Positions 1 through 64,000 of a stretch of DNA of 64,000 nucleotides are shown piece after piece. The DNA is taken from the NCBI GenBank assembly GCA_964402535.1, contig CAYOCH010000002.1, positions 6,661 through 70,660 on the forward strand, read 5' to 3'. The notes under the pieces are model-generated. The model did no database searches. It saw nothing but the letters and a program-made list of their open reading frames with translations, and was not told the DNA's origin. How positions within the stretch are numbered: the stretch's first letter is position 1; every line of letters starts with the position of its first letter. A program made the position numbers and the translations under genes. This DNA comes from an uncultured Candidatus Saccharibacteria bacterium. GTDB taxonomy: Bacteria > Patescibacteriota > Minisyncoccia > Phycocordibacterales > Phycocordibacteraceae.

Positions 1-14
1 GCGATCAATATGCG

Positions 15-488
15 ATGATTTTCGTCCGCAACACCCCACAGAACGCGTATATAATCGGGAAGTACGCCATCACGACGCAAAACGCAGGCGATCGGCTCCG
101 CAGCCTCGCGGACTCAGGCGATTATGATGAGATGGTCGCGGCGGCTGATATCGACAACCTGCTCGGCCGTGGCGATCTCTCGGCGAAATTGTTTCTCGAT
201 GTCGTCACGCGCTGGCCAGAGAAGGCGAAGATCTGGATGATCATGGGGGAGTGGGAGCTGACCCGTAATGATGAGCAAGGGAATCTCCTGGCGATGATGT
301 ATCTCGACAAGGCGATCTCGCTCGGAAAGAAGACCGCGGAGGCGTACAGCTTCCTCGGCGCGGCGTACGCACGACTCGGTTACCGCGACCAAGCGGAGGC
401 GGCGCTTCGCCGGTCGCTCGACATCAATCCTGACCGCCAGGACGCGAAGGACTTGCTCAATAAGCTGCAGAACTTCTCGACCCAATGA
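15..488 (+). CDS. TPR-repeat protein (possibly 5' partial at window edge)
   Basis: 157-aa ORF with TPR-like helical repeats (…AYSFLGAAYARLGYRDQAEAALRRSLDINP…); next ORF start overlaps its stop. Confidence 0.5.
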   Translation: MIFVRNTPQNAYIIGKYAITTQNAGDRLRSLADSGDYDEMVAAADIDNLLGRGDLSAKLFLDVVTRWPEKAKIWMIMGEWELTRNDEQGNLLAMMYLDKAISLGKKTAEAYSFLGAAYARLGYRDQAEAALRRSLDINPDRQDAKDLLNKLQNFSTQ

Positions 489-748
489 AGACCCAGTTCG
501 TCGCCGCCAGTTTTCTCGCGCTATTCCTCGAGCTCACGTTCATCCGCTGGCTGCCGGACAACGTGATGTCGCTCGCGTACGACACGAACATCGTCCTCTT
601 GTCGTCGTTCCTCGGCTTCGTGCTCGCGGACCGGCCGCGCGAGCACCTCGGCTATTTCCCGGCGGTGCTGCTCGGCGTCACCGTCATCGCCGTTCTGTTC
701 CGCTCTGTGGATACGGTGGTCCCGAGCGTGAGCAACGAGCTCCTCTGA
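485..748 (+). CDS. hypothetical small membrane protein (possibly truncated)
   Basis: 87-aa hydrophobic ORF; downstream sequence could continue in another frame, so it may be a fragment. Confidence 0.3.
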   Translation: MKTQFVAASFLALFLELTFIRWLPDNVMSLAYDTNIVLLSSFLGFVLADRPREHLGYFPAVLLGVTVIAVLFRSVDTVVPSVSNELL

Positions 749-1003
749 AGCTTCTATACCGGCAACCGGCTCGGCGTCGGGGTCGTGTCGTTCGGCATCC
801 TGCAGTCCTTGACCGCCGTGTACGCTCTATCTCGTCGCAGGGCTCCTCTACGTCGTTGCGTATGTGTTCTCGCAGCCGGAGGAGGGATAGGGCAGGGTAT
901 ACTGTAGCCATGCGTGCGCGCGATAAGAACGGCATCCACACGACGTGGTTGTGCCTATAAAGAATACGAGCAGGACGTCGTCCTGCTCGTCGATACGGGT
1001 GCC

Positions 1004-1381
1004 TCAAATGACCCTGTTGCCGTTCGGTTCTGATGGCCAGCGTACGGTGATGCCCCAAGCGGGTGCCTCGTGTACGATGACTTCCTTCGTCACGCCAGGA
1101 GGGATGATGATGTAATCCCTCGTGGCGGCGTTGAGGATGACCGTCTGATGCTCTCCGTTCATGAACAGTTCGAGACGGAGCGCGCCACTGCTGATGATAA
1201 TGAACTCGCTGCCGCTGAAGGATTTCTTTCCGTACGCGAAGGGTTTGGGGTAATCCCAGCACTTCACTTCGACATCCGGCGTTCGCGCGATGCCTGTCTG
1301 CATGTGCCCGACCGCCCAACCTTTCATCTCGGAATTGTTGATAGATTCGCTCGTCCCGAGGACGAGACCCGGAATACCCAT
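1004..1381 (-). CDS. cupin-domain protein
   Basis: Internal ATG start (MGIPG…). Cupin-like motifs …GWAVGHMQTG… and …YIIIPPGVTKEVIVHEA…. The track ORF is N-extended to 1519. Confidence 0.55.
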   Translation of the reverse strand: MGIPGLVLGTSESINNSEMKGWAVGHMQTGIARTPDVEVKCWDYPKPFAYGKKSFSGSEFIIISSGALRLELFMNGEHQTVILNAATRDYIIIPPGVTKEVIVHEAPAWGITVRWPSEPNGNRVI

Positions 1382-1467
1382 GGCGCATTCCCCCAAAAGT
1401 TGACTGTTTTTATAGTACCACAGTTCCTCGACAGAGCAAGTCCGGATCGCTCGCGTATACTGCCGAT

Positions 1468-2706
1468 ATGTCCAAAACGAGCGGCTATTCTTTGTGGTTG
1501 ACGCCCGATGTCGCATCACAGGAATATCGCAGCCTTTCCGCGAATATCGCAGAACTCGCGGGGGTCTACGGTACGCCGCTGTTCGAACCGCATGTCACCC
1601 TCATCGGCGGCATACAAGGCACGGAAGCAGAGGTGCGTGCGAGGACACAAGAATTAGCAGATCGGCTGTCGACGTTCACGGTTCAGCTCGGTGCTATCGG
1701 ATCACGCGGTAGCTATCATCAAAGCCTCTTCATCTGCGCGGATCCTTCAGGCGAGCTCTTGCGCGCGAACGCTGTCGCGCGCGGCATCTTCTCCATCGAT
1801 ACCGGAGATTATTTCCCGCACGTGAGCCTCGCGTACGGCGACTTCTCGCCGGAGCAGCTTCAATCACTCCGAACCCGCCTCGCTTCAGGGTCGCCGATCC
1901 CCGGTACCGTGTTCGCTGTCTCCGGCATCACGTTGTGGCGGTGCGACGGGGAGGTCCGTGAATGGAAGAAGGTCGCCGACGTACCTTTTGCCGGAGAGGC
2001 ATCTGCTGCGAAGAAGCTGTCGATAATCATACCGGCATACAACGAAGAAAAGACCATTTCTGAACTAATCCGTCGGGTGAAGGATGCGCCGCTGGCGCTC
2101 GAAAAGGAGATCGTCGTCGTTGACAACGGCTCTACGGACCGGACGCAGGGCATCCTCGCGGGAGAGAACAGCATCGTGCTCGTCACGCTTGACCCGAATC
2201 GGGGCAAGGGCGGTGCGATCAAGGCCGGGCTCGAGAAAGCCACCGGCGACCTCGTTATCTTCCAGGATGCGGATCTCGAATACGATCCGCGCGATTATCC
2301 TGCGATGATAGCGCCGCTTCTCGATGGCCGGACGGAAGCGGTCATGGGCGTTCGGCGAGAGACCGATCATGATGCGTATCGATGGCGGTCGCCGTACTAT
2401 TTCATAAGCTGGATCGGGAATCATCTCATCACGTGGACGACAAACGCCCTCTTCTCGAACGATGCTGGCGAGTATGAGGGCTGCTATAAGGCGTTTACGA
2501 AGCGGCTGCTCGATACGATAGAGGTGCGAACGAACGGATTCGCCTATGACAACGAGTTGGTGTGCAAGATTTTGAAGCGAGGGAACAAGACCGTTGACGT
2601 CCCGATCCGTTATCAACCTCGCAGTTATGAAGCGGGGAAGCACATCCGCTGGCGGGACGGCCTTCTGATACTATGGACGATCATCAGATGCCGCTTTACT
2701 GATTGA
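1468..2706 (+). CDS. fusion protein: N-terminal 2H phosphoesterase (LigT-like) + C-terminal family-2 glycosyltransferase
   Basis: Two H-x-T/S-x motifs (PHVTLIGG, PHVSLAYG) in the first ~180 aa. The second half has a GT2 signature (LSIIIPAYNEE…VVVDNGSTDRT…IFQDADLEYDP). Confidence 0.7.
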   Translation: MSKTSGYSLWLTPDVASQEYRSLSANIAELAGVYGTPLFEPHVTLIGGIQGTEAEVRARTQELADRLSTFTVQLGAIGSRGSYHQSLFICADPSGELLRANAVARGIFSIDTGDYFPHVSLAYGDFSPEQLQSLRTRLASGSPIPGTVFAVSGITLWRCDGEVREWKKVADVPFAGEASAAKKLSIIIPAYNEEKTISELIRRVKDAPLALEKEIVVVDNGSTDRTQGILAGENSIVLVTLDPNRGKGGAIKAGLEKATGDLVIFQDADLEYDPRDYPAMIAPLLDGRTEAVMGVRRETDHDAYRWRSPYYFISWIGNHLITWTTNALFSNDAGEYEGCYKAFTKRLLDTIEVRTNGFAYDNELVCKILKRGNKTVDVPIRYQPRSYEAGKHIRWRDGLLILWTIIRCRFTD

Positions 2707-3548
2707 TCATGGCTGCTGCGAACTCGCCGACGAAACTCATCGTGCCGCTTGCTGGCTTGGGTACGCGCTTCATGCCGTATTCCGGTGCCGTCCCGAAGGA
2801 GATGGCCTACCTGGTCGACAAACCGGTCATCGAGCATATCGTCGAGGAAGCGCGCCTTTCAGGCATGACAGAGGTGCTGTTCATCTTGAACAACAATAAG
2901 GAGATCATTCCCGACTATTTTAGACAGCAGAAGGGGGACTATCCCGGGATGAGATTCCGATGCATCCGCGCCGACGCGACGTTCGGCGACGGCCATTCGA
3001 TCCTGCTTGCTAAGCGTTTCGTCGAGAAGGATGAGCCTTTTGCGGTCAGCATGGGCGACCTGATCTCATTCGCGCGCGTCCCGTTCCTGAAGCAGCTTCG
3101 ATCCGCGTACGAGAAATATGAACGCCCGGTCATTTCTGTCGAGGAGGTGCAGCCGATCGATATGAAGGATGTCGCAAGCAAGAACGGGATGATCACGGTA
3201 GCGAGGACTCTCGCAAGCCGTGCCTACGTCGCCAACGACGTCGTCGAAAAGCCCGGCGCAGCGCGTTCCCCGAGCCGGATCCGATTGACCGGCAAGTACA
3301 TCCTGACACCGGATATATTCGACTATCTTGAGCGGCGGCTACGGAACCGGACTGGGGAGGTAAAACTCGCTGATGCCCTCAAAGACTATGCGAATGAAAG
3401 AGGGCTGCTCGCATACGCCTGCCGGGGGGAGATCCTCGACACGGGCAATAAGCTGGATTTCTTGAAAGCGAAGTTCCTCTTAGCCTCGGCGCATCCAGAA
3501 TACGGGAAGCCGCTGCGGGCATTCATCCGGCGCCGGTTGCAGCCGTGA
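2703..3548 (+). CDS. galU: UTP-glucose-1-phosphate uridylyltransferase-like sugar nucleotidyltransferase
   Basis: N-terminal LAGLGTRFMPYSGAVPKEMAYLVDKPVIEH matches the GalU/nucleotidyltransferase G-loop; 4-nt overlap with the upstream gene. Confidence 0.65.
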   Translation: MIMAAANSPTKLIVPLAGLGTRFMPYSGAVPKEMAYLVDKPVIEHIVEEARLSGMTEVLFILNNNKEIIPDYFRQQKGDYPGMRFRCIRADATFGDGHSILLAKRFVEKDEPFAVSMGDLISFARVPFLKQLRSAYEKYERPVISVEEVQPIDMKDVASKNGMITVARTLASRAYVANDVVEKPGAARSPSRIRLTGKYILTPDIFDYLERRLRNRTGEVKLADALKDYANERGLLAYACRGEILDTGNKLDFLKAKFLLASAHPEYGKPLRAFIRRRLQP

Positions 3549-3964
3549 CTCTCGTGTTAGAATACCGGCGTATGCAGTGGTCACTCGACAGCCGGAAGAT
3601 CGCGATCCCCGTGCTCATCGCGCTCTTGGTAGCTGCAATCGCGGCGGCCGTCTATTTCTACGAGAAGGCGAGCAGCACGATCGATCCCTCGCTCGCGTCG
3701 AAGCAGGAGGTCGCGGCGACGATCATCGCGGTTGGGAAGCTCATCGACCTCCCGAGAGGCGAGGCGCCGACCGTCGCGACCGTCTCGAATGCGGACGAGC
3801 TGAAGAGCCAGCAGTTCTTCGCGAACGTGAAGCAGGGCGACAAGGTCCTCATCTATACGACCGCCAAGATGGCCTACCTCTACGATCCGGCCGCTAACCG
3901 ACTCATCAACGTCGCGCCCTTGAACATCGGGATCGCGTCGTCGACACCCGCTCCGAAGAAATAA
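3545..3964 (+). CDS. hypothetical membrane-anchored protein
   Basis: 139 aa with an N-terminal TM helix (IAIPVLIALLVAAIAAAVYFY); translationally coupled to galU; followed by a terminator. Confidence 0.45.
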   Translation: MTLVLEYRRMQWSLDSRKIAIPVLIALLVAAIAAAVYFYEKASSTIDPSLASKQEVAATIIAVGKLIDLPRGEAPTVATVSNADELKSQQFFANVKQGDKVLIYTTAKMAYLYDPAANRLINVAPLNIGIASSTPAPKK

Positions 3965-3992
3965 AAACAGCCCGCTCACGCGGGCTGTTTCG
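3964..3992. terminator. bidirectional intrinsic terminator
   Basis: GC hairpin cagcccgc-tcac-gcgggctg with T-runs on both strands, between convergent genes 3545..3964(+) and 4003..4449(-). Confidence 0.6.
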
Positions 3993-4002
3993 TCTCACGA
4001 GG

Positions 4003-4449
4003 CTAGTTGCCCGAGGCTTCGGAGCCGGAGTTGCCGGCGTCGCTCACGCCTCCCGGCGCCTTGCAGGCCGCTGCGGCAGTGCGGAAGGTCTTCCACGCGT
4101 CGTTGCGCGAGGTGACCCACGCCTTCTGCGCGGTCTTGGTCGAGGCGTTGAAGGCGCTCCACGCGCTCTTCACCGCTGACTTCGCGCCGCCCGCGGTCGC
4201 CTGGGTATAGGCGGCGGCGAGGGCGGCGGCGCGGGCGCTATAGGCTGCGCTCACGGCCGAGGAGTGCGCGCCGATAGCGGTGCCGAGCGCGGTCTCGCGC
4301 GCCGCGACCGCCGTGCCGACGCACGTAATCTTAGACTGGACGGTCGGTGCTGCAGCTGTCGGCGTCGTCGCGGTCTGCGCGAAGGCGAGTGGCGCTGCGG
4401 CGACGATACCGGCGACGATCGTCGAAGCGATCAAGGTCTTGTTCATCAT
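4003..4449 (-). CDS. secreted Ala-rich hypothetical protein
   Basis: 148 aa; signal peptide (MMNKTLIASTIVAGIVAAAPLAFAQ) then low-complexity Ala/Thr-rich sequence. Confidence 0.5.
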   Translation of the reverse strand: MMNKTLIASTIVAGIVAAAPLAFAQTATTPTAAAPTVQSKITCVGTAVAARETALGTAIGAHSSAVSAAYSARAAALAAAYTQATAGGAKSAVKSAWSAFNASTKTAQKAWVTSRNDAWKTFRTAAAACKAPGGVSDAGNSGSEASGN

Positions 4450-4455
4450 GATGAG

Positions 4456-5205
4456 TTAATGAATATTTCTAACTTTGTCAACTGAACGAGGGAAGTATGG
4501 GGCGCGAGCCGCATCGCGACAAGTAGCGGGTTGTTGATAACGGTAGTGCAGTAGGTAATAACCAGCCAGAAATTCCCAGAGGTAGAGCGGTATGCTTGCG
4601 GCCCGTTCAACGAGTCCGGGTATGAACCGGAAGTTGAGAAGCGCTATGAGCGTCAAGAACCCAACGGTACCGATCTTAGCGATCGCGCCGGATATCGGAG
4701 CGAATGACTGCCAATACTGATTCTGCAAAAAAGCACGCGCGAGACAGAACAGGGCTACAACCTCAGCCACATAGGCGATGATAGCCGCAACGACGTGTAT
4801 CGTGCCGGACACGGTTTGAGGTGAACCGGTTGCGTCGGTGGAGAATATTCCGGCGAAGAGAATACCCAAAGCAGAAAGCCCGAAAAAAATCGCCCCAATC
4901 TTTCCCCATCGATGACCCTTGAGTGAATATCCAAGCCCGACCGCCATGAGGCCATTGCCGATGCCATGGATGATAAGTGAAGACCTGAAGAGCGACCCAT
5001 AAGGACCGTTGGCGTAATTGCTGGTGAATTCTGTAATATAATTAAATTCTGGTCTGAGAATATGCATTGCGATCAGAACAATGAACAGATACAAGGCGCC
5101 TGCTATGCCAGCGACACCGCATAGCCGGTAGTAGATGTTCCGGCCGTTGTTGGCTCCTGCTCGGGGTATCGTGTCAGCTGGTACATGCTGGGAATTGATC
5201 ATCAT
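4456..5205 (-). CDS. multi-pass integral membrane protein
   Basis: 249 aa with ~6 predicted TM segments; no recognised catalytic motif. Confidence 0.55.
   Translation of the reverse strand: MMINSQHVPADTIPRAGANNGRNIYYRLCGVAGIAGALYLFIVLIAMHILRPEFNYITEFTSNYANGPYGSLFRSSLIIHGIGNGLMAVGLGYSLKGHRWGKIGAIFFGLSALGILFAGIFSTDATGSPQTVSGTIHVVAAIIAYVAEVVALFCLARAFLQNQYWQSFAPISGAIAKIGTVGFLTLIALLNFRFIPGLVERAASIPLYLWEFLAGYYLLHYRYQQPATCRDAARAPYFPRSVDKVRNIH
4485..4553 (-). promoter_or_regulatory. conserved ~70-nt upstream element, copy 1 (promoter-like; TTGTCG-18-ATACTT on minus strand)
   Basis: ~75% identical to 5252..5322. Both lie 35-50 nt upstream of consecutive minus-strand start codons. Confidence 0.4.
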
Positions 5206-5251
5206 GAGGTGTTTGTATCGATCGCCGAATCTCTCAGGTGCTGTATCACGT

Positions 5252-5322
5252 AACGAGAGAAGTATAGGGGCGCCTGTCGCTCTTGGACAAGCGGTGCGCT
5301 GTTGATAGCGGTAGCGCTACTT
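5252..5322 (-). promoter_or_regulatory. conserved ~70-nt upstream element, copy 2 (TTGTCC-18-TATACT on minus strand)
   Basis: Paralogous to 4485..4553; immediately upstream of the 4456..5205 gene start. Confidence 0.4.
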
Positions 5323-6318
5323 GAGCGCCTCGAGATAGCGATACGTCGTGCCTGAGATCTTGGCGATGACGTCAGCCAGAGCGTTCTGATCCGGACCTTC
5401 GGTCATGACGCAGACGAAATACGGGTGATGCGGGTCGTAGACGATACCGCAATCCGAGAGCTCAACGGCTGTGGCAGTACCGTTTGTGCCGATGACGTGC
5501 TCGCCGTACTTGTGCGCGACGCTGATGCCGCTCCGAACGCCAGCAACGAGCCCTTGGGTATACGTCGACTGGTTCAAGTCTTCGAGGATCTCATTAGAAT
5601 AAGACCAGGGAATATTGTAAGTGCCGTAATAGAGGATGCGGAAGAAGCGCGAGTAGTCATAGGCCGAGATCCTGTAGCCTGTAGCGCCCGGGTCGCTCGG
5701 TTTCGGTATGGAAAGGTCCGTGTACACGCTGCCGAGGATCTCCGGATCGATCGAGGAGAGGAGCGTATCTTTTGCCGCGTTGTCAGAATCGGAAAGCATC
5801 TCCTTGATAAGGTCCGAGATGAAATAGGACTGGCCGACCTTGAGCGAGACCGGCGGTGCGAAGGGGAACTGCGCGTTCTCGCTCTCGAGCTCGGGCGTAT
5901 AGGTGAAGCGCTTTTCAAAGAACGTCGGGTCGCTCTCTTCCTGCTTGTAGGCGGCGATCGCAGCGACCACCTTCAAGAGGCTGCCCGGATCGTATGTGTC
6001 GTCCTCGTTGATGCCCAGCCAGCGGCCGTTCGTGAGGTCGCGCAGATAAAACGAGTACCGAGCGACCGCCCCACGCGGCGCAGCGGACACGGTCTGTTCG
6101 ACCGACCGCTTGAGCGCGTCGAATTGGCCTTGCGCCAGCGTGTCCGGCACCGAGACCAGCAGCAGCGGACGGACGAACGAATACGGCGTGTTATTGTCGA
6201 GGACGAGCTTCACCGAACCGAGAACGTTCCCGTACCATGCTGCGGCCGCTGCATAGCCGGCCGCGCCACCGAGAGCGAGGAGAGTGAACGCGCCGATAAC
6301 AAGCGTCCGTTTCGACAT
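5317..6318 (-). CDS. class A beta-lactamase-like serine hydrolase (secreted)
   Basis: Signal/TM N-terminus; S-x-x-K (GSLLK), SDN (SDSDNAAKD) and KTG-like (HKYGE) motifs. Confidence 0.6.
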   Translation of the reverse strand: MSKRTLVIGAFTLLALGGAAGYAAAAAWYGNVLGSVKLVLDNNTPYSFVRPLLLVSVPDTLAQGQFDALKRSVEQTVSAAPRGAVARYSFYLRDLTNGRWLGINEDDTYDPGSLLKVVAAIAAYKQEESDPTFFEKRFTYTPELESENAQFPFAPPVSLKVGQSYFISDLIKEMLSDSDNAAKDTLLSSIDPEILGSVYTDLSIPKPSDPGATGYRISAYDYSRFFRILYYGTYNIPWSYSNEILEDLNQSTYTQGLVAGVRSGISVAHKYGEHVIGTNGTATAVELSDCGIVYDPHHPYFVCVMTEGPDQNALADVIAKISGTTYRYLEALK

Positions 6319-7577
6319 TATCGTTTCGGCAAGAGCGACCAGAGCTCCTGATCCTCGCCGCCGTCAAGCTTGAAGATCGCGATGCCGCGTACGCCGAGCT
6401 TCTTGGCGATCGCGATCTTGTCAGCGATCGACTGCGCGTCGCTCCACCAGAGGATGTTGGTCGGCGTCGAGCTCGCCGCAAGGCGCGAAGGGCCGGCGAA
6501 AAGAGCATCGGAGTAGGAGACGGTAGTCGACGCTGCTGGCAGAAGCGAGTTGCTCGTCGTGTCGGTGGCCACGCTCGCCGGGACGGTCGACGCGGCAGCG
6601 GCAGCGGCAGGCTGGTAGGTGAATGAAAGTTCGCCCGCGCTGTTGCGCGTCGGCGAGAGACCGAGCTGGGCGGCAAGATCGAGCGCGTACTTCGGGTTGA
6701 AGGCCCACTGCAGGTCGTAGCGGAAGCCGGACTCGGAGAGCGGCGTGATCTGCCACTCGTAGCCGTAGGTCGCGACACCGATCACGAGCTTCTTCTTGGG
6801 GATGATCTGCGCGGCGAGATTCACCGTCTTCGTCACCCAGGCCGGGTCTGAGATCGGGATGTACGGCTGGCCGTCGGCGGCCTTGTTAAGCTTCACATCG
6901 ACGGTCTGCTGGTCATAGGTCATGAGCTGCACGCGGTCGCAATACTTGCCGACGGCGACGAAGTCGTTCGCGTACTGCGTCGCGTCCGGCGGCGGCGTCC
7001 CGTCGTAGCGCGAAGAGACCGGCGTGCGCGCCTCGATCGCGCAATAGACGAGCTTGTTACCCATGCGGCTGTAGAGGCCTTGGAGGAAGAGGGAGAAATA
7101 GGGTTTAGTCTTCGCATATTTTCCTTCGAAGTCGATGCCGATGCCGTCGAACCCTTGGCTCTTCGCGAGCGCAGCGATGCTGTTCTCGAGCGCGATACGC
7201 GACTTCTGTTTGCTCAAGATCGCGTGGATCGCGGCGCCGTTGCTCCACATGACGGTCGGGACGACCTTCGTCTTTGCGGCCTTCGCGCTCGCGATGAGCG
7301 CGAGCGCGAGCGGCGAGGTCGTAGAGTCCTGTGAGCCGAGACCGTAGGCGTCGTAGAGCGTCCCGTCGTTTCTCACCGTGTAACCGAAGGGCATGACGGC
7401 GGTCAGTGACGAGAGGTGCGGCAACACATCCGCCGTGCCGGTTGCGACACGCCAATACGGTATCCATCCGGACACCTCAAGCGGCGCGACTTTCGCGGCG
7501 GCGTGCGTCTGAGACGGTAGCGCCACAATAAACGCCGCTACGATAATGAATAACCGTTTTTGCGTCGTGCGAGTCAC
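6318..7577 (-). CDS. glycoside hydrolase family 18-like protein (secreted)
   Basis: Signal peptide; GH18 catalytic DxxDxDxE motif (FDGIGIDFEG). Confidence 0.7.
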   Translation of the reverse strand: MTRTTQKRLFIIVAAFIVALPSQTHAAAKVAPLEVSGWIPYWRVATGTADVLPHLSSLTAVMPFGYTVRNDGTLYDAYGLGSQDSTTSPLALALIASAKAAKTKVVPTVMWSNGAAIHAILSKQKSRIALENSIAALAKSQGFDGIGIDFEGKYAKTKPYFSLFLQGLYSRMGNKLVYCAIEARTPVSSRYDGTPPPDATQYANDFVAVGKYCDRVQLMTYDQQTVDVKLNKAADGQPYIPISDPAWVTKTVNLAAQIIPKKKLVIGVATYGYEWQITPLSESGFRYDLQWAFNPKYALDLAAQLGLSPTRNSAGELSFTYQPAAAAAASTVPASVATDTTSNSLLPAASTTVSYSDALFAGPSRLAASSTPTNILWWSDAQSIADKIAIAKKLGVRGIAIFKLDGGEDQELWSLLPKR

Positions 7578-7586
7578 CCGAGCATT

Positions 7587-8138
7587 TTACCTTTTCTTGC
7601 CGATCGGGAACAACTCCATCACGCGGATGCCGATCCAGATCCAGAATGCGCCGAGGAGGTAACCAGCGAGGACATCCGTCGGGAAGTGGACGCCGAGATA
7701 GAGGCGCGAGAGCCCGATGAGCACGATGAAGACTGCGGCGGCAATATAGAGGAGCGGCGCGATGCTAGGATAGCGCTTCGCGAGGAGATACGCGCCCATC
7801 CCGTAGAGCGCCACAGAGAGCGTCGCATGCCCGCTCGGGAAGGAGGGAGAAGTCTCGACGACCGCGGGTAAGATCCCGAACGGCCGCGGCCGATTTACGA
7901 TCAGCTTCAGCACGTAGGCGGACACGCCAGAGCCGATGACGGTGACGAATAGTCCGAGCGCGAGCGTCCGGTGCCTGAAGACGTACCAGAGAAGCGCGGT
8001 GATAACCGCCGTGGCCGCGATGACGATGACCGTCTCGCCAAGATATGAGATGAGGCGAGCGGTTTCGACGAGCGATGCTAACCGGCTGCCCGCGAAGTAG
8101 GACACGACGTTTGTATCGAAGGCAGAGATGGAATTCAT
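7587..8138 (-). CDS. PAP2-family lipid phosphatase (undecaprenyl-diphosphatase-like)
   Basis: KxxxxxxRP (KLIVNRPRP), PSGH and SRxxxxxHxxxD (SRLYLGVHFPTD) motifs. Start set at the internal ATG (MNSISAF…); the track ORF extends to 8207, but that extension contains a terminator hairpin. Confidence 0.7.
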   Translation of the reverse strand: MNSISAFDTNVVSYFAGSRLASLVETARLISYLGETVIVIAATAVITALLWYVFRHRTLALGLFVTVIGSGVSAYVLKLIVNRPRPFGILPAVVETSPSFPSGHATLSVALYGMGAYLLAKRYPSIAPLLYIAAAVFIVLIGLSRLYLGVHFPTDVLAGYLLGAFWIWIGIRVMELFPIGKKR

Positions 8139-8152
8139 GCGCGTAGTATAGC

Positions 8153-8201
8153 GTATAAAAGCGGCCGGGGAGGGCGTATGTGTCATACGACCTCCCCGGC
8201 C
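8153..8201 (-). terminator. intrinsic terminator (minus strand) between mltG and the PAP2 gene
   Basis: 11-bp stem ggccggggagg/cctccccggcc followed on the minus strand by TTTTAT, then a TATACT-like box and the PAP2 ATG. Confidence 0.5.
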
Positions 8202-8390
8202 AATCACGCGTTGATCAGCGTCATAGCGTCAGCTATTTAGCTTCTAGGTTTTCATCATTCTCTCCGCGCATTGCACCGAGAGAACCTTGCCTTTCGTTAA
8301 AGAACTGCCGTTACCCTGTATCGTGTGTGCGGTGATGTCGCACACAGTGCGACCATAGCAGGGTGATGATGAAGCGAAGATTAAGAAGCT

Positions 8391-9443
8391 CTATTTGCCG
8401 CGGCCGTAGTACTTCTTGAGGAGCACAACGTGCTCCTTATAGGTGTCGGAGCAGTGGAATCGGCCGTTAGAATCATGGAAATAGAAGAGGCAGGAGGTCT
8501 TGACCGGATTCAAGGCAGCGAGGATCGACGCGACGGAGGGGTTTGCGATCGGTCCAGGCGGGAGACCGGGATTCTGGTAGGTGTTATAGGGCGATTTGCG
8601 ATAGAGGTCGTTCGGGGAGATCTTCGGCCACCAGCTTTTCGCGGCGGCGGTGTTCGCTTTCGCGTATTGCAGCGTCGCGTCGATCTGCAGGTTCATGCCG
8701 ATGAAGAGGCGATTCCAGATGATGCCCGAGATGATACGCCGGTCGTCGGCACCGGCAGCTTCACGCTCGATAAGCGAGGCGACCGTAAGCGCCTCTCCGA
8801 GCGGGACGACGGCTGCCGTGGTCGTACCATAGTGCTCGAGCACATCCGCTTCGAACCGTTTGTTCACCAGTGCCTGCGCGTCGACGGGCGAGAGATCTGG
8901 CGAAACGGCATAAATGCCGGGAGCAAACGAGCCCTCGACGAGCGGCAAGCTCGCACCGCTCTGCGGCGTGAGGAATTGCTGCTTCTGATTGCTGTTCCAG
9001 GAGAGTGCAGAGGCGAAGGCGCTCGCGACCTGCTCCTTGCGCATGCCGGGCGTGACAGCAACGAGCCGGCTGTTCGCTGCGGCGAAGGTCGGGTAGAAGG
9101 GGAGGTCAGAGATCGTTACCGCGAGCCAGTCGAAGACGTTCTTGACGACGTCGCCAAGATCGCCGACCGAGGCGATCAAGGGCGAGCTCGAACGGTTGAA
9201 GAGGGCGTCCGCCTGCGCGTTCTCGACGATCGTCTTGTTGCGCGGATCGACCGAGACCGGGAACTGGTTCACAGGCGCAGAGCGGACTGCGTCCTGCGCG
9301 TGCCGTACATCGAGGGCGAGGATGGTGGGGAGGACGAGGCCGATCGCAATGAGGATGCCGACGAAGATCGCGACGAGCGCAAGGCTGCCGGTGAGCCTCC
9401 GCCGTCCTTCCGTGGCTCTTCGCGGATTCAATCTGGCTTTCAC
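8391..9443 (-). CDS. mltG: endolytic murein transglycosylase MltG (YceG family)
   Basis: N-terminal TM anchor; conserved YceG C-terminal region (…IISGIIWNRL…NLQIDATLQYA…YNTYQNPGLPPGPIANPS…). Confidence 0.8.
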   Translation of the reverse strand: MKARLNPRRATEGRRRLTGSLALVAIFVGILIAIGLVLPTILALDVRHAQDAVRSAPVNQFPVSVDPRNKTIVENAQADALFNRSSSPLIASVGDLGDVVKNVFDWLAVTISDLPFYPTFAAANSRLVAVTPGMRKEQVASAFASALSWNSNQKQQFLTPQSGASLPLVEGSFAPGIYAVSPDLSPVDAQALVNKRFEADVLEHYGTTTAAVVPLGEALTVASLIEREAAGADDRRIISGIIWNRLFIGMNLQIDATLQYAKANTAAAKSWWPKISPNDLYRKSPYNTYQNPGLPPGPIANPSVASILAALNPVKTSCLFYFHDSNGRFHCSDTYKEHVVLLKKYYGRGK

Positions 9444-9465
9444 GTGCTCACTATATCATTTGAGA

Positions 9466-10689
9466 CTATAGCGAATTCAGTGAGGCTCGCGTCGCCGGAC
9501 CGACGTTGCCCACCTTAGGCAGCCCACGCGCCCCTTGGTAGAGCTTCACGGCAGAGGCCGTCATCGTGCCGAAGTAGCCGGTCGCCGCTGTCCTCAAGTA
9601 GCCGAGCGCGATGAGCCGGTTCTGGAGCGCCGTAACGTCTGCGCCCTGCGAGCCGATTGCAAGATTCTTAGCGAAGCGGTAGTTCGAGGCGCTAGTCGGC
9701 GCGCTTGCCGGAGCTGCGACGTTCGTCGCGGCAGTCGAGGCGTTGCCGGTCGTGTTCGCGACCGGTGTTGTGACCGTCGGCGGCGCGTTCGTGACGAGGA
9801 TAGGCACAGTTGTCGTAGCAGCATTGCCGACCGGGTCGGTTGCGACGACGGCGATCGTGTGGCTGCCGAGGTCTGCGGCCACCGGCTTCCAATAGAATTG
9901 TCCCGAGGTCGTCATGTTGCTCGAAGAGACCGTGGTCGATCCGTTGAACGTGTCGCTCACGGAGAATGTGGTCGAGCTCGCAAAGCCGGTTGCGAGCGAG
10001 CTGAGGGAGAAGGTCGTCCCGACGCCGCCCACGCCTCCGGGCACAAGCGACTTGGTCGTCACCTTGGGGTTGATGACCGTCACCGAGAGCGTCGCCTGCG
10101 CGCTATGGCCGTAGGAGTCGTAGCCGATGATGCGGAGGGCGTGCGTGCCGGTATCGTCAGTGGTCGGTGTCCACGTGAAGACTCCTGCAGATGAGAAGGT
10201 GCCGCTCGAGACGGTGCTGAAGGCGACCGAGTCGTAGACGTTGAAGGTCGGCGTCGAGAACCCGGGTGCGGTCACGGTGAAGGAGAACGGACGGCCAGTC
10301 GCGACCGTCGTGCTCGGCTTCACATCGGTGATGAGGAGAGAATTGCTCGCGACGACGAGGCTGATCGTCGTGGTCGCTGCGTTCTTCATGAGGTCGCTCC
10401 CGACGATCGTGAGATTGTGCACGCCGGCGTCGTAGACGGTCGGCGTCCAGGTGAAGTAGCCGTACTTGTCGAGCGTGCCGACGGTCGCGTTGCTCCCGCT
10501 GAAGGCGTCAGTCAGTTTGAATGTCGCATCCGCGAAGCCGCTCGCGGCGACGTAGAAGGTCGCCTGCGTGCCCGGTGTGATCGCGCCTGGTGAGAATCCT
10601 TGGATAGAAAGCGACTGTGCGCTAACGGAGGAAGGGACAGCAGCGAGTAACGTGAAGAGCGCGGCAAGCGCGAAAGTGTGGTGAGTCAT
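9466..10689 (-). CDS. secreted protein with tandem Ig-like domains and C-terminal peptidoglycan-binding domain
   Basis: Signal peptide; repeated beta-rich modules; C-terminal PG_binding_1-like sequence (…ADVTALQNRLIALGYL…GYFGTMTASAVKLYQGARGL…). Confidence 0.6.
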   Translation of the reverse strand: MTHHTFALAALFTLLAAVPSSVSAQSLSIQGFSPGAITPGTQATFYVAASGFADATFKLTDAFSGSNATVGTLDKYGYFTWTPTVYDAGVHNLTIVGSDLMKNAATTTISLVVASNSLLITDVKPSTTVATGRPFSFTVTAPGFSTPTFNVYDSVAFSTVSSGTFSSAGVFTWTPTTDDTGTHALRIIGYDSYGHSAQATLSVTVINPKVTTKSLVPGGVGGVGTTFSLSSLATGFASSTTFSVSDTFNGSTTVSSSNMTTSGQFYWKPVAADLGSHTIAVVATDPVGNAATTTVPILVTNAPPTVTTPVANTTGNASTAATNVAAPASAPTSASNYRFAKNLAIGSQGADVTALQNRLIALGYLRTAATGYFGTMTASAVKLYQGARGLPKVGNVGPATRASLNSL

Positions 10690-10716
10690 ATATATAGTGT
10701 ACCGTGCTGTGTTTCA

Positions 10717-11088
10717 TCACGGGCCCGCTATATACACTATGTTATCGACCGCGACATATTCTGCGATCTCAGTTCCGATGACACGTACATGCGCGCCGCT
10801 CCACGACGCAAAGTCGAGCGGAGCGCCAGCAGGGAAGATGAGCGTCTTCGCAGCGGTATGCCCGCGTGCGTCGGTGTAAAAGAGGTACGGAACCGCTACG
10901 GCGTTGTTGGGATAGAACGCGATCGTGCCCGTCTCATCGAACGCGCTCGTCGTGGGCTGCCCGGAGAGCACGACGACGCCCTCGATTGGGTAGTGGTGTG
11001 CAAACGGCACGATCCGCACGTAGCCCTGCTCGAGCGCGAACGAGAGCCCAGAGAGAAAGAGGAAGAATATGAAAAGGCGCTGCCACAT
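10717..11088 (-). CDS. hypothetical secreted protein
   Basis: 123 aa with an N-terminal signal-like segment. Confidence 0.4.
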   Translation of the reverse strand: MWQRLFIFFLFLSGLSFALEQGYVRIVPFAHHYPIEGVVVLSGQPTTSAFDETGTIAFYPNNAVAVPYLFYTDARGHTAAKTLIFPAGAPLDFASWSGAHVRVIGTEIAEYVAVDNIVYIAGP

Positions 11089-11142
11089 CCATTCCAGACG
11101 CGGCAGCGCTGCCCTCCTTACGCGTATTTCGTCAGCGGCTAG

Positions 11143-11493
11143 CTACATCTCGCCCGGCTGCATCATCTCGGTGACGTCGATATAGGCCGTGGGGATCCGC
11201 AGATGCGGGTGACTGGTGAACGCCTTAGCGGCGTCGTCCTGAGACGCGGCTTCGACGACGCCGTACCAGTTCAGGTCGTTGCGATAGTTGTTGACGCCGT
11301 TACTCGTGACCCGCCGCGTCTTGCCGAGCCCGGAGCCGGTCTCTGCGAAGAGCGCCTTGTGCTCCGCCATCCAGGCGTTCCAATCGCGCATCATCTCGTC
11401 TGACTGCTGCTTGCGCTTATCGGGCTCGGTCATAGAGAGCCACACGTCGACGGCGGCGGCTGGGATGCAGAACGTGACGAGGAATTTTTTCAT
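11143..11493 (-). CDS. hypothetical protein
   Basis: 116-aa ORF with an N-terminal hydrophobic segment. Confidence 0.4.
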   Translation of the reverse strand: MKKFLVTFCIPAAAVDVWLSMTEPDKRKQQSDEMMRDWNAWMAEHKALFAETGSGLGKTRRVTSNGVNNYRNDLNWYGVVEAASQDDAAKAFTSHPHLRIPTAYIDVTEMMQPGEM

Positions 11494-11599
11494 GGATGTA
11501 TGGTTATGGTTTCTCTATATACGTTACTGGCGGCACATGAATTTCTCATGATGCCTGAGGCGAAGTTGTGCACACCCGGCAGGTCTTCACGGTGTCTTT

Positions 11600-11613
11600 A
11601 GAACGTTCGTTCT
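11600..11613 (+). promoter_or_regulatory. LexA (SOS) box, Cheo/GAAC-N4-GTTC type
   Basis: AGAACGTTCGTTCT followed by a TATACT -10-like box ~7 nt before the lexA ATG, suggesting a leaderless transcript. Confidence 0.6.
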
Positions 11614-11627
11614 AGTATACTGTGCGT

Positions 11628-12191
11628 ATGGACAAGCCGCAGGAAAAGCTCGCCAATTTCTACCGAACGCACAAGCGGATGCCCTCGTATGCCGAGGTCG
11701 CGAAGCTTTTGGGCTACAAGACCAAGAGCGCAGCGGCCTACGCGGTCGGCAAGATGCTCGAGGCGGGCGTCGTCGCTAAAGATGCGACCGGCCGCCTCTT
11801 GCCCGGGGAGCTTCTTGGCGGCGCGAAGCTCTTTGGGCTCGTCGAGGCAGGCTTCCCCTCGGCAGCTGAAGAGGAGCTCCTCGACGTGATGGACTTCGAC
11901 GAATACCTCACGCCGAACAAGGAGTCGAGCTACATCTTGAAGGTGAAGGGCGACTCGATGATCGACGCCGGCATCCAGGAGGGGGACATGGTGATCGTCG
12001 AGCGGCGACAGACCTACAAGCCCGGGCAGATCGTCATCGCCTCGGTCGACGGCGAGTACACGATCAAGTACCTCCGCAAGATCCGCGACCACTACTACCT
12101 CGAACCGGCGAACGAGAAGTACAAGCCGATATTCCCGAAGGGGCAGCTCACCGTCGAGGCGGTCGTCACGGCCGTCGTGCGCAAGTATTGA
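11628..12191 (+). CDS. lexA: LexA repressor
   Basis: N-terminal winged HTH; C-terminal S24 peptidase with Ser (KGDSM) and Lys (YKPGQIV) motifs. The track start is GTG at 11622; the ATG at 11628 is preferred. Confidence 0.85.
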   Translation: MDKPQEKLANFYRTHKRMPSYAEVAKLLGYKTKSAAAYAVGKMLEAGVVAKDATGRLLPGELLGGAKLFGLVEAGFPSAAEEELLDVMDFDEYLTPNKESSYILKVKGDSMIDAGIQEGDMVIVERRQTYKPGQIVIASVDGEYTIKYLRKIRDHYYLEPANEKYKPIFPKGQLTVEAVVTAVVRKY

Positions 12192-13501
12192 GTATGGCCT
12201 GGGGCGGCCCACGTTCGTTCCCGCGCGCCATCCTCCACGTCGACGGCGACTCGTTCTTCGCCTCGTGCGAGGTGGCGAAGGACCCGACCCTGCGCGGCAA
12301 GGTCGTCGTGACCGGCAAGGAGCGTGGCATCGTCTCGGCCGTGAGCTACGAGGGCAAGGAGCTCGGCATCAAGCGCGGCGTCGCGCTCCACGACGTGAAG
12401 AAGATATGCCCAGACGCGATCATCCTCCCCTCTGACTACGAGACCTACAGCCTCTTCTCGGAGCGCATGTACGCGATCGTCCGCCGTTATACGAGCGCGG
12501 TCGAGGAGTACAGCATCGACGAATGCTTCGCCGACCTCACGGGGCTCCGGCGGCCGCTCCGACTATCGTATCGAGAGATCGCCGAGCGCATCAAGCACGA
12601 GCTCGACACCGAGCTCGGGATGACCTTCTCGATCGGCGTTGCGGCGACGAAAACATTGGCCAAGGTCGGCTCGAAATGGAAGAAGCCCTCCGGGCTCACG
12701 CTCATCCCGCTCCGCGATGCGCCGACATTCCTCGCCGCGCTCCCGGTGGGAGCGGTGTGGGGGATCGGACCGCAGACGACCGCGTTGCTTGCGAGCCACG
12801 GTATCCGCACCGCCGGCGCATTTGCTGCAAAAGACGAGGCGTGGGTACGCGCGCGCGTCTCGAAGCCGTTCGTCGAGACGTGGCAGGAGCTGAACGGCGT
12901 CGTCGCGAACGAGCTCGACGTCACGGGGCGCGAGACCTACCAGTCGATCAGCAAGACCAAGACCTTCACGCCGCCCTCAAGCGACCCGGCGTTCGTCTTC
13001 GCCCAGCTCTCGAAGAATGTCGAGAACGCGTGCATCAAGGCGCGGCGGTGGGGGCTCGTGGCGCCGGCGGCCTTCTTCTTCTTAAAGACGCAGGACTTCC
13101 GCTATCACGGCTACGAGGTCGGGCTGCCGTTCCCGACCAACAATCCGCTCGACATCCTGAATGAGCTCCGGCCGTATTTCATCAAAGCGTTCCGCAAGAA
13201 CGTGCTTTATCGCACGACGGGCGTGACGCTCGTCAATCTCGCCGAGGAGGGGACGCTGCAGCTCGATCTCTTCGGACGCGTAGGGAAGTCATCGGGCATC
13301 GCGCGCGTCTTCGAGAGCACCGATGCGCTCGCGGAGCGCTACGGCAAGCACGTCGTGTATCTCGGCTCGAGCTTCGCCGCGATGACGCACGCCGCACACC
13401 AGAACGAGCGCGGCGACGCTGCAGCGCGCACCACGCAGCTCTTCAAGGGCGAGTCGACGCGCCGCCGTCTCGCGATCCCGATGCTCGGCGAGGTGCGGTA
13501 G
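12188..13501 (+). CDS. dinB: Y-family DNA polymerase IV
   Basis: ILHVDGDSFFASCE, SIDECFADLTG, …IGVAATKTLAKV…; overlaps the lexA stop (operon). Confidence 0.85.
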   Translation: MSMAWGGPRSFPRAILHVDGDSFFASCEVAKDPTLRGKVVVTGKERGIVSAVSYEGKELGIKRGVALHDVKKICPDAIILPSDYETYSLFSERMYAIVRRYTSAVEEYSIDECFADLTGLRRPLRLSYREIAERIKHELDTELGMTFSIGVAATKTLAKVGSKWKKPSGLTLIPLRDAPTFLAALPVGAVWGIGPQTTALLASHGIRTAGAFAAKDEAWVRARVSKPFVETWQELNGVVANELDVTGRETYQSISKTKTFTPPSSDPAFVFAQLSKNVENACIKARRWGLVAPAAFFFLKTQDFRYHGYEVGLPFPTNNPLDILNELRPYFIKAFRKNVLYRTTGVTLVNLAEEGTLQLDLFGRVGKSSGIARVFESTDALAERYGKHVVYLGSSFAAMTHAAHQNERGDAAARTTQLFKGESTRRRLAIPMLGEVR

Positions 13502-13569
13502 CGGAGGGGGGTGTGGAATCCCCACCTTGCATCCTGCCGGACGTGCTATCCTGCGCTTCACTGCCCGAT

Positions 13570-14595
13570 ATGGAAAAGAGCGTCCTAATCGCCCTGCTCT
13601 TCATTCCGATCGCCCTCGTCGGACTCGTCCTATCGATTCAGGGGACGGTTACCGGGTCACAGCGGTTCATGGCGGACGCGCTTGCGGCGCTCGGCCCCGC
13701 AGCAAGCTCGACCGCGGTCACGGCTGATGCGACCACGACGCCGACACTCACGGATGTCCTGCGCCAGCTGCAGCTCCAGGAAGTCTTCCTCACCCGCGAG
13801 CTCGCGAGCGTCGAAGTGAAGCTGAAGCGGATGGCCTCGACGACCCGAGAGCTGCGCCGCGGCGAGTCGGGAGACGACGTTGTCGCGCTCCAGGCGCTCC
13901 TCGTGCGGCTCGGGGTCGCCTCGACCACGGCATCGACGACGCCGACCGGCTACTTCGGCAAGGCGACCGAGCAGGCGGTGCAGGCGTTCCAGGCGAGCCA
14001 GGGGTTGAAGGCGAGCGGCGTCGTCGACGCTGCGACGCGCGCAGCATTCTCGAGCATGCAGCCGGACGGCGCGAGCCAGACCTTCGATTTCACCCCCATC
14101 GACCTTGCGGGCGTTCCAGCGCTCGAGACGAGCGGCACGCTCGCGTGGATGCAAGGACAGATCTCGCAGCTCGAGCTCGATTCCGGCAACGCGCAGTCGA
14201 GCCTCTCTGACCTGCAGGGACAGGTGTCGGGGCTCTCGTCACAGGTGTCAGACCTGCAGGCATCGGTCAGTTCGGCGCCGATACCGGCCGGACCGACGAC
14301 CCCGCCCGCGCTCGCGATCTCAAATGTCGCAGTCGCGACGACCACCAAATCGTCGGCAACGATCACGTGGACGACCACCAACCCGGCGACCTCGATCGTG
14401 AATTATTCGACGAGCTCGTCGCTCTCGCCGTCGCAGACGAAGTCGATCACGAACACGAGCATGGTCACGAGCCACTCTGCGACGCTCCCGTCGCTCATTT
14501 CGGCGACGACCTACTACTACCAGGTGTCGTCCACGGACTCCTACGGCGCGACGGCGACCTCGACGACGGCATCGTTCACAACAGCGCATAGTTGA
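13570..14595 (+). CDS. membrane-anchored protein with peptidoglycan-binding domain, coiled coil and C-terminal FN3-like domain
   Basis: TM helix; PG_binding_1-like (…DDVVALQALLVRLGV…GYFGKATEQAVQAFQ…); Ser/Thr-rich FN3-like C-terminus. Start at the internal ATG. Confidence 0.55.
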   Translation: MEKSVLIALLFIPIALVGLVLSIQGTVTGSQRFMADALAALGPAASSTAVTADATTTPTLTDVLRQLQLQEVFLTRELASVEVKLKRMASTTRELRRGESGDDVVALQALLVRLGVASTTASTTPTGYFGKATEQAVQAFQASQGLKASGVVDAATRAAFSSMQPDGASQTFDFTPIDLAGVPALETSGTLAWMQGQISQLELDSGNAQSSLSDLQGQVSGLSSQVSDLQASVSSAPIPAGPTTPPALAISNVAVATTTKSSATITWTTTNPATSIVNYSTSSSLSPSQTKSITNTSMVTSHSATLPSLISATTYYYQVSSTDSYGATATSTTASFTTAHS

Positions 14596-14708
14596 TGCAT
14601 ATACAAAGCAAAAGCCCCCGGAGGCAGGAGGGGCTTGCGGCGTAGTATAAACAGCAACTACGTTGGTCCATACACGACGAACTCAATCCTCGCGTATGGA
14701 TGAAGACG

Positions 14709-14870
14709 TTAGTCTTCGGGGCTCCGGTCGTACTCGGAGAGAGACGGTTTGCGCGGTGAGACGAACCGATCCAGCTGCAGCATCTCGATGAGATGCAGAT
14801 AGGCCAGAAGGTTGTTGCCGTACAGCGCCGGGTCTTCCTCGTACGTCGGGAGCTCATGACGATGGCTCAT
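14709..14870 (-). CDS. small hypothetical protein (53 aa)
   Basis: ATG preceded by GGAGAA RBS (MSHRHELPTYEEDPALYGNNLLAYLHLIEMLQLDRF…); absent from the track (<60 aa). Confidence 0.3.
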   Translation of the reverse strand: MSHRHELPTYEEDPALYGNNLLAYLHLIEMLQLDRFVSPRKPSLSEYDRSPED

Positions 14871-14964
14871 GGTTTTCTCCTAGGGTGTTGCGCCTCCTAA
14901 GAGAACGAAAGTGCTTCGTTCTGGTATCCGATACTACCGCACTTTCATGGATATGGAAATGGGT

Positions 14965-15441
14965 TCAGGCCGCCTCAAGCGTGCGCACGTCGAGCTTGTT
15001 CATCGTGAGCATCGCGGCGAAGACGCGCTTGCCGCGCTCGGTGTCGGGCGAGTTCATGAGCTCGGCGAGCACGGTCGGGACGATATTCCACGAGATGCCG
15101 TACTTGTCGGTGAGCCAGCCGCAGGGCAGCTCTTTGCCGCCCTCAGAGAGCTTGTCCCACAGGTGGTCGATCTCACCCTGGTCCTCGCAGTTGACGAAGA
15201 ACTAGAAGCCCTGCGCGGTGGCGAACGGCGTCTCGCCCGGTCCGACGTTGTCGAGCATCATGTAGTCTTCGCCGTTCAGCGTGAAGGTGACCATCATCAC
15301 CGAACCTTTCGGCCCCGGGCCCATGTCGCCGTAGCGGCTCACATTCATAATGCGCGAATTTGGGAATATCGACACGTAGAACTGCGCAGCCTCCTCTGTT
15401 TGCTCTCGATTCATCCAAATCAGCGGGTTGATTGCTTTCAT
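14965..15441 (-). pseudogene. VOC/PhnB-like (3-demethylubiquinone-9 3-methyltransferase-domain) gene interrupted by in-frame TAG
   Basis: N-terminal 79 aa (…MVTFTLNGEDYMMLDNVGPGETPFATAQGF) stops at TAG 15202-15204. The same frame continues FFVNCEDQGEIDHLWDKLSEGGKELPCGWLTDKYGISWNIVP…, the conserved C-half of this family. Confidence 0.6.
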
Positions 15442-15592
15442 CGCGCCATTGTACCGGCCGGAAAGTGAAGAGGAGGTGAGTAGGGATCGGTCTTGTGCAT
15501 AAAAAGCCGCCGGATTCGTCTCGTGCCGTTCATGAAAACCATAGCGATGCTGTGGTAGCGTCGCACTCGATTACCAGCCTCATGCACGGACC

Positions 15593-15802
15593 ATGACTAC
15601 ACTATGGATAGCGGATTGTTCGCGGTTCCCGAGCGAGAATAATTGCGACATCGTGATCAGCGGCACACGCCGCGACGAGGTCGCGCGGGCGGCGATGGAT
15701 CACGCGGTCGGGACGCACAAGCACGACCGCGACGAGGGCGGGCTCTACGAGAGCATCCGCGAGAGCCTCGAGGAGCGCGTCGTCGAGACCTCGCCGGCGT
15801 GA
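15593..15802 (+). CDS. DUF1059-family small protein
   Basis: 69 aa; CSRFPSENNCD…AMDHAVGTHKH matches the DUF1059 pattern. Confidence 0.55.
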   Translation: MTTLWIADCSRFPSENNCDIVISGTRRDEVARAAMDHAVGTHKHDRDEGGLYESIRESLEERVVETSPA

Positions 15803-15816
15803 TGCGTCAGCCGGGG

Positions 15817-16011
15817 CTACTTGGTTAGCGCCTTGAGGAACCGGTACACGACGTGCGGCGCCCAGATCAGGAAGCTCGCGAAGCCGATGATGAAGAATGT
15901 CGGGATGAGCTTCACGGGCAGCACGCCCTCTGCCCAGATATTCGTGAGCGCCGTCGCGGCGGTGAGGAGCATGAAGGTCCAGAAGAGCCGCAGGGTGATT
16001 TTCTCGGTCAT
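15817..16011 (-). CDS. small membrane protein
   Basis: 64 aa with two hydrophobic helices. Confidence 0.35.
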   Translation of the reverse strand: MTEKITLRLFWTFMLLTAATALTNIWAEGVLPVKLIPTFFIIGFASFLIWAPHVVYRFLKALTK

Positions 16012-16263
16012 TACTGTCTATAACTCGATAAGCAGGTAAGACGTTGCACGTGGAATGTATACTGAAGCCATGAGTAAAAATATGATCATCGCAATCGTGG
16101 TTGTCGTGCTCGTTGTCATCGCAGGGGCGTTTTACTTTTTGGCAGTCGTCACGCACTGAGACGACAGGGAACAATGCCGCTGCCGGCTCGACAATGCCGA
16201 CCGGGACTGACAACGGCCTGCCGGCGAGCGATAACGCAGCGCGGTAAATTCGCAGTCTCGTTC

Positions 16264-16299
16264 TAAAACACAAAGAGCCCTGCACAGGGCTCTTTGTGT
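16264..16299 (-). terminator. intrinsic terminator (minus strand)
   Basis: 14-bp stem acacaaagagccctg/cagggctctttgtgt followed on the minus strand by TTTTAGAA; lies just after a 50-aa minus-strand small ORF (16303..16455). Confidence 0.45.
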
Positions 16300-16523
16300 C
16301 CCTAGGCCTTCTTTGAAAGCGAGTCGATCGCGAGGGAGGCAAGTCCGATGCCCAGGAGGGATTCGACGCTTGATGTAGCGCCGCTCAAGATGCTTATGAC
16401 TACTGCAGCGACGCCCATCGCAAGTGCCAGAGCTCGAAAGATGATGTGTTGCATGGTTTCAGTATAGGATATTTTCTGAAGGTGAGGTGGAAGTCAGCTC
16501 CGCGTTCGTGAATTCTCCCAAAT

Positions 16524-16556
16524 CCGAAAATGCCTTAGATAAGGCTTCTTTTTCGG
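16524..16556 (-). terminator. hairpin terminator downstream of the tRNA-Asn gene
   Basis: ccgaaaa-tgccttagataaggc-ttctttttcgg; A/T runs on both sides. Confidence 0.4.
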
Positions 16557-16569
16557 ACGGTATATTATC

Positions 16570-16874
16570 GAACAATCTGCTCCGGCGGTAGGACTCGAAC
16601 CTACAACCAACGCCTTACACGTGTCCTCTGATTACTCAAAGGGGTGGACTATATCATCACCGGATCTCGGTGCGAGGCGCTTCGTACCTTTCGGCACTAC
16701 TCCCGTGCGGGATAGTCTCTGAACCTTCACGGCGCCGTTCTTGCGAATGTGCCGCGCTTGGCTGCTGATTGCCCTCGTCTTGCTCGTTCGGGGTTCCAGC
16801 AATTCACCTCGTTATTCGACTCGAATTCCTTCGAGAAGCTGCGTTAAGCCACAGGGCGCTGCTCTACCATTGAG
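16570..16874 (-). tRNA. tRNA-Asn (GUU) interrupted by a group I intron in the anticodon loop
   Basis: 5' exon TCCGGTGTAGCTCAATGGTAGAGCAGCGCCCTGT (16841-16874). 3' exon TAAGGCGTTGGTTGTAGGTTCGAGTCCTACCGCCGGAG (16570-16607). Spliced product folds as a canonical cloverleaf with anticodon loop CUGUUAA and discriminator G73. Confidence 0.8.
16608..16840 (-). ncRNA. group I self-splicing intron (233 nt) inserted between anticodon positions 35 and 36
   Basis: Conserved P (AATTGCTGGAA), Q (AATCAGCAGC), R (GTTCAGAGACTATCC) and S (TGATATAGTCC) elements in canonical order. R/S can form P7. Intron begins after exon U and ends with G. CUGU/GCAG can form P1. Confidence 0.8.
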
Positions 16875-16959
16875 CTACACCGGAATATGTCGCTCTCCTT
16901 GCGGAGAGCTAGAAGCATATTAACCGAAAATTGGGGCGCTGCAATGGTACAGTTAGGCC

Positions 16960-17442
16960 ATGAGCGCGTTCACCCTCACGAGCCCGGCGTTTCGGGACGG
17001 CGAGCGGATCCCGTCCACATATACGTGCGACGGGAGCAGGGAGTTGTCGCCGCCCCTTGAGATCGCGGGCGTGCCAGAGGGGACGAAGTCGCTCGTCCTC
17101 CTCATGGACGATCCGGATATCCCGCAGGAGGTCAAAGAGATGCACAAGATTGAGGTGTTCGATCATTGGGTGGTCTACAACATCCCGCCAGGCACGACGC
17201 GGATCCCCGAGGGCGCTACGCTAGGCGCTCGCGGCCTGAATGGCGCCGGCAAGCCAGGCTACACCGGCCCTTGCCCGCCGCCGCACTATGAGCCGCGGGA
17301 GCATCGCTACATCTTCGTCCTCTACGCGCTCTCGCGCGGGCTCTCGTTCGACAATCCGCCGACGAAGCAGCAGGTGCTCGACGCGCTCCAACCGTGTCTT
17401 ATCGACAAGACGCAACTCATCGGCCGCTATTCGCGGGCCTGA
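16960..17442 (+). CDS. PEBP-family protein (YbhB/YbcL-like)
   Basis: …SPAFRDGERIP…TCDG…SPPLEI…SLVLLMDDPD…HWVVYNIPP…GPCPP…HRYIFVLYAL. Confidence 0.75.
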   Translation: MSAFTLTSPAFRDGERIPSTYTCDGSRELSPPLEIAGVPEGTKSLVLLMDDPDIPQEVKEMHKIEVFDHWVVYNIPPGTTRIPEGATLGARGLNGAGKPGYTGPCPPPHYEPREHRYIFVLYALSRGLSFDNPPTKQQVLDALQPCLIDKTQLIGRYSRA

Positions 17443-17449
17443 ACCGGAT

Positions 17450-17668
17450 ATGTATATAAAGGTGTTTGTCACGCCGGACGCAAAGCGGGAGAGGGTCGAG
17501 GAGAAGGGCGAGACGCTCCTCATCTCTGTCCGCGAGCCCGCGACCCAGAACCGCGCGAACGACCGCGTCCGCGAGATCATCGCGCTCCGCACCGGACGGC
17601 CGCTCGGCAAGGTGCGTATCCTGACAGGGCACCGCAGCAGGAGTAAAATGATAAGTATTAGTAGCTGA
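17450..17668 (+). CDS. DUF167/YggU-family protein
   Basis: 72 aa from the internal ATG (MYIKVFVTPDAKRERVEEKGETLLISVREPATQNRANDRVREIIA…); the track ORF is N-extended. Confidence 0.55.
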   Translation: MYIKVFVTPDAKRERVEEKGETLLISVREPATQNRANDRVREIIALRTGRPLGKVRILTGHRSRSKMISISS

Positions 17669-17678
17669 CGTCTCGGAT

Positions 17679-18041
17679 ATGAATATCACCATCAAAGCGA
17701 CGAAGTATCAGCTAACCCCCGGCACGGCTGCGATCCTCGAAGAGAAGCTCGCGGCGCCGCTGCGCCTCCTCGGCGAGAAGGGGGAGAATGCCTTGCTCGA
17801 GGTCGAGGTGCAAGAGGCGCCGCCCGAGGGTCGCTCGTCAGAGCCCTGCCGCCTCGTCGCTCGGCTCATCGTCGACAACGACGTCTACCACGCCGAAGCG
17901 GTCAAGCCGACGCCGCAGTCTGCCGCCGATCGCGTGCGGGGCGAGCTTGAGGCAGAGATCCGCCGCTCACGCGGCCGCGCGCGCAAGTTCTTCAAGCGCG
18001 GCACCTCAGCGATCAAGAACATGCTCCGCTTCGGGCGCTAG
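17679..18041 (+). CDS. hpf: ribosome hibernation-promoting factor (RaiA/HPF, S30AE family)
   Basis: MNITIKATKYQLTPGTAAILEEKL…LEVEVQEA… matches S30AE topology. Confidence 0.65.
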   Translation: MNITIKATKYQLTPGTAAILEEKLAAPLRLLGEKGENALLEVEVQEAPPEGRSSEPCRLVARLIVDNDVYHAEAVKPTPQSAADRVRGELEAEIRRSRGRARKFFKRGTSAIKNMLRFGR

Positions 18042-18055
18042 TTGCGCGCGATTTA

Positions 18056-18901
18056 TTACGAGCGCTGTTGAGCAAAGTCTGCGAAGTCCATCTCACGTTT
18101 GCCCTCGGGGATGACGCGCAGCGGAATGAAGCGCCCGCGCTCGAGCGTTGCGGTGACGATCTTGACGCGCCTGCCGTCGGCAGTGAAGAAGTAGGTGCCG
18201 ATCGTGTCGGCGAATGCGCGGTACTTGTTCCAGTTCACATCCGTCGGGCCGTCGAGCGTGAGCTCACCGTCTTCTTTCTTGAGCTTGTGCGAGTGTGTCG
18301 CGAGCGACGCATCCTGCGCGACGGGAGTGACCTCTCCATCGATGTAGCGGGGCAGCGTCTCAGCGAGGAGCTCGGCGCCGAGTGAGATGAGCCGCGGGCG
18401 CAGCTCGCGTGACGTCTCGTTCGGCGAGACTTGCACCGAGCGCTGGGCGATCATGTCGCCCGCGTCGAGCTCCTTCACCATCTTCTGGATCGTGACGCCC
18501 GTTTCGTAGTCGCCTGCGAGGAGTGCGGCCTCCAGCGGTGTGGCGCCGCGGTGTCGCGGCAAGAGCGAGTAGTGGACGTTCAGCACTCCCTGCGGGAACG
18601 ATGCGATGAGTGTCTCGGGGAATATCTTGCCGTAGGCGACAACGACCGCGTAGTCGCGGCCAGCCGCGCGGATCAGGTTCTGCGCCTCCTCGTCGAGCGT
18701 CTCGGGAGTGAGGACAGGAATGTTGTAGGAGAAGGCAAGCTCCTTTACCGGAGACGGCGTCATCTGGAGGCCGCGGCCGGCGGGGCGGTCGGGCGCCGTG
18801 ACGACCAGGCCTGGGACGAACCCGTGCTCGATGAGGTACGCGAGCGTGTCGCTCGCGACCTTCGGCGTGCCGAAATAGACGAACTTATGCGGTTGCGACA
18901 T
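18056..18901 (-). CDS. fmt: methionyl-tRNA formyltransferase
   Basis: FVYFGTP…VVTAPDRPAGRG…NVHYSLLPRHRGATP…; overlaps def (def-fmt operon). Confidence 0.85.
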   Translation of the reverse strand: MSQPHKFVYFGTPKVASDTLAYLIEHGFVPGLVVTAPDRPAGRGLQMTPSPVKELAFSYNIPVLTPETLDEEAQNLIRAAGRDYAVVVAYGKIFPETLIASFPQGVLNVHYSLLPRHRGATPLEAALLAGDYETGVTIQKMVKELDAGDMIAQRSVQVSPNETSRELRPRLISLGAELLAETLPRYIDGEVTPVAQDASLATHSHKLKKEDGELTLDGPTDVNWNKYRAFADTIGTYFFTADGRRVKIVTATLERGRFIPLRVIPEGKREMDFADFAQQRS

Positions 18902-19418
18902 GCTTGATCTCGATTAGGTGGTCGGCGTGATCGATAAAGAGGATCCCGTTCAGGTGGTCGATCTCGTGTTCGAATATCTGCGCCATGATCCCGCCGCCGC
19001 CGCGCTCGAAGCGCGTCCCGTCGGCCTTGCGCGCGCGGACAGTCACGCGCTCGTGGCGCTTCGTCGTGCCGTAGATGCCGCGGACAGAGAGGCAGCCCTC
19101 GTCCATCTTGGCGCGCTTGCGCGAGGTCTTGACGATCTCGGGATTGATATAGACTTCAACCTTCGGGATTACCTTGGGCACTGCGCCCTGAGTAGCCTCT
19201 GGCGAAGCAGGGACCGTGCGATCCTCGCGGACGATGAAGATGCGGTAGGGCAGCGCAATCTGGGGCGCGGCGAGCGCAACGCCCTCGAGCTCGTAGTCGA
19301 GCGCCTCGGTCATATCCGCGATGATCACGGCGAGCTCCGCGCTGCCGAAGAGCTCCTCGGGCACCGGCTTCGCCGTCTCACGGAGCACTAGCGTGCCATC
19401 TTGCACGATTTCTTTCAT
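18885..19418 (-). CDS. def: peptide deformylase
   Basis: Motifs GVALAAPQI, EGCLS, HEIDHLNG; start at the internal ATG (MKEIVQ…). Confidence 0.85.
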   Translation of the reverse strand: MKEIVQDGTLVLRETAKPVPEELFGSAELAVIIADMTEALDYELEGVALAAPQIALPYRIFIVREDRTVPASPEATQGAVPKVIPKVEVYINPEIVKTSRKRAKMDEGCLSVRGIYGTTKRHERVTVRARKADGTRFERGGGGIMAQIFEHEIDHLNGILFIDHADHLIEIKHVATA

Positions 19419-19461
19419 GTTGCCTAGTATAGCGCAGCGGCGAGGCAAAATAAAGGCGGAT

Positions 19462-19746
19462 CTAATGCTTCGTTGGATCCAATTCCCACCAGAATTTTTT
19501 GCTGAAGTTCTGCGCCTGGCTGCAGACGCTCTTTAAGTAGTAGAGGTCCTGTGTCGGAATCTTCTCAAGCGTGACGCCGAGGTGCGCCATCGTGATCGGC
19601 GGCAAGCCGTCCTGTTTGCGCGAATAATTGAGGTGGCGCTGAAAGAATCGCATCAGCTCGCCGCGCTCGGTCTGGCGCTTGCGACCCTTAGGCGCAGCTG
19701 CCGCCTTCTTTTCAAAGTCGGGGAGCAGGTCGCTTATCTTCTTCAT
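19462..19746 (-). CDS. hypothetical protein
   Basis: 94-aa ORF between def and murA on the same strand. Confidence 0.4.
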   Translation of the reverse strand: MKKISDLLPDFEKKAAAAPKGRKRQTERGELMRFFQRHLNYSRKQDGLPPITMAHLGVTLEKIPTQDLYYLKSVCSQAQNFSKKFWWELDPTKH

Positions 19747-19747
19747 A

Positions 19748-21064
19748 TCAAGAGGTCGCTTCTATCTCGGCGCCCAGGTGCTGGAGGCGGTGGACGATAT
19801 CCTCGTAGCCGCGGTTGATCGAGTAGACGTTGCGCAGGAGCGAACGGCCCTTCGCGCCGAGCATGGCGACCAAGATGATGGTCGCGGGGCGGAGCGCCGG
19901 CGGGCAGATCACCTCGGCGGCCTTGAGCCGCGTGGGGCCCTCGATCGAGATGCGGTGCGGGTCGTGGAGCGCGGTCGTGGCGCCCAAGCGATCGAGCTCG
20001 GTGTAGTAGATCGCGCGCTTCTCATAGACCCAGTCGTGGATCAGGGTCGTGCCCCTAGCCTGCGTCGCGATGACGGCGAAGAAGGGCAGGTTGTCGATGT
20101 TCATGCCCGGGTAGGGGCGTGCATGAATCTTCTCGGGGAAGGCGGTGAGCTCTGAGGGCTCGATCGAGAGGTCGACGAGTTTGGTCACGCCGTTTTCAGA
20201 GATGCGCTTGTTCGAGATGGTGAACTGCAAGCCCATCTTCTCGAGCAAGAAGAGCTCCACCTCGAGGAACTCGATCGGGACTGCGGTGATCTCGATCGCC
20301 GAGTGCGTGACGATCGCCGCTGAAATGAAGAACATCGCGTCGGTCGGATCCTCGGCGATGCTGTAGGACATGTCCGTGTTGATGTCCGGCATGCCGTTTA
20401 TGGTGAGCGTCGTCGAACCGATACCCTCGACGCCGACGCCGAGCTGCTTCAAGAAGCCGCACACCTCCTGCACCTGGTAGTTGGCCGAGGCGTACTTGAT
20501 GACCGAGGTACCGCTTATGCGCGCGGCGGCAAGCAGCGCATTGATAGTGGCCGTGTCGCTCGACTCATAGAGCACCACGTCTGCCGGCGCAAGGGATGAG
20601 TGAGAAATCTTGTAGCTGTCGGTCGTCGCATCGATCGCGACGCCGAACTTCTCAAGCGCCATGAGGTGCGGCCGAGCAGAGCGCAGGCCCAAGGTGCAGC
20701 CGCCCGACTGAGGTAGCTCGAACGACTTGAAGAGGTGGAGCAGGGGGCCGATGAACATCAGGATGCTGCGCGTGCGCGTGGCGGCTGCGCGGTCGATCGT
20801 CTCGAGCGAGACCTTCTCGGGCGGCGTGATGATCACATGTGTGCCTTCCCACTCCACGTCGGCGCCGATAGAGCGGAGCACCTCAATAAGGCGGTTTACC
20901 TCCTCGATCTTGGGCATGTGCTCGAGGGTCGTGCGGCCGCGGTTCAAGAGGGAGGCGGCGAGGAGCGCGACGGCACCGTTCTTGGAGCGGCTCACCTCGA
21001 CCGTGCCCGAGAGCGGCTTGCCGCCCTCCACGACGAAATTCATTTCACCCTGCATTGCCGCCAT
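19748..21064 (-). CDS. murA: UDP-N-acetylglucosamine 1-carboxyvinyltransferase
   Basis: EPT-family fold (…SRSKNGAVALLAASLL…GGCTLGLRSARPHL…). The track start is GTG at 21100; the ATG at 21064 is an alternative. Confidence 0.8.
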   Translation of the reverse strand: MAAMQGEMNFVVEGGKPLSGTVEVSRSKNGAVALLAASLLNRGRTTLEHMPKIEEVNRLIEVLRSIGADVEWEGTHVIITPPEKVSLETIDRAAATRTRSILMFIGPLLHLFKSFELPQSGGCTLGLRSARPHLMALEKFGVAIDATTDSYKISHSSLAPADVVLYESSDTATINALLAAARISGTSVIKYASANYQVQEVCGFLKQLGVGVEGIGSTTLTINGMPDINTDMSYSIAEDPTDAMFFISAAIVTHSAIEITAVPIEFLEVELFLLEKMGLQFTISNKRISENGVTKLVDLSIEPSELTAFPEKIHARPYPGMNIDNLPFFAVIATQARGTTLIHDWVYEKRAIYYTELDRLGATTALHDPHRISIEGPTRLKAAEVICPPALRPATIILVAMLGAKGRSLLRNVYSINRGYEDIVHRLQHLGAEIEATS

Positions 21065-21121
21065 CGTACCATCGGCCTCCCGTTTTTGCCCTGTGTACAC
21101 GAGCGCGGTATCATGGCCGTA

Positions 21122-22147
21122 ATGTCATTCTTCTCTCCGAAGCTCGGCATCGACCTAGGGACCACGAACGTGCTGGTCTTCGTGCCCGGCAAGGGGGTCG
21201 TGATCAACGAGCCGTCGGTCGTGGCCGTGGGCAAGGCGCACGGCAAGCTCGGCGCCAACAAGATCCTCGCTATCGGCGCCGAAGCCAAGAAGATGATCGG
21301 CCGAACGCCGGACGACATCATCGCCTACCGGCCGATGAAGGACGGCGTGATCGCCGACTATCGCGTCACCGAGGCGATGCTGCGCTACTTTATCCGTAAG
21401 GCGTTGGGGCGCAACCCGTTCAAACCGACGGTGCTCGTCTCGGTGCCGGCGGGCGTCACCTCCACCGAGAAGCGCGCGGTGATCGAAGCGGCCATGAAGG
21501 CGGGTGCCAAGAACGCGTACGTGGTCAAAGAGCCGATCCTCGCCGCGATCGGCGCGGGCATCCCGATCCACGAGCCGATGGGGCGGATGGTCGCCGACAT
21601 CGGCGGCGGCACGATCGACGTGGCCGTGATATCGCTCGGCGGCATCGTCGCCTCGACGAGCGTGAAGTGCGCAGGCGACAGGCTCGACCGCGCCGTCGTC
21701 GACCACGTGAAGAAGCAGTACAACCTCGCGATCGGCGACAAGACCGCCGAGGAGGTCAAGATCCGCGTCGGCGCGGCCGTACCGATGAACGAGGAACTGA
21801 CATTGCCGATCCGCGGCCGCGACATGGTCTCGGGGCTCCCGCGCACGGTGGACCTCTCGACGAACGACCTGGTTCAGGCGATGTCGCGTGAGCTCCGCGA
21901 GATGACGCAGGCGATCCGCAAGGTCTTGCAAGAGACGCCGCCAGAGCTCGCGGCTGACATCATCGACAACGGCATCATCCTGACCGGCGGCTCCTCGCAG
22001 CTGCGGCAGATGCCGGAGCTCGTCTACCGCCGCACCGGCGTCGTCGCCAAGCTCGCGACCGACCCCTACTACTGCGTCGCGCGCGGCACCGGCATCGCCC
22101 TCAAGCATCTGGACACGTACCAGAAGAGCATCATCGCCAAGCAATGA
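21122..22147 (+). CDS. mreB: rod-shape protein MreB (actin-like), copy 1
   Basis: MSFFSPKLGIDLGTTNVLVFV…VADIGGGTIDVAVISLGG…IILTGGSSQLRQM…; the track ORF 20735.. is an N-extension overlapping murA on the opposite strand. Confidence 0.85.
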   Translation: MSFFSPKLGIDLGTTNVLVFVPGKGVVINEPSVVAVGKAHGKLGANKILAIGAEAKKMIGRTPDDIIAYRPMKDGVIADYRVTEAMLRYFIRKALGRNPFKPTVLVSVPAGVTSTEKRAVIEAAMKAGAKNAYVVKEPILAAIGAGIPIHEPMGRMVADIGGGTIDVAVISLGGIVASTSVKCAGDRLDRAVVDHVKKQYNLAIGDKTAEEVKIRVGAAVPMNEELTLPIRGRDMVSGLPRTVDLSTNDLVQAMSRELREMTQAIRKVLQETPPELAADIIDNGIILTGGSSQLRQMPELVYRRTGVVAKLATDPYYCVARGTGIALKHLDTYQKSIIAKQ

Positions 22148-22857
22148 ACCGACAGCACGCGTACGTGATCGAGGCGGGGGCAGAGGAGGGGATTGAAATC
22201 GCCCAGAAATACGCGAGTGAGGAATTGGGTATTAGGAATAAGGGCAACGCGGACTGGATCGAGCTGCGCTACGGGCTGCTCTCGGTCGAGGATTCTCGGC
22301 GTGTGCAGGAGCTCGCGGTGCAAGCGCCGATCAAGAGTGACAAGAAGGCACTCGCGATCGCCGCGAACCGCGCGTATCACGAGGCGCAGAACGCGCTCTT
22401 GAAGCTCTTTGAGGAGCCGCCAGAGGGGACGTACCTCTTTTTGATCGTCCCCACGGCCGGGATGCTCTTGCCCACACTCCGGTCGCGCGTCCAAATCTTG
22501 GAAAATCCGAAAAAGAAGAACACTATCATATATGATAGTGACGGTATCGCAGCTGAATTTATAAAAGGAAGTAAAGAGAAAAGGACAGCGCTCATCAAGA
22601 AGCTGACGAGCGGGCGGGATGAAGAAGAACGGCGAGAGAATCGCGAGGCGGCGCTCGCGATCGTGAACGGGATCGAGGCGGTCGCATATCGGGACGTAGT
22701 ACGTCCTACAGCTGATGTAGGACGTAGTACGTCCTACATATGGGCGCTATTGAAGGAGTTACAGGTGTTGCGCGGCTATCTGCACGATCGCAGCGCGCCG
22801 GTCAAGATGATCCTCGAGCATCTCTCGCTCGTCCTGCCGCGCAATTTGTTATCATGA
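22144..22857 (+). CDS. holB: DNA polymerase III delta'-like clamp-loader subunit (short)
   Basis: …ALLKLFEEPPEGTYLFLIV…LLPTLRSRVQ (box VII / sensor-2-like); contains an in-frame palindromic insertion at 22692-22738. Confidence 0.55.
   Translation: MNRQHAYVIEAGAEEGIEIAQKYASEELGIRNKGNADWIELRYGLLSVEDSRRVQELAVQAPIKSDKKALAIAANRAYHEAQNALLKLFEEPPEGTYLFLIVPTAGMLLPTLRSRVQILENPKKKNTIIYDSDGIAAEFIKGSKEKRTALIKKLTSGRDEEERRENREAALAIVNGIEAVAYRDVVRPTADVGRSTSYIWALLKELQVLRGYLHDRSAPVKMILEHLSLVLPRNLLS
22692..22738. repeat. 47-nt nested palindromic tandem repeat inside the holB-like CDS
   Basis: Two copies of GGACGTAGTACGTCCTACA (each itself an inverted repeat) separated by GCTGATGTA, which pairs the TACA/TGTA ends; encodes …VVRPTADVGRSTSY…. 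Confidence 0.5.
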
Positions 22858-22863
22858 ACGCAT

Positions 22864-23415
22864 ATGGCATACGACTTTTCTAAACTGAAGACGCAGATTC
22901 AAGAGACCGAGGAATGGCTCTCGCGCGAGCTCGCCGGCGTGCGCACCGGCCGCGCGACACCGACCCTGCTCGACGGGGTGAAGCCCGAGGCCTACGGTTC
23001 TCGCACATCGCTGCGCGAGCTCGGCTCGGTCACCGTCGAGGACGCGCGCACGCTCCGCATCATCCCTTGGGACAAGAGCCTGGTGAAAGCGATCGAGAAG
23101 GGCATCACCGACGCGAACCTCGGTGTGGGCGTCGCGACCGACGACCAAGGGATCCGCGTGTCATTCCCCGAGCTCACGAGCGAGCGGCGTGACCAGCTCT
23201 TGAAGATCGCCGGCGAGCGCACCGAGCAGGCCAAAGTGACGCTCCGCACGCATCGCACCGACGCCTTGAAGGCGCTCGAGGCCGCAGAGAAGGAGGGCGG
23301 CATGGGCGAAGACGAGGTCAAGCGCCTCAAAGGCGAGGTGCAGAAGATGATCGACGCCGGCAACGAGGCGCTGCTCGCGGTCTTGGAGCGTAAGGAGGAA
23401 GAAATCGCGCAATAA
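22864..23415 (+). CDS. frr: ribosome recycling factor
   Basis: Full-length RRF-like sequence (…LAGVRTGRATPTLLDGVKPEAYGS…IRVSFPELTSERRDQL…). Confidence 0.85.
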   Translation: MAYDFSKLKTQIQETEEWLSRELAGVRTGRATPTLLDGVKPEAYGSRTSLRELGSVTVEDARTLRIIPWDKSLVKAIEKGITDANLGVGVATDDQGIRVSFPELTSERRDQLLKIAGERTEQAKVTLRTHRTDALKALEAAEKEGGMGEDEVKRLKGEVQKMIDAGNEALLAVLERKEEEIAQ

Positions 23416-23429
23416 GCGTAGTAGAGGTA

Positions 23430-24524
23430 ATGAGCGTCCTGATATTCATCCTCGTCATCGTCGCACTCATCGTGGTGCACGAGTTCGGGCACTTCGTCGT
23501 GGCGAAGCTCTCGGGGATGCGGGTCGACGAGTTCGGCCTCGGCTATCCGCCGCGCGCCTTGACGATCGCCAAGGTCGGCGAGACGTCCTACACGCTCAAC
23601 TGGCTCCCGTTCGGCGGGTTCGTCAAGATCTATGGCGAGGATGGCGGCGAGCACGGTTCACGCGCCTTCTCCTCGCGGCCGCGCCATTTGCAGGCGCTCG
23701 TGCTCGTCGCGGGCATCGCGATGAACCTCCTCTTCGCCTATGTGCTTATCACCAGTGCACTCGTGGCCGGCACGCCGCGGGCGCTCGCGCCAGGCGAGCT
23801 CGCCACCGCGCGCGACACGCAGCTCCTGGTCGCGAATGTCTTGCCCGGCTCGCCGGCAGCGAACGCCGGGCTCGTGCCTGATGACTCGATTACGGCTGCT
23901 GAAGATGGCCGCTATCAGTTCTCGGGTGTCGATTCGGCTGCATTCACGAAGTTCGTTTCAAACGGGGCGGGGCAGACGATCGTCGCGCTCACGGTCAAGC
24001 ACGCGGACGGCCGCATGGCGACCGTCTTTGCGCGGCCACAGACAGGCATCATCCCAGGCGACCCCTCGCGTGCCGCGCTCGGCGTCGAGGTGGCGACCGT
24101 CGGCGTCGTGCCGGTCTCGTTCACACAGGCGCTCACCGAGGGAGCGAGTCTCACCTGGGGCGCGACCGTGCTCACTGCGCAGGGCCTGTGGAACTTCTTT
24201 GCGAGCGTGTTTACGCTCCGCGCCAACCTCTCGCAGGTCTCGGGGCCTGTCGGTATCGCGGGTGCCGTCGGCGCCGCCTCCGCGCAAGGGATCGGCGACC
24301 TCCTCTCCTTGATGGCGATCATTTCGATCAACCTCGCTCTCATCAACCTGATCCCGGTGCCGGCCTTGGACGGCGGCCGACTCCTCTTCGTGATTATCGA
24401 GAGCGTCATCCGACGGCCGATCAACCAGAACGTCGCCCGCACCTTAAACGCGATCGGCTTCGTCTTCCTCGTCCTCCTCATGGTCGTCGTGACCGCGCAC
24501 GACATCTTCCGCATCGTGGGATAA
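23430..24524 (+). CDS. rseP: RIP site-2 metalloprotease
   Basis: HEFGHFVVAK (HExxH), PDZ region, NLALINLIPVPALDGG (LDG motif). Confidence 0.8.
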   Translation: MSVLIFILVIVALIVVHEFGHFVVAKLSGMRVDEFGLGYPPRALTIAKVGETSYTLNWLPFGGFVKIYGEDGGEHGSRAFSSRPRHLQALVLVAGIAMNLLFAYVLITSALVAGTPRALAPGELATARDTQLLVANVLPGSPAANAGLVPDDSITAAEDGRYQFSGVDSAAFTKFVSNGAGQTIVALTVKHADGRMATVFARPQTGIIPGDPSRAALGVEVATVGVVPVSFTQALTEGASLTWGATVLTAQGLWNFFASVFTLRANLSQVSGPVGIAGAVGAASAQGIGDLLSLMAIISINLALINLIPVPALDGGRLLFVIIESVIRRPINQNVARTLNAIGFVFLVLLMVVVTAHDIFRIVG

Positions 24525-24571
24525 AAGGATAGCGCCGCCCTGGTGGACGGCGCTTGGTTGATTGAAAGAGT

Positions 24572-25093
24572 CTATGCCGTGAGCAGCGTCTTTGTGGCGT
24601 CGGCGACTGTGTAATCGTCGATTTCGCCATAGGTCGGGTGCTTCACGGTGAAGTGGTGGCCTTTTCCGGTCACATCGACGTCGAGACCGACCTGCAAGAT
24701 GCCGTCGCCATAGATGAGGAGCGACCGCTTCGTGACCGGCAAACTGTAGAGCACCGGCTCGTCGCAGACGAGGAGCACGAGCGCGCCGAACTTGCCGTCG
24801 TGCTTCTTGACCCATGACTGCACCGGCACGTTCTTGCCGTTGTCCTGATACGTCTAGACGTCGTTCTGCCGGCTGCCGTGCGCATCGAGCATCACAACGC
24901 CGCCGTGCTTGGCTGCCCACGCATCGAGGAACCACGCGAGCTCCCTTGACAGTCGCTCGCGGTAGAGCCGCTTGATTGCGCGGTTCACTACCTTCTTCGC
25001 GCTAATATTGAGCTTCCGCGCGTGGGTCTGGTACTCGGCCAGGGTTTCTTCAGACACGAACAGCGTACCCTCATTTACATCAAACTTCTGCAT
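24572..25093 (-). pseudogene. RHH-like / putative 2H-phosphoesterase-like gene split by in-frame TAG
   Basis: ORFs 24854..25093 and 24572..24829 are in the same frame, separated by TAG 24854-24856. N-terminal part is ribbon-helix-helix-like (TLFVSEETLAEYQTHARKLNISAKKVVNRAIKRL). Two H-x-S/T-x motifs (DAHGSR, HHFTVK) straddle the stop. Confidence 0.35.
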
Positions 25094-25211
25094 TACTTCC
25101 TCCCGAAAAGAACGATCCGAAGGCCGCAGTATGTCATGAGTCCCGTTCTACGTCAATCGCGCTGCATATGTTTTGGCTTTTCGGTGGATTTTCTCTTACA
25201 ATAGGAGCCAC

Positions 25212-26456
25212 ATGCGTCAATCATCACTCTTCACCAAGACCCGCCGCGAGGCGCCAGCGGACGAGGTCGCGAAGAACGCCCAGCTCCTCGTGCGCGCCGG
25301 CTATATCCATAAGGAATTGGCGGGCGCCTATTCGTACTTGCCTTTGGGCTTGCGCACCCTGAACCGCATCGTGCAGATCATCCGCGAAGAGATGGATGCG
25401 ATCGGCGGGCAGGAGCTCGTCATGACCGCGCTCCAAGACAAGGAGCTCTGGAGCCGCACCGACCGCTGGGACGATGACAAGGTCGATAACTGGTTCAAGA
25501 CGTCATTCAAGAGCGGGGGAGAGACGGGGCTCGCGATCACGCACGAAGAGCCGCTGACCCGCATCATGACCGAGCACATCTCCTCGTATCGCGACCTGCC
25601 GGTCTACGCGTACCAATTTCAGAATAAGTTCCGCAATGAACTGCGCGCGAAGAGCGGCATCATGCGCGGCAAAGAGTTCTTGATGAAGGATCTCTACTCA
25701 TTCTCTAAGGACGACGCCGAGCATGCGGCGTTTTATGCGAAGGCGCGCGAGGCGTACAAGAAGGTGTTCTGTCGCGTCGGGATCGGCGAGGAGACGTTCG
25801 TCACCTTCGCCTCGGGCGGCATCTTCTCTCCGTTCTCTGAAGAATTTCAGACTGTCTCAGATGCGGGAGAAGACACTATTTATATAGACGAGGCGAAGAA
25901 GATCGCGGTGAACAAGGAGGTGATGACCGATGAGACGCTCACGACGCTCGGACTCGACCGCGCGACGCTCGTCGAGAAGAAGGCGATCGAGGCAGGGAAC
26001 ATCTTCAACCTCGGGACGCGCTTCTCCGAGCCCTTGGGTCTCTCCTATACCGACGAGTCGGGCGCGAAGAAGCCGGTCGTGATGGGGAGCTACGGCATCG
26101 GCCCGACGCGCCTCATGGGCATCATCGTCGAGGTGCGCGCCGACGGGAAGGGCTTGGTCTGGCCTGCTGAGGTCGCGCCATTCCCATATCACCTCGTCTC
26201 GCTCGGCAAGGCGGGCGACGACGTGACCAAGGCAGCCGAGGAGCTCTACGAAGACTTCGCCAAGGCGGGCGTCGAGGTGCTCTACGACGACCGCGACCTG
26301 CGCGCCGGGGAGAAGTTCGCCGACAGCGACTTGCTCGGCATCCCCAAGCGCATCGTGGTGGGCAAAGAGGCGGCAGCGAGCGAGGTCTACGAAGTGGTCG
26401 ATCGCGCGACCGGCGCAGTAGAGAAGAAGTCCCGCGCCGAGCTCCTCGCGCGTTAA
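25212..26456 (+). CDS. proS: prolyl-tRNA synthetase (compact, no editing insertion)
   Basis: Class II motifs (…FRNELRAKSGIMRGKEFLMKDLYSF…GSYGIGPTRLMG…) plus a C-terminal anticodon-binding domain. Confidence 0.85.
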   Translation: MRQSSLFTKTRREAPADEVAKNAQLLVRAGYIHKELAGAYSYLPLGLRTLNRIVQIIREEMDAIGGQELVMTALQDKELWSRTDRWDDDKVDNWFKTSFKSGGETGLAITHEEPLTRIMTEHISSYRDLPVYAYQFQNKFRNELRAKSGIMRGKEFLMKDLYSFSKDDAEHAAFYAKAREAYKKVFCRVGIGEETFVTFASGGIFSPFSEEFQTVSDAGEDTIYIDEAKKIAVNKEVMTDETLTTLGLDRATLVEKKAIEAGNIFNLGTRFSEPLGLSYTDESGAKKPVVMGSYGIGPTRLMGIIVEVRADGKGLVWPAEVAPFPYHLVSLGKAGDDVTKAAEELYEDFAKAGVEVLYDDRDLRAGEKFADSDLLGIPKRIVVGKEAAASEVYEVVDRATGAVEKKSRAELLAR

Positions 26457-26457
26457 C

Positions 26458-27510
26458 ATGGCCAAGTTTTCGAAAAGCACCCTTTTCTCTAGCGACATCG
26501 CGATCGACCTTGGCACCGCCAACACGCTCGTCTACGTGCGCGGCAAGGGCGTCGTGATCAACGAGCCCTCGGTCGTCGCGGTCAACGACAAGACGCACCA
26601 GGTCGTCGCGGTCGGCAAAGAGGCCAAGACGATGCTCGGCAAGACGCCGGCGCACATCCGCGTCGTGCGCCCCCTCTCGCACGGCGTCATCTCTGACTTC
26701 GAGGTGACGGAGGAGCTCCTCACGTACCTGATCACCAAGGCGCAGAGCGGGCGCACGCGCCTCTTCGGCCCGCGGGTCGTGATCGGCGTGCCGACCGGCG
26801 TCACGAACGTGCAGAGCCGCGCGGTGCGCGACGCAGCAAAGACGGCGGGCGCGCGCGAGGCGTTCATCATGGAGGAGCCGGTCGCCGGCGCGATCGGCTC
26901 CAAGCTGCCGGTCTTCGACGCGGTCGGGACGATGGTGCTCGACATCGGCGGTGGTACGACCGACATCGCGGTGATCGCCTTGAAGGGCGTCGTCGCCTCC
27001 AAGAGCTCGCACGTGGCGGGTGACCGATTCAACGAGAACATCATCGACTTCGTCCGAAGCGAGTTCAAGCTCGGCATCGGCGAGCGCACGGCAGAGGATG
27101 TCAAGATCGCGATCGGCGCGGTGATGCCGCTCAATGAGCCGCTCTCGCGCACGGTGCGCGGTCGCGACTACGCGACCGGGTTGCCGCGCGAGATCACTCT
27201 CACGGACGCGCATATCCGCGAGGCTATCGCGCCCTCGCTCGACACTTTGCTCGACACGATGAAGGAGGTGATCGAGGCGACGCCGGCCGAGCTCCTCTCT
27301 GACGTGCTGCAGCACGGCGTGACCGTTTTCGGTGGCGGGGCGCTCCTGCGCGGGTTGCCGCAGATCCTCGCCAAGATGCTCGGCGTGCCGGTACGCGTCG
27401 CGCCCGACCCGCTCACCTCAGTCGTGCGCGGTGCCGGCATCGTGACCGAGAATCCAGAGCCCTACGCAGACTTTTTCATCGATGAAGAGGACATCCTTAG
27501 CGAGGCGTAA
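26458..27510 (+). CDS. mreB: rod-shape protein MreB, copy 2 (heads mreBCD-PBP2 cluster)
   Basis: AIDLGTANTLVYV…VLDIGGGTTDIAVIAL…TVFGGGALLRGL. Confidence 0.85.
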   Translation: MAKFSKSTLFSSDIAIDLGTANTLVYVRGKGVVINEPSVVAVNDKTHQVVAVGKEAKTMLGKTPAHIRVVRPLSHGVISDFEVTEELLTYLITKAQSGRTRLFGPRVVIGVPTGVTNVQSRAVRDAAKTAGAREAFIMEEPVAGAIGSKLPVFDAVGTMVLDIGGGTTDIAVIALKGVVASKSSHVAGDRFNENIIDFVRSEFKLGIGERTAEDVKIAIGAVMPLNEPLSRTVRGRDYATGLPREITLTDAHIREAIAPSLDTLLDTMKEVIEATPAELLSDVLQHGVTVFGGGALLRGLPQILAKMLGVPVRVAPDPLTSVVRGAGIVTENPEPYADFFIDEEDILSEA

Positions 27511-28303
27511 CGCGCTCCTCTCTGGTGGGTCCCTCTCGTGGGGCGTGTCCGTGCTCGCCGTGGTGCTTGTGGTCGCGCTCGTCCGCTTCATCGCGCCGAA
27601 CCTCTTCTGGCGCGTCGTGTCGCCGGTCTTTTCAGTATCATCAGGTGTAGCATCGGCGACGCACACGTTCTTCAGCAGTTTTGAGAATGCTGCCGCACTT
27701 GAGAAGAAAGTCGAACAGTTGATTAACGAGAATGCTGCGCTCGCGAGCGAGAACGCCGCGCTCACTGAACAACTGAAGGGGATCGATGCGCTCGGCGCAG
27801 TCCCGCAGGGGATCATCGCTGGCGTCGTCGCGCGGCCACCCGAGAGCCCGTATGACACGCTCGTCGTGGCGCGCGGCTCTGCGACTGAGGTCGTGTCTGG
27901 AATGGAGGCCTTCGGCGCAGGTGGCGTGCCGCTCGGTGTCGTCACCTCGGTGCTTACCGATTTCTCGCGCGTGACGCTCTTTTCCTCACCAACGCTCACG
28001 TCGAGCGTGGTGATCGGCTCGAAACATGTTCCGGTGCAAGTGACAGGCGCTGGCGGCGGCGCGTTGCGCGCCGTCGTCGCACGTGCTTCGAGCATCACAG
28101 AAGGGGACACGGTCTATGCACCCGGTCCGGGACTGTTGCCGATCGGGACGGTCGCGCGGATCGATAGTGACCCATCCTCGCCCTCGGTCTCGCTCCAGAT
28201 CGCTCCCGTGTCGAACCCGTTCATGATCTCGTGGGTCGAACTTCGAGCGACCGGCCCGACGTTCGTGAAGTCGCTCTCGTTTGCGACCTCGACGCTCCCA
28301 TGA
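27482..28303 (+). CDS. mreC: rod-shape protein MreC
   Basis: TM anchor, coiled coil (…LEKKVEQLINENAALASENAALTEQL…), beta-rich C-terminus; position after mreB. Confidence 0.75.
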   Translation: MKRTSLARRNALLSGGSLSWGVSVLAVVLVVALVRFIAPNLFWRVVSPVFSVSSGVASATHTFFSSFENAAALEKKVEQLINENAALASENAALTEQLKGIDALGAVPQGIIAGVVARPPESPYDTLVVARGSATEVVSGMEAFGAGGVPLGVVTSVLTDFSRVTLFSSPTLTSSVVIGSKHVPVQVTGAGGGALRAVVARASSITEGDTVYAPGPGLLPIGTVARIDSDPSSPSVSLQIAPVSNPFMISWVELRATGPTFVKSLSFATSTLP

Positions 28304-28554
28304 TCCGCGGCCTTCTCACGCTCGCACCGCTTATTTCGCTCATATTCTTCCCGTGGCCGTTCACCGCTATGCTCGCGCTTATTGCAGCGGGCTTTGAGCC
28401 CCTGGCACCACTCGCTGCCGGCATCTTTGCAGACGTTCTCTACTACTCGTCATACGCGCAGGCGTGGCCTCGCTATACGCTCTACGGTGCTGTCGCAACG
28501 CTCGCGGCCTACCTCGTGCGTCGCCAGCTCTCAAAGAGTATTATCGGAGGATGA
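28300..28554 (+). CDS. mreD: MreD-like small membrane protein
   Basis: 84-aa hydrophobic ORF from the internal ATG, overlapping the mreC stop (ATGA) and the PBP2 start; synteny. Confidence 0.5.
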   Translation: MIRGLLTLAPLISLIFFPWPFTAMLALIAAGFEPLAPLAAGIFADVLYYSSYAQAWPRYTLYGAVATLAAYLVRRQLSKSIIGG

Positions 28555-30242
28555 TGTGGAGGCGACGCCGCAGGCAGGATCCGGAGATCGCGCCGGACGA
28601 GATATTCCTCGACTCCTCTAATTCGCCAGAGTTCGATCGTCGCCGATTCGAAGGCCGGCTCGAGACGCCCTTGCCGCGCGCGACGTTCGTGTGGCTCACG
28701 GCCGGTCTCTCGCTCATGTTCGGTGTCCTCGCGGTGCGCGCGTGGGACTTGCAGGCGGTGAACGGTGCCGCGTTCGCGGAGGAGAGCGCGCATAACAGCC
28801 TCGAGGCGCGGACGCTCTTCGCTCCTCGCGGCGTGATCACCGACGTGAACGGCGTCGTGGTCGCCGACAATGTGGAGCGGTCGGACGGCACGGTCGGCCG
28901 CGACTACCGGTATCCGTCGCTCAGTCAGGTGATAGGCTATGTCTCGTACCCGAAGAAAGATGCGAACGGCGTCTACTACGACACCGAGGAACGCGGCGTG
29001 GCCGGACTCGAAGCCGGGTATGATTCACTGCTCGCCGGCAAGAACGGTCGACTCCTCACCGAGATGGACGTCGCTGGCAACGTGCGGTCAGAGGGGACGA
29101 TCGTGCCAGCACAGGCGGGTGGGACGCTCGCGCTCTCGATCGACGCAGATCTGCAAGAGCGGCTCGCGCTCGCGATCGCCGATATTGCGCAGGCGCGAGG
29201 CTTCATCGCCGGCTCGGGCGTGATCATGGACGTGCAGTCGGGAGCCGTTCGCGCGCTCGTCTCCTACCCGAGTTACGACTCTGAGGTGATGAGCAACGGG
29301 AGTCCTGCCGCGACGATCGCTGGCTACAACGCGAACATCGGCCGCCCGTTCCTCGATCATGCGGTGCAGGGCGTCTACACGCCGGGCTCGATCGTGAAGC
29401 CGTTCGTCGCGGCCGGGGCTCTCACCGACGGGCTCATAACACAGAACACGGTGATCAACGACCCGGGCAGCCTGACGATCCCGGATCCATATCACCCCGG
29501 CAAGAGCTTCTTCTATAAGGGTTGGAAGGCTCTCGGTCCTGTGGATGTCGAAAAGGCGATCGCCTGGTCCTCGGACGTATTCTTCTACACCGTCGGCGGG
29601 GGCTTCGGCAGTCAGAAAGGGCTCGGCATCGACCGGCTCGAATACTGGTATCGGCAGTTCGGGCTCGGGAGCATGACGGGCATCGACCTCGCGGGGGAGG
29701 CGGCGGGTCTCATCCCGACGCCGGACTGGAAGCAAGCGACCTTCGGCGAGCCGTGGTACTTGGGCGACACCTACTTCACGGCGATCGGGCAGTACTCGGT
29801 ACAGGTGACGCCGGTGCAGATGGCGCGCGCGACCGCCGCGGTCGCGAACGGCGGCAAACTCTTCACCCCGACACTGCTGAAAGAACAAGCGCCCGCCTAT
29901 ACGACCGTTGCTGCGAGTCCCGCGATGCTCGCGGTCGTGCGTGCCGGCATGCGGCAGAGCGTCACGAGCGCGCTCGCGGGCGCGATCGACCTGCCGTACG
30001 TCTCGGTCGCGGCCAAGACGGGCACGGCGCAGACCGGCACGCGCAATCAATATGACAACTCGTGGGTCGAGGGCTTCTTCCCGTACGACAATCCGCGCTA
30101 CGCGTTCGCGGTCGTGCTCGAACGAGGGCCCCAGGGCGCCGGAGAGCAGGCGGTGAACGTGATGCAGGAGCTCTTCAGTTCTCTGTACGCCGCCAATTCG
30201 CCGTATGTAGGCGGTACTGCAACGACGACCGCGCTGCGCTAG
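28551..30242 (+). CDS. mrdA: penicillin-binding protein 2 (elongation transpeptidase)
   Basis: GGAGG RBS; SxxK (GSIVKPF), SxD/N (SSDVFF), KTG (KTGTAQ); follows mreBCD. Confidence 0.8.
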   Translation: MMWRRRRRQDPEIAPDEIFLDSSNSPEFDRRRFEGRLETPLPRATFVWLTAGLSLMFGVLAVRAWDLQAVNGAAFAEESAHNSLEARTLFAPRGVITDVNGVVVADNVERSDGTVGRDYRYPSLSQVIGYVSYPKKDANGVYYDTEERGVAGLEAGYDSLLAGKNGRLLTEMDVAGNVRSEGTIVPAQAGGTLALSIDADLQERLALAIADIAQARGFIAGSGVIMDVQSGAVRALVSYPSYDSEVMSNGSPAATIAGYNANIGRPFLDHAVQGVYTPGSIVKPFVAAGALTDGLITQNTVINDPGSLTIPDPYHPGKSFFYKGWKALGPVDVEKAIAWSSDVFFYTVGGGFGSQKGLGIDRLEYWYRQFGLGSMTGIDLAGEAAGLIPTPDWKQATFGEPWYLGDTYFTAIGQYSVQVTPVQMARATAAVANGGKLFTPTLLKEQAPAYTTVAASPAMLAVVRAGMRQSVTSALAGAIDLPYVSVAAKTGTAQTGTRNQYDNSWVEGFFPYDNPRYAFAVVLERGPQGAGEQAVNVMQELFSSLYAANSPYVGGTATTTALR

Positions 30243-30296
30243 GGCGTTTAACTTGCATGTTCATGAGGCTCGCGTACAATGCCCACACTACACACT

Positions 30297-30770
30297 ATGG
30301 CTGACCAACAACCGACCGTCGTTTCGCAGGAAAAGTTCGATGAGATGATCAAGGAGCTCGAGTTCTTGAAGACGGTTCGGCGCACCGAGATCGCTAAGAG
30401 CCTCGAATACGCTCGCTCGCTCGGCGACCTCTCTGAGAACGCGGAGTACCAGGAGGCGCGCGACTTGCAGGCAGCGACAGAAGAGCGCATCAAGAAGCTC
30501 GAGGAGCTCGTCAAGAACACGACCATCCTCACCGATGGCAAGAAGAAGAACGAGGTCGGCTTCAACTCTACGGTCGCGATCCGCAAGGAGGGCGCGAGGG
30601 AGTTGCACGAGTACACGATCGTCGGCAGCGAGGAGGCGGACATGCGCGTGAAGAAGCTCTCGCATCTCTCGCCGCTCGGCGCAGCCTTGATGGGCAAGAA
30701 GAAGGGCGACACCTTCTCCTTCTCGACCCCGGCCGGCAAGCAGACCTACACGATCGAAAAGGTAAGCTGA
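30297..30770 (+). CDS. greA: transcription elongation factor GreA
   Basis: …DLSENAEYQEARDLQA… coiled coil plus a C-terminal FKBP-like domain. Confidence 0.85.
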   Translation: MADQQPTVVSQEKFDEMIKELEFLKTVRRTEIAKSLEYARSLGDLSENAEYQEARDLQAATEERIKKLEELVKNTTILTDGKKKNEVGFNSTVAIRKEGARELHEYTIVGSEEADMRVKKLSHLSPLGAALMGKKKGDTFSFSTPAGKQTYTIEKVS

Positions 30771-30791
30771 TCGGGTGCTATAGTAGGGCAT

Positions 30792-32258
30792 ATGGCTTTA
30801 CTCGAGACGGTACACGCTGACCGGCTTGCTAAGATCGAACGACTGCGGGAGGCGGGCATGGAGGCGTATCCGGCTCGGACGCGCCGCACGCACGCCGTCG
30901 ACGACTTTCTCGAGAATCACGGCATCCTCGAGAAGAACAGCGAGGAAGTCGCGCTCGCCGGCCGCGTGCTGTCGCTGCGCGAGCACGGCGGGTCGATATT
31001 CGCAGATATTTTCGATGGGACGAAAGGGCAGTGCTACCTGCAGCGCGATAAGCTCGGCGACGACCTGTTCGACCTCTTCGTCGCGACGGTCGATACCGGC
31101 GACGTGATCGAGGTGTCAGGCCTCGCGTTCACGACGAAGCGCGGAATGCCGACGTTGGCCATCACCGGTTGGCGCATGCTCGCGAAGTCGCTCCGGCCGC
31201 TGCCGGACGAATGGTTCGGCATCAAGGACGAGGACGAGCGCTATCGCAAGCGTTACCTCGACATCTTGCTCACCAAGGATCTCGCTGACCGGATCAAGCG
31301 CCGTTCGCGGTTCTGGAACACGATTCGTTCGTACCTGCTCGAGCGTGACTTCATCGAAGTAGAGACGCCGGTCTTAGAGACGACGACTGGCGGGGCAGAG
31401 GCACGGCCGTTTGAGACGCACCACAACGCACTCGACTTGAATGTCTACCTCCGCATCTCGGCAGGCGAGCTATGGCAGAAGCGTTTGATAGTCGCGGGAC
31501 TGCCCAAGGTCTTCGAGATCGGGCGCATCTTCCGCAACGAGGGCATGTCGGCGGAGCATGCGCAGGACTACACGCAGGTCGAGTTCTATGAAGCATTTAA
31601 GGACTACGAGGCCGGGATGGAGATGGTTGCAGACCTGTATCGTAGGATTGCCGACGAGGTATATGGTACGCGCGTCTTCACGATCAAAGGACTTGAGATC
31701 GATCTGAATAAAGAGTGGGAGACCTACGACTTCTGCAAGCTGATGCAGGGCGCGTATGGATTCGATCCGCGCGAAGTCAGTGATCTGTCGGATGCAGACG
31801 CACGTGCGCTCTTGAAGAAACATGACCCGGCGTACGATGGGAATGAGGAGGGTATCGGCCGCGTCGTCGACCTGTTGTGGAAGAAGATCCGCAAGGGGCT
31901 CGCCGGACCCGGCTTCTTGATCAATGTGCCGGTATATCTTGAGCCGCTCGCGAAGAAGAGCGACAAGGATCCGCGCGTCGTAGAGCGATTCCAGGTGATG
32001 ATCGCCGGATCAGAGATCGGCAAGGGCTTCAGCGAGCTCAACGATCCCGTCGACCAGGCGGAGCGTTTCAAGCGTCAGCAGGAGCTGCGCGACGCGGGAG
32101 ACGAGGAGGCACAGATGCCTGACGCAGAGTTCGTCGAAGCACTCGAATACGGCATGCCGCCGGCCTTCGGCTTCGGCGTCTCGGAGCGGCTCTTCAGCTT
32201 TCTCGAGGGCGTCTCTGTGCGCGAGGGGCAGATCTTCCCCTTGATGCGTCCGAAATAG
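30792..32258 (+). CDS. lysS: lysyl-tRNA synthetase (class II)
   Basis: …FEIGRIFRNEGMSAEHAQDYTQVEFYEAF…GFGVSERL…. Confidence 0.9.
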   Translation: MALLETVHADRLAKIERLREAGMEAYPARTRRTHAVDDFLENHGILEKNSEEVALAGRVLSLREHGGSIFADIFDGTKGQCYLQRDKLGDDLFDLFVATVDTGDVIEVSGLAFTTKRGMPTLAITGWRMLAKSLRPLPDEWFGIKDEDERYRKRYLDILLTKDLADRIKRRSRFWNTIRSYLLERDFIEVETPVLETTTGGAEARPFETHHNALDLNVYLRISAGELWQKRLIVAGLPKVFEIGRIFRNEGMSAEHAQDYTQVEFYEAFKDYEAGMEMVADLYRRIADEVYGTRVFTIKGLEIDLNKEWETYDFCKLMQGAYGFDPREVSDLSDADARALLKKHDPAYDGNEEGIGRVVDLLWKKIRKGLAGPGFLINVPVYLEPLAKKSDKDPRVVERFQVMIAGSEIGKGFSELNDPVDQAERFKRQQELRDAGDEEAQMPDAEFVEALEYGMPPAFGFGVSERLFSFLEGVSVREGQIFPLMRPK

Positions 32259-32269
32259 GGCTTTCTTAG

Positions 32270-32310
32270 CAAGCACCGGCGCGGCGAGAGCCGCGCCGGT
32301 GCTTGTTTTT
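32270..32310 (+). terminator. intrinsic terminator after lysS
   Basis: 12-bp GC stem gcaccggcgcgg/ccgcgccggtgc followed by TTGTTTTT. Confidence 0.7.
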
Positions 32311-32338
32311 CTGACTGTTGATAACCTTAATAGGAAAA

Positions 32339-32395
32339 GTGGGGGAGAGTGGTGTAAGATTCATAACTAGTGGGAAGAAGTGGAACCGGAGTGGT
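32339..32395 (+). promoter_or_regulatory. MraZ operator: five GTGG(G/T/A) direct repeats at 10-11-bp spacing
   Basis: GTGGG (32339), GTGGT (32349), GTGGG (32370), GTGGA (32380), GTGGT (32391), ~35-90 nt upstream of mraZ. Confidence 0.6.
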
Positions 32396-32430
32396 GGCCG
32401 GTCTCCGCCCCCTCCCGCGCCACACCCGCC

Positions 32431-32859
32431 ATGTTCATCGGCGAATACCTGCACACGCTCGACCCGAAGAATCGTGTCTCGCTCCCGGCTAAATTCCGGA
32501 AGGACCTGGGCCGCACCGTCGTCATGACGCGCGGCCTCGATCATTGCCTCGTCGTCTACCCGAAGAAGGCGTGGCAGCAGGAAGCGCAGTCTCGCGTCGC
32601 GCACGCGAGCGGCACAGCAGCGGCGCGCGGGCTCGCGCGTCTCTTCCTCTCTGGCGCGATGGAGGCGGACGTCGACTCGGTCGGCCGCGTGCTCGTCCCC
32701 GACCACCTGAAGCGGTATGCAGGCCTGACGAGCAAGACGGTCATCGCCGGCGTCGCCGAGCGCGTCGAGATCTGGGACGAGAAGGCGTGGAAGGCCTACA
32801 CCGCCTCGATCGAGCGCGATGCCGACGCATTCGCCGAGCAGCTCGGCAACCCCGAGTGA
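32431..32859 (+). CDS. mraZ: division/cell-wall cluster transcriptional regulator MraZ
   Basis: MFIGEYLHTLDPKNRVSLPAKFR… and the duplicated MraZ fold; start at the internal ATG. Confidence 0.85.
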   Translation: MFIGEYLHTLDPKNRVSLPAKFRKDLGRTVVMTRGLDHCLVVYPKKAWQQEAQSRVAHASGTAAARGLARLFLSGAMEADVDSVGRVLVPDHLKRYAGLTSKTVIAGVAERVEIWDEKAWKAYTASIERDADAFAEQLGNPE

Positions 32860-32860
32860 T

Positions 32861-33811
32861 ATGGAGGCGAAGCACGACAGCGTCATGACGGCAGAGGTAC
32901 TCGAGGCGCTTGCGGTGCAGCCCGCGGATACGGTCGTGGACGCGACCTTGGGCGGGGCAGGGCACTTCAAAGAGATCATCGCCGCGCTCGGCGAGGGCGG
33001 CACGATCGTCGGCATCGACGCCGACCAGGCAGCGGTCGAGCGCGCCCGCGAGGCCTACGCTGTGGACCGCCGCCCCGAGCGGCCGGTCGCGCACCTGGTG
33101 AACGACAACTTCCGCAATCTCTCGCGCATCCTCGAGCGCGTGAACGTCGGCCAGGTCGACAAGATCCTCTTCGATCTCGGGTGGAGCGGCTATCAGATCG
33201 CCGCGCCGCGGGGCTTCACCTTCCAGAGCGACGAGCCGCTTCTCATGACCTACGGCGAGGGCGGCGAGACGGCTGCCGACATCGTGAACTCCTCGAGCGA
33301 AGAGGAGCTCGCGGACATCATCGCGACCTACGGCGAAGAGCGCTTCGCGCGGAGCATCGCGCGCTCGATCGTCGCCGCGCGGCAAAAGGAGCGGCTCCTC
33401 ACGACCGGCGCTTTGGTCGAGGCGATCAAGGCCGGTACCCCGGCGTGGTACCACAATCGCAAGATTCATCCGGCGACTAAGACCTTCCAAGCGCTTCGCA
33501 TCGCCGCCAATGACGAGATCGGGGCTTTGAAGGAGGGGCTCGCGGCAGCGCTCGCAGCGCTCGCGCATGGTGGACGGCTCGCGGTGATCACCTTCCACAG
33601 CATCGAGGATCGCGTGGTCAAGAACGCGCTCCGCGCGGCCGCTGAGGGCGGCCTTGGCGCGCTCGTTTCTAAGAAGCCACTCGTCCCGTCTCGTGCCGAG
33701 GTGCTCGCGAATCGCCGCGCACGGAGCGCTAAGCTGCGCGTCTTTGAGCGCGCGGCGGCCGCAGAGGTCGAGGCCTCGGGATCGATGAGCATCATGCTGT
33801 CCTATGTCTAG
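32861..33811 (+). CDS. rsmH: 16S rRNA (cytosine1402-N4)-methyltransferase
   Basis: …VVDATLGGAGHFKEI…DLGWSGYQI…HSIEDRVVKN…; start at the internal ATG after the mraZ stop. Confidence 0.85.
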   Translation: MEAKHDSVMTAEVLEALAVQPADTVVDATLGGAGHFKEIIAALGEGGTIVGIDADQAAVERAREAYAVDRRPERPVAHLVNDNFRNLSRILERVNVGQVDKILFDLGWSGYQIAAPRGFTFQSDEPLLMTYGEGGETAADIVNSSSEEELADIIATYGEERFARSIARSIVAARQKERLLTTGALVEAIKAGTPAWYHNRKIHPATKTFQALRIAANDEIGALKEGLAAALAALAHGGRLAVITFHSIEDRVVKNALRAAAEGGLGALVSKKPLVPSRAEVLANRRARSAKLRVFERAAAAEVEASGSMSIMLSYV

Positions 33812-34130
33812 CCTCCGCGTATACCCCGTGAGAGCGAAGCCCTTTTACGGGGCCTATCTCCCGTTCTCGTTCTTCTCTCTTGCGAGCGGCACCGTCGGCG
33901 TGCTCGCGGTCGCCTATATCGGCCTCATCGCGGTCGTCATGAGCTATGCGGCGCTCTCCGTCGAGTTCTCGCAGTCGGTCAGGAGCGACGAAGCAGCAGT
34001 GGCGCAGCTTGAGTCGCAGTATCTCGACGCCGTCGAGCGTATCACGAGTACCGACTACGCCGCCGAGGGCTATCAGAAGCCGATCGCCCAAGTGTTCGTT
34101 CGGGCGCAGAGCGCCACCGCATTGCGCTAA
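33804..34130 (+). CDS. ftsL: FtsL-like cell-division protein
   Basis: 108 aa with a TM helix plus a short coiled coil, located between rsmH and the PBP gene. Confidence 0.5.
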   Translation: MSSLRVYPVRAKPFYGAYLPFSFFSLASGTVGVLAVAYIGLIAVVMSYAALSVEFSQSVRSDEAAVAQLESQYLDAVERITSTDYAAEGYQKPIAQVFVRAQSATALR

Positions 34131-34140
34131 GATTGCGGAT

Positions 34141-35922
34141 ATGCGAGCGCAGTTCCGCAACCGCATCCGCTTCATCCTGTTCCTGGTCGTCGCCGCAGCA
34201 CTCCTCATCCTGCTGCGGCTCTATTTCATACAGATTGTCCGCGGCGACGACTATGCACAAAAGGCTGATCGGCAGTTCGCCTCGGGCGCGAGCGGCCTCT
34301 TCGACCGCGGATCGATCTACTTCACCCGCAAGGACGGGACGCTCATCTCCGCCGCGACGCTCGCGAGCGGCTTCTTGGTCGCGATCAATCCGCAGACCCT
34401 GGGCGACCCTGAGGCGGCGTATACGGCGATCAACGCTGCCGCATCGACCTCCGTCTTCATGTCGCACGACGCATTCATCGCAGCAGCAGCAAAGAAGAGC
34501 CAAGCCTACATCGAGGTAGCGCATCGGCTCTCGATCGCCGACGGGCAGGAGCTCGCCGACAAAGACATCCCCGGTGTGCAGGTCTTGAAGGAGCGTTGGC
34601 GCTACTATCCGGGCGGTACGATGGCGGCGCAGTCGATCGGCATCGTCTCTTACGGCTCGGGCGACACGCTCGCGGGTCAAACCGGGCTTGAGGCGCAATA
34701 TGAGGGCACGCTCTCGCGCGCGGGCGACTCGCTCTACAAGAACTTTTTCGCGCAGCTCTTCTCAGACGTGGGTAACCTGCTCGTGAACGCGCGCGACGCG
34801 CGCGAGGGCGACATCGTCACGACGATCGAGCCCGAGGTGCAGACGCGCCTCGAGCACGACTTGAAGAAGGTCAACGATCAGTATTCGAGCAAGGAGTCCG
34901 GCGGGATCATCATGGACCCCTCGACCGGCGCGATCGTCGCGATCGCCTCGTATCCGGCCTACGACGCGAACGATCTGCGCAATGTCGACGCGAGCCTCCT
35001 CGGCGACCCGCTCGTCGAGCACGTGCACGAGTTCGGCTCGATCGTGAAGCCCCTCACCATGACCTCTGGCCTCGACGCGGGCGTCATCACGCCGCAGACG
35101 ACCTACAACGACACAGGGTGCATCACCGTGAATACGGCGAAGATATGCAACTGGGACTTGAAGCCGCGCGGGGTGATCCCGATGCAGCAGATCATCGAGC
35201 AGTCCTTGAACGTCGGAGCCTCCTGGATTGCGACAGAGTTGGGGCAGGACAAGTTCCGCTCCTACTTCACGACGCTCTTCGGGCAGAAGACGGGCATCGA
35301 TCTGCCGAACGAGGGCCGCTCGCTCTTAAGCAACCTGAGTAAGCCGCAGCAGGTCGGCTACGACACTGCTTCGTTCGGGCAGGGTATCGCTGAGACGCCG
35401 GTGCAGGTGATTCGCGCTGAAGCCGCGATCGCGAACGGCGGCGTGATGGTGCAACCGCACCTCGTGAGCGCGATACGATTGAACTCCGGCATCACGCGCA
35501 CGCTCGACTGGAGCCGGACGACGCCGGTCTTCTCTGCGGCGGCGGCGCGCGAGACGACCGCGATGATGACCGCCCTCGTCGACGAGAAGCTTGAAAACGG
35601 CAAGGCCAAGATCCCGACCATGTCGGTCGCTGCCAAGACGGGCACCGCACAACTCACGAACGGTCGCGGCGGCTACTACACCGACCGCTTCTTCCACTCC
35701 TTCGTCGGCTATTTCCCATCATACGCGCCAAGGTTTATCATTCTCTTGTATACGAACGATCCCAAGGGCGTAGAGTACGCGTCGGAGACCCTGGACTCCA
35801 CCTTCCTTGACCTGACGCGCTTCCTCATCGACTATTACGCGATCCCGCCTGATCGCGGCCTGCCTGCCGGCCAGGCAGGCGTCACCGCGGGCGCGGCCGG
35901 GAGCAGTCAAGCGACACTATGA
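34141..35922 (+). CDS. ftsI: penicillin-binding protein (FtsI/PBP3-like transpeptidase)
   Basis: SxxK (GSIVKPL), SxN (SLNVG), KTG (KTGTAQ); start at the ATG after the ftsL stop; dcw-cluster position. Confidence 0.8.
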   Translation: MRAQFRNRIRFILFLVVAAALLILLRLYFIQIVRGDDYAQKADRQFASGASGLFDRGSIYFTRKDGTLISAATLASGFLVAINPQTLGDPEAAYTAINAAASTSVFMSHDAFIAAAAKKSQAYIEVAHRLSIADGQELADKDIPGVQVLKERWRYYPGGTMAAQSIGIVSYGSGDTLAGQTGLEAQYEGTLSRAGDSLYKNFFAQLFSDVGNLLVNARDAREGDIVTTIEPEVQTRLEHDLKKVNDQYSSKESGGIIMDPSTGAIVAIASYPAYDANDLRNVDASLLGDPLVEHVHEFGSIVKPLTMTSGLDAGVITPQTTYNDTGCITVNTAKICNWDLKPRGVIPMQQIIEQSLNVGASWIATELGQDKFRSYFTTLFGQKTGIDLPNEGRSLLSNLSKPQQVGYDTASFGQGIAETPVQVIRAEAAIANGGVMVQPHLVSAIRLNSGITRTLDWSRTTPVFSAAAARETTAMMTALVDEKLENGKAKIPTMSVAAKTGTAQLTNGRGGYYTDRFFHSFVGYFPSYAPRFIILLYTNDPKGVEYASETLDSTFLDLTRFLIDYYAIPPDRGLPAGQAGVTAGAAGSSQATL

Positions 35923-37205
35923 AAGAAGCGATGAAAAATACATGCAAATATCTGCTCGCGAGCCTGCTCGCGGTGTTTGCGCGCGCTGTCGTGCGTCGCT
36001 ATCGCCCGCGCATCGTGATGGTCACCGGCTCGGTAGGGAAGACCTCTACCAAGGACGCCGTCGCGGCCGTCCTCTCGACGCGCTTTTTCGTGCGTAAAAG
36101 CGCAAAGAGCTTCAATAGCGAGCTCGGCGTCCCGTTCACGATCCTCGGCGTCGAGAATCCGTGGACTGACGCGCTCGCGTGGCTGCTCATCTTCAAGAGC
36201 GCACTCGCACTCCTCCTGTTGCCGAATCATTATCCGAACTTGCTCGTGCTCGAGGTCGGCGCGGACAAGCCGGGCGACCTCGCGCGCATCTTGAAGATCG
36301 CCACGCCAGACGCCGTCGTCGTGACCAAGCTGCCCGAGATCCCCGTGCACGTCGAGGCCTACGCGTCGCCCGAGGCGGTACGCGAAGAGGAGTTCGCTCC
36401 GGCGCACGCGCTTAGGGGTGCTGCGCCGCTTATCGTCTCGACAGACGACCCGTACGCGCTCGATCATGCGCTCCGCACGCCGGCGCGCGTGATGACTTTT
36501 GGCGTCGCAGATAACGCGCTCGTGCACGTCTCGAACATCGATTTCTATACTGAAGAGGGGAAGGTCGCCGGTATGCAGGCAGATATCGGACTCGAGCAGG
36601 AGAAGGGGCGCTGCATCGTGAAGGGCTCCGTCGGTCGCACCCAGATCTGGCCCGCTGCGGCGGCGCTCGCCGCTGGCCATGCGTTCGGCGTCTCGCTAGC
36701 AGATTCTCTCGCCGCGCTTGGGGAGTATGTGCCGCCGCCAGGCCGCGGGCGGCTCTTCGTAGGCGTAAACGGCTCGGTCATCATCGACGACTCGTATAAC
36801 GCATCGCCGACGGCCGTTGAGGAGGCGCTTGCTACCCTCAAGGCGTTCCCGGCCACGGGGCGCAAGATAGCGGTGCTCGGCGACATGCTCGAGCTCGGGC
36901 GCTATTCTGCTGTCGAGCATGAGCGGATCGGTGCGCTCGCTGCAGAGTTTGCAGATGTCATCGTCGCCGTCGGGATCCGCGCTCGCGCGTTCGCGGCAGT
37001 GCCGGGTAGGGCAGAGGCGCTCCTCTTTGATGACTCGGCGAGCGCGGCTCGTGCGCTCGCAGACTATGTGCACGAGGGAGACGTGCTTGTGGTGAAGGGG
37101 TCGCAGTCAGTGCGCATGGAGCGCGTCGTCAAGGCGCTCCTCGCAGACCCACAAGACACTCCGCGCCTCGTGCGCCAAGAGAAGAAGTGGCTCGCTAAAG
37201 CGTAG
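35919..37205 (+). CDS. murF: UDP-MurNAc-tripeptide--D-Ala-D-Ala ligase
   Basis: …IVMVTGSVGKTSTKD…IIDDSYNASPTAVEEAL…. Confidence 0.85.
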   Translation: MKEAMKNTCKYLLASLLAVFARAVVRRYRPRIVMVTGSVGKTSTKDAVAAVLSTRFFVRKSAKSFNSELGVPFTILGVENPWTDALAWLLIFKSALALLLLPNHYPNLLVLEVGADKPGDLARILKIATPDAVVVTKLPEIPVHVEAYASPEAVREEEFAPAHALRGAAPLIVSTDDPYALDHALRTPARVMTFGVADNALVHVSNIDFYTEEGKVAGMQADIGLEQEKGRCIVKGSVGRTQIWPAAAALAAGHAFGVSLADSLAALGEYVPPPGRGRLFVGVNGSVIIDDSYNASPTAVEEALATLKAFPATGRKIAVLGDMLELGRYSAVEHERIGALAAEFADVIVAVGIRARAFAAVPGRAEALLFDDSASAARALADYVHEGDVLVVKGSQSVRMERVVKALLADPQDTPRLVRQEKKWLAKA

Positions 37206-37250
37206 CGCGGTCGGGGAAAGTCTGGTATAAGAAACAGCAAGTGCGATAGA

Positions 37251-37322
37251 TGGCCCTATCGTCTAACGGCTAGGACAGATCCCTCTCACGGATCAAATCA
37301 GGGTTCGATTCCCTGTAGGGTC
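37251..37322 (+). tRNA. tRNA-Glu (CUC)
   Basis: GGCCCTA acceptor, D-arm GTCT/GGAC, anticodon loop CTCTCAC, T-arm CAGGG-TTCGATT-CCCTG, 3' TAGGGTC-A; CCA not encoded. Confidence 0.8.
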
Positions 37323-37328
37323 ACAAAT

Positions 37329-37694
37329 CTAGTGGATCGTCGGTTTGTCGCCGCCGTCAAACAGCTTCTCGGCGAGGTTGTGTTCGAGGAACTTGCGGGT
37401 CTGTGAGAGCGACGCGAGCTCTTCGTTCGCCTGACCGACATTCGCCGCAGAGCCCTCGCCGATCTGGCGTTCGAGGGCAGCGATCTTGCCGTTCGTCGAC
37501 TCCATCCAGTCAGAGACGACCTTGCGGACGACAGCGAGTTCGGCTGCCGAGAGCTCGATGCCGGTGTGCTCAGCGTCGCGCATCGTGCGCTCTTCGCTCG
37601 TGAGGAGATGCTCCGGCTTGCCGTGGCTCTCGATCGCGAGATCGGCCGCGCGATGGATCGATTCTTTGCCAAACCCGAAGTGTGCGAATGTCAT
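37329..37694 (-). CDS. hypothetical protein
   Basis: ~121 aa from the internal ATG; His/Glu-rich helical protein, family not recognised. Confidence 0.4.
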   Translation of the reverse strand: MTFAHFGFGKESIHRAADLAIESHGKPEHLLTSEERTMRDAEHTGIELSAAELAVVRKVVSDWMESTNGKIAALERQIGEGSAANVGQANEELASLSQTRKFLEHNLAEKLFDGGDKPTIH

Positions 37695-37788
37695 ATCTAT
37701 TGATGCTACGCCGCCCGCTCGGGCGGTCAACCGGCTGTGGTGCATAAACAAAAAGGGCGGGGAATCCCCACCCTCAGTGCTTCAGCCA

Positions 37789-38001
37789 TCAGGCCGGAGC
37801 GAACTTTTTTCTTGCGTTGCGGATCCTGCGACAAGCGAGTCGTCGCAGGAGGTTCCCGAGGTATTTCCTCCGGCCGCCGTCCGTGACACCGACTAGCGCA
37901 ATCCGGATCCCGTCCCCAACTCGACTCTCGATGTCACCTGCGAATCCCAACACGACGTTGAGTTTAGCCTCTTCTTCAGACGTCAGTTTCGCCTTAGTCA
38001 T
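37789..38001 (-). CDS. small CsbD-like hypothetical protein
   Basis: 70 aa; the N-terminus (MTKAKLTSEEEAKLNVVLGFAGDIESRVGDG) resembles CsbD stress proteins. Confidence 0.3.
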   Translation of the reverse strand: MTKAKLTSEEEAKLNVVLGFAGDIESRVGDGIRIALVGVTDGGRRKYLGNLLRRLACRRIRNARKKFAPA

Positions 38002-38125
38002 GCGATCCTCCCTGTAAAGGTTCAGCTAACAAGCAAAGGATAGCATACATATGCGCGCATGTCAAGCAAGCATTTATCCACAAAAAGAGTCGGCGCCCCG
38101 AGGGCGCCGATGAATGCGTGCCGGT

Positions 38126-38461
38126 TCAGGCCGCGAGTGCGCGATAGACATGCCGATTGTCGCGGAGCTGACGACAGATCGGCGTCACTCCGGTGATGCG
38201 GCTCACAACGCGCGCGAGCGTCGCCGCAGCGACGCGCGACTCGTGCTTATCCTTGAGTGCGACGATCCACTTCACTGCACTGGCGCCCGACTTGTTCAGG
38301 GTCAGAATGATCGAGCCGTTGACGAGCTCGTTTAGTCCGAGGACTAAGTTTGCCTGCCTGATACTGATCTCCTTCTTGAACCATATGCCGACGACGGATG
38401 GCTGTTCTAGCGAGACCTGTTCAGGGTGCACTGCGACAGCGTTGAAGTATTGATGCTTCAT
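38126..38461 (-). CDS. hypothetical protein
   Basis: 111-aa ORF; no confident family assignment. Confidence 0.4.
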   Translation of the reverse strand: MKHQYFNAVAVHPEQVSLEQPSVVGIWFKKEISIRQANLVLGLNELVNGSIILTLNKSGASAVKWIVALKDKHESRVAAATLARVVSRITGVTPICRQLRDNRHVYRALAA

Positions 38462-38574
38462 GTAAGACTCCTTTCATCTATGTTGTAGGTGGAGCAGCAG
38501 TCGAGAGGCACAAGCATCATGCCGAAGAACACGACCGCTAAAACGGTACGATAAAAAGCGCAAAAGCGCAAGTG

Positions 38575-39030
38575 CTACGCGAGGAGTGCGTCGATGACGG
38601 CCTTCACGTCTGCGCCGTCAGCCTTGCCCTTCAAGTCCTTCATCAGCATGCCGGTGAGCTTGCCGGCCTCGGCCTTCCAAGTGACGCCGAGTTCGGCCAT
38701 CTTGGCCTTTGCGATCGCCTCGATCTCGGCTCGCGGCATCATCTGGGGGAGATAGGAGTCGATGATCTCGAGCTCTGCCTGTTCGACGGCGATCAGGTCG
38801 GTGCGGTTCGCCTTGGTGAACTGCTCGATCGAGTCCTTGCGCTGGTTGCTCGAGCGCTTCAGCACCGCGATCGCCTCTTCGTCGGTGAGGAACTCGTCGG
38901 GCTTACGCTTCTTGGCGACGACCTCGTTCGTCATCGCGGTCACGAGCGAGCGGAGCGTGCGGAGCTTAACCTCGTCGTGCGCCCGCAGCGCCTCGGGGAT
39001 CGACTTCTTCAGTGTTTCGTGGATAGCCAT
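38575..39030 (-). CDS. yqeY: GatB/YqeY-domain protein
   Basis: MAIHETLKKSIPEALRAHDEVKLRTLRSL…IEQFTKANRTDLIAVEQAELEIIDSYLP; start at the internal ATG. Confidence 0.7.
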   Translation of the reverse strand: MAIHETLKKSIPEALRAHDEVKLRTLRSLVTAMTNEVVAKKRKPDEFLTDEEAIAVLKRSSNQRKDSIEQFTKANRTDLIAVEQAELEIIDSYLPQMMPRAEIEAIAKAKMAELGVTWKAEAGKLTGMLMKDLKGKADGADVKAVIDALLA

Positions 39031-39049
39031 ATGGCCGTATAATACACCA

Positions 39050-40105
39050 ATGGACGCGCTCACCATCCTCCTTATTGTCGCGGCGCTCGTCATCATCAAC
39101 CTCGTCGCGCTCGTGGTCATCTATGGGCGGATCAAGAAGCCGGCAGAGGAGGGGAGCGGCCTTGTCTTGCTGCAGCAGCAGATGCAGGAGCTCTCGCGCA
39201 CGCTCGACGCGCGCGTGTCAGAGTCGACCCGCATCGCTGCAGAGAACGCGCATCGCCAGTTCAGCGAGAGCAACAAGCTGATCAAAGAGATCACCACCGA
39301 GCTCACCTCGGTCAAGGAGATCGGCCGACAGACCCAGACCTATGCCGAGCAGCTACAGTCGCTCCAGGACCTCTTGAAGAACCCGAAGCAGCGCGGCATC
39401 CTCGGCGAGTACTATCTCGAGACCACGCTTAAGAACGTGCTCCCGCCCGGCATGTACCAGATCCAGTACCCCTTCAAGAACGGCGAGATCGTCGATGCAG
39501 CCGTATTCGTGAACGAAAAGGTCGTGCCGGTGGACTCCAAGTTCTCGCTCGACAACTACAACCGTTTCGTCTCGACGCCGGTCGGCTCGGCCGAGCGCGC
39601 CGCCGCCGAGAAGGCGTTCGTGAACGACCTGAAGCTCCGTATCCAAGAGACAGCCAAGTATATCCGGCCGGAGGAGGACACCATGGACTTCGCGTTCATG
39701 TTCATCCCGAGCGAGGGCATCTACTACGACCTCCTGACCAACCAAGTAGGCGGGGGAGAGGAGGAGAACCTGATCCAGCGCGCCGCGAGCAAGTATAAGG
39801 TCATTATCGTCTCGCCGACCTCGTTCTTGGCCTACCTCCAGACCGTGCTCCAGGGCTTGAAGGCGCTCGAGATCGAGAAGAGGGCTGAAGAGATCCAGAA
39901 GCGGGTGGGGGAGCTGACCAAGCACATCGAGGCGACCAATACCTTCTATATGAAGCTCGGCAACGCGCTCGGGACGGTCGTCTCTCACTACAATGCCGGC
40001 CACAAAGAGCTCGCCAAGATAGACAAGGACGTCTACCGCATCGCCGGGAACAAGGTCGGCGTCGAGCCCGAGCTCCTCGACAAGCCGGCTGCGGGAGACG
40101 AGTAG
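39050..40105 (+). CDS. rmuC: DNA recombination protein RmuC
   Basis: TATAAT box at 39037; N-terminal TM, long coiled coil, then a conserved RmuC C-terminal domain (…DFAFMFIPSEGIYYDLL…). Confidence 0.8.
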   Translation: MDALTILLIVAALVIINLVALVVIYGRIKKPAEEGSGLVLLQQQMQELSRTLDARVSESTRIAAENAHRQFSESNKLIKEITTELTSVKEIGRQTQTYAEQLQSLQDLLKNPKQRGILGEYYLETTLKNVLPPGMYQIQYPFKNGEIVDAAVFVNEKVVPVDSKFSLDNYNRFVSTPVGSAERAAAEKAFVNDLKLRIQETAKYIRPEEDTMDFAFMFIPSEGIYYDLLTNQVGGGEEENLIQRAASKYKVIIVSPTSFLAYLQTVLQGLKALEIEKRAEEIQKRVGELTKHIEATNTFYMKLGNALGTVVSHYNAGHKELAKIDKDVYRIAGNKVGVEPELLDKPAAGDE

Positions 40106-40877
40106 ATTACGAAAGTCAGACTCTCGTAAATCGTGTACTATGTGATGAATGCGCGTTGAGCCGTACGGCATCGATTCTATTGTCCACGCGATGAAGCGTG
40201 GTGCGCGTGGCTTGCCCATTACTCGTGATCTAGCGGATCAATGGAGATTCGTCCGGTTACTCTATTTTGCGAATGATGAGTACAAGGACGACTCATGGGA
40301 GCGAGAGACGGACGGGCTAGGTATGTTTGGTAGGCCGGACACATGGCCCGAACGCGTTCCGCTCGTCAAGATTCTCGGCTGGGTGCTCATGCCGAATCAT
40401 TTTCATCTGTTGCTTCGGGAAAGTCGCGAGCGTGGTATCTCGAAGTTCATGCAGAAACTGTGCGGCAGCATGACTGCGCATTTCAATTTGAAATATGAAG
40501 AGAGGGGAAGCCTGTTCCAAGGCGCGTATAAAGGGCGCACAATAGATAGTGATGTATACCTGCGGCATATAGGACCGTACATCATGGTGAAGAACGTGTT
40601 CGAACTCTACCCGGGCGGGTATGAGCGAGCCGTCAGCGAATTCGATACGGCATGGGAATGGGCGGTCGAGACGTACCGGTTCTCGAGTTTGGCGGATTAC
40701 GCTGCTGGTCGTAACTCGCCGATTATCGATAAGGATGTACTAGGAGGGCTGTTCCCGTCCCCAAGCGATTTCCGTGAGTACGCGAAGCAGGCCGTCCTTA
40801 GCCGGACTACCGAGTCCTTAGACGAGTTTCGCAGATTGGTTCTAGAATAGTTTACGAAAGTCAGACTCTCGTAAATT
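40106..40877 (+). mobile_element. IS200/IS605-like (RAYT-like) element: Y1 transposase flanked by 26-nt imperfect-palindrome direct repeats
   Basis: aTTACGAAAGTCAGACTCTCGTAAAT at 40106-40131 and tTTACGAAAGTCAGACTCTCGTAAAT at 40851-40877, each right after a TAG stop, bracketing the transposase ORF. Confidence 0.6.
40149..40850 (+). CDS. IS200-like Y1 (HuH) transposase / REP-associated tyrosine transposase
   Basis: HuH motif MPNHFHLLL, downstream Tyr-containing region (…YLRHIGPYIMVKN…); homologous to 60319..61038. Confidence 0.7.
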   Translation: MRVEPYGIDSIVHAMKRGARGLPITRDLADQWRFVRLLYFANDEYKDDSWERETDGLGMFGRPDTWPERVPLVKILGWVLMPNHFHLLLRESRERGISKFMQKLCGSMTAHFNLKYEERGSLFQGAYKGRTIDSDVYLRHIGPYIMVKNVFELYPGGYERAVSEFDTAWEWAVETYRFSSLADYAAGRNSPIIDKDVLGGLFPSPSDFREYAKQAVLSRTTESLDEFRRLVLE

Positions 40878-40933
40878 GAGCCGAGGCGAGCGGGGTTGCC
40901 TTTTAGGGGGAGAAATGCTAGATTGCAGGGACT

Positions 40934-41251
40934 ATGGAAGTGGCCGTGATCAAGACCGGTGGCAAGCAGTATGTCGTCTCAAAGGGCGACACTATCGCTA
41001 TTGAGAAGCTCCCGGGCGATCTTAAGAAGGGTGACACGGTTGTCTTTGGCGAGGTGCTCCTCGTCGACAACGGCTCGGACACGACCATCGGCGCGCCGGT
41101 TATCAAGGGCGCGGAGGTCAAGGGCACTGTTGTTCTCGCCGGGAAGGCGAAGAAGGTCGAGGTGGTGAAGTACAAGCCGAAGAGCCGCTATTTCAAGCGC
41201 AACGGCCACCGCCAGCCGGTCCTCAAAGTCAAAATTGATTCGATAGCGTAA
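40934..41251 (+). CDS. rplU: 50S ribosomal protein L21
   Basis: MEVAVIKTGGKQYVVSKGDTIAIEKL…KVEVVKYKPKSRYFKRNGHRQ. Confidence 0.9.
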   Translation: MEVAVIKTGGKQYVVSKGDTIAIEKLPGDLKKGDTVVFGEVLLVDNGSDTTIGAPVIKGAEVKGTVVLAGKAKKVEVVKYKPKSRYFKRNGHRQPVLKVKIDSIA

Positions 41252-41398
41252 CGCGCCAAAAGCTCGCGCTGCTGCGTTACGGGGCCCCGCAATTTCTTCC
41301 GTCGTACCTCTGAGTACGCCTCCAGAAATCGCATCCCCGTGCCTTGCATCTCGCGCTTTTGACTGCGTTTTGATAATACGCATCACTAACACTACGCA

Positions 41399-42805
41399 AT
41401 GCAAATAGGCAGATGGAATCATCAATCATCCGGCGGCTCTCACGGGGGCAGTCGGGGCTCTCGTCATGACGGCGAGCGCCGTTCTCATACCTCTCATAGC
41501 GCTCACACGTCGAGCGACACCGGCCATGCGCCGCGCCGACGCTCGTTCTCACCGGAGCGCGATGGGGCGCGCCGGAGCTACGGCGAGCGCCGTGGCTATA
41601 GCGGCCGCAGCAGTGGGCGCTCGTTTGGCGGCGATCGGCCGCGCGGCGGCAGCCGCGGTCGCGGCAGGGGAGGCGTCGGCGCCTTCGGCATGACCGAGAG
41701 TGAGATCGCCAAGTTCGTGAACAAGTCAGATGGTCCGGTAGAGGTGCAGCAGGCATTTACGCCTGAACACTCTTTCACCGACTTCGTGATCAACGAGCAC
41801 TTGAAGCGCAATATTCTCGCACGCGGCTACGAGACGCCGACGCCAATCCAGGACAAGGCGATCGAGCCAGCTCTCGAGGGCAAGGACGTGGTCGGTCTCG
41901 CAGAGACCGGCACCGGCAAGACCGCGGCCTTCTTGATCCCGCTCATCGATAAGGTGATGCGGGTGAAGGGGGAGCGCGTCCTCGTGATGGCGCCGACGCG
42001 CGAGCTCGCCGTCCAGATCGAAAAGGAGTTGGCCGGCTTCGCGAAGGGGCTCGGCTTCCGCGGCATGGTCGCGGTCGGCGGGGCGAACATCAACCCGCAG
42101 ATCTCGCAGCTCCGGCACAACCCGTCATTCGTGATCGGTACGCCGGGCCGCTTGAAGGACTTGATGGAGCGTCGTGCGCTAGACCTCTCTGGCTTCGGCA
42201 CGGTCGTGCTTGACGAGGCAGACCGGATGCTCGACATGGGCTTTATCGACGACATGCGCTTCATCCTCGGCAAGATGCGCGCAGAGCGTCACACGCTCTT
42301 CTTCAGTGCGACGATGTCCAAGGAGATCGAGTCGCTGATCGGCGACTTCTTGACCGACCCGGTCATCATCTCGGTCAAGACGCGCGACACGTCGAAGAAC
42401 GTCGATCAGGATGTCGTACGGATCCCGCGCGGCGCCGACAAGTTCAACGTGCTTGTCGATCTCTTGCAGGACCGCGACTTCAGCAAGGTGCTCGTCTTCG
42501 GTCGCACCAAGTACGGCGTCGAGAAGCTCGGCCGCATGCTCCACAAGAGCGGTATCAAGGCCGAGTCGATCCACGGCGACAAGTCCCACAACGCCCGTAT
42601 CCGAGCGCTCGAGCAGTTCAAGAGCGGTAAGGTGACGGCTCTTGTGGCGACCGACGTTGCCGCCCGCGGCCTCGATATCCCGGCCGTCTCGCACGTGATC
42701 AACTACGACCTGCCCTCGACCTATGAGGACTACGTCCACCGCATCGGCCGCACCGGCCGTGCAGAGGCCAAGGGCAAGGCGCTCACGTTCGTAGCCGATC
42801 GATAA
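41399..42805 (+). CDS. DEAD-box ATP-dependent RNA helicase with N-terminal Arg/Ser/Gly-rich extension
   Basis: Q-motif (TPIQ), motif I (AETGTGKT), DEAD (VLDEAD), SAT, HRIGRTGR. The first ~95 aa are RS/RGG low-complexity; the true start may be downstream. Confidence 0.85.
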   Translation: MQIGRWNHQSSGGSHGGSRGSRHDGERRSHTSHSAHTSSDTGHAPRRRSFSPERDGARRSYGERRGYSGRSSGRSFGGDRPRGGSRGRGRGGVGAFGMTESEIAKFVNKSDGPVEVQQAFTPEHSFTDFVINEHLKRNILARGYETPTPIQDKAIEPALEGKDVVGLAETGTGKTAAFLIPLIDKVMRVKGERVLVMAPTRELAVQIEKELAGFAKGLGFRGMVAVGGANINPQISQLRHNPSFVIGTPGRLKDLMERRALDLSGFGTVVLDEADRMLDMGFIDDMRFILGKMRAERHTLFFSATMSKEIESLIGDFLTDPVIISVKTRDTSKNVDQDVVRIPRGADKFNVLVDLLQDRDFSKVLVFGRTKYGVEKLGRMLHKSGIKAESIHGDKSHNARIRALEQFKSGKVTALVATDVAARGLDIPAVSHVINYDLPSTYEDYVHRIGRTGRAEAKGKALTFVADR

Positions 42806-42823
42806 TCTGCAGACCAAAGAGAA

Positions 42824-42851
42824 AAAGAGGCGGAGAAATCCGCCTCTTTTG
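42824..42851 (+). terminator. intrinsic terminator after the helicase gene
   Basis: agaggcgg-agaaat-ccgcctct followed by TTTT. Confidence 0.6.
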
Positions 42852-43262
42852 CATTGTATATACGGCATATCTTGTCTCGTCGAGACGAGATAGCAAGATG
42901 ATACGCGGGTGGATGATAGTAGGCGTGTACGAATGCTGCGATCGTAGCTGTGAGGTGGTCTTGAGCATGGACAGTGCCGGCATGCGGAGGCAAATCTCGG
43001 AGAATCTCCGTGGAACCACGATGACTGTTGATGCTGGTGTCTTGAGGCTCAAAATTCGCGTATGAGGGGGGGTCACATTTTGCGCACTTTTGGCCGCAGC
43101 AAATGGAGCGAGTCGGTGGCTCGATATCTTGCAGATCAAACTTTGAGCTACCTGAGACAGTCGATGCCATCCGAAAATTTTGCTTGAAAAGTTATCCACT
43201 CATAAAGATGCAATGAACTGGAAATAATCAGTTAGTATCTGATTAGTTCCACTCTTGTACGG

Positions 43263-46200
43263 ATGAAATCGAAGCGCGAAACGAAGGGCCTCATCTCCAC
43301 CCGCTACGCCGGAAAAATTTCGGGCTATACGTCTGCCTACTTGCGCCGCCTCGCACGCTCCGGTGAGATCGAGGGTGTGCAGGTCGGCCGCGTGTGGATG
43401 ATCCGCCAGGCCTCTCTGATTCGCTTTCTCGACGAGCAGGCCAAGCGCAAGGAGGAGCTCTCCAAGGAGCGCGCCCGCGTCCACGCCGAGGAGTACCTCT
43501 CACACCAGGCGCCGGTGAAGCGCGTAGTCGCCAAGATCGCGAAGCCGATCCCGGTCAAGAACGTCGACGTCGAGGGGCTCGTCTCGAGCTCGCGCTCGCT
43601 CGTGGTCACGGTCGTCGTGGCGCTCGTCGCTGGCACGATCGCAGCACAAGGTCTCACGCCGACGCTCACAAGGATCGCTGCGCAGCCGGCGGCGGCACTC
43701 AACGCCGGCGAGCAGATCGCCGTTGCGACCTACGAGACGATCCACGGCCTCTTCACCTCGACGACGAGTGCGCTTGCCGACCTCTTCGCTCCGGCGCCGA
43801 CGATCGTGGTACCGGCTCCGCAGATCCGCGTGAACAAGCCGCCGCTCGCAGTCGCGTCATCATCACCGACGCAGACCAAACCGAAGCAGGTCGCTATCGC
43901 TCCGATTCTCCCGGCTCCGTACAAGGAGCCGGCACCCGTTTCGTACCCGACCTACGTCACGACCATCAACGGCGTCTCGCAGAGCTATGTCGATGCCGCG
44001 GTCTCCGCGATGCGGAGCGGAATCCTCGCCACCGTCTCGGGGATGCTCGCGCCGGTCGCGCAGCAGACCGTCGTCAATCAGACGACCATCCAGCAGGTCA
44101 ACATGATCCAGCGGCTCGGCGGCCTGATCGTCGACAACGGCCAGTTCAACGGCGGCACGTTCGACAAGGGGACGATGACGAACGGCATCGCCGTGAATGC
44201 CGAGAATGCGACGTTCACGAATCTCTCGGCGGGCAACGTGAACCTGGGCGCATCGAACCTCGCGACGACGACCGTCTCGGGCGATCTCACGCTCTCGGGC
44301 GTCTTGTCGGCGAACACGAAGGCTGTCGCGCCCTACTTCGTCGCCACCGCCTCGAACGCCACCAGCACCTTTGCCGGCGGCCTTGCGGTCGGCACGCAGC
44401 GTCTCGTGGTCGACTCGACCACCGGCCGCGTCGGCATCGGCACGACCTCGCCAGCACAGACACTCGAGGTCTCGAGCGCCGGCGACTGGAGCGGCATCAA
44501 CATCACGACGACCGCCGCGGGCAACCACCAGGCGATCTCCTTCAATCACCCGGAGGGCTATCCCTTCCAGATCTTCACGAGCTACACCGGCGGGCGACCT
44601 GACACGCAGTTCTACGTCGGGAGCAGCGGGACGGTCTTCATGTCGAGCAACAAGTTGGCAGTGAACGGCGGGGCGATCCCGTCGGCATCTGAGGCAGCAC
44701 TCTCGGTCGTGCCGGTAGGCACTGAGCCTGGCTTGAACGTCAAGAATAACGTTAACGGCTCATCGTCGCTCTTGGTGACGAATCTCGGCAAGGTGGGTCT
44801 CGCTTCTACGACTCCCTGGGCGCAGCTCTCGGTGAACCCGAACGGCATCACGGGCCCCGCATTCGCGATCGGCAGCTCGACCGCCACCAACTTCGTCGTG
44901 ACGAACGGCGGGCAGGTGGGTATCGGGACGACAAGTCCGGCATACACGTTTGATGTTACCGGTAGTGCGCGGATGGATAACCTCGCAGTGTCACAGAGCG
45001 GCGGCTTCCGCGCTGTCACGGGCAGCTGGGCCGGATCGCCGAGCGGCGACAACCTGAGCTGGCTCGCATTCGGTTGGGCTGACAATACGAAATACCATCG
45101 TATCCGCACGTGCGGGTTCTCGAACGATAACTTGTGCTTCGATTTGATCAATCCGTCGACGCACTACCTCTCGATCACCGGGCAGCTGAACTCGGTCTAC
45201 GGTGCGACGATCGGCTATGCCGCGGGTACTGCCGGACCGACAAACGGCCTTGCCGTGAGCGGCTCGACAGGCATCGGCACCACCTCTCCGTGGGCGCAGC
45301 TCTCGGTTAACCCGAACGGGATCACTGGCCCCGCATTCGCAATCGGCTCCTCGACCGCCACGAACTTCGTCGTGACGAATGGGGGGAATGTCGGGATCGG
45401 GACTACTTCGCCGCAAAGCACGTTTGTCGTCAATGGCACGTCCCAGTTTACGAATAATGCTGTGTTCAATGCGCAGATCAGCGTCAGTCAGATTACCTCG
45501 CCGAATAACTTGTTGATTGCTGCAGGCGGACCACTGGTGCAGATTGCGGGTCACCTAGTGCCGCAAGTTACCGGTACATATGATTTGGGTTCTGCGAGTG
45601 CCGGATGGAGAAACGTGTATGTAACCGGGAACGTCGGCATCGGCACCACCTCGCCAAGCGCGACACTCGCAGTGCAGGGCAACGGCCTTTTCTCGGGCAA
45701 TCTCACCGCCTCGGGCAATACCTATATAGGTGCGACATCGGCGAACACCCTCACGGTGAACGCGCTCGTTAACTCTGACATCACGCCGAGCACGAACGCG
45801 GTCAACTCGCTCGGCTCGCCGAGCTTCTATTGGAAGAATGTCTACGCCGCGAACGTGATCGCCAACAACATCAGCGCCGCCTCGACCACGATCGCGGGCA
45901 CGGCCTCGGCCACCTTCACGATCAACTCGGGCAACGCGACGGCCGACACGCTCGACTCCTCACTCGTCTTCTTCCGCGGGACCGTCGTCCCGAACGCCGT
46001 TCTCGGTTGGGACTCGACCAACAAGCGCTTCACGATGAATCAGCCGCTCTTTATCCAGAACGCGTCGAATAACGGCGGCGGCGTGATCTCGCTCGCGGTA
46101 CAAGGGCTCGCTGGCCAGACCGCCGACGTCCTCCGCATCGCCTCCTCGACCGGCACGAGCTACTTGAACGTGACTGCGGGCGGGAATGTGGGGATCGGGA

Positions 46201-49200
46201 CGGCGAATCCGGGAAGCCTCTTCACCGTCTCTGGAGGGTCATCTGGTGAGCAGCAGGTGGCTTTGTTCACGAGTACCGGTTCAGCTAATACGAAGATCGC
46301 GATCGAAAATGCTGCGGTCGGCGGTCACAGGTGGGAATTGAGGTCAACATCGACCGGCACCTTCGATATCGTCGACAGAACCGCGCCTGCTCAGCGCTTC
46401 GTCATAGACACCGCCGGTAACGTCGGCATCGGCACGACCTCGCCGTGGGCGCAGCTCTCGGTGAACCCGAACGGGGTTACGGGCCCCGCGTTCGCAATCG
46501 GCAGCTCGACCGCCACGAACTTCGTCGTGACGAACGGCGGGCAGGTGGGTATCGGGACGACGAATCCGCAGCAGGCGCTGCATATCAGTACGACGAATAC
46601 GTATCAGGGCATCTTCTTGAACGGCAACGCAGCGCCCTCGATCGGGTTCGCCGGCTGGAGCGGGCTGACGCCCGCGTGGAAGGTGGGCATCAGCGGGTCG
46701 GCAGGGAGCAACTTGGCTATCAGCACCGGAGCGGCGAACGCCGACCTCTTCAACTTCACGACCGCGGGCAATCTCGGCATCGGGACGACCTCGCCGTGGG
46801 CGCAGCTCTCGGTGAACCCGAACGGGGTTACGGGCCCCGCCTTCGCGATCGGCTCCTCGACCGCGACGAACTTCGTCGTGACGAACGGCGGGCAGGTGGG
46901 GATCGGCACAAGCAATCCGACGCTCGGGACGGGCTCGACGACCCTCGAAGTCTACGGCAACGGCGGCGGCTTCACCCAGTACGGCTCGCTGTCTCTCGCC
47001 AACACTACGAACTCCGGCAGCTCCTATTCAGGCTCGGTCGACTACTACGGCGCTACCACGTTGTACGGCCAGATTCGCACGCACGTGATCACCGGCGGCC
47101 CGAGCGGTATGTCCCAGATCGAATTGTCGGCGCTGAATGGCGGCGCGCTGAATCAGGTGTTCACGGTCGGTGGCACCGGCAGCGTGACGGTCGGCACCGC
47201 AAACGGTGTGTCGAGCGGGTATCTTGGCGTCTACAACTCGGCCGGATACGGGCAGACGAATACCGGCATCATCTTGGGCAACATGCAGACGGGCGCCGGC
47301 TCGAATATCGGGGTCAACTTCGTCGACTACGCGCAGAACAACATCGCGCAGATCCTCGGCGTGTATCCGGGCGGCACCAAGGCCGGCAGCCTCGCGTTCT
47401 CGACCGGGAACGGCACGAGCCTGAACGAAGCGATGCGCATCACGAGCGCCGGCAATATCGGCATCGGTACCTCGACTCCCGCAGAGAAACTGGACGTCGC
47501 CGGGCGGCTCTCGATCGAGGATATCTCGGGCAATCCGCCGTCGGCGGCTCGGTCGTCATTTGTCTTCGAGAGCAATACGGACCCTCTCAATACGTCCGTC
47601 TCGGCGCTCTACGTGTATCCGAGGACCGACACCTCTAAGCGCTTCTATTTCGGCACGACGACGCACCAGTTCTATGCCGTCGACTTCTCGAACGTCTTGA
47701 GCATCACGGGTGTGACCAGTATCCAAGGCGCTCCCAACACGCAGGCGATCGATTTTTCATCGGCTGCGTATGACACGACCTACGGCACGGCGACGTTCGA
47801 CTTCAAGCCCACGGTCGATAACACCCGGCCGGTCGTGCTGCGCAACTCGCGCGTCACCGACAGCGCGACCTCGGTCGGCTTCGTGCTGAAGACGGTCAAT
47901 ACGCTCTCGAACGCATCGGCGAAGCTCCTGACGCTCGACAACAACACGACGAACCTTCTGACCGTCATGGCGAACGGCAATGTCGGCATCGGGACCACTT
48001 CTCCATTCGCTGACCTTTCGATTGGCGGGGCGAGCAACGGGACTAACCCGCTCTTCGCGGTCTCGACCTCGACTGCGAGCGCGACCTCGACCGCCTTCAT
48101 CATCGACAAGAACGGGAATGTCGGCATCGGGACGGCGAACCCGGGCCAGGCGCTCACGGTGAATGGCGAGATCAGCCTCTTGGGCGCATCTGGCTCGTCG
48201 CGCGGGCTCTTGGGCGCGCCGACATGGGACAACTCATACGTCTCGCTCCAGAACGGGTCGTTGAGTGAGAGCGCCGCGAACTCGGCGATCAACCAAAACA
48301 GCCTCGGTGACACGATCGTGAACGCCGCGACCGGCAGGGCGCTCCACCTGCGCGTCGGCAACACCGAGCAGATGAGCTTTAACGGCACCATCGCCGCATT
48401 CCAGAACGTGAACGTCGGCATCGGGACCACGAGCCCGGCAGACAATCTCGACGTATACGCGCCGAACAACGCGGGATTGGCGAAGATTGGACTGATAAGG
48501 GGCGATGGAGCGGGGTATCTGACGCAATGGACCTATGGCCCGGCGGGGAACGGATTCCTCGAGATCGGCGAGAACGAGGCGTTCAACAGCTCCGGCTCGG
48601 CGCGGGTACAGTTCAATACCGGAGCGCCGTCGTGGTTCCAGCAGTTCAACACCAACGTCGACAGCTATCAGATCGCACGCATCCCGGCGGGCGGCAGCAC
48701 GGCAAACGTGATGCTCTATATACAGAGTAACGGCAACGTCGGCATCGGCACCACCTCTCCCTCGCAGGCGCTCTCTGTGCAGGGCAATGGCCTCTTCTCG
48801 GGCAACATCACGGCAGCGAACATCACGGCGACTGGGACGGTGACTGCCGCGAATTTCTCCGGCCCAGGTGTAGATCCGCAAGGATATGGCAACTACTTGT
48901 CGATAAATCCTGCGACTCAGGATCTCAAATTCTCACGCGGCGGCTACTGGCTCAATTTCAATTTGACCAACAACACGCCTGTCATCACATCACAGAACAA
49001 TCTATTAGCCCTGCCTGGTATCACAGCGACATCCTCTGTATTTACGGGATACTCCGCGCAGCAAGATGTGAGTCGCTCAACGATCCTCTCGCTCACGCGG
49101 CAGAATACCGGCGCCCGCTTTCAACAAGCAGCAAACTTCATAATGGGCGGCTACGATTCGGCACAAACTGCGCATACGCAATTGGATATCGCCCTCACGA

Positions 49201-52200
49201 ACACCGCGACAAACGGCGTCCCAGACGCGACCGTGATGAGCCTCTTGGGCAACGGCAACGTCGGCATCGGTTCGACCACGCCTGCCGCGACGCTCGCGGT
49301 GCAGGGCAACGGCCTCTTCTCGGGCAACATCACAGCCGCGAACATCACTGCGACTGGGACGCTCTCGACAACCGGCGCGATCTCGGCACCGTACTTCGTC
49401 GCGACGAACGCGCTCGCAACGAGCACGTTTGCAGGCGGCATCACGGGGCCGGGCAGCTTTGCGGTGCAGCAGACGACTGGCTATGTCGGCATCGGGACGA
49501 CGTCGCCGACGAGTGCACTCTATGTCGCGGGCAATGGCCTCACATCAAGCGTTATCACGGCTGACGGAGGCGCGAACTCTATATTCGGCCTCACCGTGCG
49601 GGGCTATCAGAACTGGGGCTCGGGTGTCGCCTACACCAACCAGACTGCAAACCGTACCTACGTCACGTATCAGGACACGACAGGTAATTTCAATATCTAC
49701 GACAGCACGGTGGGGAATCGGGTCACGGTGACTTCTACCGGCAGCGTCGGCATCGGCACCACGACTCCGTTCTATAAGCTTGAGGTGAACGGCACGGTCG
49801 AGGTCGCGAACGGGAGCGGTCTTTATGCGCTCTCGTCGAGCGGCACGCACTACCGGCTCGTGGACCTCGACGCGAGCAACGTCGTGAACATGGGCCCCAA
49901 CGGCTCGATCCAGATCGCGAACGGCGCGCCCTCGAGCGCGATCTTCGTGCAGAACACTGGCTCGGTCGGGATAGGCACGAATAGCCCTCAAGTGGCGCTG
50001 CATGTAGGGCCGACGGCAGCCGGCGCGAATGAGGTCGCAAGATTCGAACATGCGAACGCTGCGGGTTCATCCGGCATCACGATCTATCAGAATGGGACAC
50101 TAAAGGGCTCTCTCGGTACTGGCGACTTCGTGGCGACTGGGGGAGCCAACACAGACTTCGGCATCCAGTCTGCTGGCAACATGCTGTTCGCTACTGGCGG
50201 TACTGTCCAAAAAATGGTGCTGACATCAGGCGGCAATGTCGGCATCGGGTCGACCTCGCCCACGAGCCTCTTGAGCGTCTATGGCGCGGCGGGGGCGGCC
50301 ACCGTCACGATCGGCTCGCCCTCGAACTCTGCGCTCTTGACGCTCGATCGCGGCTCGAACACGCAGAACGCGACCTTTAACCTCAACACCGCGGGCGTGA
50401 ATTACGGCTACTTCGGCCTCGACACGAGCGCCAACTCGGTGACGCTCGCCTCGTCGAACAACAACCAGCTCACGGTCTCAGCGCACAACGCAAACCTCCT
50501 CCTGCGCGGCGGCACGAGCAACGGCATCATCATGCAGACCAACGGCAGCGCCGAGGCGATGCGCGTCACAAGCGGCGGCAACGTCGGCATCGGGTCGTCG
50601 ACGCCAAGCGCTGTCCTCGCGGTGTCGAACACGGCCGCGACCGCCGCCAACACGCCGCTCTTCACGATCGCTTCGACGACGGGCGGCACCTCCACGTCAA
50701 GCTTGATGACCGTTCTCGCGAACGGCAACGTCGGGATAGGTACGAGCAATCCGACCTCGCCGCTGTATGTATCGGGTGCGCCTGCGTTGCAGGCGGTCAT
50801 CGGCACGACGGCGAACACGCAGAACTGGATCTCTATCATCAAGTCGAGCAGTCAGACTGCGAGCTTCGGCATCCGCGCCAATAACTACGGCTTCCTCCAG
50901 GCGAACACCGGGATGCAGATCGAGAACTCGTCGTCGCAACCCTATATCGTGTTTGACGGGGTGAACGAAGGGATCGGCACCACGTCGCCATCTGCGACGC
51001 TCGCAGTGCAGGGCAATGGCCTCTTCTCGGGCAACATCACGGCTGCGAACATCACCGCGACGGGGACGCTCTCGACCACAGGAGCGATCTCGGCGCCCTA
51101 CTTCGTCGCGACGTCGCCGACCGCGACCTCAACCTTCGCGGGCGGCGCGACGTTCGCGACGAGCGGCGGCAACGTCGGTATCGGGACAGCGAATCCAGGC
51201 TACGCACTCGACGTCGCCGGTCTTGCGGGCATCAATGGGCGAGTGAAGCTTGGCGCCGGCAACGATCAGGTGGACATTGCGAACGGTGGCCTCGTGCTAC
51301 ATGACAGCGGCACAACTGCATATGTCGAGGCGCAGAATTCTAACAAGCCGCTCGTTCTCGGTACCAGTAACGCGGATATTCAATTCACTACAGGATTCGG
51401 CGTCACAGAGCTGATGAGGATCAAAGCGAACGGGAATGTGGGGATCGGCACGTCGACGCCCGCGGCTACGCTCGCGGTCGCGATGGCGAGCACAACACCG
51501 GCCTTCTATATCGGCGCGGCAGGGAGCTCGTCGCCCGCCTTCTATGTCGGCAGCGCGAACGGGAGCGGGCTCGTGGGTATCGGCACCTCGGCACCCGACC
51601 ATCCGCTCCAGATCACCGGCAACCCGCTACTCACGAGCGCGGTCGTGCGTGTGGGCGCCGTCGCGCAGAACGTCTCTGCATTGCGCGTGAAGGGCTACTT
51701 CAACGGCTTGAACGGCAATGAGGATGCCGGCGGCGTGAACGTCTACAACTACAACTCGGCCACGGTGCAGGCGACGCTCGGCGGCGACAGCGGCCTCTTC
51801 GCCTCGCCGCGCGGCACCAACCTCGTCGCGGCGATCGTCCGCGGCCTCACCGGCCAGACAGCCAATCTGCAAGAGTGGCAGGATGTGAACGGCAATCCGC
51901 TCTCTGTGATTACGAGCAGCGGCAACCTCGGCGTGGGCACCTCCTCGCCCGCGCAGGCGCTCTCGGTCGCGGGGACGGGCTACTTTGCGACGAATGTCGG
52001 CATCGGCGTGGCGAACCCGGGCGTATATAGCCTTATGGTGCAGGCGCCGACGATCGGCGGCCAAGTCTTCGGCGTCACTACGAATTATGGCAACAGCGGC
52101 AAGTTCGAAGTCAGCTTCAACAGCGGCAACGACCCGTTCGCTCACTTGACTACTAAGCAGGGTGGACAGATCGCCTACTACGACATGTACGACTCGGTCG

Positions 52201-54920
52201 GCAAGGCGATGCAGCTTGGTCAGACATTCGGCAACGGGATCAACCTCTCGGCCTCGACGAGCATCCAGATCGGCATCGACTCGAACAATCTCGGCACCGG
52301 CATGTTCGAGATCGCAAGAGGGAACACCTGGAACGGTCGCGCGGGCGTCGACGGCACCTCGCTCTTCAAGATCCTCAACAACGGCAACGTCGGCATCAGC
52401 AACACGAATCCCTCAACCCTCCTCGACGTGAACGGCACGACCACGCTGCGCAACCAGGTGTCGGTGAATGGGGCGAGCTTCTACGACAACACCGGCAAGA
52501 TCGGGCTCGGGGTCAAGATGACGAGCGACCTCAAGACTGCGCTCTATGTCACTGACAACTTTGCGGCGATGAGCGCGATCAATGGCGCATACATCTCATC
52601 GGTCATATACGGCGCCAATACGCAGCAAGGGAAGAACGCGTACTATGGAGCCATCAATGACCCGACGCTCTCGGTGAATATCCAAAACGGTTCCGGGTTC
52701 GTGAGCTATCTCAATAACACCAACAACACCGGCACCAACATCAATCACGGCGGTCTCTTCTATCAGAATCAGACTATGAATGTGGCCAACACCGGAACCG
52801 ATTATGGCTACACCTCGTACAACTACATGCAGAGCAGCGGCAACCCGACCTCGCTTGCGAATTATGTCGGCTTCTACTCTCGCGGGCAATTCGCGGTCGC
52901 GCCGGCGACGACGACCAACCAGTACGACTTCTATGCCGACAACTTCGTGGGGACAGGTAACGGCGCGGTCGTGAACCGCTACGGCGTCTATATCGGCTTC
53001 AACAGCACCGGCATCACGAACCCCTACGGCATCTATCAAGCGAGCCCGACTGTCCAGAACTACTTCGGCGGCAACGTGGGGATCGGCACCACGACGCCCC
53101 TCGCGAAGCTCGCAGTTCTCGGCACGGCAGAGCAGCTCCGTCTCAACTACGACGCGACGAACTACGCGAGCTTCACGGTGAGCAGCGCCGGCACGCTCAC
53201 TATTGCCCCCACGTCGAACGTAATGAATATCTCGGCGACGACACTGAATACGAATACGATCAACGTCGCCACCGGCAACGTCATCAATTTCAACGGGGTA
53301 GGCTACCTCCGCAGCCTGGGCGGCGTGTTTAACATCAATGACACCAACACGAACAACATCCTTCTCGCCAATGGTGGCGGCAACGTCGGCATCGGCACGT
53401 CGACACCTCAAAACAAGCTGACGATCGTCGGCGGGATCGGCACGTTCGTTAACACCAACTCCTCCTACCGAACCGACTGGGATGCCGGCTATATGATCAA
53501 CGACAAGCTTGCGATATCGAAGTACGGCGCAATTGGCCAGCTCTCGATCGACGCACAGGGTCAGTTCGGTTCGGTAATGGTCGGAAATATCGGCAACTAT
53601 GTGAGCAATTTGCTTGTGAGCGGCAACGTGGGGATCGGGACCACGACGCCTGGGAAGAAGTTGGTTATAGATAGCGGCTCGAATGGCAATAGCTTTGCGG
53701 CAAGCTTCAGCAATGGTGGAGCGGGCAGACCATATTGGCTGTATAATTTCCAGCAGCAGAATGTGCAGTGGACTTCTGGATTCGACATTGGAGGGAATAC
53801 AAACGACTTCTCCATCAGCAATACGTACTCTGGAACCCGAGATGTTTTCCACATCGAAAACACGGCGCCTGCGAATAGTTTTAGAATCCAAGCAAATACT
53901 GGCAATATCGGTATCGGTACGACGAGCCCTTCGACCCTCTTACACCTCTACTCGGCGAGTGCGCCATCGATAACGATTGAGTCGTCTGCTGCTGGCGGCG
54001 GCGCGACCGATAGGCGTCTCACCATCAATCAGAACAATGGAGGTACGGCGACACTCACCGCGATGGAGGATGAGAACAGCTCAACTCAGGCGGCGTTCAT
54101 CATCAACGCGACTAACAATCCGAGCAACGCCGCGCTCGCGATTCGGCCCATATTCGATCTGCAGAACGGCGGCAACAGCAAGCTCTTCGTCACAGCCGCA
54201 GGCAATGTCGGCATCGGCAGTACGTCGCCGAATACGAAACTTGTTGTCTCTGACAACAGCGGCCAGACGCTCATCGGCAGCATGGCCGCTTCGTACGGAT
54301 CCATCGGTTTCCAGCCGACCCTCACCACGTCCAATTTCGCGCTCGCCGGCAACACATCTGAAACGATACTTAATACGCTCGCGGGCACGTCGCTCAAGTT
54401 CCGCGTAGCGAACGCAGACAAGATGGTTATGGACCAAAACGGCAATGTCGGCATCGGCACCACGACACCTAGCAATAAGCTGACCGTCGCAGGCGGAGCA
54501 GACTTCGGTACGGCATACAGCCCGACTGGACAGACGATACGTCTAGCGCCGAGCGGAACGTTTTCAGAAGCGGATGTCATTTCTCAAGCGGTAGGATTGT
54601 CGATCTTCGCTAATCCGCAGGCCACAGCGCAGCCGTCATGGATCGACCCGCTTATGAGTCTCCCGAACGGGGCAGGACTGATGTCGACGACGGGAGTCGA
54701 TCTGATTTTGTCCGCGTCATCTCATGCTGGCGGCGGCGTCACGATCGCCGGATATCATAACGGCGCTGCACATGACATCAAGTTCTTCAACGACGGCAAC
54801 GAACAGATGCGCCTCACGACCGCTGGTAATCTCGGCATCGGGACCTCGACGCCGGGCGCGACGATGAACGTCTACTCGGGCGCCGGGACGCCGTGGAATA
54901 CCTACCCATCAGGCACCTGA
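43263..54920 (+). CDS. giant membrane-anchored repeat protein (3885 aa): N-terminal excisionase-type HTH + TM anchor + tail-fibre-like 'GNVGIGTTSP' repeat region
   Basis: N-terminal …LISTRYAGKISGYTSAYLRRLARSGEIEGVQVGRVWMIRQASLIRFL (HTH_17-like). TM helix SLVVTVVVALVAGTIAAQGL. Then ~3700 aa of Gly/Thr/Ser/Asn-rich modules with recurrent GNVGIGTTSP(W/S)A…L(S/A)V and APYFVAT…ATSTFAGG motifs. Ends at TGA, in frame with the next ORF. Confidence 0.8.
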   Translation: MKSKRETKGLISTRYAGKISGYTSAYLRRLARSGEIEGVQVGRVWMIRQASLIRFLDEQAKRKEELSKERARVHAEEYLSHQAPVKRVVAKIAKPIPVKNVDVEGLVSSSRSLVVTVVVALVAGTIAAQGLTPTLTRIAAQPAAALNAGEQIAVATYETIHGLFTSTTSALADLFAPAPTIVVPAPQIRVNKPPLAVASSSPTQTKPKQVAIAPILPAPYKEPAPVSYPTYVTTINGVSQSYVDAAVSAMRSGILATVSGMLAPVAQQTVVNQTTIQQVNMIQRLGGLIVDNGQFNGGTFDKGTMTNGIAVNAENATFTNLSAGNVNLGASNLATTTVSGDLTLSGVLSANTKAVAPYFVATASNATSTFAGGLAVGTQRLVVDSTTGRVGIGTTSPAQTLEVSSAGDWSGINITTTAAGNHQAISFNHPEGYPFQIFTSYTGGRPDTQFYVGSSGTVFMSSNKLAVNGGAIPSASEAALSVVPVGTEPGLNVKNNVNGSSSLLVTNLGKVGLASTTPWAQLSVNPNGITGPAFAIGSSTATNFVVTNGGQVGIGTTSPAYTFDVTGSARMDNLAVSQSGGFRAVTGSWAGSPSGDNLSWLAFGWADNTKYHRIRTCGFSNDNLCFDLINPSTHYLSITGQLNSVYGATIGYAAGTAGPTNGLAVSGSTGIGTTSPWAQLSVNPNGITGPAFAIGSSTATNFVVTNGGNVGIGTTSPQSTFVVNGTSQFTNNAVFNAQISVSQITSPNNLLIAAGGPLVQIAGHLVPQVTGTYDLGSASAGWRNVYVTGNVGIGTTSPSATLAVQGNGLFSGNLTASGNTYIGATSANTLTVNALVNSDITPSTNAVNSLGSPSFYWKNVYAANVIANNISAASTTIAGTASATFTINSGNATADTLDSSLVFFRGTVVPNAVLGWDSTNKRFTMNQPLFIQNASNNGGGVISLAVQGLAGQTADVLRIASSTGTSYLNVTAGGNVGIGTANPGSLFTVSGGSSGEQQVALFTSTGSANTKIAIENAAVGGHRWELRSTSTGTFDIVDRTAPAQRFVIDTAGNVGIGTTSPWAQLSVNPNGVTGPAFAIGSSTATNFVVTNGGQVGIGTTNPQQALHISTTNTYQGIFLNGNAAPSIGFAGWSGLTPAWKVGISGSAGSNLAISTGAANADLFNFTTAGNLGIGTTSPWAQLSVNPNGVTGPAFAIGSSTATNFVVTNGGQVGIGTSNPTLGTGSTTLEVYGNGGGFTQYGSLSLANTTNSGSSYSGSVDYYGATTLYGQIRTHVITGGPSGMSQIELSALNGGALNQVFTVGGTGSVTVGTANGVSSGYLGVYNSAGYGQTNTGIILGNMQTGAGSNIGVNFVDYAQNNIAQILGVYPGGTKAGSLAFSTGNGTSLNEAMRITSAGNIGIGTSTPAEKLDVAGRLSIEDISGNPPSAARSSFVFESNTDPLNTSVSALYVYPRTDTSKRFYFGTTTHQFYAVDFSNVLSITGVTSIQGAPNTQAIDFSSAAYDTTYGTATFDFKPTVDNTRPVVLRNSRVTDSATSVGFVLKTVNTLSNASAKLLTLDNNTTNLLTVMANGNVGIGTTSPFADLSIGGASNGTNPLFAVSTSTASATSTAFIIDKNGNVGIGTANPGQALTVNGEISLLGASGSSRGLLGAPTWDNSYVSLQNGSLSESAANSAINQNSLGDTIVNAATGRALHLRVGNTEQMSFNGTIAAFQNVNVGIGTTSPADNLDVYAPNNAGLAKIGLIRGDGAGYLTQWTYGPAGNGFLEIGENEAFNSSGSARVQFNTGAPSWFQQFNTNVDSYQIARIPAGGSTANVMLYIQSNGNVGIGTTSPSQALSVQGNGLFSGNITAANITATGTVTAANFSGPGVDPQGYGNYLSINPATQDLKFSRGGYWLNFNLTNNTPVITSQNNLLALPGITATSSVFTGYSAQQDVSRSTILSLTRQNTGARFQQAANFIMGGYDSAQTAHTQLDIALTNTATNGVPDATVMSLLGNGNVGIGSTTPAATLAVQGNGLFSGNITAANITATGTLSTTGAISAPYFVATNALATSTFAGGITGPGSFAVQQTTGYVGIGTTSPTSALYVAGNGLTSSVITADGGANSIFGLTVRGYQNWGSGVAYTNQTANRTYVTYQDTTGNFNIYDSTVGNRVTVTSTGSVGIGTTTPFYKLEVNGTVEVANGSGLYALSSSGTHYRLVDLDASNVVNMGPNGSIQIANGAPSSAIFVQNTGSVGIGTNSPQVALHVGPTAAGANEVARFEHANAAGSSGITIYQNGTLKGSLGTGDFVATGGANTDFGIQSAGNMLFATGGTVQKMVLTSGGNVGIGSTSPTSLLSVYGAAGAATVTIGSPSNSALLTLDRGSNTQNATFNLNTAGVNYGYFGLDTSANSVTLASSNNNQLTVSAHNANLLLRGGTSNGIIMQTNGSAEAMRVTSGGNVGIGSSTPSAVLAVSNTAATAANTPLFTIASTTGGTSTSSLMTVLANGNVGIGTSNPTSPLYVSGAPALQAVIGTTANTQNWISIIKSSSQTASFGIRANNYGFLQANTGMQIENSSSQPYIVFDGVNEGIGTTSPSATLAVQGNGLFSGNITAANITATGTLSTTGAISAPYFVATSPTATSTFAGGATFATSGGNVGIGTANPGYALDVAGLAGINGRVKLGAGNDQVDIANGGLVLHDSGTTAYVEAQNSNKPLVLGTSNADIQFTTGFGVTELMRIKANGNVGIGTSTPAATLAVAMASTTPAFYIGAAGSSSPAFYVGSANGSGLVGIGTSAPDHPLQITGNPLLTSAVVRVGAVAQNVSALRVKGYFNGLNGNEDAGGVNVYNYNSATVQATLGGDSGLFASPRGTNLVAAIVRGLTGQTANLQEWQDVNGNPLSVITSSGNLGVGTSSPAQALSVAGTGYFATNVGIGVANPGVYSLMVQAPTIGGQVFGVTTNYGNSGKFEVSFNSGNDPFAHLTTKQGGQIAYYDMYDSVGKAMQLGQTFGNGINLSASTSIQIGIDSNNLGTGMFEIARGNTWNGRAGVDGTSLFKILNNGNVGISNTNPSTLLDVNGTTTLRNQVSVNGASFYDNTGKIGLGVKMTSDLKTALYVTDNFAAMSAINGAYISSVIYGANTQQGKNAYYGAINDPTLSVNIQNGSGFVSYLNNTNNTGTNINHGGLFYQNQTMNVANTGTDYGYTSYNYMQSSGNPTSLANYVGFYSRGQFAVAPATTTNQYDFYADNFVGTGNGAVVNRYGVYIGFNSTGITNPYGIYQASPTVQNYFGGNVGIGTTTPLAKLAVLGTAEQLRLNYDATNYASFTVSSAGTLTIAPTSNVMNISATTLNTNTINVATGNVINFNGVGYLRSLGGVFNINDTNTNNILLANGGGNVGIGTSTPQNKLTIVGGIGTFVNTNSSYRTDWDAGYMINDKLAISKYGAIGQLSIDAQGQFGSVMVGNIGNYVSNLLVSGNVGIGTTTPGKKLVIDSGSNGNSFAASFSNGGAGRPYWLYNFQQQNVQWTSGFDIGGNTNDFSISNTYSGTRDVFHIENTAPANSFRIQANTGNIGIGTTSPSTLLHLYSASAPSITIESSAAGGGATDRRLTINQNNGGTATLTAMEDENSSTQAAFIINATNNPSNAALAIRPIFDLQNGGNSKLFVTAAGNVGIGSTSPNTKLVVSDNSGQTLIGSMAASYGSIGFQPTLTTSNFALAGNTSETILNTLAGTSLKFRVANADKMVMDQNGNVGIGTTTPSNKLTVAGGADFGTAYSPTGQTIRLAPSGTFSEADVISQAVGLSIFANPQATAQPSWIDPLMSLPNGAGLMSTTGVDLILSASSHAGGGVTIAGYHNGAAHDIKFFNDGNEQMRLTTAGNLGIGTSTPGATMNVYSGAGTPWNTYPSGT
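44817..46920 (+). repeat. intragenic near-identical ~125-nt DNA repeats (family A: WAQLSVNPNG(I/V)TGPAFAIGSSTATNFVVTNGG(Q/N)VGIGT)
   Basis: Copies at ~44817, 45291, 46446 and 46797 (>90% nt identity between the last two), plus a fifth in the second ORF at ~56484. Confidence 0.7.
45652..51150 (+). repeat. intragenic ~75-150-nt repeats (family B: ATLAVQGNGLFSGNITAANITATGTLSTTGAISAPYFVAT…ATSTFAGG)
   Basis: Copies at ~45652, 48760, 49283 and 50993; the 49283 and 50993 copies are >90% identical over ~150 nt. Confidence 0.7.
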
Positions 54921-54968
54921 GCTGCGATCGTCAACCAGTCGCAGAACATTAGCGGCGGCAACGGCCTC

Positions 54969-57900
54969 GTGGTGGTCAACAAGTATCTCTCGGCCAACTC
55001 GACCACCTTCGAGGTTGGGACGATCAACGACAGCAACGGCGTCTACGCCTCATCGCTCAAGATCACGGGCGACAACGCGGTCCGCGTGCCGCTCACGCTC
55101 CAGCTCGGCAACTCGGGCGGCAACGTGACCAGTCTGCAGCTCGGCGCCAACACCTCGGTCGCGAGCGGCGCCGTGATCGCGAATATCTATAACGCCAGCA
55201 ATAATCCGGGCATCACGGTCGGTACGAGCCGCACCGACGGCACCGCCTTCACGGTCGCAAACGGGATCACTTATGACGCGAACAAGGTGCCGAACTCGGG
55301 CGGCACCGCGCTCCTCACCGTGCTCGGCGGCGGCAATGTTGGCGTGGGCACCACCTCGCCGTATGCGCTCCTCGCCCTCTCGAACTCAGTGTCGACGCCC
55401 GCTAACACGCCGTTCTTCACGATCTCGAGCACAACCGGCGGCACCTCTACCTCGACCCTCATGACCGTGCTCGCGAACGGGTACGTGGGCATCGGGACGG
55501 CGAGTCCGGGACGATTCCTGGATGTGGTGGCGAGTACCACTGCCGGGACAGAAATCGCGCGATTCACCAACACGCCTGTAAGCAATCGGTATATCTCTGT
55601 CCGCACGGTGGGCGCGTCTGATTTCGGCGGTGCGTACATCGGCGGGCCGATGTTGGACAGCAGTGATCCCCAGGTCATTTTCGGCAAGAATCTGTTACTG
55701 CCAAGTAACGGTGCGAATATAGCATTGGCTCAATCCAGCTTGACGAGTTCGTCTGCCGGGGGAACGGTGCTGACGAGCGGCGGATCGACGGCCCAAGCCG
55801 GGACAACTATCCAGCTGGGGAATAGCTCGACTTTCCAAGGGAATCTGTACGTTAAAGATGGGTCGGGGAACACGGTGATGACAGTCCAACCGACAGGTAA
55901 TGTCGGTATTGGTGCCACCGCACCAACCTCGCCCTTGACGGTCGTGACGCCCTCACTGTGGGGCAATGGGGCAGCAGGCGAGAATCTAGGCGTGACGGTC
56001 AACCCGTCGGCCAACGGCACGCTCTATGGGCTTTTTAACCTGACAAGTGTCACGGCCACGACCACGACCGGCAACGCGGCCGTCGTCGGCTCTCAGAACA
56101 CGGTGACGGCCACCAATAACAACGGCGGCAACACCACGCTCACCGCCGTCTCTGGGACGACGAACAACACCGGCGGTGGGAGCGCAAGCCAGATGACCGG
56201 CTTCTTTACGAATCCGGCGGTCTATAACACCGGTTCGTCGGTGAGCTCGCTCTATAACTTCTACGCAAACGACGTCTATCTCGGCAACGGCACCTCGCAG
56301 CCCTTCGGCTCGGTCAACAAGCTCTACGGCTATTATGTCGGTGCGCTCCAGAGCGCCTCGACCAACTACGGCCTCTTCTTCGCCAACAACCCGAACGGCG
56401 GCTCGATCGCCTCGGCCGCCTCGACCAACATCTCGATCCTGCCCGGCTCGGGCGGGAGCGTGGGGATCGGCACCACATCGCCGTGGGCACAACTTTCGGT
56501 CAACCCGAACGGGATCGCGGGCCCCGCCTTCGCGATCGGCTCCTCGACCGCGACGAACTTCGTCGTGACGAACGGCGGGAATGTGGGGATCAACACGGTT
56601 AACGCGACGAACGCTCTCACGTTCGGCGCGACAGGCGGCTATGAGATCTCGACGGAGCCGAACAATGCAAACGACCTCAACATCACGACGAACGCGACGA
56701 ACGGCGGCGGGATCTCTCTCGGTGCAAGAAACTCGAACAAATCGATCTATGTGAGTATCGGGGGTGGAGTCGGTATCGGCACGACCTCGCCGCGCGCCGC
56801 TCTTGAGATCGGCGGCAGCGCGAACCCGTCCGTCTACCTCAACTCGCAATATTCAACGCCGAGCACGATGCAGTGGTATATCCCGAACATCGCGACGATG
56901 TCGCTCGTCGCAAATGCGGTCGGGAACGAAAACGCAAACGCGCAGTGGGTCATGGACATGGGCTCTAGTGACGGCCTTACAGATTCTTTTGGCGTACTCC
57001 GCGCTAGTACCGTGGGTTCCACCCGCGTGCCGTTCTTCGTGGTGAACAACAACGGCAACACCGGCATCGGCACCACGACGCCGGGCGGCGACCTCTCGAT
57101 CGCAGGCAGCGCCGGCGGCACCAACCCGCTCTTCCTCATCTCTTCGAGTACCTCGGGCTACGCGACCTCGACCGCGTTCATGGTCGACAGTTACGGCAGC
57201 CTTGGCATCGGTCGGGTGCCGAACGCGCAGCTCTCAGTGGCTGGCGACGCCTATATCGGTACTGGCGCAGGCTCCTTCACCTTCACCTCCAACTACAACT
57301 TCAACGCACAAGGCACCAACTTCGGCCCGAGCCTCAACATCTCTGATGGCGATGCGACAAACCGCTGGGCCTCACTGCGCCTATCGACGGCGGGCGGTCA
57401 ATGGGAGATGGCCGACATGGGCGGGAACCTCGGATTCCTCCGCGGCTCGAACAATCGCGTAGTGATCGGTCGCTCCGATAGCAGCAATGCGAACCTGAAC
57501 GTCTACAACGACGCCAACACCATCCTCTTCACGGTTCAGCCGACGGGCTACGTCGGTATCGGTCCGAGCAACCCAGTTAATCAGCTCGACATCGGCATCG
57601 GGCCGTTCGCAACCGCCAAGACGGCCAACTTCAGCACCCTCAACATCGCGAACACGGCGACCTCCTCGTCGTCGTTCACGAAGACCGGCATGCAGATCTC
57701 ATCGACCGGCGCGTGGACAGGCCCGAACTACGGCCTCTATGTCTCGGCGGTCTCGGGCGGCACCAACAACTACGACGCGATCTTCAACGGCGGCGGCAAC
57801 GTCGGTATCGGCACCACGACGCCTTCGGATCTCTTGTCACTCGCTTCAACTAATCCGAGAATCGACCTGTTTGACACGAATGTTTCGGGTCCGGCGCGTG

Positions 57901-60281
57901 TCGCACTCACGGCGTATGGCGGAACCAATGCAAACGCTGCTCTGCAGACGCGTACGAATGTCCCGCTGATTTTCGGTGCAAATTCTAGTGCCAGCCAGCT
58001 CGTGCTCGCAACAAATGGCAACGTCGGCATCGGCACCACGACGCCCGGGAAGCCTCTCACTATCGCTGCTACGGGTTCCGGACCGTCTATCGGCACGGGA
58101 ATGCTTTCGCTCGTAGGTCCGCACAATACGACTGCTCGCCCTGAAATATTCTTCCAGAATTCCGCTGCCGGGACGACATATACCGGCGGTCTGCGCTGGT
58201 ATGACGGCAATGGCAACGAAGGGTGGGGTATTGAAAGCAATAGGGCCATAGGAACCGGTTATCTCGAATTCAACATTGCTGGCTCCAATAAGATGGTTCT
58301 CGACCCGTCTGGAAATGTCGGCATCGGCTCAACGAGCCCCACCTATACGCTTTCAGTTGACAAAGGCAGCGTCGGCAACCAGGCGGCATTCGGGCATACG
58401 GCCAAGGGATATCTCTATGACGACGGCACCAACTTCTGGCTTTCAAGTGCGGCGAGCGTGGCCGGCCCCGGCATAGGCTTTGCGCAATCTCTCGGTACCG
58501 CCTATCTGACCTATGCGACCGGGCAGGTAGGATTTACGATGGACAACTCTGGCAATGTCGGTATCGGCCGGAGCCCGGGCGTGCGGCTGGACGTGCAGGG
58601 TGTGAACAGCTCGTCGATCGTGCGGATTACGGCGGGCGGCGCGGGCGTCATACTCGGAGCCGACGTGGCGGGGAATGCGCTCTATGGGAACTCCGCCTAT
58701 GGCACCGCGCTGACCCTAAGCGCCGCGGGTGCCTTGCGCTTGAATGCCTATGGGGCGGGTACGCTCACGACCGATGCGAGTGGTAATGTCACGGCATCTT
58801 CCGATGCTCGCCTGAAGAATGTGGATGGAGGCTACACGCGCGGCCTCGAGGCGATACGCGGATTGTCGCCCCAGCTCTACCACTGGAACGCGGCGAGCGG
58901 ACTCGATCAGACGACGCAGTATGCCGGCTTTATCGCGCAGAACGTACGGCAGTACATTCCCGAGGCAGTCGGACAGACGCCGAGCGGTTATCTGACGCTC
59001 GCCGACCGTCCTATTGAAGCGGCGCTCGTGAATGCCGTGCAGCAGCTCGATAACCGAACGAGCTGGATCCAGGTAGCGAGCTCGAGCGCAACGACCACAC
59101 CGGTGCTCACCTTCGACCCGACGACAGGCCGCGTCGGCATCGGGTCGACCACGCCGACCCACACCCTCACGGTCGCAGGCGACGTCGGCGCGATCGCCTT
59201 CGTCAACACCTCGACACGAGACGCCAAGACTGACATCTCCTACGTGAACGCCTCGACGACCGAGGATATGCTGAACGCGCTCGTGAACCTCAAGGTCGCG
59301 ACCTATCACTACAAGGTCGAGCCCGAGACCGATCCGCTCCGCCTCGGCTTCATCGCAGAGGATGCAGCTAAGATCGCGCCCGAGATCCTCTCGCCGGACG
59401 GCAAGGGCGTCGACCTCTACAAGCTCGCGACCTTCACGCTCGCCGGCGTCCAGTCGCTCGCTGCGAAGGTCGATGTGCAAGGGACCAAGATCACCTCGCT
59501 TGAACAGCGCGTTGCGGCGCTCGAGAGCGGGGCAGTGTCGGTGGGCAGCTCGGCGCCGCAGCTCTCGACGAGCTCGCTCGCGAGCGCGATCTCGAGCATC
59601 ACGGAGGTCCTCAATATCGGCAAGCTCGTGTCGCAGACGTTCTATGCGGCGCAGGGCTTCTTCGACCGCTTGACGGCGGCGAACGCGACGATCGGTTCCT
59701 CGTCGACGCCGTCTGGCGTAACCTTCTTCGACACGGTTACCAAGCAGCCGTTCTGCTTCACGATCGCGAACGGAGTACCGACCACGACGCCGGGCGTCTG
59801 CGCCACCTCGAATGAGACGACCAATCCGTTCGCGACGTCGACACCGGCTGCTGCTGCAGCGACGAGCTCGCCGATCTCGGTGCTCGGCGCCAACCCGCTC
59901 CTGCTCGCGGTCGGGGCGACCTTCACCGACCCTGGCGTCACGGTCGCGAGCGGGGCAGCGGTGACCACATTCGTGAACGGCATACAGCAAGTGGTCTCAT
60001 CGACGACGATCAGCACGCTTAGTCCGACGACCTATATCATCACCTACCAGTCAACTGACGCCACGGGCGCACTCATATCGGCGACTCGCTCGGTGATAGT
60101 GGGGAACCCCGACGGCACGGTCTCGACCGGCGTTTCGACGACGACCGCTACCAGCACACCGATCACGATCCAGACGGTTGCGACGAGTACCACAGCCTCG
60201 TCTAGCCCGATCACGATCACTCCGGTCGACACCACCACAACCGCCTCAACGACATCCGCCACCTCAACTTCTGCACTTTAA
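54969..60281 (+). CDS. C-terminal part (1770 aa) of the giant repeat protein: repeats + two tandem S74 intramolecular-chaperone domains + DUF5011 Ig-like domain + Thr/Ser tail
   Basis: Same frame as 43263..54920 with no stop in the 48-nt gap; only a GTG start. Shares repeat families with the upstream ORF. S74-like domains: SDARLKNVDGGYTRGLEAIRGLSPQLYHW…GFIAQNVRQYIPEAV…GYLTLADRPIEAALVNAVQQLD (~58800-59090) and DAKTDISYVNAS…LKVATYHYK…LGFIAEDAAKIAPEIL…GVDLYKLATFTLAGVQSLAAKV…LEQRVAALE (~59220-59560). DUF5011-like …PGVTVASGAAVTTFVNGIQQV…TYIITYQSTDATGALISATRSVIV (~59880-60110). Confidence 0.75.
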   Translation: MVVNKYLSANSTTFEVGTINDSNGVYASSLKITGDNAVRVPLTLQLGNSGGNVTSLQLGANTSVASGAVIANIYNASNNPGITVGTSRTDGTAFTVANGITYDANKVPNSGGTALLTVLGGGNVGVGTTSPYALLALSNSVSTPANTPFFTISSTTGGTSTSTLMTVLANGYVGIGTASPGRFLDVVASTTAGTEIARFTNTPVSNRYISVRTVGASDFGGAYIGGPMLDSSDPQVIFGKNLLLPSNGANIALAQSSLTSSSAGGTVLTSGGSTAQAGTTIQLGNSSTFQGNLYVKDGSGNTVMTVQPTGNVGIGATAPTSPLTVVTPSLWGNGAAGENLGVTVNPSANGTLYGLFNLTSVTATTTTGNAAVVGSQNTVTATNNNGGNTTLTAVSGTTNNTGGGSASQMTGFFTNPAVYNTGSSVSSLYNFYANDVYLGNGTSQPFGSVNKLYGYYVGALQSASTNYGLFFANNPNGGSIASAASTNISILPGSGGSVGIGTTSPWAQLSVNPNGIAGPAFAIGSSTATNFVVTNGGNVGINTVNATNALTFGATGGYEISTEPNNANDLNITTNATNGGGISLGARNSNKSIYVSIGGGVGIGTTSPRAALEIGGSANPSVYLNSQYSTPSTMQWYIPNIATMSLVANAVGNENANAQWVMDMGSSDGLTDSFGVLRASTVGSTRVPFFVVNNNGNTGIGTTTPGGDLSIAGSAGGTNPLFLISSSTSGYATSTAFMVDSYGSLGIGRVPNAQLSVAGDAYIGTGAGSFTFTSNYNFNAQGTNFGPSLNISDGDATNRWASLRLSTAGGQWEMADMGGNLGFLRGSNNRVVIGRSDSSNANLNVYNDANTILFTVQPTGYVGIGPSNPVNQLDIGIGPFATAKTANFSTLNIANTATSSSSFTKTGMQISSTGAWTGPNYGLYVSAVSGGTNNYDAIFNGGGNVGIGTTTPSDLLSLASTNPRIDLFDTNVSGPARVALTAYGGTNANAALQTRTNVPLIFGANSSASQLVLATNGNVGIGTTTPGKPLTIAATGSGPSIGTGMLSLVGPHNTTARPEIFFQNSAAGTTYTGGLRWYDGNGNEGWGIESNRAIGTGYLEFNIAGSNKMVLDPSGNVGIGSTSPTYTLSVDKGSVGNQAAFGHTAKGYLYDDGTNFWLSSAASVAGPGIGFAQSLGTAYLTYATGQVGFTMDNSGNVGIGRSPGVRLDVQGVNSSSIVRITAGGAGVILGADVAGNALYGNSAYGTALTLSAAGALRLNAYGAGTLTTDASGNVTASSDARLKNVDGGYTRGLEAIRGLSPQLYHWNAASGLDQTTQYAGFIAQNVRQYIPEAVGQTPSGYLTLADRPIEAALVNAVQQLDNRTSWIQVASSSATTTPVLTFDPTTGRVGIGSTTPTHTLTVAGDVGAIAFVNTSTRDAKTDISYVNASTTEDMLNALVNLKVATYHYKVEPETDPLRLGFIAEDAAKIAPEILSPDGKGVDLYKLATFTLAGVQSLAAKVDVQGTKITSLEQRVAALESGAVSVGSSAPQLSTSSLASAISSITEVLNIGKLVSQTFYAAQGFFDRLTAANATIGSSSTPSGVTFFDTVTKQPFCFTIANGVPTTTPGVCATSNETTNPFATSTPAAAAATSSPISVLGANPLLLAVGATFTDPGVTVASGAAVTTFVNGIQQVVSSTTISTLSPTTYIITYQSTDATGALISATRSVIVGNPDGTVSTGVSTTTATSTPITIQTVATSTTASSSPITITPVDTTTTASTTSATSTSAL

Positions 60282-60295
60282 CGATACTCTGCTCT

Positions 60296-61039
60296 GAATG
60301 AAGGACATCGTATGTCCTTCATTCAAGCTTTTCGTAAGGCTTGAAGCTCGAATCTGAATCGCGGAGATATTCGTGAATGGACACGGAATAGCTTCCGAGA
60401 GCGTCTTTGAATAGCGTCGGTGATAAGAGGGAAGGGAAGTTGTGTTCACCAGTATAATCCGGATAGCTGCTCCAACGATACGTACGCAAATATTTCAAAG
60501 CATCATCCACATTTCGTATTCCAGCCTTCTCGCGTAGACGCCACTGTTCAGCCCCTGGTAGATAATCAAGCGGATTCAAGTGAATGTAGTGAAGGATGTA
60601 CAAGAAGTGCGAGTCGCGGTCGATCAGAATCTTCTTGGTGCGGCCCTGGAAGAGAGTGCCGCTGCGTGAATATCGCTCGTTGAAATATTTTGCGTAGCCG
60701 ACGTTGAGCTTTCGTAAGAAGAGGCTCATGGCACCGTCGACGCGTTCGCTCAACAGCAGGTGGTAGTGATTTTTCATCAGTACCCAGCCATGGATGTCGA
60801 CTAGCAGCTCCCGCGGTTCCCTAAATGAAGGACATACGAAGTCCCTCATGGCAGTCGGGTCAAATAGGCGCCACACGTTGTCTGCGGGTGCTGTATCGTT
60901 AAACTCATAGAGATCGTGCACGAAGCGAGCGTAATCCTGGGTATCAAGGAACAAATCTCTCCCCTCAACGCCGCGATTTAGGACGTGCCAAAGTTCCATA
61001 TACATCATGATACATGAAGGACATACGATGTCTTTCATG
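60296..61039 (-). mobile_element. second IS200/RAYT-like element: Y1 transposase flanked by ~27-nt hairpins
   Basis: Perfect hairpin GAATGAAGGACAT-CGT-ATGTCCTTCATTC at 60296-60324 and CATGAAGGACAT-ACG-ATGTCTTTCATG at 61013-61039; a degenerate third copy lies inside the gene at 60823-60849. Confidence 0.6.
60319..60999 (-). CDS. IS200-like Y1 (HuH) transposase / RAYT, copy 2
   Basis: HuH motif MKNHYHLLL, …FQGRTKKILIDRDSHFLYILHYIHLNPL…; divergent homolog of 40149..40850. The track start 61038 lies inside the flanking hairpin, so the internal ATG (MELWHVL…) is preferred. Confidence 0.65.
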   Translation of the reverse strand: MELWHVLNRGVEGRDLFLDTQDYARFVHDLYEFNDTAPADNVWRLFDPTAMRDFVCPSFREPRELLVDIHGWVLMKNHYHLLLSERVDGAMSLFLRKLNVGYAKYFNERYSRSGTLFQGRTKKILIDRDSHFLYILHYIHLNPLDYLPGAEQWRLREKAGIRNVDDALKYLRTYRWSSYPDYTGEHNFPSLLSPTLFKDALGSYSVSIHEYLRDSDSSFKPYEKLE

Positions 61040-61115
61040 CAGATGACCTCCCAGTGGACAACGAAGACGAACTATGGCACAGTGATTCCTGTCATAGTCC
61101 TTTGGGAGAGAAGTC

Positions 61116-61754
61116 ATGGATGCATGCAACGACGGGCATGTGCTGCCCGCACGGCCGCTCGAGGTCGCACTCGGGTTCAAGGAGTACGTGCTTGAGCTCA
61201 TCGATAACCCGGATATCCCGACGCGCGACGTCGTCTCGGTGCTCACGAAGCAGCCAGGCGTCGTCGCCTACTTCTTGCGGGCGGCGAACGAGGCGTGCGA
61301 GGCGAGCCGGAGGATGAGGAACAGCAAGCCGCGTACGGTCGCGGCTGTCGTGAACACGCTCGGGCTCGTCTACATCGCGCGGCATATGGACGCCTTTACC
61401 GGTGCCGGCGAGCCAGAGGGCGGTCGGCTCGTGCGCGGCGCTATCGACGCCTGCGGCGTCGCCAAGGTCCTCGCTGGGCTCGCTGAAGAGCGGCTCGGCA
61501 AGATCTGGGCGCCTGAATACTTCCTCGTCGGGCTCATGGACCGCAGCTTCATGCGGGACAACGAGCTTTTGGGGATCTGCAATCGCGACCTGATCGAATG
61601 CTACACCGGGCTGCGGCCCGGCGGCCCTGTCATCGCAGAGGCCGAGGCGCTCATCGAGGCGTTCCGCAAGGGCCTGTCGACGCGCGTGCCGCTCTACGCG
61701 GTCTGGAAGCGTGCCGTGAGCGATACGGAGGAGCTCTTCAGGAGCATCAGCTGA
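61116..61754 (+). CDS. HDOD-domain-like protein
   Basis: GGGAGAG RBS; …YVLELIDNPDIPTRDVVSVLTKQPGVVAYFLRAANEA… resembles the HDOD signalling domain. Confidence 0.5.
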   Translation: MDACNDGHVLPARPLEVALGFKEYVLELIDNPDIPTRDVVSVLTKQPGVVAYFLRAANEACEASRRMRNSKPRTVAAVVNTLGLVYIARHMDAFTGAGEPEGGRLVRGAIDACGVAKVLAGLAEERLGKIWAPEYFLVGLMDRSFMRDNELLGICNRDLIECYTGLRPGGPVIAEAEALIEAFRKGLSTRVPLYAVWKRAVSDTEELFRSIS

Positions 61755-61774
61755 ATGAGAGCGCAGACTTCGCA

Positions 61775-61798
61775 ACGGGTCCTACGGGACCCGTTTTT
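61775..61798. terminator. bidirectional intrinsic terminator
   Basis: acgggtcc-tac-gggacccgt followed by TTTTT, between convergent HDOD(+) and recR(-). Confidence 0.6.
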
Positions 61799-61801
61799 CA
61801 T

Positions 61802-62434
61802 TTATGCCTCGTGACGGTTCACGAGCGCGGCGCGCAGCGTCTCGGCGTCGGCGTACTCGAGCTCGCTGCCGGTAGAGAGACCGCGGCCGAGGAGCGAGAT
61901 GGTGAGCGAGTCACGATAGGGTGCGAGCAGCTCGCGAACGCGGTCGCTCGTGTGCTCGCCCTCGCTCGTCGCTCCGAGCGCGAGCACGACCTCTTTTCCG
62001 CCAGAGGCGGACCCGCCTTTGGCGGGCAGGCTCGTCTTTAAATGTTTATCAACTCGTCGCACGAGCTCCTTCTCTCGGATCGCACCCTTGCCGGTCAGGG
62101 TGAGTACGCCGCCGAGAACGAAGTAGCGGCCCTTGTAGGTGCCGGCGCGCTCGATGGCGGCCAGGTCCTGATCCTTCTCGACTACCATGAGCTGCGCATC
62201 GTCGCGGTGCGTGTCGGTGCAGTAGTTGCAGACCGTTGCCATCGTGCCGTTGAAGTAGCGCATGCAGTCGGGGCACTGATGCACGTCCTTGCCGAGCGAA
62301 GCGATCAGCTCTGCGAGCCGTGCGCGGTCCGCGGCGTTTGAGGTGAGGAGGTGAAAGACGAAGCGCTTGGCCTGTCGCGGGCCGATGCCGGGCAGTTTAG
62401 CGAGCGCCTGTGCGAGTGCGTCGATGTGATCCAT
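61802..62434 (-). CDS. recR: recombination protein RecR
   Basis: HhH (LPGIGPRQAKR), C4 zinc finger (CPDC…CNYC), Toprim domain. Confidence 0.85.
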   Translation of the reverse strand: MDHIDALAQALAKLPGIGPRQAKRFVFHLLTSNAADRARLAELIASLGKDVHQCPDCMRYFNGTMATVCNYCTDTHRDDAQLMVVEKDQDLAAIERAGTYKGRYFVLGGVLTLTGKGAIREKELVRRVDKHLKTSLPAKGGSASGGKEVVLALGATSEGEHTSDRVRELLAPYRDSLTISLLGRGLSTGSELEYADAETLRAALVNRHEA

Positions 62435-63795
62435 TAAAACTCTGCAGCGAGGTCGCCGTAGCCGGAAGTGTCGACGGGCTGGAAGGTCGCGCGCTTCTCG
62501 TCGAAGAAGAGCTCGGCGGCGCCGGTCGGCCCGTTGCGGTGCTTCTCAACGAGGATCTCGGCGATATTAGGGCGATCGCTCTCGGGATTGCGCTTGTCAT
62601 CGCGGTGGATGAACATCACCACGTCGGCGTCCTGCTCGATCGAGCCGGAGTCGCGCAGGTCTGAGAGGCGTGGCTTGCCTCCGCGCTGCTCGACCGCGCG
62701 TGAGAGCTGCGAGAGGGCGATCACCGGCACCTGGAGCTCGCGCGCGAGGCCCTTCAGCGACCGCGAGATCTCGGTGACCTGCTGCACAAGCGAGTCCGAG
62801 GCCTTGGTGTTGGTCGGCGCCATGAGCTGCAGGTAGTCGACGACGATGAGGCCGATACCGCGCTCGCGCTTCAAGCGCCTCGCGACCGCGCGCATCGCGA
62901 GGATGTTGTTGCCTGGCTTGTCGTCGATGTAGATCGGCGCCTTCGAGAGCGACTCAAGCGCGTCGCGGATGCGGCTGAAGTCCTCCTCTTCGCGCACCTG
63001 GCCGGTTCTGAGCTTCCACGAGTTGACGAACGATTCGGCCGCGAGCATGCGGTCGATGAGCTGCTCTGAGCTCATCTCGAGCGAGAAGATGCCGACCGGC
63101 ACGTTGTGGCGGATCGCCGCGTTGCGGGCGATGTCGAGGGCGAGGGAGGTCTTACCCATCGATGGTCGCGCCGCGAGGATCACGAGGTCGGATGGATGGA
63201 AGCCGGAGAGAAGGTTGTCGAGGGTAGGGAAGCCGGAGGGCACGCCGCGGATGCCGCCCTCCTTGTGCGAGAGCGCCTCGAGACGCTCCCATGCCTCGTG
63301 CACCTTGTCGCCGATCGCGGTGAACTTGTGCGCAGCCGACTGGTCGCCGATCGCGTAGATCGACTTCTCAGCCTCGTCGAGGACCTCCATCGTCTCGCGC
63401 GACTCGTCGTAAGCAGACTCGGTGATGCCGTAAGCCGCGTCGATCAGCGAGCGCATCACGTGCTTGCGGGAGACGAGATCAGCGTAGTGGCTGTAGTTGC
63501 CGGGAGCCGGTGCAGAGCCCGCAAGCTCGGCCAAGTAGCTCCGGCCGCCGGCACGCTCGAGGAGCCCCTGATCCTGGAGGCGCTGTGAGAGCGAGAGCTG
63601 GTCGATCGGCTCGCCGCGCTGCGCGAGCTCGCCCATCGCGCCGAAGATGATCCGATGCTTCTCGGCGTAGAAGGAGTCGGGGCGGATGGTGTCAGAGACG
63701 TCGTGGATCGCGTCTGGCTTCAAGAGAAGGGCGCCGAGGAGCGCGCGTTCAGACTCGAGCGATTGGGGCGGGACGCGGTCCGCGGTGGTAGCCAT
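62434..63795 (-). CDS. dnaB: replicative DNA helicase DnaB
   Basis: Walker A (ARPSMGKTSLAL), …GIPSGFPTLDNLLSG…, RecA-like C-terminal domain. Confidence 0.9.
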   Translation of the reverse strand: MATTADRVPPQSLESERALLGALLLKPDAIHDVSDTIRPDSFYAEKHRIIFGAMGELAQRGEPIDQLSLSQRLQDQGLLERAGGRSYLAELAGSAPAPGNYSHYADLVSRKHVMRSLIDAAYGITESAYDESRETMEVLDEAEKSIYAIGDQSAAHKFTAIGDKVHEAWERLEALSHKEGGIRGVPSGFPTLDNLLSGFHPSDLVILAARPSMGKTSLALDIARNAAIRHNVPVGIFSLEMSSEQLIDRMLAAESFVNSWKLRTGQVREEEDFSRIRDALESLSKAPIYIDDKPGNNILAMRAVARRLKRERGIGLIVVDYLQLMAPTNTKASDSLVQQVTEISRSLKGLARELQVPVIALSQLSRAVEQRGGKPRLSDLRDSGSIEQDADVVMFIHRDDKRNPESDRPNIAEILVEKHRNGPTGAAELFFDEKRATFQPVDTSGYGDLAAEF

Positions 63796-63811
63796 TGCGC
63801 CGATTATACCT

Positions 63812-64000
63812 CTAGGGGCGCTTGGTCAACACTGGCCCAGAAGGGCCGTCATCCACACGATATCCACGGTTCTCGATCTCTCCTCGGAGCTGGTCAGCCG
63901 CGGCAAAATCCTTGGCCTTGCGGGCTGCCTCGCGCTTGTCGAGCAAGTCGCGTACCTCGGCAGGGATATCTGCGCCAGAGAGGGTAGTGGGAGCTCGTGC
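63812..64000 (-). CDS. cysS: cysteinyl-tRNA synthetase, C-terminal fragment (gene continues beyond window)
   Basis: …DLLDKREAARKAKDFAAADQLRGEIENRGYRVDDGPSGPVLTKRP*, the conserved CysRS C-terminal helix. Confidence 0.55.
   Translation of the reverse strand, partial: ARAPTTLSGADIPAEVRDLLDKREAARKAKDFAAADQLRGEIENRGYRVDDGPSGPVLTKRP

Follow-up and report, generated by a model that had tools for sequence, protein, structure and literature searches.

The 64-kb stretch of DNA analyzed here, hereafter the window, carries two very large open reading frames that follow one another on the forward strand. ORF1 runs from an ATG at 43263 to a TGA at 54918-54920 (43263..54920, +) and encodes 3885 aa. ORF2, which comes next in this frame, is listed from a GTG at 54969 to 60281 (+) and encodes 1770 aa; both starts are divisible by 3, and the initial annotation, which had placed the two ORFs in one frame with only this TGA between them, has its coordinates right. 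Read from stop to stop, the open stretch on the 3' side begins at 54921, so that 3894 and 1786 open codons flank the TGA, the sole in-frame TGA in the 5672 codons of the joined frame 43263-60281. Its context is GGC ACC TGA GCT, with the same bases in the Logan contig SRR5161805_77015. The public record annotates two proteins, one of 3885 aa that is identical to ORF1 (P0083) and one of 1770 aa (P0233). We consider ORF1 the probable 5' part and 54921..60281 (+) the probable 3' part of a single interrupted giant gene.

Coding character does not change at the stop. GC content at the third position of codons is 0.80 for ORF1 and 0.78 for ORF2, and it is 0.89 over the 480 nt that directly follow the TGA (54921-55400). 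A motif map shows 40 G-x-[VIL]-G-I-G-T-like motifs, one of which, GNLGIGTSTP (54825..54854, +), opens the 169-residue repeat module that holds the stop, with the TGA lying 31 residues into it. Homologous modules from other proteins, 43 in all, align without a break across the stop position, where they carry variable residues (G, S, A, Y, N, V, T, D and others). Based on this alignment and on third-position GC, the 48-nt ‘spacer’ between the ORFs (54921..54968, +) is a coding continuation of the same module. The earlier description of the spacer as free of stops and similar to repeat proteins is accurate, and the peptide ...PSGT*AAIVNQSQNISGGNGLVVVNKYLSANS... was quoted correctly. By itself, a run of 16 codons without a stop is weak evidence, having a probability of ~0.6 by chance at 60% GC as estimated from base composition. 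The two ORFs were also said to share repeat families, which is borne out by a 62-nt exact repeat at 56518-56579 in ORF2 with a second copy within ORF1 (46785-46900), and by the peptide SPWAQLSVNPNGI.GPAFAIGSSTATNFVVTNGG, common to both. Once third-position GC, the module and the shared repeats are counted, the coding continuity past the TGA is, as judged from the sequence, far beyond chance.

The predicted domains are divided between the two ORFs. ORF1 begins with an HTH_17-like N-terminal segment, presumably cytoplasmic (aa 16-59; 43308..43439, +; Pfam PF12728, 22.7 bits, below the cut-off of 27), and contains the sole strongly hydrophobic, transmembrane-like segment (aa ~105-132; 43575..43658, +) in a Kyte-Doolittle scan of the whole 5672-aa frame (19-aa window, threshold 1.8). 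The same scan found no hydrophobic signal or anchor in ORF2, its N-terminus included. ORF2 matches Pfam PF13884 in two stretches (71.1 bits against a cut-off of 22). The best of these, residues 1294-1350 counted from 54921, is a Peptidase_S74 intramolecular chaperone domain beginning SSDARLKNV (58800..58970, +), and the second is an S74-like domain beginning STRDAKTDI (59214..59390, +, limits approximate) that aligns with the MYRF ICA domain 7dc3 and is kept in the ortholog L008. Read by eye, the Ser...Lys motifs at the two S74 starts, candidates for the catalytic Ser and Lys, are SDARLK and STRDAK, with counterparts SDERLK and STRSAK in L008. Near the C-terminus lies a bacterial surface Ig-like domain (59874..60101, +; Pfam PF16403, 36.2 bits against a cut-off of 27). 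The anchor is thus found in ORF1 only and the S74 and Ig-like domains in ORF2 only; as the sequence stands, anchor and S74 are not in one polypeptide, and they are joined only if the TGA is ignored. Read in that way, the ancestral product would have been ordered as an HTH-like cytoplasmic segment, a single membrane anchor, ~40 GxVGIGTxxP-type modules, two S74 domains, the Ig-like domain and a Thr/Ser-rich tail.

Some relatives encode these parts in one piece. The syntenic orthologs L008, L016 and L014 adjoin RecR-DnaB, and none of the three has a split like that at 54918-54920. In L008, which shares this RecR-DnaB neighborhood, both ends lie in one unbroken 2663-aa ORF with the same N-terminus and both S74 domains (PF13884, 73.1 bits), and L016 has at least 3132 open codons up to the same C-terminus. 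The ORF1 N-terminus is 46% identical to that of L008, and the ORF2 C-terminus has 50% identity with its counterpart in L008 and 41%, over 893 aa, with the one in L014. At E<=1e-30, 75 proteins share the N-terminal 400 aa. Among the long relatives (n=57, at least 1500 aa), 49 have the HTH N-terminus of ORF1 and 27 have this N-terminus and S74 in one chain; two family members, P0178 and P0175, are entirely without S74. Across 1.39 Mb of related and fetched loci, 12 further open stretches reach at least 1000 codons, and none of them is split in this way. The central ~3000 residues reach 25-30% identity at best to any relative found. Sequence searches found no close strain or species.

These observations bear on whether ORF1 and ORF2 are two bona fide genes that were never joined, the second with a start of its own at GTG 54969. 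The two proteins of the public record agree with such an arrangement, as does the finding that starts lacking a Shine-Dalgarno (SD) motif are normal here: an SD-like motif is present at 7 of the 31 putative starts in the window (ORF2's excluded), and the ATG of ORF1 is without one. The initial annotation was correct that GTG 54969 has no ribosome-binding site, but as an argument against an independent start this is uninformative, because most genes here also lack the motif. Two original genes are nonetheless very improbable. The end of ORF1 and the start of ORF2 would both fall in the middle of a repeat module, ORF2 would have neither signal nor anchor and ORF1 none of the C-terminal domains, the orthologs have one ORF, and no promoter-like site was found on the + strand between 54300 and 55500. 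The claim of one gene with a premature stop is instead supported by the logic of the domains, by the position of the stop inside a repeat module and by the unbroken syntenic orthologs and relatives.

We then considered whether the base itself is real. A 5.5-kb Logan contig from run SRR5161805 (L082, SRR5161805_77015) is 100% identical to positions 51014..56544 of the window, TGA included. The NCBI and Logan contigs were assembled separately and agree base for base over these 5.5 kb, though both may rest on the same read set. No 31-mer repeats occur between 51043 and 56518, so the assembly path should be unbranched. Present in two assemblies, the TGA is, by this sequence comparison, not an assembler artifact, and the assembly error offered earlier as one possible cause is unlikely; a read-level error, for instance a systematic one, or a mix of minority and majority alleles may still lie behind it. 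The TGA could be a sequencing or consensus artifact, or a minority allele fixed by the assemblers, in which case the real organism, or the majority of cells, would have a sense codon here and an unbroken gene for 5672 aa. ORF2 is wholly intact, many related metagenome-assembled genomes (MAGs) have very low coverage (1-5x per contig names), and damage to giant repeat genes is common in MAGs, as in the relative P0097 (L083), which is broken by a frameshift. Against this stand the match between the separate assemblies, the location of the TGA outside homopolymers and repeats of at least 31 nt, and the fact that substitution errors seldom survive in an Illumina consensus. On balance, we find an artifact or minority allele unlikely.

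If the TGA is real, it might be translated. Some Patescibacteria lineages, the Gracilibacteria and Absconditabacteria, reassign UGA, and UGA could here be decoded as an amino acid, either selenocysteine or, per genetic codes 25 and 4, Gly or Trp. In this organism, however, TGA is an ordinary terminator. ORFs of at least 150 codons span 89% of the window, and TGA terminates 15 of its 46 long ORFs, about one third; GreA and DNA polymerase III delta' both end on TGA at full domain length, which for GreA is its natural end. A sense reading of UGA is also at odds with the occurrence of just one in-frame TGA in 5672 codons. The region 54900-55000 is no more stable than its shuffles (z = 0.26) and contains no SECIS-like hairpin, and the variable position aligned with the TGA is Cys in none of the 43 homologous modules. 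Neither a tRNA-Sec nor a suppressor tRNA occurs in the window, whose two tRNAs are Glu-CUC and an intron-containing tRNA with possible anticodons that exclude UCA. UGA as an amino acid is therefore largely refuted already, and we regard it as extremely unlikely.

The split could alternatively be functional. Either UGA read-through at a useful rate or termination followed by reinitiation at GTG 54969, 48 nt downstream, would yield an anchored stalk together with a full-length fiber or a second subunit. The 1786 open codons of ORF2, with their coding signature unchanged, are also what would be expected under selection on the product. A terminator was found neither at the TGA nor beyond it, which implies co-transcription of ORF2, and the scarcity of SD motifs at starts suggests that atypical initiation may come easily here. 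Set against this, no stimulatory structure or known RNA motif was found (a search of Rfam at the site, with E up to 10, returned nothing beyond two chance snoRNA matches), and the split is unseen in L008, L016, L014 or the other long ORFs of relatives. The stop also lies inside a module rather than at a domain border, a reinitiated ORF2 would be without an export signal, and the base following the stop is G, which in E. coli is not known as the leakiest context. A functional split is thus unlikely; programmed read-through, one of the causes first proposed, has no positive support, given the missing structure and Rfam match, the lack of conservation in relatives and the normal use of TGA as a stop. 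We hold it quite improbable that UGA is tolerated or used such that read-through, or reinitiation 48 nt on, gives a short anchored stalk plus a full-length chaperoned fiber and so tunes the length or density of surface fibers. Should this be so, it would offer an episymbiotic bacterium a simple way to tune its surface fibers.

Phase variation, also among the causes first offered, would make the TGA site a switch that turns the fiber on and off. Phase variation classically affects surface adhesins. The site, though, lacks homopolymers, short tandem repeats and inverted repeats on its flanks, with only short chance repeats across 54700-55200, and the lesion is an in-frame substitution rather than a frameshift; a base substitution is not a product of slippage. 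A switch at this position has next to no credibility.

We favor, with a probability of roughly 0.6, the reading that 43263-60281 is one ancestral 5672-codon gene for a giant membrane-anchored, tail-fiber-like surface protein of a Candidatus Kaiserbacteria (Patescibacteria) bacterium, and that its TGA is a recent nonsense mutation or strain variant rather than a recoding signal. Of the four causes proposed at the outset, recent pseudogenization or strain variation fits best. A single base substitution inside the repeat module would have produced the TGA from TGG, GGA, CGA, AGA, TCA, TTA or TGC/TGT, candidate ancestral codons that are indistinguishable. The gene is a very large mutational target, as 1270 of its 51039 possible substitutions create a stop. 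Because the 1786 downstream codons are still fully open, we infer that the event is recent or that the variant is segregating in the population. Translation would stop at 54920, leaving an anchored stalk minus the C-terminal chaperone that the family uses for trimer folding. ORF2 would not be made or would be useless alone, because it encodes neither an export signal nor an anchor. Ordinary background leakage at UGA may yield traces of the full-length protein, and given the S74-free members P0178 and P0175, a stalk without its chaperone is not necessarily useless.

For annotation, the recorded 3885-aa and 1770-aa proteins are best treated as the products of one interrupted gene of 5672 codons that specifies a tail-fiber-like surface protein, and surveys of giant-protein domains and architectures in Patescibacteria should not tally ORF1 and ORF2 as two families. 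If most cells do carry the stop, a very large surface fiber, one plausibly used for host attachment, was lost from the population recently or is polymorphic in it, which would be small evidence of rapid turnover of giant surface-fiber genes. Nothing at TGA 54918-54920 suggests a new translational mechanism.

The reconstructed protein resembles several known systems. Like phage tailspike and tail-fiber proteins with a C-terminal Peptidase_S74 chaperone, such as the K1F endosialidase and T5 pb1, it has C-terminal PF13884 domains after a long repetitive stalk, and this likeness is why ORF1 should be affected by the loss of the C-terminal part. Unlike these phage proteins, it is cellular, predicted to be membrane-anchored and 5672 aa long, and not part of a virion; its S74 domains also come as a tandem pair with further domains behind them, and trimerization and self-cleavage are putative properties. 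Closer in kind are the giant ‘tail fiber domain-containing’ surface proteins of Patescibacteria/Paceibacterota, a name found among our sequence matches (‘tail fiber domain-containing protein [Candidatus Paceibacterota]’). These share the HTH-like N-terminus, one transmembrane segment, GxVGIGTxxP repeats, S74 and the C-terminus, whereas the polypeptide here is cut by a TGA and its central ~3000 residues are without a close relative. The MYRF ICA domain with its beta-helical stalk (PDB 7dc3) and a ‘cell wall surface anchor family protein’ (PDB 8ojn) align over the GRVGIGTxxP..L.V.G motif and the S74-type segment, in weak matches over short stretches (E = 8e-4 and 6e-3; sequence alignment only). 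As an interrupted gene, the locus resembles the ordinary young pseudogenes of bacterial genomes and MAGs, with a single in-frame stop, an intact 3' part, no recoding signals and unbroken relatives, and it differs from them only in its size (17 kb), and hence in the large target that it offers to mutation.

ORF1 (43263..54920, + strand) and ORF2 (54969..60281, + strand) are best explained as parts of one giant gene that has been hit by a real nonsense substitution. The initial annotation described the reading frame correctly: ORF1 has an ATG start, encodes 3885 aa and ends at the TGA at 54918-54920, while ORF2 runs in the identical frame from the GTG at 54969 for 1770 aa, and the 48-nt spacer contains no stop. 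By our own arithmetic from composition, 16 stop-free codons have a chance of ~0.6 at 60% GC. From stop to stop, the open stretches measure 3894 and 1786 codons with one codon, the TGA, between them, and this is the only in-frame TGA in the 5672 codons of the fused frame (43263-60281). The coding signature is unbroken across it, with third-position GC of 0.80 in ORF1, 0.78 in ORF2 and, over the 480 nt immediately past the TGA, 0.89.

The domain content of the two ORFs is complementary. ORF1 begins with an HTH_17-like segment (PF12728; 22.7 bits in Pfam, below the cut-off of 27), followed at aa ~105-132 by a strongly hydrophobic segment, the sole one in the whole frame; ORF2 has no hydrophobic N-terminus. 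About 40 repeat modules, each opened by a GxVGIGTxxP-type motif and spaced 41-325 residues apart, run through both ORFs, and exact repeats occur in more than one module and in both ORFs, in agreement with the annotation's view that the two have repeats in common. ORF2 additionally encodes two Peptidase_S74 domains (PF13884; 71.1 bits against a cut-off of 22) and, near its end, a bacterial surface Ig-like domain recognized by Pfam. S74 is an intramolecular chaperone found in phage tailspikes and tail fibres. Judged by its domains, the fused frame has a coherent predicted architecture that neither ORF shows by itself: a cytoplasmic head, a membrane anchor, a very long extracellular stalk and a C-terminal folding chaperone. 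We therefore regard the product as a putative tail-fibre-like giant surface protein of Patescibacteria with what appear to be bona fide S74 domains.

The stop falls within a repeat module, 31 residues past the opening GNLGIGTSTP (54825-54854) of a module of 169 residues. Using phmmer, we compared 165 residues around the stop with our collected proteins and the rest of the giant protein, and 43 modules gave unbroken alignments through the stop position, with 15 or more residues on either side (domain E-values below about 0.01). The residue aligned to the stop is variable (G, S, A, Y, N, V, T, D and others), so the ancestral codon cannot be inferred, and it is never C, so a selenocysteine or cysteine site is not indicated. 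Were these two genes from the outset, the stop would not be expected inside a module, nor the ortholog described below to be a single ORF, and we consider such an origin close to excluded. No promoter-like site was found on the + strand around the stop, nor a terminator downstream of the TGA. The annotation had also noted that the GTG of ORF2 lacks a ribosome binding site, which is true but carries no weight, as SD-like motifs are rare in the window (7/31 putative starts, the ORF2 start left out) and the conserved ATG of ORF1 has none. Many ATGs are instead preceded at 5-12 nt by a TAnnnT (-10-like) box, for example at 63796-63815, 10690-10710 and 30775-30791, which suggests that leaderless or very short-leader mRNAs may be in use in this Kaiserbacterium.

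A syntenic giant gene, convergent on RecR-DnaB, is present in three of 80 DnaB-anchored Kaiserbacteria loci (L008, L014 and L016). In L008 the ortholog is an unbroken 2663-aa ORF (11967..19958, minus strand), 46% identical at its N-terminus to ORF1 residues 1-404 and 50% identical at its C-terminus to the C-terminal region of ORF2, and its single chain includes the HTH-like segment as well as two S74 domains. The L016 frame stays open over at least 3132 codons, reaching the same kind of C-terminus, and that of L014 over at least 900 codons up to the contig end. The ortholog comparison proposed in the annotation thus established an uninterrupted architecture in L008 but did not reach the codon level, since the junction module has no ortholog match: tblastn of the junction against the 80 loci gave none, and the central repeats of L008, L014 and L016 do not align with it. 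An 801-aa junction query, used in back-translated scans of genome and metagenome contigs, brought up no relative. Protein searches returned only repeat-level matches of 276-641 aa for a 369-aa junction query and identities of 25-30% at best for the 1301-aa fragment ending at the stop; the word-indexed search apparently returns only proteins of ~0.65-1.75 times the query length and missed the gene's own fragment, so its negatives are weak. Overall, none of the collections searched held a close relative of the central repeats.

More distant relatives are plentiful. In a full HMMER scan against 1.84 billion representatives, the first 400 residues matched 75 proteins at E<=1e-30. Among the matches listed, 49 of the 57 relatives of at least 1500 aa have the HTH-like N-terminus, and 27 of the 57 combine it with S74 located a few hundred residues short of the C-terminus. 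Five relatives without S74 were checked for a similar split, and all were rejected: P0085 and P0094 run off contig ends, P0178 and P0175 have C-termini of other kinds, and P0097 is broken by a frameshift. In P0097 (3973 aa; locus L083, about 21750-21990, ENA ERZ27237442 k141_317020), repeat-protein sequence can be followed further in a different frame, and what is annotated as the C-terminus is a meaningless out-of-frame translation; this is another form of damage to the giant-gene family in assemblies. No second in-frame TGA or single-stop split occurs in the other 12 open stretches of 1000 codons or more within the 1.39 Mb of fetched loci, so the split is specific to the window's genome and not a conserved feature.

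We also considered whether the TGA itself is an artifact. ORF1 and ORF2 (from GTG 54969) are both on record from the 94,941-bp NCBI contig, each alone in its cluster at 90% identity. The same strain is present in the Logan assembly of SRR5161805, a run from a copper-mine tailings dam in Brazil (PMC7327174); contig L001 of this assembly matches window 39385..44918 at 100%. From exact 31-mer repeats mapped in the window, we predicted a Logan contig spanning about 51014..56547, and look-up of the predicted 1301-aa fragment ending at the stop led to contig SRR5161805_77015 (L082). This contig equals window 51014..56544 with zero mismatches, TGA included, and its gene calls likewise break there, with one fragment up to the TGA and another from GTG 54969. 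The agreement of two assemblies and the unbranched local path around the TGA in the 31-mer map argue against assembly error, one of the causes first proposed. An erroneous read or consensus call, or a minority allele, is unlikely given that both assemblies carry the TGA, though it has slightly more weight than any other alternative. Both assemblies may rest on the same reads, which leaves room for a problem at the read level or for a population that is mixed. Exact repeats of 35-62 nt inside the giant gene (44889-44932, 46434-46900, 48777-48814, 51006-51043 and 56518-56579) coincide with the Logan contig ends (L001 ends at 44918; L082 spans 51014-56544), which accounts for the fragmentation of such genes in short-read assemblies.

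The source organism uses TGA as a normal terminator. DnaB (62434..63795, minus strand) shares up to 91% identity with its counterparts in many MAGs labeled Kaiserbacteria, Paceibacterota or Patescibacteria, and the neighbors are ordinary chromosomal genes, including those for RecR, a MurE-like ligase, PBPs, MreB, GreA, RRF, a class II aminoacyl-tRNA synthetase, RmuC and a DEAD helicase. Of the window, 89% lies within ORFs of 150 codons or more, and TGA ends 15 of 46 long non-overlapping ORFs. DNA polymerase III delta' and GreA both terminate on it, GreA exactly where its C-terminal Pfam domain ends. Because TGA terminates ordinary genes and occurs in frame only once here, a UGA-sense code, as in some other Patescibacteria, is excluded; with those 15 termini and no aligned cysteine, UGA recoding of any kind has scarcely any probability left. 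Functional read-through or reinitiation is also improbable, if less severely so: folding of the 101 nt that surround and follow the stop is no more stable than that of shuffled sequences (z = 0.26), Rfam scanned permissively over 54700-55200 gave just two chance snoRNA matches (E above 2), and the split is not conserved, so the programmed read-through once suggested finds no recoding signal. Phase variation, another early suggestion, is as nearly excluded as recoding; a simple or inverted repeat was looked for at the stop site and none was found.

The window's tRNAs are Glu-CUC and one gene interrupted by a group I intron, and the latter (~16.6-16.9 kb) was rejected as a UGA suppressor as no splice register yields anticodon UCA. 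The intron (Rfam RF00028, 64 bits, 16625-16862) lies in the anticodon loop of a gene at 16590-16905 (minus strand) that ARAGORN did not call. Read by hand, it has acceptor stem UCCGGUG/CGCCGGA and T-arm GTAGG-TTCGAGT-CCTAC, and if the P1 helix has its U.G pair at the splice site, the loop reads CUGUUAA, which makes tRNA-Asn(GUU) the probable identity, with Thr(UGU) as the alternative.

The interruption is most likely an ordinary premature stop in one gene, as first proposed, a reading upheld by the fused architecture, the stop within a module, the uninterrupted L008 ortholog and the TGA in two assemblies. With 1270 of 51039 possible substitutions creating a stop, the gene is a large target. 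Translation would end at 54920, leaving an anchored stalk without its chaperone and distal domains, and ORF2 would not be exported even if initiated. As the 1786 downstream codons are free of further lesions, the event must be young: taking about one neutral change in eight as disruptive (2.5% stops plus an assumed 10% indels), the intact 5.4-kb stretch would correspond, as a rough estimate, to well under about 0.5% neutral divergence since inactivation. The two recorded proteins are best treated as one interrupted gene.

Two divergent IS200/Y1-transposase-like ORFs (40149-40850, + strand; 60319-61038, minus strand; 36% identical to each other) bracket a block of L21, the DEAD helicase and the giant gene. 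In L008, RecR directly abuts the giant gene, so segment 60319-61775, which holds the second Y1-like ORF and another ORF that matches nothing in Pfam, appears to be inserted when compared with L008.

Every module opens with the motif GRVGIGTxxP..L.V.G (window 58683-59639, + strand), which also occurs in two solved chains, 7dc3, the MYRF ICA domain with a beta-helical stalk, and 8ojn, a 'cell wall surface anchor family protein'. Both align weakly with the repeat motif and S74 segment, and could serve as structural templates for the repeat.

Follow-up and report, generated by a model that had tools for sequence, protein, structure and literature searches.

A putative giant fibre gene in two open reading frames

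What lies at this locus? Within the window, by which we mean the whole 64,000-nucleotide stretch of DNA that was analysed, positions 43263..60281 of the forward strand are taken up by a giant fibre gene of 5672 codons. It appears as two ORFs in the same frame: ORF1 (43263-54920, +), which encodes the N-terminal part with 3885 aa, and ORF2 (54969-60281, +), which encodes the 3' part with 1770 aa. The two are one gene, divided by a single in-frame TGA (codon 3886; 54918..54920, +) that falls midway through a repeat unit, 5.3 kb before the end of the gene. In a DNA repeat analysis, one repeat family spans both ORFs with spacings that are multiples of 3, and an uninterrupted syntenic orthologue (L012, 11967-19958) matches the gene both in its N-terminus, with an HTH-like domain and a TM helix, and in its C-terminus, with the two S74 domains c1 and c2 described below. 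The 1770-aa ORF is not a protein of its own but the continuation of the 3885-aa ORF beyond one TGA. A homologue search with the junction peptide returned only distant, repeat-type matches; they align through the TGA position, so that the stop can be placed within a repeat unit, while the residue expected there is not indicated by them. A change from TGG to TGA is a single transition.

TGA is the ordinary stop of at least nine other ORFs within the window, and a search 3' of the codon for a stable hairpin or unusual RNA structure found none (z 0.39); recoding of the TGA was rejected on these grounds. Separate translation of ORF2 was rejected as well, a Shine-Dalgarno-like sequence having been sought ahead of every candidate ORF2 start codon and found at none of them.

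The proposed chromosomal location holds, with housekeeping genes for RmuC, a DEAD helicase, RecR and DnaB as neighbours and no prophage. A related cassette adjoins RecR-DnaB in 3 of 80 DnaB-anchored loci of related genomes. The C-terminal cassette is no assembly artefact: the Logan assemblies SRR5161805 and SRR5161795 are 100% identical to the window over positions 56550-64000; their contigs end at 56550 and thus short of the TGA. A composite transposon was considered and rejected, the two flanking Y1_Tnp genes being merely 36% identical and inverted repeats being absent.

Putative anchor and shaft

The N-terminus of ORF1 carries an HTH_17 or excisionase-like domain (aa 16-59; 43308..43439, +), which is presumably cytoplasmic. 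Its Pfam match of 22.7 bits lies under the cut-off of 27, it matches the PHROG excisionase phrog_1840 with an E-value of 1.5e-5, and such a domain is kept at the N-terminus in 34 of 66 giant relatives. There follows a putative signal-anchor TM helix (aa 110-132, SLVVTVVVALVAGTIAAQGL; 43590..43658, +), a strongly hydrophobic segment that contains the sole 19-aa stretch with a mean Kyte-Doolittle hydropathy above 1.9 in all 5672 aa. Neither the ORF nor its N-terminus matched any family in NCBIfam.

Most of the remaining chain is a beta-helical shaft (44423..59174, +) with 47 capping-loop repeats of the form G-N-V-G-I-G-T-T-x-P-x-x-x-L, 35 in ORF1 and 12 in ORF2, at a median spacing of 98 aa; DNA repeat families D1-D6 are found across the region that encodes it. 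The repeat fits the capping-loop consensus of the Bdellovibrio MAT fibres and MyRF (motif as defined in PMC10769870), and phmmer yields a weak match to the MAT protein Bd3182 (8ojn, E 0.045). The earlier view of a giant repeat protein of the trimeric-fibre type is supported by the 47 VGIGTTxP motifs.

Two S74 domains in series

In the ORF at 54969-60278, Pfam detects Peptidase_S74 (PF13884) with an E-value of 9e-20 in two stretches, followed by PF16403 at aa 1636-1711 (numbering of ORF2, here and below). Each S74 stretch taken alone exceeds the Pfam cut-off of 22 bits: copy 1 reaches 43.6 bits (E 3.6e-11, over positions 1-57 of the 58 in the profile), copy 2 37.3 bits (E 3.3e-9, over positions 2-55). 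Copy 1, of a type that we call c1, covers aa 1278-1367 (58800..59069, +) with the motif TAS/SDARLK, the slash marking the putative cut, and scores 118-120 bits with a c1 HMM built here. Copy 2, of type c2, covers aa 1415-1519 (59211..59525, +), with a long helix as its C-terminal part and the motif FVNT/STRDAK. A fibre-repeat stub, TFDPTTGRVGIGSTTPTHTLTVAGDVGAIAFVNT (59109..59210, +), separates the two; repeat family D2 has one of its copies in this region, at 59108-59174.

The first-pass annotation, whose quoted sequence agrees with the translation of 58797-60110, had posited two tandem S74 domains, the first with a canonical S-D-x-R-x-K motif and the second more divergent and about 140 aa further on, neither of them terminal; all of this stands, as does the presence of a Ser/Lys dyad in each. 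The copy 1 dyad is S1278 (58800-58802) and K1283 (58815-58817), within S1278-D-A-R-L-K1283 (nt 58800-58817), and the copy 2 dyad is S1415 and K1420, within S1415-T-R-D-A-K1420 (nt 59211-59228). The two serines are 137 aa apart, and the chain runs on for 403 aa after c1 and for 266 aa after c2. The predicted cut sites lie before S1278 in c1 and before S1415 in c2.

In a phmmer alignment to the intramolecular chaperone autocleavage domain (ICA) of MyRF (7dc3), S1415 pairs with S587(A) and K1420 with K592; S587/K592 of MyRF correspond to S911/K916 of the phage endosialidase endoNF, and both residues are essential for cleavage (PMC8326128, PMC3742443). The c2 domain also retains the Y-x-Y (ATYHYK) and G-F-I-A motifs, matching Y615, Y617 and I637 of MyRF. 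Measured against SDxRxK, however, its +1 residue is Thr in place of Asp, its Arg stands at +2 rather than +3, and Glu replaces Gln in its 'IAQ' motif. With such a non-canonical motif, c2 could cleave slowly or not at all.

An AlphaFold2 monomer model gives both S74 domains pLDDT values of 82-96 (c1 85-96, c2 82-92), predicts their long C-terminal helices with confidence as well, and places the C-terminal helix of c2 at model residues 259-295, a region with a weak match to designed trimeric coiled coils. Searched with Foldseek against the PDB, the model finds the MyRF ICA as its best match (TM 0.52-0.58, E 9e-4), followed by Ig-like adhesin domains.

The tail beyond the S74 pair

Beyond c2 lies a helical linker predicted with low confidence (aa 1520-1578; 59526..59702, +), its helices at model residues 311-346 having a pLDDT of about 41-47 in AlphaFold2; the linker region is kept in 67 of 150 tails of relatives. 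Next comes a small beta module that contains a pair of Cys (GVTFFDTVTKQPFCFTIANGVPTTTPGVC, aa ~1579-1614; 59703..59810, +), modelled by AlphaFold2 as strands with a pLDDT of about 80 and present in 62 of the 150 post-c2 tails. The Ig-like domain and Thr/Ser tail that had been noted behind the S74 pair are confirmed by a match to PF16403 (Bact_surface_Ig-like, formerly DUF5011; aa 1636-1711; 59874..60101, +), which reaches 39.6 bits where 27 is the cut-off and has a pLDDT of 92-95 in AlphaFold2. Its Foldseek matches are the Ig-like domains of SraP, BT2262, Rib and PKD, a profile search matches Big_3 (2kpn) and chitinase-60 Ig domains, and it recurs in 94 of the 150 tails. The Thr/Ser-rich low-complexity C-terminus (aa 1715-1770; 60111..60278, +) is disordered in the AlphaFold2 model, and T/S-rich ends are common among relatives, whose post-c2 tails measure 278 aa at the median. 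Such a mosaic and variable set of Ig-like and beta modules suits a functional tip better than a discarded pro-piece.

Two subtypes among relatives

The two S74 domains are not a duplicated module, as had been supposed, but two old, distinct and conserved subfamilies, with 29% identity over 48 aa. The c1 subtype (SDxRLK) is C-terminal in most relatives; the c2 subtype (FVNT/STRxxK), throughout which the STRxxK variant is conserved, is terminal in none and always has a mosaic tail after it. Ser and the Lys five residues on are invariant in both (161/161 c1 and 157/157 c2 domains), and the intervening residues of c2 vary. Adjacent c1 and c2, in this order and with a gap of ~49 aa, were counted in 86 of the 236 related proteins, and many of these are giants with 2000-7920 aa. 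The architecture of c1, c2 and tail is not a one-off, being shared by 86 or more relatives. The named relatives with the c2/Ig module are all Patescibacteria. In some giants, such as P0132, P0136 and L020, c2 is the only S74 domain, and in other relatives, such as P0140, S74 arrays comprise up to five domains.

Some relatives have a split intein precisely at the boundary of c1 and the c2 module, just 5' of the stub. In L001-like relatives the fibre gene is broken at this junction into an ORF ending in an N-intein and an ORF starting with a C-intein, and L001 itself has free-standing nuclease-type genes between these ORFs and a Bro-N gene inside the locus. If trans-splicing, the split intein would rejoin both parts into one chain. 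This resembles the fractured genes with split inteins described before (Dassa et al. 2009, PMC2677866), a likeness that concerns relatives such as L001 and not the window gene, whose c1/c2 junction contains no intein.

Discussion

What kind of structure does this gene encode? The closest counterparts are the mosaic adhesive trimers (MAT) of Bdellovibrio bacteriovorus, such as Bd3182 (PDB 8OJN/8ONB/8ONC), chromosomally encoded and cell-anchored trimeric beta-helical fibres of the type that we propose here, made by a bacterium that fastens on to other cells (PMC10769870). Both share the capping-loop motif V-G-G/N-pi-x-x-P-x-x-x-L and an S74 domain with SDxxxK, and the tips of MAT proteins are mosaic across paralogues; Bd3182, from an S74-bearing subgroup, cleaves itself at the S74 Ser (PMC10769870). 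There are also differences. MAT proteins have ~900-1100 aa, a signal peptide and a conserved beta-rich N-domain of ~130 aa (PMC10769870), whereas the window gene, from Patescibacteria and thus another phylum, has 5672 codons and an N-terminus that looks different, an HTH-like domain with a TM anchor. Where MAT proteins end in an S74 domain or else in a tip without S74, the window gene has two S74 subtypes in series and a tip-like tail.

By sequence and by fold, the best PDB match to the region is the MyRF ICA (PDB 7DC3; PMC8326128, PMC3742443), in which an internal S74 domain likewise follows capping-loop beta-helix turns, precedes further domains and has its Ser/Lys dyad five residues apart. 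MyRF, too, unites S74 with a DNA-binding-type domain and a TM helix in one protein, but in the order DBD-ICA-TM, in which cleavage frees a DNA-binding trimer. The order in the window gene, HTH-TM-fibre-S74-S74-tail, would put the S74 domains across the membrane from the HTH. MyRF, moreover, is eukaryotic and has one S74 domain and a very short stalk. With the intramolecular chaperones of phage tailspikes and tail fibres (K1F endosialidase endoNF, T5 pb1; PF13884), the window gene shares the domain family and, in c1, the SDxRxK motif; there, however, S74 is single, stands at the extreme C-terminus and is discarded, while here two copies are internal to a cellular, membrane-anchored giant. The C-terminal helix, predicted in our case, forms trimeric coiled coils in the studied S74 proteins (PMC8326128, PMC3742443). 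By analogy with these systems, the S74 domains of the window would have a role in triple beta-helix folding and self-release.

With the domains, the invariant dyads, the order of c1, c2 and tail and the chromosomal context in hand, we take the region, with a probability of roughly 0.6, to encode a C-terminal cassette for the maturation and the tip of a giant trimeric beta-helical fibre, tethered to the membrane by its N-terminus and displayed on the surface of a Kaiserbacteria-like bacterium of the Patescibacteria (CPR). The best reading is a Bdellovibrio-MAT-like fibre with a two-step self-cleaving C-terminal cassette. In this scenario, the short HTH-like domain would stay in the cytoplasm and the single TM helix would anchor the chain, of which ~5000 aa of GNVGIGTTxP repeats would be exported. 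The two distal S74 intramolecular-chaperone domains would trimerise via their own C-terminal helices, and once the trimer has formed, each would cleave its own chain with its Ser/Lys dyad, before S1278 and before S1415. Cleavage would free a 493-aa distal module and leave a mature fibre ending in ...GNVTAS; with both sites cut, a 137-aa piece (c1 and stub) would be separated from a 356-aa piece comprising c2, the helices, the small beta module, the Ig-like domain and the T/S tail. Such autocleavage with distal release, which had also been suggested at first pass, we infer from the invariant catalytic residues and from the studied S74 proteins. The variable Ig-like/T-S tail is most likely a surface- or glycan-binding handle in assembly, or a detachable cap.

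The cassette would be made only if the stop is read through or stems from sequencing or population variation; with the TGA in place and ORF2 lacking a start or RBS of its own, the gene may be dead in this strain. A recently inactivated pseudogene, truncated after 3885 aa by the TGA at 54918 so that the cassette is not made, is on balance unlikely but has to be taken seriously, given the single in-frame TGA that is a normal stop in this genome, the absence of a recoding-type RNA structure, the lack of an RBS-like sequence or plausible start for ORF2, and the entry of two separate proteins by gene callers. Against it, the 1770 codons past the TGA are still open and their domains intact and high-scoring, so that the inactivation would have to be very recent, unless the stop itself is due to sequencing or population variation. 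Far less probable is a tail fibre gene of phage or prophage origin residing in the chromosome. The segments matching the S74 domains in PHROGs are indeed the C-terminal ends of phage tail fibre proteins, the N-terminal HTH is excisionase-like, and Bro-N and nuclease genes lie within the homologous locus L001; yet RmuC, the DEAD helicase, RecR and DnaB are no company of phage structural genes, which are absent, the same RecR-DnaB-adjacent position is found in other Paceibacteria genomes, and a TM anchor and 5672 codons do not suit a phage fibre. In IMG/VR, a single-protein scan found no c2 module, and the one hit of an alignment-based scan was a phage protein whose S74 is ordinary and terminal. 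That mis-assembly of repetitive sequence created the tandem is hardly credible, even for so highly repetitive a gene with relatives often at contig ends or with scaffold gaps: the independent Logan contigs are identical over the entire cassette, the order of c1 and c2 recurs in the 86 other proteins, and confusion of the two at the DNA level is unlikely because even the proteins are so dissimilar.

A more subtle question is whether both domains cut. It is conceivable, if rather unlikely, that only c1 or neither does, and that c2 is a trimerisation hub permanently bearing an Ig-like adhesive tip, which would resemble the non-S74 tips of Bdellovibrio MAT fibres and would remain docked non-covalently should c1 cut. 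This would agree with a c2 that is never terminal, that departs from SDxRxK and whose tail is as mosaic and variable as expected of an adhesin tip, PF16403 Ig-like domains being typical of surface adhesins; the giants in which c2 is the sole S74 indicate that c2 and tail make a self-sufficient end module. However, the invariance of Ser and Lys in every c2 domain, amid varying intervening residues, is hard to explain without catalysis, and the studied S74 proteins, Bd3182 and MyRF, all separate into two parts after cleavage. More speculatively, and we consider this quite unlikely, S74 domains might serve Patescibacteria as programmed break-points in giant surface polyproteins instead of as end caps to be thrown away, with c1-c2 pairs or longer arrays cutting the exported chain into trimeric pieces and a detachable or secreted distal, Ig-tipped trimer mediating or regulating host contact.

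All parts of this system are already known, including an internal S74 domain in MyRF and chromosomal S74 fibres in MAT; in the literature searched, we found no paper that combines S74 with the names CPR or Patescibacteria. The gene is one of a large family, so far without a name, of giant fibres anchored in the membrane and up to about 7900 aa long, built from parts common to phage tail fibres and the prey-recognition fibres of Bdellovibrio. What is the family's own is the succession of two different S74 modules, for both of which self-cleavage is predicted, and a mosaic Ig-like tail, and the invariant Ser/Lys dyads predict three defined cleavage products. If this is true, the S74 mechanism would extend from a shed terminal chaperone to an internal device for multi-step processing. 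To our knowledge, it is little understood how the ultra-small CPR/Patescibacteria grip their host cells; the fibres would then be candidate host-attachment structures for Kaiserbacteria-like organisms, and, should the S74 domains indeed act as break-points, episymbionts would have in them a novel means of building, arming or shedding the fibres with which they attach.

Domain architecture of the C-terminal cassette

What is encoded at the distal end of the giant fibre gene? The cassette resides in ORF2 (54969-60281, forward strand, 1770 aa), whose translation agrees with that quoted in the first-pass annotation. A Pfam scan of the whole ORF returns Peptidase_S74 (PF13884) in two stretches together with PF16403. 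When scanned as pieces of their own, both S74 domains pass the cut-off of 22 bits, copy 1, starting at S1278, with 43.6 bits (E 3.6e-11, profile 1-57 of 58) and copy 2, starting at S1415, with 37.3 bits (E 3.3e-9, profile 2-55 of 58), which bears out the proposed tandem. The Ig-like domain expected downstream, likewise scanned alone, is found at aa 1636-1711 (PF16403, Bact_surface_Ig-like, formerly DUF5011; 39.6 bits, cut-off 27) and is followed by a Thr/Ser tail. In PHROG matches, both copies align with tail-fibre families of phages, at the C-terminal end.

Alignment locates the anticipated Ser/Lys dyad in both copies: the N-terminal edge of copy 1 reads S1278-D-A-R-L-K1283 and that of copy 2, 137 residues later, S1415-T-R-D-A-K1420. 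In a phmmer alignment to the ICA of MyRF (PDB 7DC3), S1415 pairs with the S587A position and K1420 with K592. Cleavage of MyRF, between P586 and S587, needs both S587 and K592, which are equivalent to S911/K916 of the endosialidase endoNF, and its active site is lined by Y615/Y617 and I637 (PMC8326128, PMC3742443); at the places aligned to these, copy 2 has ATYHYK and GFIAED.

An AlphaFold2 model of aa 1225-1770, computed from an alignment of 48 sequences, assigns copy 1 a pLDDT of 85-96, copy 2 with its 37-residue helix 82-92, a small β module about 80 and the Ig-like domain 92-95; the Thr/Ser tail is disordered. In Foldseek against the PDB, the MyRF ICA ranks first (E 9e-4, TM 0.52-0.58) and Ig-like adhesin domains come next. 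As Logan contigs assembled independently from two sequencing runs are 100% identical to positions 56550-64000 of the window, the tandem is no assembly accident. A conserved helical stretch after the coiled coil of copy 2 (aa 1520-1578, window 59526-59702) is modelled with low confidence; in the alignment of relatives used as profile (positions 277-319), it weakly resembles components of AhlC-type tripartite pore-forming toxins (E 0.02-0.06), which is probably due to chance.

Two S74 subtypes and their order in relatives

Sorted by profile HMMs built in this analysis, the S74 domains of 108 homologues fall into two types, c1 and c2, represented here by copies 1 and 2. While c1 (...TTDASGNVTAS/SDxRLK...) is the classic form and terminal in most proteins, with a median of 32 aa beyond it, c2 (...AGDIGAIAFVNT/STRxAKTDI...) is terminal in none, with a median of 278 aa, the shortest tails belonging to fragmentary entries. 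A c1+c2 query run with HMMER against 1.84 billion representative proteins gave 10,606 matches at E≤1e-3, 92 of them at E≤1e-30; pooling the top 150 with the first homologue set yielded 236 S74-bearing proteins. In 86 of these, c1 is directly followed by c2 (median gap 49 aa). Many c1-c2 proteins are giants (7920, 7275, 7214, 6467 and 5796 aa), and some giants have c2 as their sole S74 domain. All 161 c1 and all 157 c2 domains have Ser in position 1 and Lys in position 6, the residues between them being variable. Since c1 and c2 of the window protein share only 29% identity over 48 aa, the duplication must be ancient, the types having since evolved as distinct modules; the 'duplicated module' of the first-pass annotation is a misleading term for them. 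One 5473-aa protein of the representative library (P0140) carries four internal c1 domains (aa 1490, 2656, 3743 and 4931) and a c2 (aa 5063), all with Ser and Lys, and by its sequence looks like a self-cutting 'polyfibre' precursor.

The tails beyond c2 are mosaic: among 150 examined, PF16403-like Ig domains occur in 94, a β-sandwich in 70, a small Cys-containing β module, as in the window protein, in 62, and an 'ICVDDQC' motif in 17. Roughly 20 homologues, including P0004, P0006, P0008, P0009 and P0011, are ORFs of about 600 aa that begin with a C-terminal intein part (...VYDIEVEGTHNFVGNDIFAHN/T) and proceed through fibre repeats and c2 to Ig domains. At one such locus, L001 (JGI Ga0120162_1000094, 1028-6682), an upstream ORF ends in c1 and an N-terminal intein part (CVVGDTRL...TANHPYL), the halves lying about 2.9 kb apart with Bro-N and PD-(D/E)XK nuclease-type genes in between. 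Among PDB entries, a profile that includes the intein part picks up DnaB inteins, too. The arrangement is that of the 'fractured genes' described for split inteins (PMC2677866), with the break exactly at the c1/c2 junction, where the window gene, in contrast, is continuous. If trans-splicing, these inteins would restore the same c1-c2 polypeptide, which would suggest that a covalent link of the modules matters, at least during assembly.

One giant gene interrupted by a stop codon

Upstream of ORF2 and in the same frame lies ORF1 (43263-54920, 3885 aa), separated from it by a single TGA at 54918-54920 (...TYPSGT-stop-AAIVNQSQ...), a codon with which other ORFs of the window end as an ordinary stop. 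No start codon within the initial 900 nt of ORF2 has a Shine-Dalgarno-like sequence before it, and the RNA downstream of the TGA has no unusual structure. A 'GNVGIGTTxP' repeat family spans both ORFs at spacings that are multiples of three (47 motif copies, 35 in ORF1 and 12 in ORF2), and distant homologues align through the TGA position as a single repeat unit, so that the stop falls within a repeat. Sequence comparison identifies ORF1 and ORF2 as one gene of 5672 codons with an in-frame stop, decisively because a related Paceibacterota genome has a syntenic orthologue (JBAZXD010000001.1, 11967-19958) that is uninterrupted: this 2663-aa ORF, convergent with RecR-DnaB, is clearly homologous to ORF1 at its N-terminus (MKSNLYKKDLITTRYAGKLSGYTSSYLRRLARSGEVEGVQVGKVW...) and carries c1 at aa 2237 and c2 at aa 2376 towards its C-terminus. 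Both ORF1 and ORF2 are singletons among 15 billion proteins and are called as two genes on the 94,941-bp NCBI contig.

The gene starts with an HTH_17/excisionase-like domain (within 43263-43660, forward strand; PHROG excisionase, E 1.5e-5; Pfam 22.7 bits, below the cut-off); the only predicted transmembrane helix of the protein comes next (aa 110-132). An HTH-like N-terminus of this kind heads 34 of 66 giant relatives, at times in two copies; a DNA-binding-type fold is here fused to a huge extracellular fibre.

Genomic context

As first suggested, the gene is chromosomal and not part of a prophage, its neighbours being, in order, RmuC, an IS200-like Y1 transposase homologue (40149-40850, forward strand) and a DEAD-box helicase on one side, and a second Y1_Tnp homologue (60319-61038, reverse strand), RecR and DnaB on the other. 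GC content is about 0.61, and the DnaB shares up to 91% identity with proteins of MAGs named Candidatus Kaiserbacteria, Paceibacterota and Minisyncoccia. Named homologues sharing the c2/Ig part are all Patescibacteria; Chromatiaceae and Aenigmatarchaeota names come with a few weaker matches, to c1 only. The two IS200-like genes, diverged (36% identical) and in opposite orientation, flank the helicase and giant-fibre block, with no inverted DNA repeats; at L001, too, a Y1_Tnp gene lies directly downstream of the fibre gene. Between Y1_Tnp and RecR is an ORF of about 212-227 aa (61092-61775), a 212-aa gene in Logan contigs, with no Pfam match on either strand.

Elsewhere in the window, a tRNA gene (16583-16885, reverse strand) missed by ARAGORN is split in its anticodon loop by a group I intron (16625-16862; Rfam RF00028, 64 bits); taking the intron out in silico yields a tRNA call whose anticodon varies with the splice sites tried (Tyr, Leu, others). 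Group I introns in tRNA genes of Patescibacteria are the topic of PMC13011429.

Discussion

What can be discerned about the function of the cassette? The 'GNVGIGTTxP' motif of the shaft is the capping loop known from the mosaic adhesive trimer (MAT) fibres of Bdellovibrio and from MyRF (PMC10769870). In every S74 protein studied, among them Bd3182 and MyRF, the domain trimerises, aids folding of the upstream triple β-helix and cuts at Ser, whereupon the parts separate. The model of Bd3182 (922 aa) is a trimeric fibre some 550 Å long (PMC10769870); by simple proportion, a shaft of about 5000 aa would extend to roughly 0.3 µm. We favour, with a probability of about 0.6, a type-II anchored fibre, its HTH in the cytoplasm and a single helix in the membrane, whose distal end would be matured by two successive cuts, at c1 and c2, detaching either a 493-aa module or pieces of 137 and 356 aa. 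The Ig-like tail could serve as a handle that binds to the surface of the cell during assembly, as a cap that can be shed or as a factor that is set free.

The best case for activity at both sites is the full invariance of the dyads in more than 150 domains of each type. The favoured model is weakest in explaining why a piece that is removed should bear a variable Ig-like tail. The main competing view, that c2 fails to cleave or remains docked, would give the tail a role as a displayed adhesive tip; we consider it clearly less likely. Whichever way c2 behaves, the gene might be a pseudogene owing to its in-frame stop, a lesser though appreciable possibility: the TGA may have arisen by nonsense mutation, be a minority variant or come from an error, at a site upstream of the span, from 56550, covered by the other assemblies.

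How does the favoured two-cut fibre compare with known systems? MAT fibres, too, are S74 fibres encoded on the chromosome, but each ends in either one terminal S74 or a tip without S74, never in both, whereas the window gene combines two S74 domains with a tip-like tail. MyRF shares an internal S74 with further domains after it, yet has one copy and another order relative to the membrane. The chaperone domains of phage tail fibres are single and terminal, unlike the two here, neither of which is terminal. A search of IMG/VR for the c2 module found nothing except a single terminal S74 of the ordinary kind, NCBIfam has no model naming the window protein, and the literature searched held no paper linking S74 to CPR lineages. 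In the window genome the cassette sits behind an in-frame stop; its parts are known and its mechanism is a prediction, but the c1-c2-tail architecture is real, widespread and so far undescribed.

What the first reader, a model, noticed from the sequence alone, without database searches (positions are those of the whole stretch)
60296..61039. Second, divergent IS200/RAYT-like element with its own cognate hairpins, one copy embedded in the gene
A homologous but distinct Y1 transposase (MKNHYHLLL) on the minus strand is flanked by GAATGAAGGACAT-CGT-ATGTCCTTCATTC (perfect 13-bp stem, 60296-60324) and a 1-mismatch copy at 61013-61039. A degenerate third copy (60823-60849) lies inside the reading frame, encoding …MRDFVCPSF…. 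The two elements therefore carry different hairpin types, as expected for separate RAYT/REP families. The internal hairpin suggests past self-insertion or a structured regulatory site.
Basis: seen in the sequence. Interest (0 to 1): 0.55.

Follow-up and report, generated by a model that had tools for sequence, protein, structure and literature searches.

The report
Tyrosine nuclease gene with three matching hairpins
A small gene for a single-strand-DNA-cutting enzyme (a relative of the RAYT/IS200 transposases) carries the same DNA hairpin on its promoter, inside its own coding sequence and at its stop codon. This three-hairpin layout is shared by a large, apparently undescribed family in ultra-small (CPR) bacteria, where the three copies change together from species to species.

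Summary
Three copies of ATGAAGGACAT-ACG-ATGTCCTTCAT lie at 60295-60325 (perfect), 60825-60849 (2 mismatches, in frame) and 61013-61039 (1 mismatch). They lie at both ends of, and inside, a 226-aa HUH/Tyr gene (60322-60999, minus strand). The 11-mer occurs nowhere else in the 64 kb.

The internal copy is not a one-off self-insertion. Of the 80 loci compared (this window and 79 homologous loci from CPR bacteria), 60 show three matching hairpins at about -40, +150 and +680. Stems differ between loci (41 types) but match within a locus. The coding-region hairpin shows strong compensatory covariation. It sits in two different reading frames and encodes a disordered loop.

The 5' hairpin covers the -35/spacer of a promoter for a leaderless transcript, so recognition must be at the DNA level.

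The genes are under purifying selection (dN/dS 0.04-0.17). They sit in position-specific clades, show presence/absence polymorphism with solo hairpins at some empty sites, and have few dispersed copies.

Motifs (NHYH, FQ, YIHLNP, WSS) match TnpA-Y1 subclass 2.1 (RAYT group 1/TIRYT), which was reported to lack REPs. The best fold match is E. coli RAYT (4ER8). It is not an IS200 element.

Verdict: a new variant of a known kind. The mechanism (autoregulation plus enzyme-driven homogenisation of the hairpins) is inferred, not shown.

The parts
60295..60325 (.). 3' hairpin (relative to the gene): TGAATGAAGGACAT-CGT-ATGTCCTTCATTCA, a perfect 14-bp stem. It contains the gene's stop codon (TCA at 60319-60321 = TGA on the minus strand). 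It also scores as a terminator-like site for the convergent giant surface-protein gene.
   Evidence: -15.8 kcal/mol, z = -10
60322..60999 (-). Coding sequence of the 226-aa HUH/Tyr (TnpA-Y1 class 2, RAYT/TIRYT-like) protein, starting MELWHVLNRG. HUH codons lie at 60760-60768 and the catalytic Tyr138 codon at 60586-60588.
60825..60849 (.). Internal, in-frame copy of the hairpin (ATGAAGGACAT-ACG-AAGTCCCTCAT on the + strand). It encodes MRDFVCPSF (residues 51-59) in a predicted disordered loop between helix A and strand 2. The arm at the 3' side in gene sense is identical to the flanking hairpins. The other arm has 2 changes.
61013..61039 (.). 5' hairpin (CATGAAGGACAT-ACG-ATGTCTTTCATG, one G.T mismatch). 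It lies 14-40 nt upstream of the start codon and covers the -35-like hexamer and most of the promoter spacer.
61007..61034 (-). Promoter-like site: AAGACA (61034-61029, inside the hairpin arm), 16-nt spacer, TATCAT (61012-61007), then 7 nt to the ATG at 60999. This implies a leaderless transcript.
   Evidence: a -10 box ends 6-8 nt before the ATG in 41 of 61 homologous loci against 9.6 expected
60293..61043 (.). The whole cassette, bounded by the 30-nt terminal inverted repeats TCTG-hairpin ... hairpin-CAGA. It coincides with a low-GC island (48-52% against 61-68% in the flanks).

Best explanation
This is one member of a large family of HUH/Tyr single-strand-DNA nucleases specific to CPR bacteria (Paceibacteria/Kaiserbacteria). 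The family belongs to TnpA-Y1 class 2 and is closest in motifs to subclass 2.1 (RAYT group 1/TIRYT).

Each gene forms a compact cassette with three copies of its own private 25-nt palindromic hairpin. Their consensus form is ATG-NNN-GAY-NT, a 3-nt loop (usually ACG/CGT), then the complement.
- One copy lies over the -35/spacer of the gene's promoter.
- One lies in frame in a disordered loop-coding segment about 150 nt into the gene.
- One lies at the stop codon.

Shown: this architecture, its conservation, the compensatory covariation, the match of the three copies within a locus, purifying selection on the protein, the promoter overlap, and the position-specific clades.

Inferred:
(i) The encoded protein is the factor that recognises the three hairpins as folded single-stranded or extruded DNA. 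Each paralogue, even 7.5 kb from another, has its own hairpin type.
(ii) Binding at the promoter copy gives autoregulation.
(iii) The enzyme's cleavage and strand-transfer activity on these hairpins, or templated repair between them, keeps the three copies identical. It occasionally seeds solitary copies at gene ends or in frame in other genes. It can also delete or insert the whole cassette, leaving a solo hairpin.

The cassette behaves as a largely resident, RAYT-like 'mini-REPtron', not as a hopping insertion sequence.
For: Protein identity:
- Pfam Y1_Tnp 21 bits and NCBIfam REP_Tyr_transpos 36.7 bits.
- Best Foldseek hit is 4ER8, E. coli RAYT with REP hairpin, E = 6e-6, followed by the ISDra2 and IS608 TnpA structures.
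- H78, H80, Y138 and N142 are invariant.
- Motifs NHYH/FQ/YIHLNP/WSS match the subclass 2.1 row of Table 1 in PMC6006769.

Three-hairpin architecture:
- 60 of 80 loci have all three 25-mers at least 20/25 identical pairwise.
- Internal against 5' similarity is 21.9/25 within a locus and 15.1/25 between loci, with 0 of 2000 permutations reaching the observed value. There are 41 stem types.
- Covariation of the coding hairpin: 86% of cells paired against 63% in shuffles, score 0.565 against 0.153 (0 of 500), slid controls 33-46%.
- The hairpin lies in frame 0 in 42 loci and frame 1 in 18, giving unrelated peptides. The peptide falls in a loop with pLDDT below 50.
- Close orthologues differ in all six arms at once: L039 ATGTCGGGACGT against L041 ATGTAGGACGT, at 85% protein identity.
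- Paralogues in the same locus carry different trios.

Promoter overlap.

Selection and residence:
- dN/dS is 0.04-0.17 with synonymous sites saturated.
- Synteny groups B, C and D are monophyletic, and 43 of 46 nearest neighbours fall in the same group.
- Gene GC is below flank GC in 80 of 80 loci, and the two correlate (r = 0.72).

Presence/absence and dispersal:
- Some syntenic sites are empty, and some of those keep a solo hairpin with the conserved flank.
- A few solitary cognate copies lie at 3' ends of ung, recR and tal, or in frame in giant surface-protein ORFs.
Against: - No biochemical evidence exists that the protein binds or cuts these hairpins.
- In this particular window the internal copy is degenerate (9/11, z about -2), so it may be decaying here.
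- Hairpin orientation occurs in all eight combinations. That is unexpected for strand-specific IS608-like chemistry and fits symmetric double-stranded operators equally well.
- Divergence of the gene correlates only weakly with divergence of its neighbours (Spearman 0.06-0.39), and the GAPDH-adjacent group is polyphyletic. Replacement or re-insertion at preferred sites cannot be excluded.
- The promoter assignment rests on consensus matches only.
- The subclass 2.1 assignment rests on published motif strings, not on a joint phylogeny.
Confidence: 0.6

Rival explanations
1. Pure operator model. The protein has become a DNA-binding regulator. The three palindromes are double-stranded operators (promoter, +150, 3' end) bound by a symmetric oligomer, possibly with looping as with the lac O1/O2/O3 operators. 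No DNA cleavage is involved.
For: The 5' copy overlaps the -35/spacer. Orientation is irrelevant, as all 8 combinations occur, which is what a symmetric double-stranded site predicts. Few dispersed copies exist.
Against: The catalytic HUH and Tyr residues are invariant under strong purifying selection. The site has an 11-12-bp uninterrupted stem with a conserved 3-nt loop and an invariant closing T-A pair, which looks like a folded hairpin and not two half-sites. Solitary copies elsewhere and solo hairpins at empty sites imply DNA transactions. Simultaneous change of six arms needs a copying mechanism.
Confidence: 0.15
2. Active IS200/IS605-like insertion sequence. The gene plus its end hairpins transposes by single-strand peel-and-paste. 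The low-GC island marks a recent arrival.
For: It is a hairpin-bounded cassette with a GC island. Presence/absence polymorphism exists. Some genomes hold 2-4 paralogues. The GAPDH-adjacent group is polyphyletic, and divergence tracks the neighbours only weakly.
Against: The GC deficit is universal (80 of 80 loci) and tracks host GC, so it is intrinsic and not a sign of recent arrival. Paralogues are 50-70% identical and carry different hairpins, and no duplicate is seen. Groups B, C and D are position-specific clades. The Tyr motif is Y...NP, the protein is 226 aa, and there is no tnpB. Both ends carry the same palindrome instead of distinct left and right ends. Empty sites retain a hairpin, unlike precise IS608 excision.
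Confidence: 0.12
3. RNA-level elements. The hairpins act in the mRNA: a 5' structure, an internal pause or attenuator, and a 3' terminator or stabiliser, as described for many REPs.
For: The 3' copy is terminator-like and lies right at the stop codon. The internal copy is transcribed. The window's mismatches are G.T, which would be G.U wobbles in RNA.
Against: The 5' copy lies upstream of the -10 box and the inferred start, so it is not in the transcript. Whole units are found inverted, mismatches included, for example in L063 and L057. That preserves a DNA palindrome but not a given RNA. There is no Rfam match. This model also gives no reason for the three sites to stay identical.
Confidence: 0.08
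4. Chance or a one-off event: a REP-like hairpin happened to insert into this gene once in this lineage and has no function.
For: In-frame REP insertions into genes, including tnpA-REP genes of subclass 2.4, are documented and are considered tolerated passengers (PMC6006769; PMC3733652). The window's internal copy is degenerate.
Against: The position is the same in 60 of the 80 loci compared (this window and 79 homologous loci), and in a relative only 45% identical. Covariation is strong. The internal copy is a perfect palindrome in 52% of loci, against 59% and 64% for the flanking copies.
Confidence: 0.03

Closest known systems
TnpA-Y1 subclass 2.1 of Quentin et al. 2018 (= RAYT group 1 of Bertels et al. 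2017; largely the TIRYTs of Di Nocera et al. 2013)
   Same: The signature motifs are the same: NH[YF]H, FQ, Y[IV]HLNP and the C-terminal 'SS' (here NHYH, LFQG, YIHLNP, RWSSY). Length is about 230-240 aa. Copy number is low, with diverged paralogues. The gene is bounded by terminal inverted repeats, and some described TIRs are self-complementary and overlap the gene ends.
   Different: Subclass 2.1 was reported to have no REP-like hairpins after automatic and manual searches. Here every member has short perfect hairpins, including one inside the gene. The GGGG[AT][CG]A[CG] TIR consensus is absent. Pfam detects no C-terminal HTH domain. The host range is CPR bacteria, which were not sampled in those studies.
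TnpA-Y1 subclass 2.4 (RAYT group 4) with 'double-foot' REPs inserted in tnpA-REP
   Same: The cognate palindrome is found inside the nuclease's own gene without breaking the frame, in a peripheral loop. The hairpins have a symmetric foot on both sides (here ATG...CAT; there GT[AG]G...C[TC]AC).
   Different: In 2.4 the insertions are variable in position, number and length, lie between the HuH and Tyr motifs, and are treated as tolerated insertions. Here there is a single copy at a fixed position upstream of HuH (between helix A and strand 2), conserved across the family and co-varying with the flanking copies. The protein motifs also differ (2.4: NH[IFV]H, WQ, YIxNNP, about 194 aa).
E. coli REPtron (TnpA-REP/RAYT, PDB 4ER8, with REP/BIME)
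   Same: Best structural match. Both are HUH/Tyr nucleases with a Y...NP motif whose gene is flanked by the cognate hairpins it processes. Protein and hairpin co-evolve, and each paralogue has its own hairpin family.
   Different: There is no GTAG guide tetranucleotide and no bulge. The hairpins are not a high-copy dispersed family: 0 other copies in 64 kb here, and 16 extra in 1.13 Mb of related loci. The NCBIfam equivalog score is well below its cut-off (36.7 against 80). This family has an additional intragenic copy and a copy overlapping the promoter.
IS200/IS605 insertion sequences (IS608, ISDra2)
   Same: Same fold and catalytic HUH plus a single Tyr. Subterminal hairpins lie at both ends of the gene.
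   Different: IS200/IS605 has a Y...Q motif, a core of about 150 aa, distinct left and right ends on one strand, many near-identical copies, and often a tnpB. None of these is seen here.

Membership tests
HUH/Y1 superfamily (Pfam Y1_Tnp) | HUH motif and one catalytic Tyr on the RAYT/IS200 TnpA fold | tested here: met
   H78-Y-H80 and Y138 are invariant in 73 sequences. Foldseek top hits are 4ER8, ISDra2 and IS608 TnpA, E = 6e-6 to 1e-3. The Pfam score is 21.2, just under the gathering score of 23.
IS200/IS605 (TnpA-Y1 subclass 1.1) | Tyr motif Y---Q, a core-only protein of about 150 aa | tested here: not met
   The motif is YIHLNP (Y---NP) and the protein is 226 aa with a C-terminal domain.
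IS200/IS605 (TnpA-Y1 subclass 1.1) | Multiple near-identical copies per genome, distinct left and right subterminal hairpins, frequent tnpB partner | tested here: not met
   No second copy occurs in 64 kb. Paralogues in related genomes are 50-70% identical and carry different hairpins. Both ends carry the same palindrome. No tnpB is adjacent. A whole-genome copy count for the source genome could not be made.
RAYT / TnpA-REP (class 2) | Y---NP Tyr motif and RAYT-like fold | tested here: met
   YIHLNP. 4ER8 is the best structural match. NCBIfam REP_Tyr_transpos E = 3.6e-9, but 36.7 bits is below the equivalog cut-off of 80.
RAYT / TnpA-REP (class 2) | Gene flanked by cognate REP hairpins (REPtron) | tested here: met
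   Cognate hairpins lie at both ends here and in most of the 79 homologous loci.
RAYT / TnpA-REP (class 2) | REP carries a 5' GT[AG]G guide tetranucleotide | tested here: not met
   The foot is (A)ATG...CAT(T) on both sides, with no GTAG.
RAYT / TnpA-REP (class 2) | Cognate REP/REPIN is a high-copy dispersed family in the genome | tested here: inconclusive
   There are 0 extra copies in this 64-kb window, 16 extra copies in 12 of 80 loci over 1.13 Mb, and one exact match in the metagenome collection. The data point to low copy number, but no complete genome was available.
TnpA-Y1 subclass 2.1 / TIRYT | Motifs NH[YF]H, FQ, Y[IV]HLNP, C-terminal SS; median length 238 aa | tested here: met
   NHYH, LFQG, YIHLNP, RWSSY; 226 aa. 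These were read from alignment A1/A2 against Table 1 of PMC6006769. No joint phylogeny was made.
TnpA-Y1 subclass 2.1 / TIRYT | No REP-like hairpins; TIRs often carry GGGG[AT][CG]A[CG]; C-terminal HTH (Bac_DnaA_C/HTH_23/HTH_28) | tested here: not met
   Perfect hairpins are present. The TIR here is TCTG plus the hairpin, without the GGGG motif. Pfam finds no HTH domain at E <= 0.1.
TnpA-Y1 subclass 2.4 | Motifs NH[IFV]H, WQ, YIxNNP; REP insertions between the HuH and Tyr motifs | tested here: not met
   The motifs differ. The internal hairpin lies upstream of HuH, at residues 51-59 with HuH at 78-80.
Known anti-phage defence systems (PADLOC) | Match to a defence-system protein model | tested here: not met
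   No hit for this protein, its paralogue, or the adjacent 212-aa protein.

The most novel reading that the evidence does not exclude
The cassette is a self-maintaining, integron-like unit driven by an HUH enzyme. The nuclease recombines folded hairpins with one another. This would (a) copy the sequence of one hairpin onto the others, with the intragenic copy, protected by selection on the gene, acting as the master template. It would also (b) integrate or excise the whole gene at solo 'landing-pad' hairpins next to housekeeping genes such as GAPDH, L25 and recR. That would be a new mode of site-specific cassette mobility and of protein/DNA-site co-evolution, in which the recognition site is written inside the gene for its own reader.
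Probability: 0.15. Interest if true: 0.85.

Novelty: new variant of a known kind. Interest (0 to 1): 0.62.

Why it matters
RAYT-type nucleases and their palindromes are widespread, but their cellular role and their way of co-evolving with the hairpins are still open questions.

This family offers a stripped-down system: one small gene and three cognate sites, with almost no dispersed copies to confuse the picture. It is found in thousands of genomes with dozens of natural specificity variants, which makes three things directly testable:
- how an HUH/Tyr enzyme reads a hairpin;
- how enzyme and site change specificity together;
- whether such enzymes regulate themselves.

It also shows that subclass 2.1-like enzymes, thought to lack hairpin partners, can have them. 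It adds a conserved and apparently selected mobile-element-derived module to the very small genomes of CPR bacteria. The natural panel of orthogonal enzyme/hairpin pairs could be of use for HUH-tag style DNA-protein conjugation.

Tried and rejected
- Rfam scan of 60000-61400 at E <= 1: nothing.
- PADLOC: nothing.
- Sequence search of PDB with the family profile: only marginal ISDra2 hits, E about 0.4. The fold search was needed.
- Exact-hairpin scan of viral contigs: 0 hits. Metagenome contigs: one contig only. The only other record of this gene found is an 8-kb Logan contig that lies inside the window's region.
- I considered that the hairpin's ATG is the true start codon, since the ORF is open from it and gene callers use it. 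I rejected this because the 5' hairpin is out of frame in many loci and a -10 box lies downstream of it.
- I considered recent horizontal acquisition as the cause of the GC island. I rejected this because the deficit is universal and scales with host GC.
- I looked for an internal hairpin in the sister family (40149 type). None was found in the window or in five other loci.
- I tested simple co-divergence with neighbouring genes. The correlation is weak, so I do not claim strict vertical inheritance.
- Literature searches linking tyrosine transposases or RAYTs to CPR/Patescibacteria found no description of this family.
- I did not attempt protein-residue against hairpin-base covariation, because 80 phylogenetically structured loci are too few.
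Full report
**1. The observation**

- 3' copy: on the + strand, 60295-60325 reads TGAATGAAGGACAT-CGT-ATGTCCTTCATTCA, a perfect 14-bp stem.
- Internal copy: 60825-60849 reads ATGAAGGACAT-ACG-AAGTCCCTCAT, with 9 of 11 positions complementary.
- 5' copy: 61013-61039 reads CATGAAGGACAT-ACG-ATGTCTTTCATG, with one G.T mismatch.

The 11-mer with up to one mismatch occurs 7 times in the 64 kb against 0.46 expected. Five of the hits belong to these three sites. The outer two copies form a 30-nt terminal inverted repeat, TCTG-hairpin ... hairpin-CAGA, 93% complementary.

Folded as DNA, the 3' copy gives -15.8 kcal/mol (z = -10) and the 5' copy -8.5 (z = -5). The internal copy gives only -3.9 to -4.8 (z about -1.5 to -2). 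The cassette coincides with a GC trough of 48-52%, in a window that averages 61%.

**2. The gene**

The ORF 60319-61038 on the minus strand is 239 aa. It hits Pfam Y1_Tnp weakly (21.2 bits, gathering score 23). It hits NCBIfam REP_Tyr_transpos at E = 3.6e-9, but well below that model's cut-off (36.7 against 80 bits).

More than 4,000 database proteins match at E <= 0.001. The best 120 are 63-77% identical (plus the exact database copy of this protein), and nearly all that carry a name come from CPR bacteria: Kaiserbacteria, Paceibacterota, Minisyncoccia. Most are 226-229 aa and start at MELWHV, so the true start is probably 60999.

H78, H80 (the HUH motif), Y138 and N142 are invariant in a 73-sequence alignment.

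An AlphaFold model (mean pLDDT 66.7, with the core at 80-91) has the expected strand-helix order. Its best PDB match is the E. coli RAYT bound to a REP hairpin (4ER8, E = 6e-6), followed by the ISDra2 and IS608 transposases.

dN/dS between orthologues is 0.04-0.17, with synonymous sites mostly saturated. The gene is therefore functional and old.

**3. The internal hairpin is a family trait**

I fetched 79 homologous loci from one-genome-per-species contigs and scanned them for palindromes. Counting this window, that makes 80 loci.

Nearly every locus has three hairpins at the same places relative to the start codon: about -40, +135 to +162, and +650 to +720. In 60 of 80 loci all three 25-nt units are at least 20/25 identical to each other. 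Most of the remainder have two matching copies, or the contig ends.

The stem sequence differs between loci, with 41 distinct 11-mers among the 60 loci. Within a locus the three copies agree. Internal against 5' similarity is 21.9/25 within a locus and 15.1/25 between loci, and 0 of 2000 permutations reach the observed value.

Features conserved across the family:
- the stem foot ATG...CAT;
- a G-C pair at stem position 7;
- the closing T-A pair;
- a 3-nt loop, usually ACG/CGT.

On an ungapped alignment of 67 internal hairpins, 86% of cells pair, against 63% in shuffles and 33-46% when the partner is slid. There are 208 double-sided changes, and the covariation score is 0.565 against 0.153, reached by 0 of 500 shuffles.

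The internal copy is a perfect palindrome in 52% of loci. The flanking copies are perfect in 59% and 64%.

**4. The nucleic acid is selected, not the peptide**

The internal hairpin lies in reading frame 0 in 42 loci and in frame 1 in 18. The nine residues it encodes are accordingly unrelated. Examples are MRDFVCPSF, MKGFVNLSF and MADIRCLPL in frame 0, against NVGRTTSYI and DVGSTRPYI in frame 1.

In the model these residues (51-59) lie in a segment with pLDDT below 50, between helix A (20-32) and strand 2 (67-74), upstream of the HUH strand.

A relative only 45% identical (L081) still has the internal hairpin at this place. The sister family represented by the window's other Y1 gene (40149-40850, 36% identical) has only the two flanking hairpins. 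This holds in the window and in five further loci.

**5. Concerted change**

Close orthologues can differ in all six arms at once. L039 carries ATGTCGGGACGT three times and L041 carries ATGTAGGACGT three times, at 85% protein identity and in the same genomic position.

Paralogues only 7.5 kb apart carry different trios (L008, L033). Whole units, mismatches included, are found in either orientation (for example L063 and L057). All eight orientation combinations occur.

In the window's own clade the arm on the 3' side (gene sense) of the internal copy is identical to the flanking copies in each species. The other arm stays ATGAGGGAYTT.

I read this as evidence for a copying or homogenising process acting on the hairpins. 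That process is inferred, not shown.

**6. The 5' copy sits on the promoter**

The consensus scan finds one promoter-like site in the region. It is AAGACA inside the hairpin arm, a 16-nt spacer, then TATCAT directly after the hairpin, and 7 nt further on the ATG at 60999.

Across loci, a TAnnnT hexamer (mostly TATACT or TATAAT) ends 6-8 nt before the start codon in 41 of 61 loci, against 9.6 expected. It begins 1-7 nt after the hairpin.

This implies a leaderless transcript. The 5' hairpin is therefore not in the mRNA, so whatever recognises all three copies must do so on DNA. The 3' copy overlaps the stop codon and scores as a terminator-like site for the convergent 1770-aa surface-protein gene.

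**7. Resident cassette, not a hopping insertion sequence**

- Gene GC is lower than flank GC in 80 of 80 loci (0.44 against 0.54) and tracks host GC (r = 0.72). The GC island is therefore intrinsic and not a mark of recent arrival.
- The genes fall into synteny groups:
  - A, downstream of tkt-rpe-rpiB-GAPDH;
  - B, between ribosomal protein L25 and class I aldolase;
  - C, next to RNase R;
  - D, this window: dnaB-recR-212-aa gene-Y1-giant surface protein.
- Groups B, C and D are monophyletic in a neighbour-joining tree. For 43 of 46 genes the nearest relative lies in the same group. Group A is polyphyletic.
- Divergence of the gene correlates only weakly with that of its neighbours (Spearman 0.06-0.39). 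Replacement at preferred sites is not excluded.
- Both sites of the conserved L25...GAPDH cluster can be occupied (L008, L033, L049) or empty.
- Two empty B sites keep a solo hairpin. In L044 it has the same upstream flank as occupied sites. Two other empty sites have none.
- Locus-specific hairpins outside the cassette are rare: 16 copies in 12 of 80 loci over 1.13 Mb, and none in this window. They lie at the 3' ends of ordinary genes (ung, recR, tal) or in frame inside giant surface-protein ORFs.
- The window's exact hairpin occurs on one metagenome contig and on no viral contig.

**8. Comparison with what is known**

Quentin et al. 2018 (PMC6006769) divide the TnpA-Y1 family into 12 subclasses.

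The motifs here (NHYH, FQ, YIHLNP, C-terminal SS, about 230 aa) match their subclass 2.1. That subclass equals RAYT group 1 of Bertels et al. 2017 and largely the TIRYTs of Di Nocera et al. 2013. [quoted passage not shown]

Their subclass 2.4 has REPs with a symmetric 'double foot' and REPs inserted in frame inside tnpA-REP. Those insertions are variable and lie between the HuH and Tyr motifs, and the authors suggest they may have little effect on activity.

TIRYT genes are bounded by inverted repeats. Some are self-complementary and overlap the gene ends.

The present family combines 2.1-like motifs with hairpin partners. It adds a fixed, co-varying intragenic copy and a copy on the promoter. 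I found no paper linking these enzymes to CPR bacteria.

At 50% clustering the wider superfamily has 118 clusters at E <= 1e-30 and 3,861 at E <= 1e-10.

**9. Mechanism, with status**

Shown:
- the architecture, its conservation and the covariation;
- the match of the three copies within a locus;
- the frame shift between loci and the loop location;
- the promoter overlap, by consensus matches only;
- purifying selection and the position-specific clades;
- presence/absence polymorphism with solo hairpins, and rare solitary copies.

Inferred:
This is the only locally encoded candidate, and each paralogue has a private stem.
- It represses its own promoter by binding the 5' copy.
- Its cleavage/joining activity, or repair templated between copies, homogenises the trio, seeds solitary copies, and can remove or insert the cassette at a hairpin.

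The role of the internal copy is the least certain point. It may be a second binding site for regulation, or a protected master copy. In this window it is partly degenerate.

**10. Verdict**

Its family assignment is right at the superfamily level and wrong for IS200. The 'self-insertion' idea is replaced by a conserved three-hairpin design.

This is a new variant of a known kind (RAYT/TIRYT-type HUH nucleases with cognate palindromes). It is of moderate to high interest, because it gives a minimal and naturally diversified enzyme/hairpin system and contradicts the reported absence of hairpin partners in the 2.1-like branch.

Noticed in passing
window 40107-40129, 40149-40850, 40852-40874: The window's other Y1 gene (233 aa, 36% identical, Pfam Y1_Tnp 32.5 bits) is flanked by two identical copies of TTACGAAAGT-CAG-ACTCTCGTAA in the same orientation. 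It has no internal copy. Five homologous loci (L082-L087) also have two hairpins only, with a conserved AGT-cag-ACT apex. Several sit beside GAPDH or L31/RF-1.
   Followed up: partly
L008 1747-10723; L033 9337-17988; L049 171-8005: In related genomes, a conserved sugar-metabolism cluster (aldolase, pfkB kinase, transketolase, rpe, rpiB, GAPDH; about 7.5 kb) is bracketed by two paralogous Y1 cassettes in the same orientation. In L008 and L033 each was shown to carry its own hairpin type (L049 was not checked). Either site can be empty in other species.
   Followed up: partly
L044 3320-3346; L061 about 3080-3110: Sites between L25 and aldolase that lack the Y1 gene still carry one solo hairpin. 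In L044 it follows the same upstream flank (CCGCAACGCACC) as in occupied sites. This resembles a solo remnant or a landing pad.
   Followed up: partly
L079 (+1583, +1688 from the start codon); L066 (+1515): Cognate hairpin copies lie inside long ORFs of giant surface proteins without breaking them. These are in-frame hairpin insertions in genes other than the nuclease gene.
   Followed up: no
window 60290-61050 and all 79 homologous loci: The Y1 gene is about 10 GC points poorer than its surroundings in 80 of 80 loci, while still tracking host GC (r = 0.72). The cause is unknown. Candidates are amino-acid composition, ease of strand opening, and deamination of frequently single-stranded DNA.
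   Followed up: partly
window 54969-60281: A 1770-aa Thr/Ser/Gly-rich surface protein has a Peptidase_S74 (endosialidase chaperone) domain and a bacterial Ig-like domain near its C-terminus. It ends 14 nt before the Y1 3' hairpin, which is its only terminator-like structure. Similar giant proteins flank the cassette in several other loci (L002, L015, L079, L081, L082).
   Followed up: partly
window 60999-61038: The database protein (239 aa, P0001) starts at the ATG that forms the foot of the 5' hairpin. Several homologues are annotated the same way, which creates a spurious N-terminal peptide (MKDIVCPSC...) that mimics the internal hairpin peptide.
   Followed up: yes
window 60825-60849; L002, L003, L004, L006 internal hairpins: In the window's clade, only one arm of the internal hairpin (the 3' arm in gene sense) follows the species-specific flanking hairpins exactly. 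The other arm is frozen as ATGAGGGAYTT. This is a half-site asymmetry that I cannot explain.
   Followed up: partly
window 61116-61754: A 212-aa ORF between the cassette and recR has no Pfam or PADLOC match.
   Followed up: no
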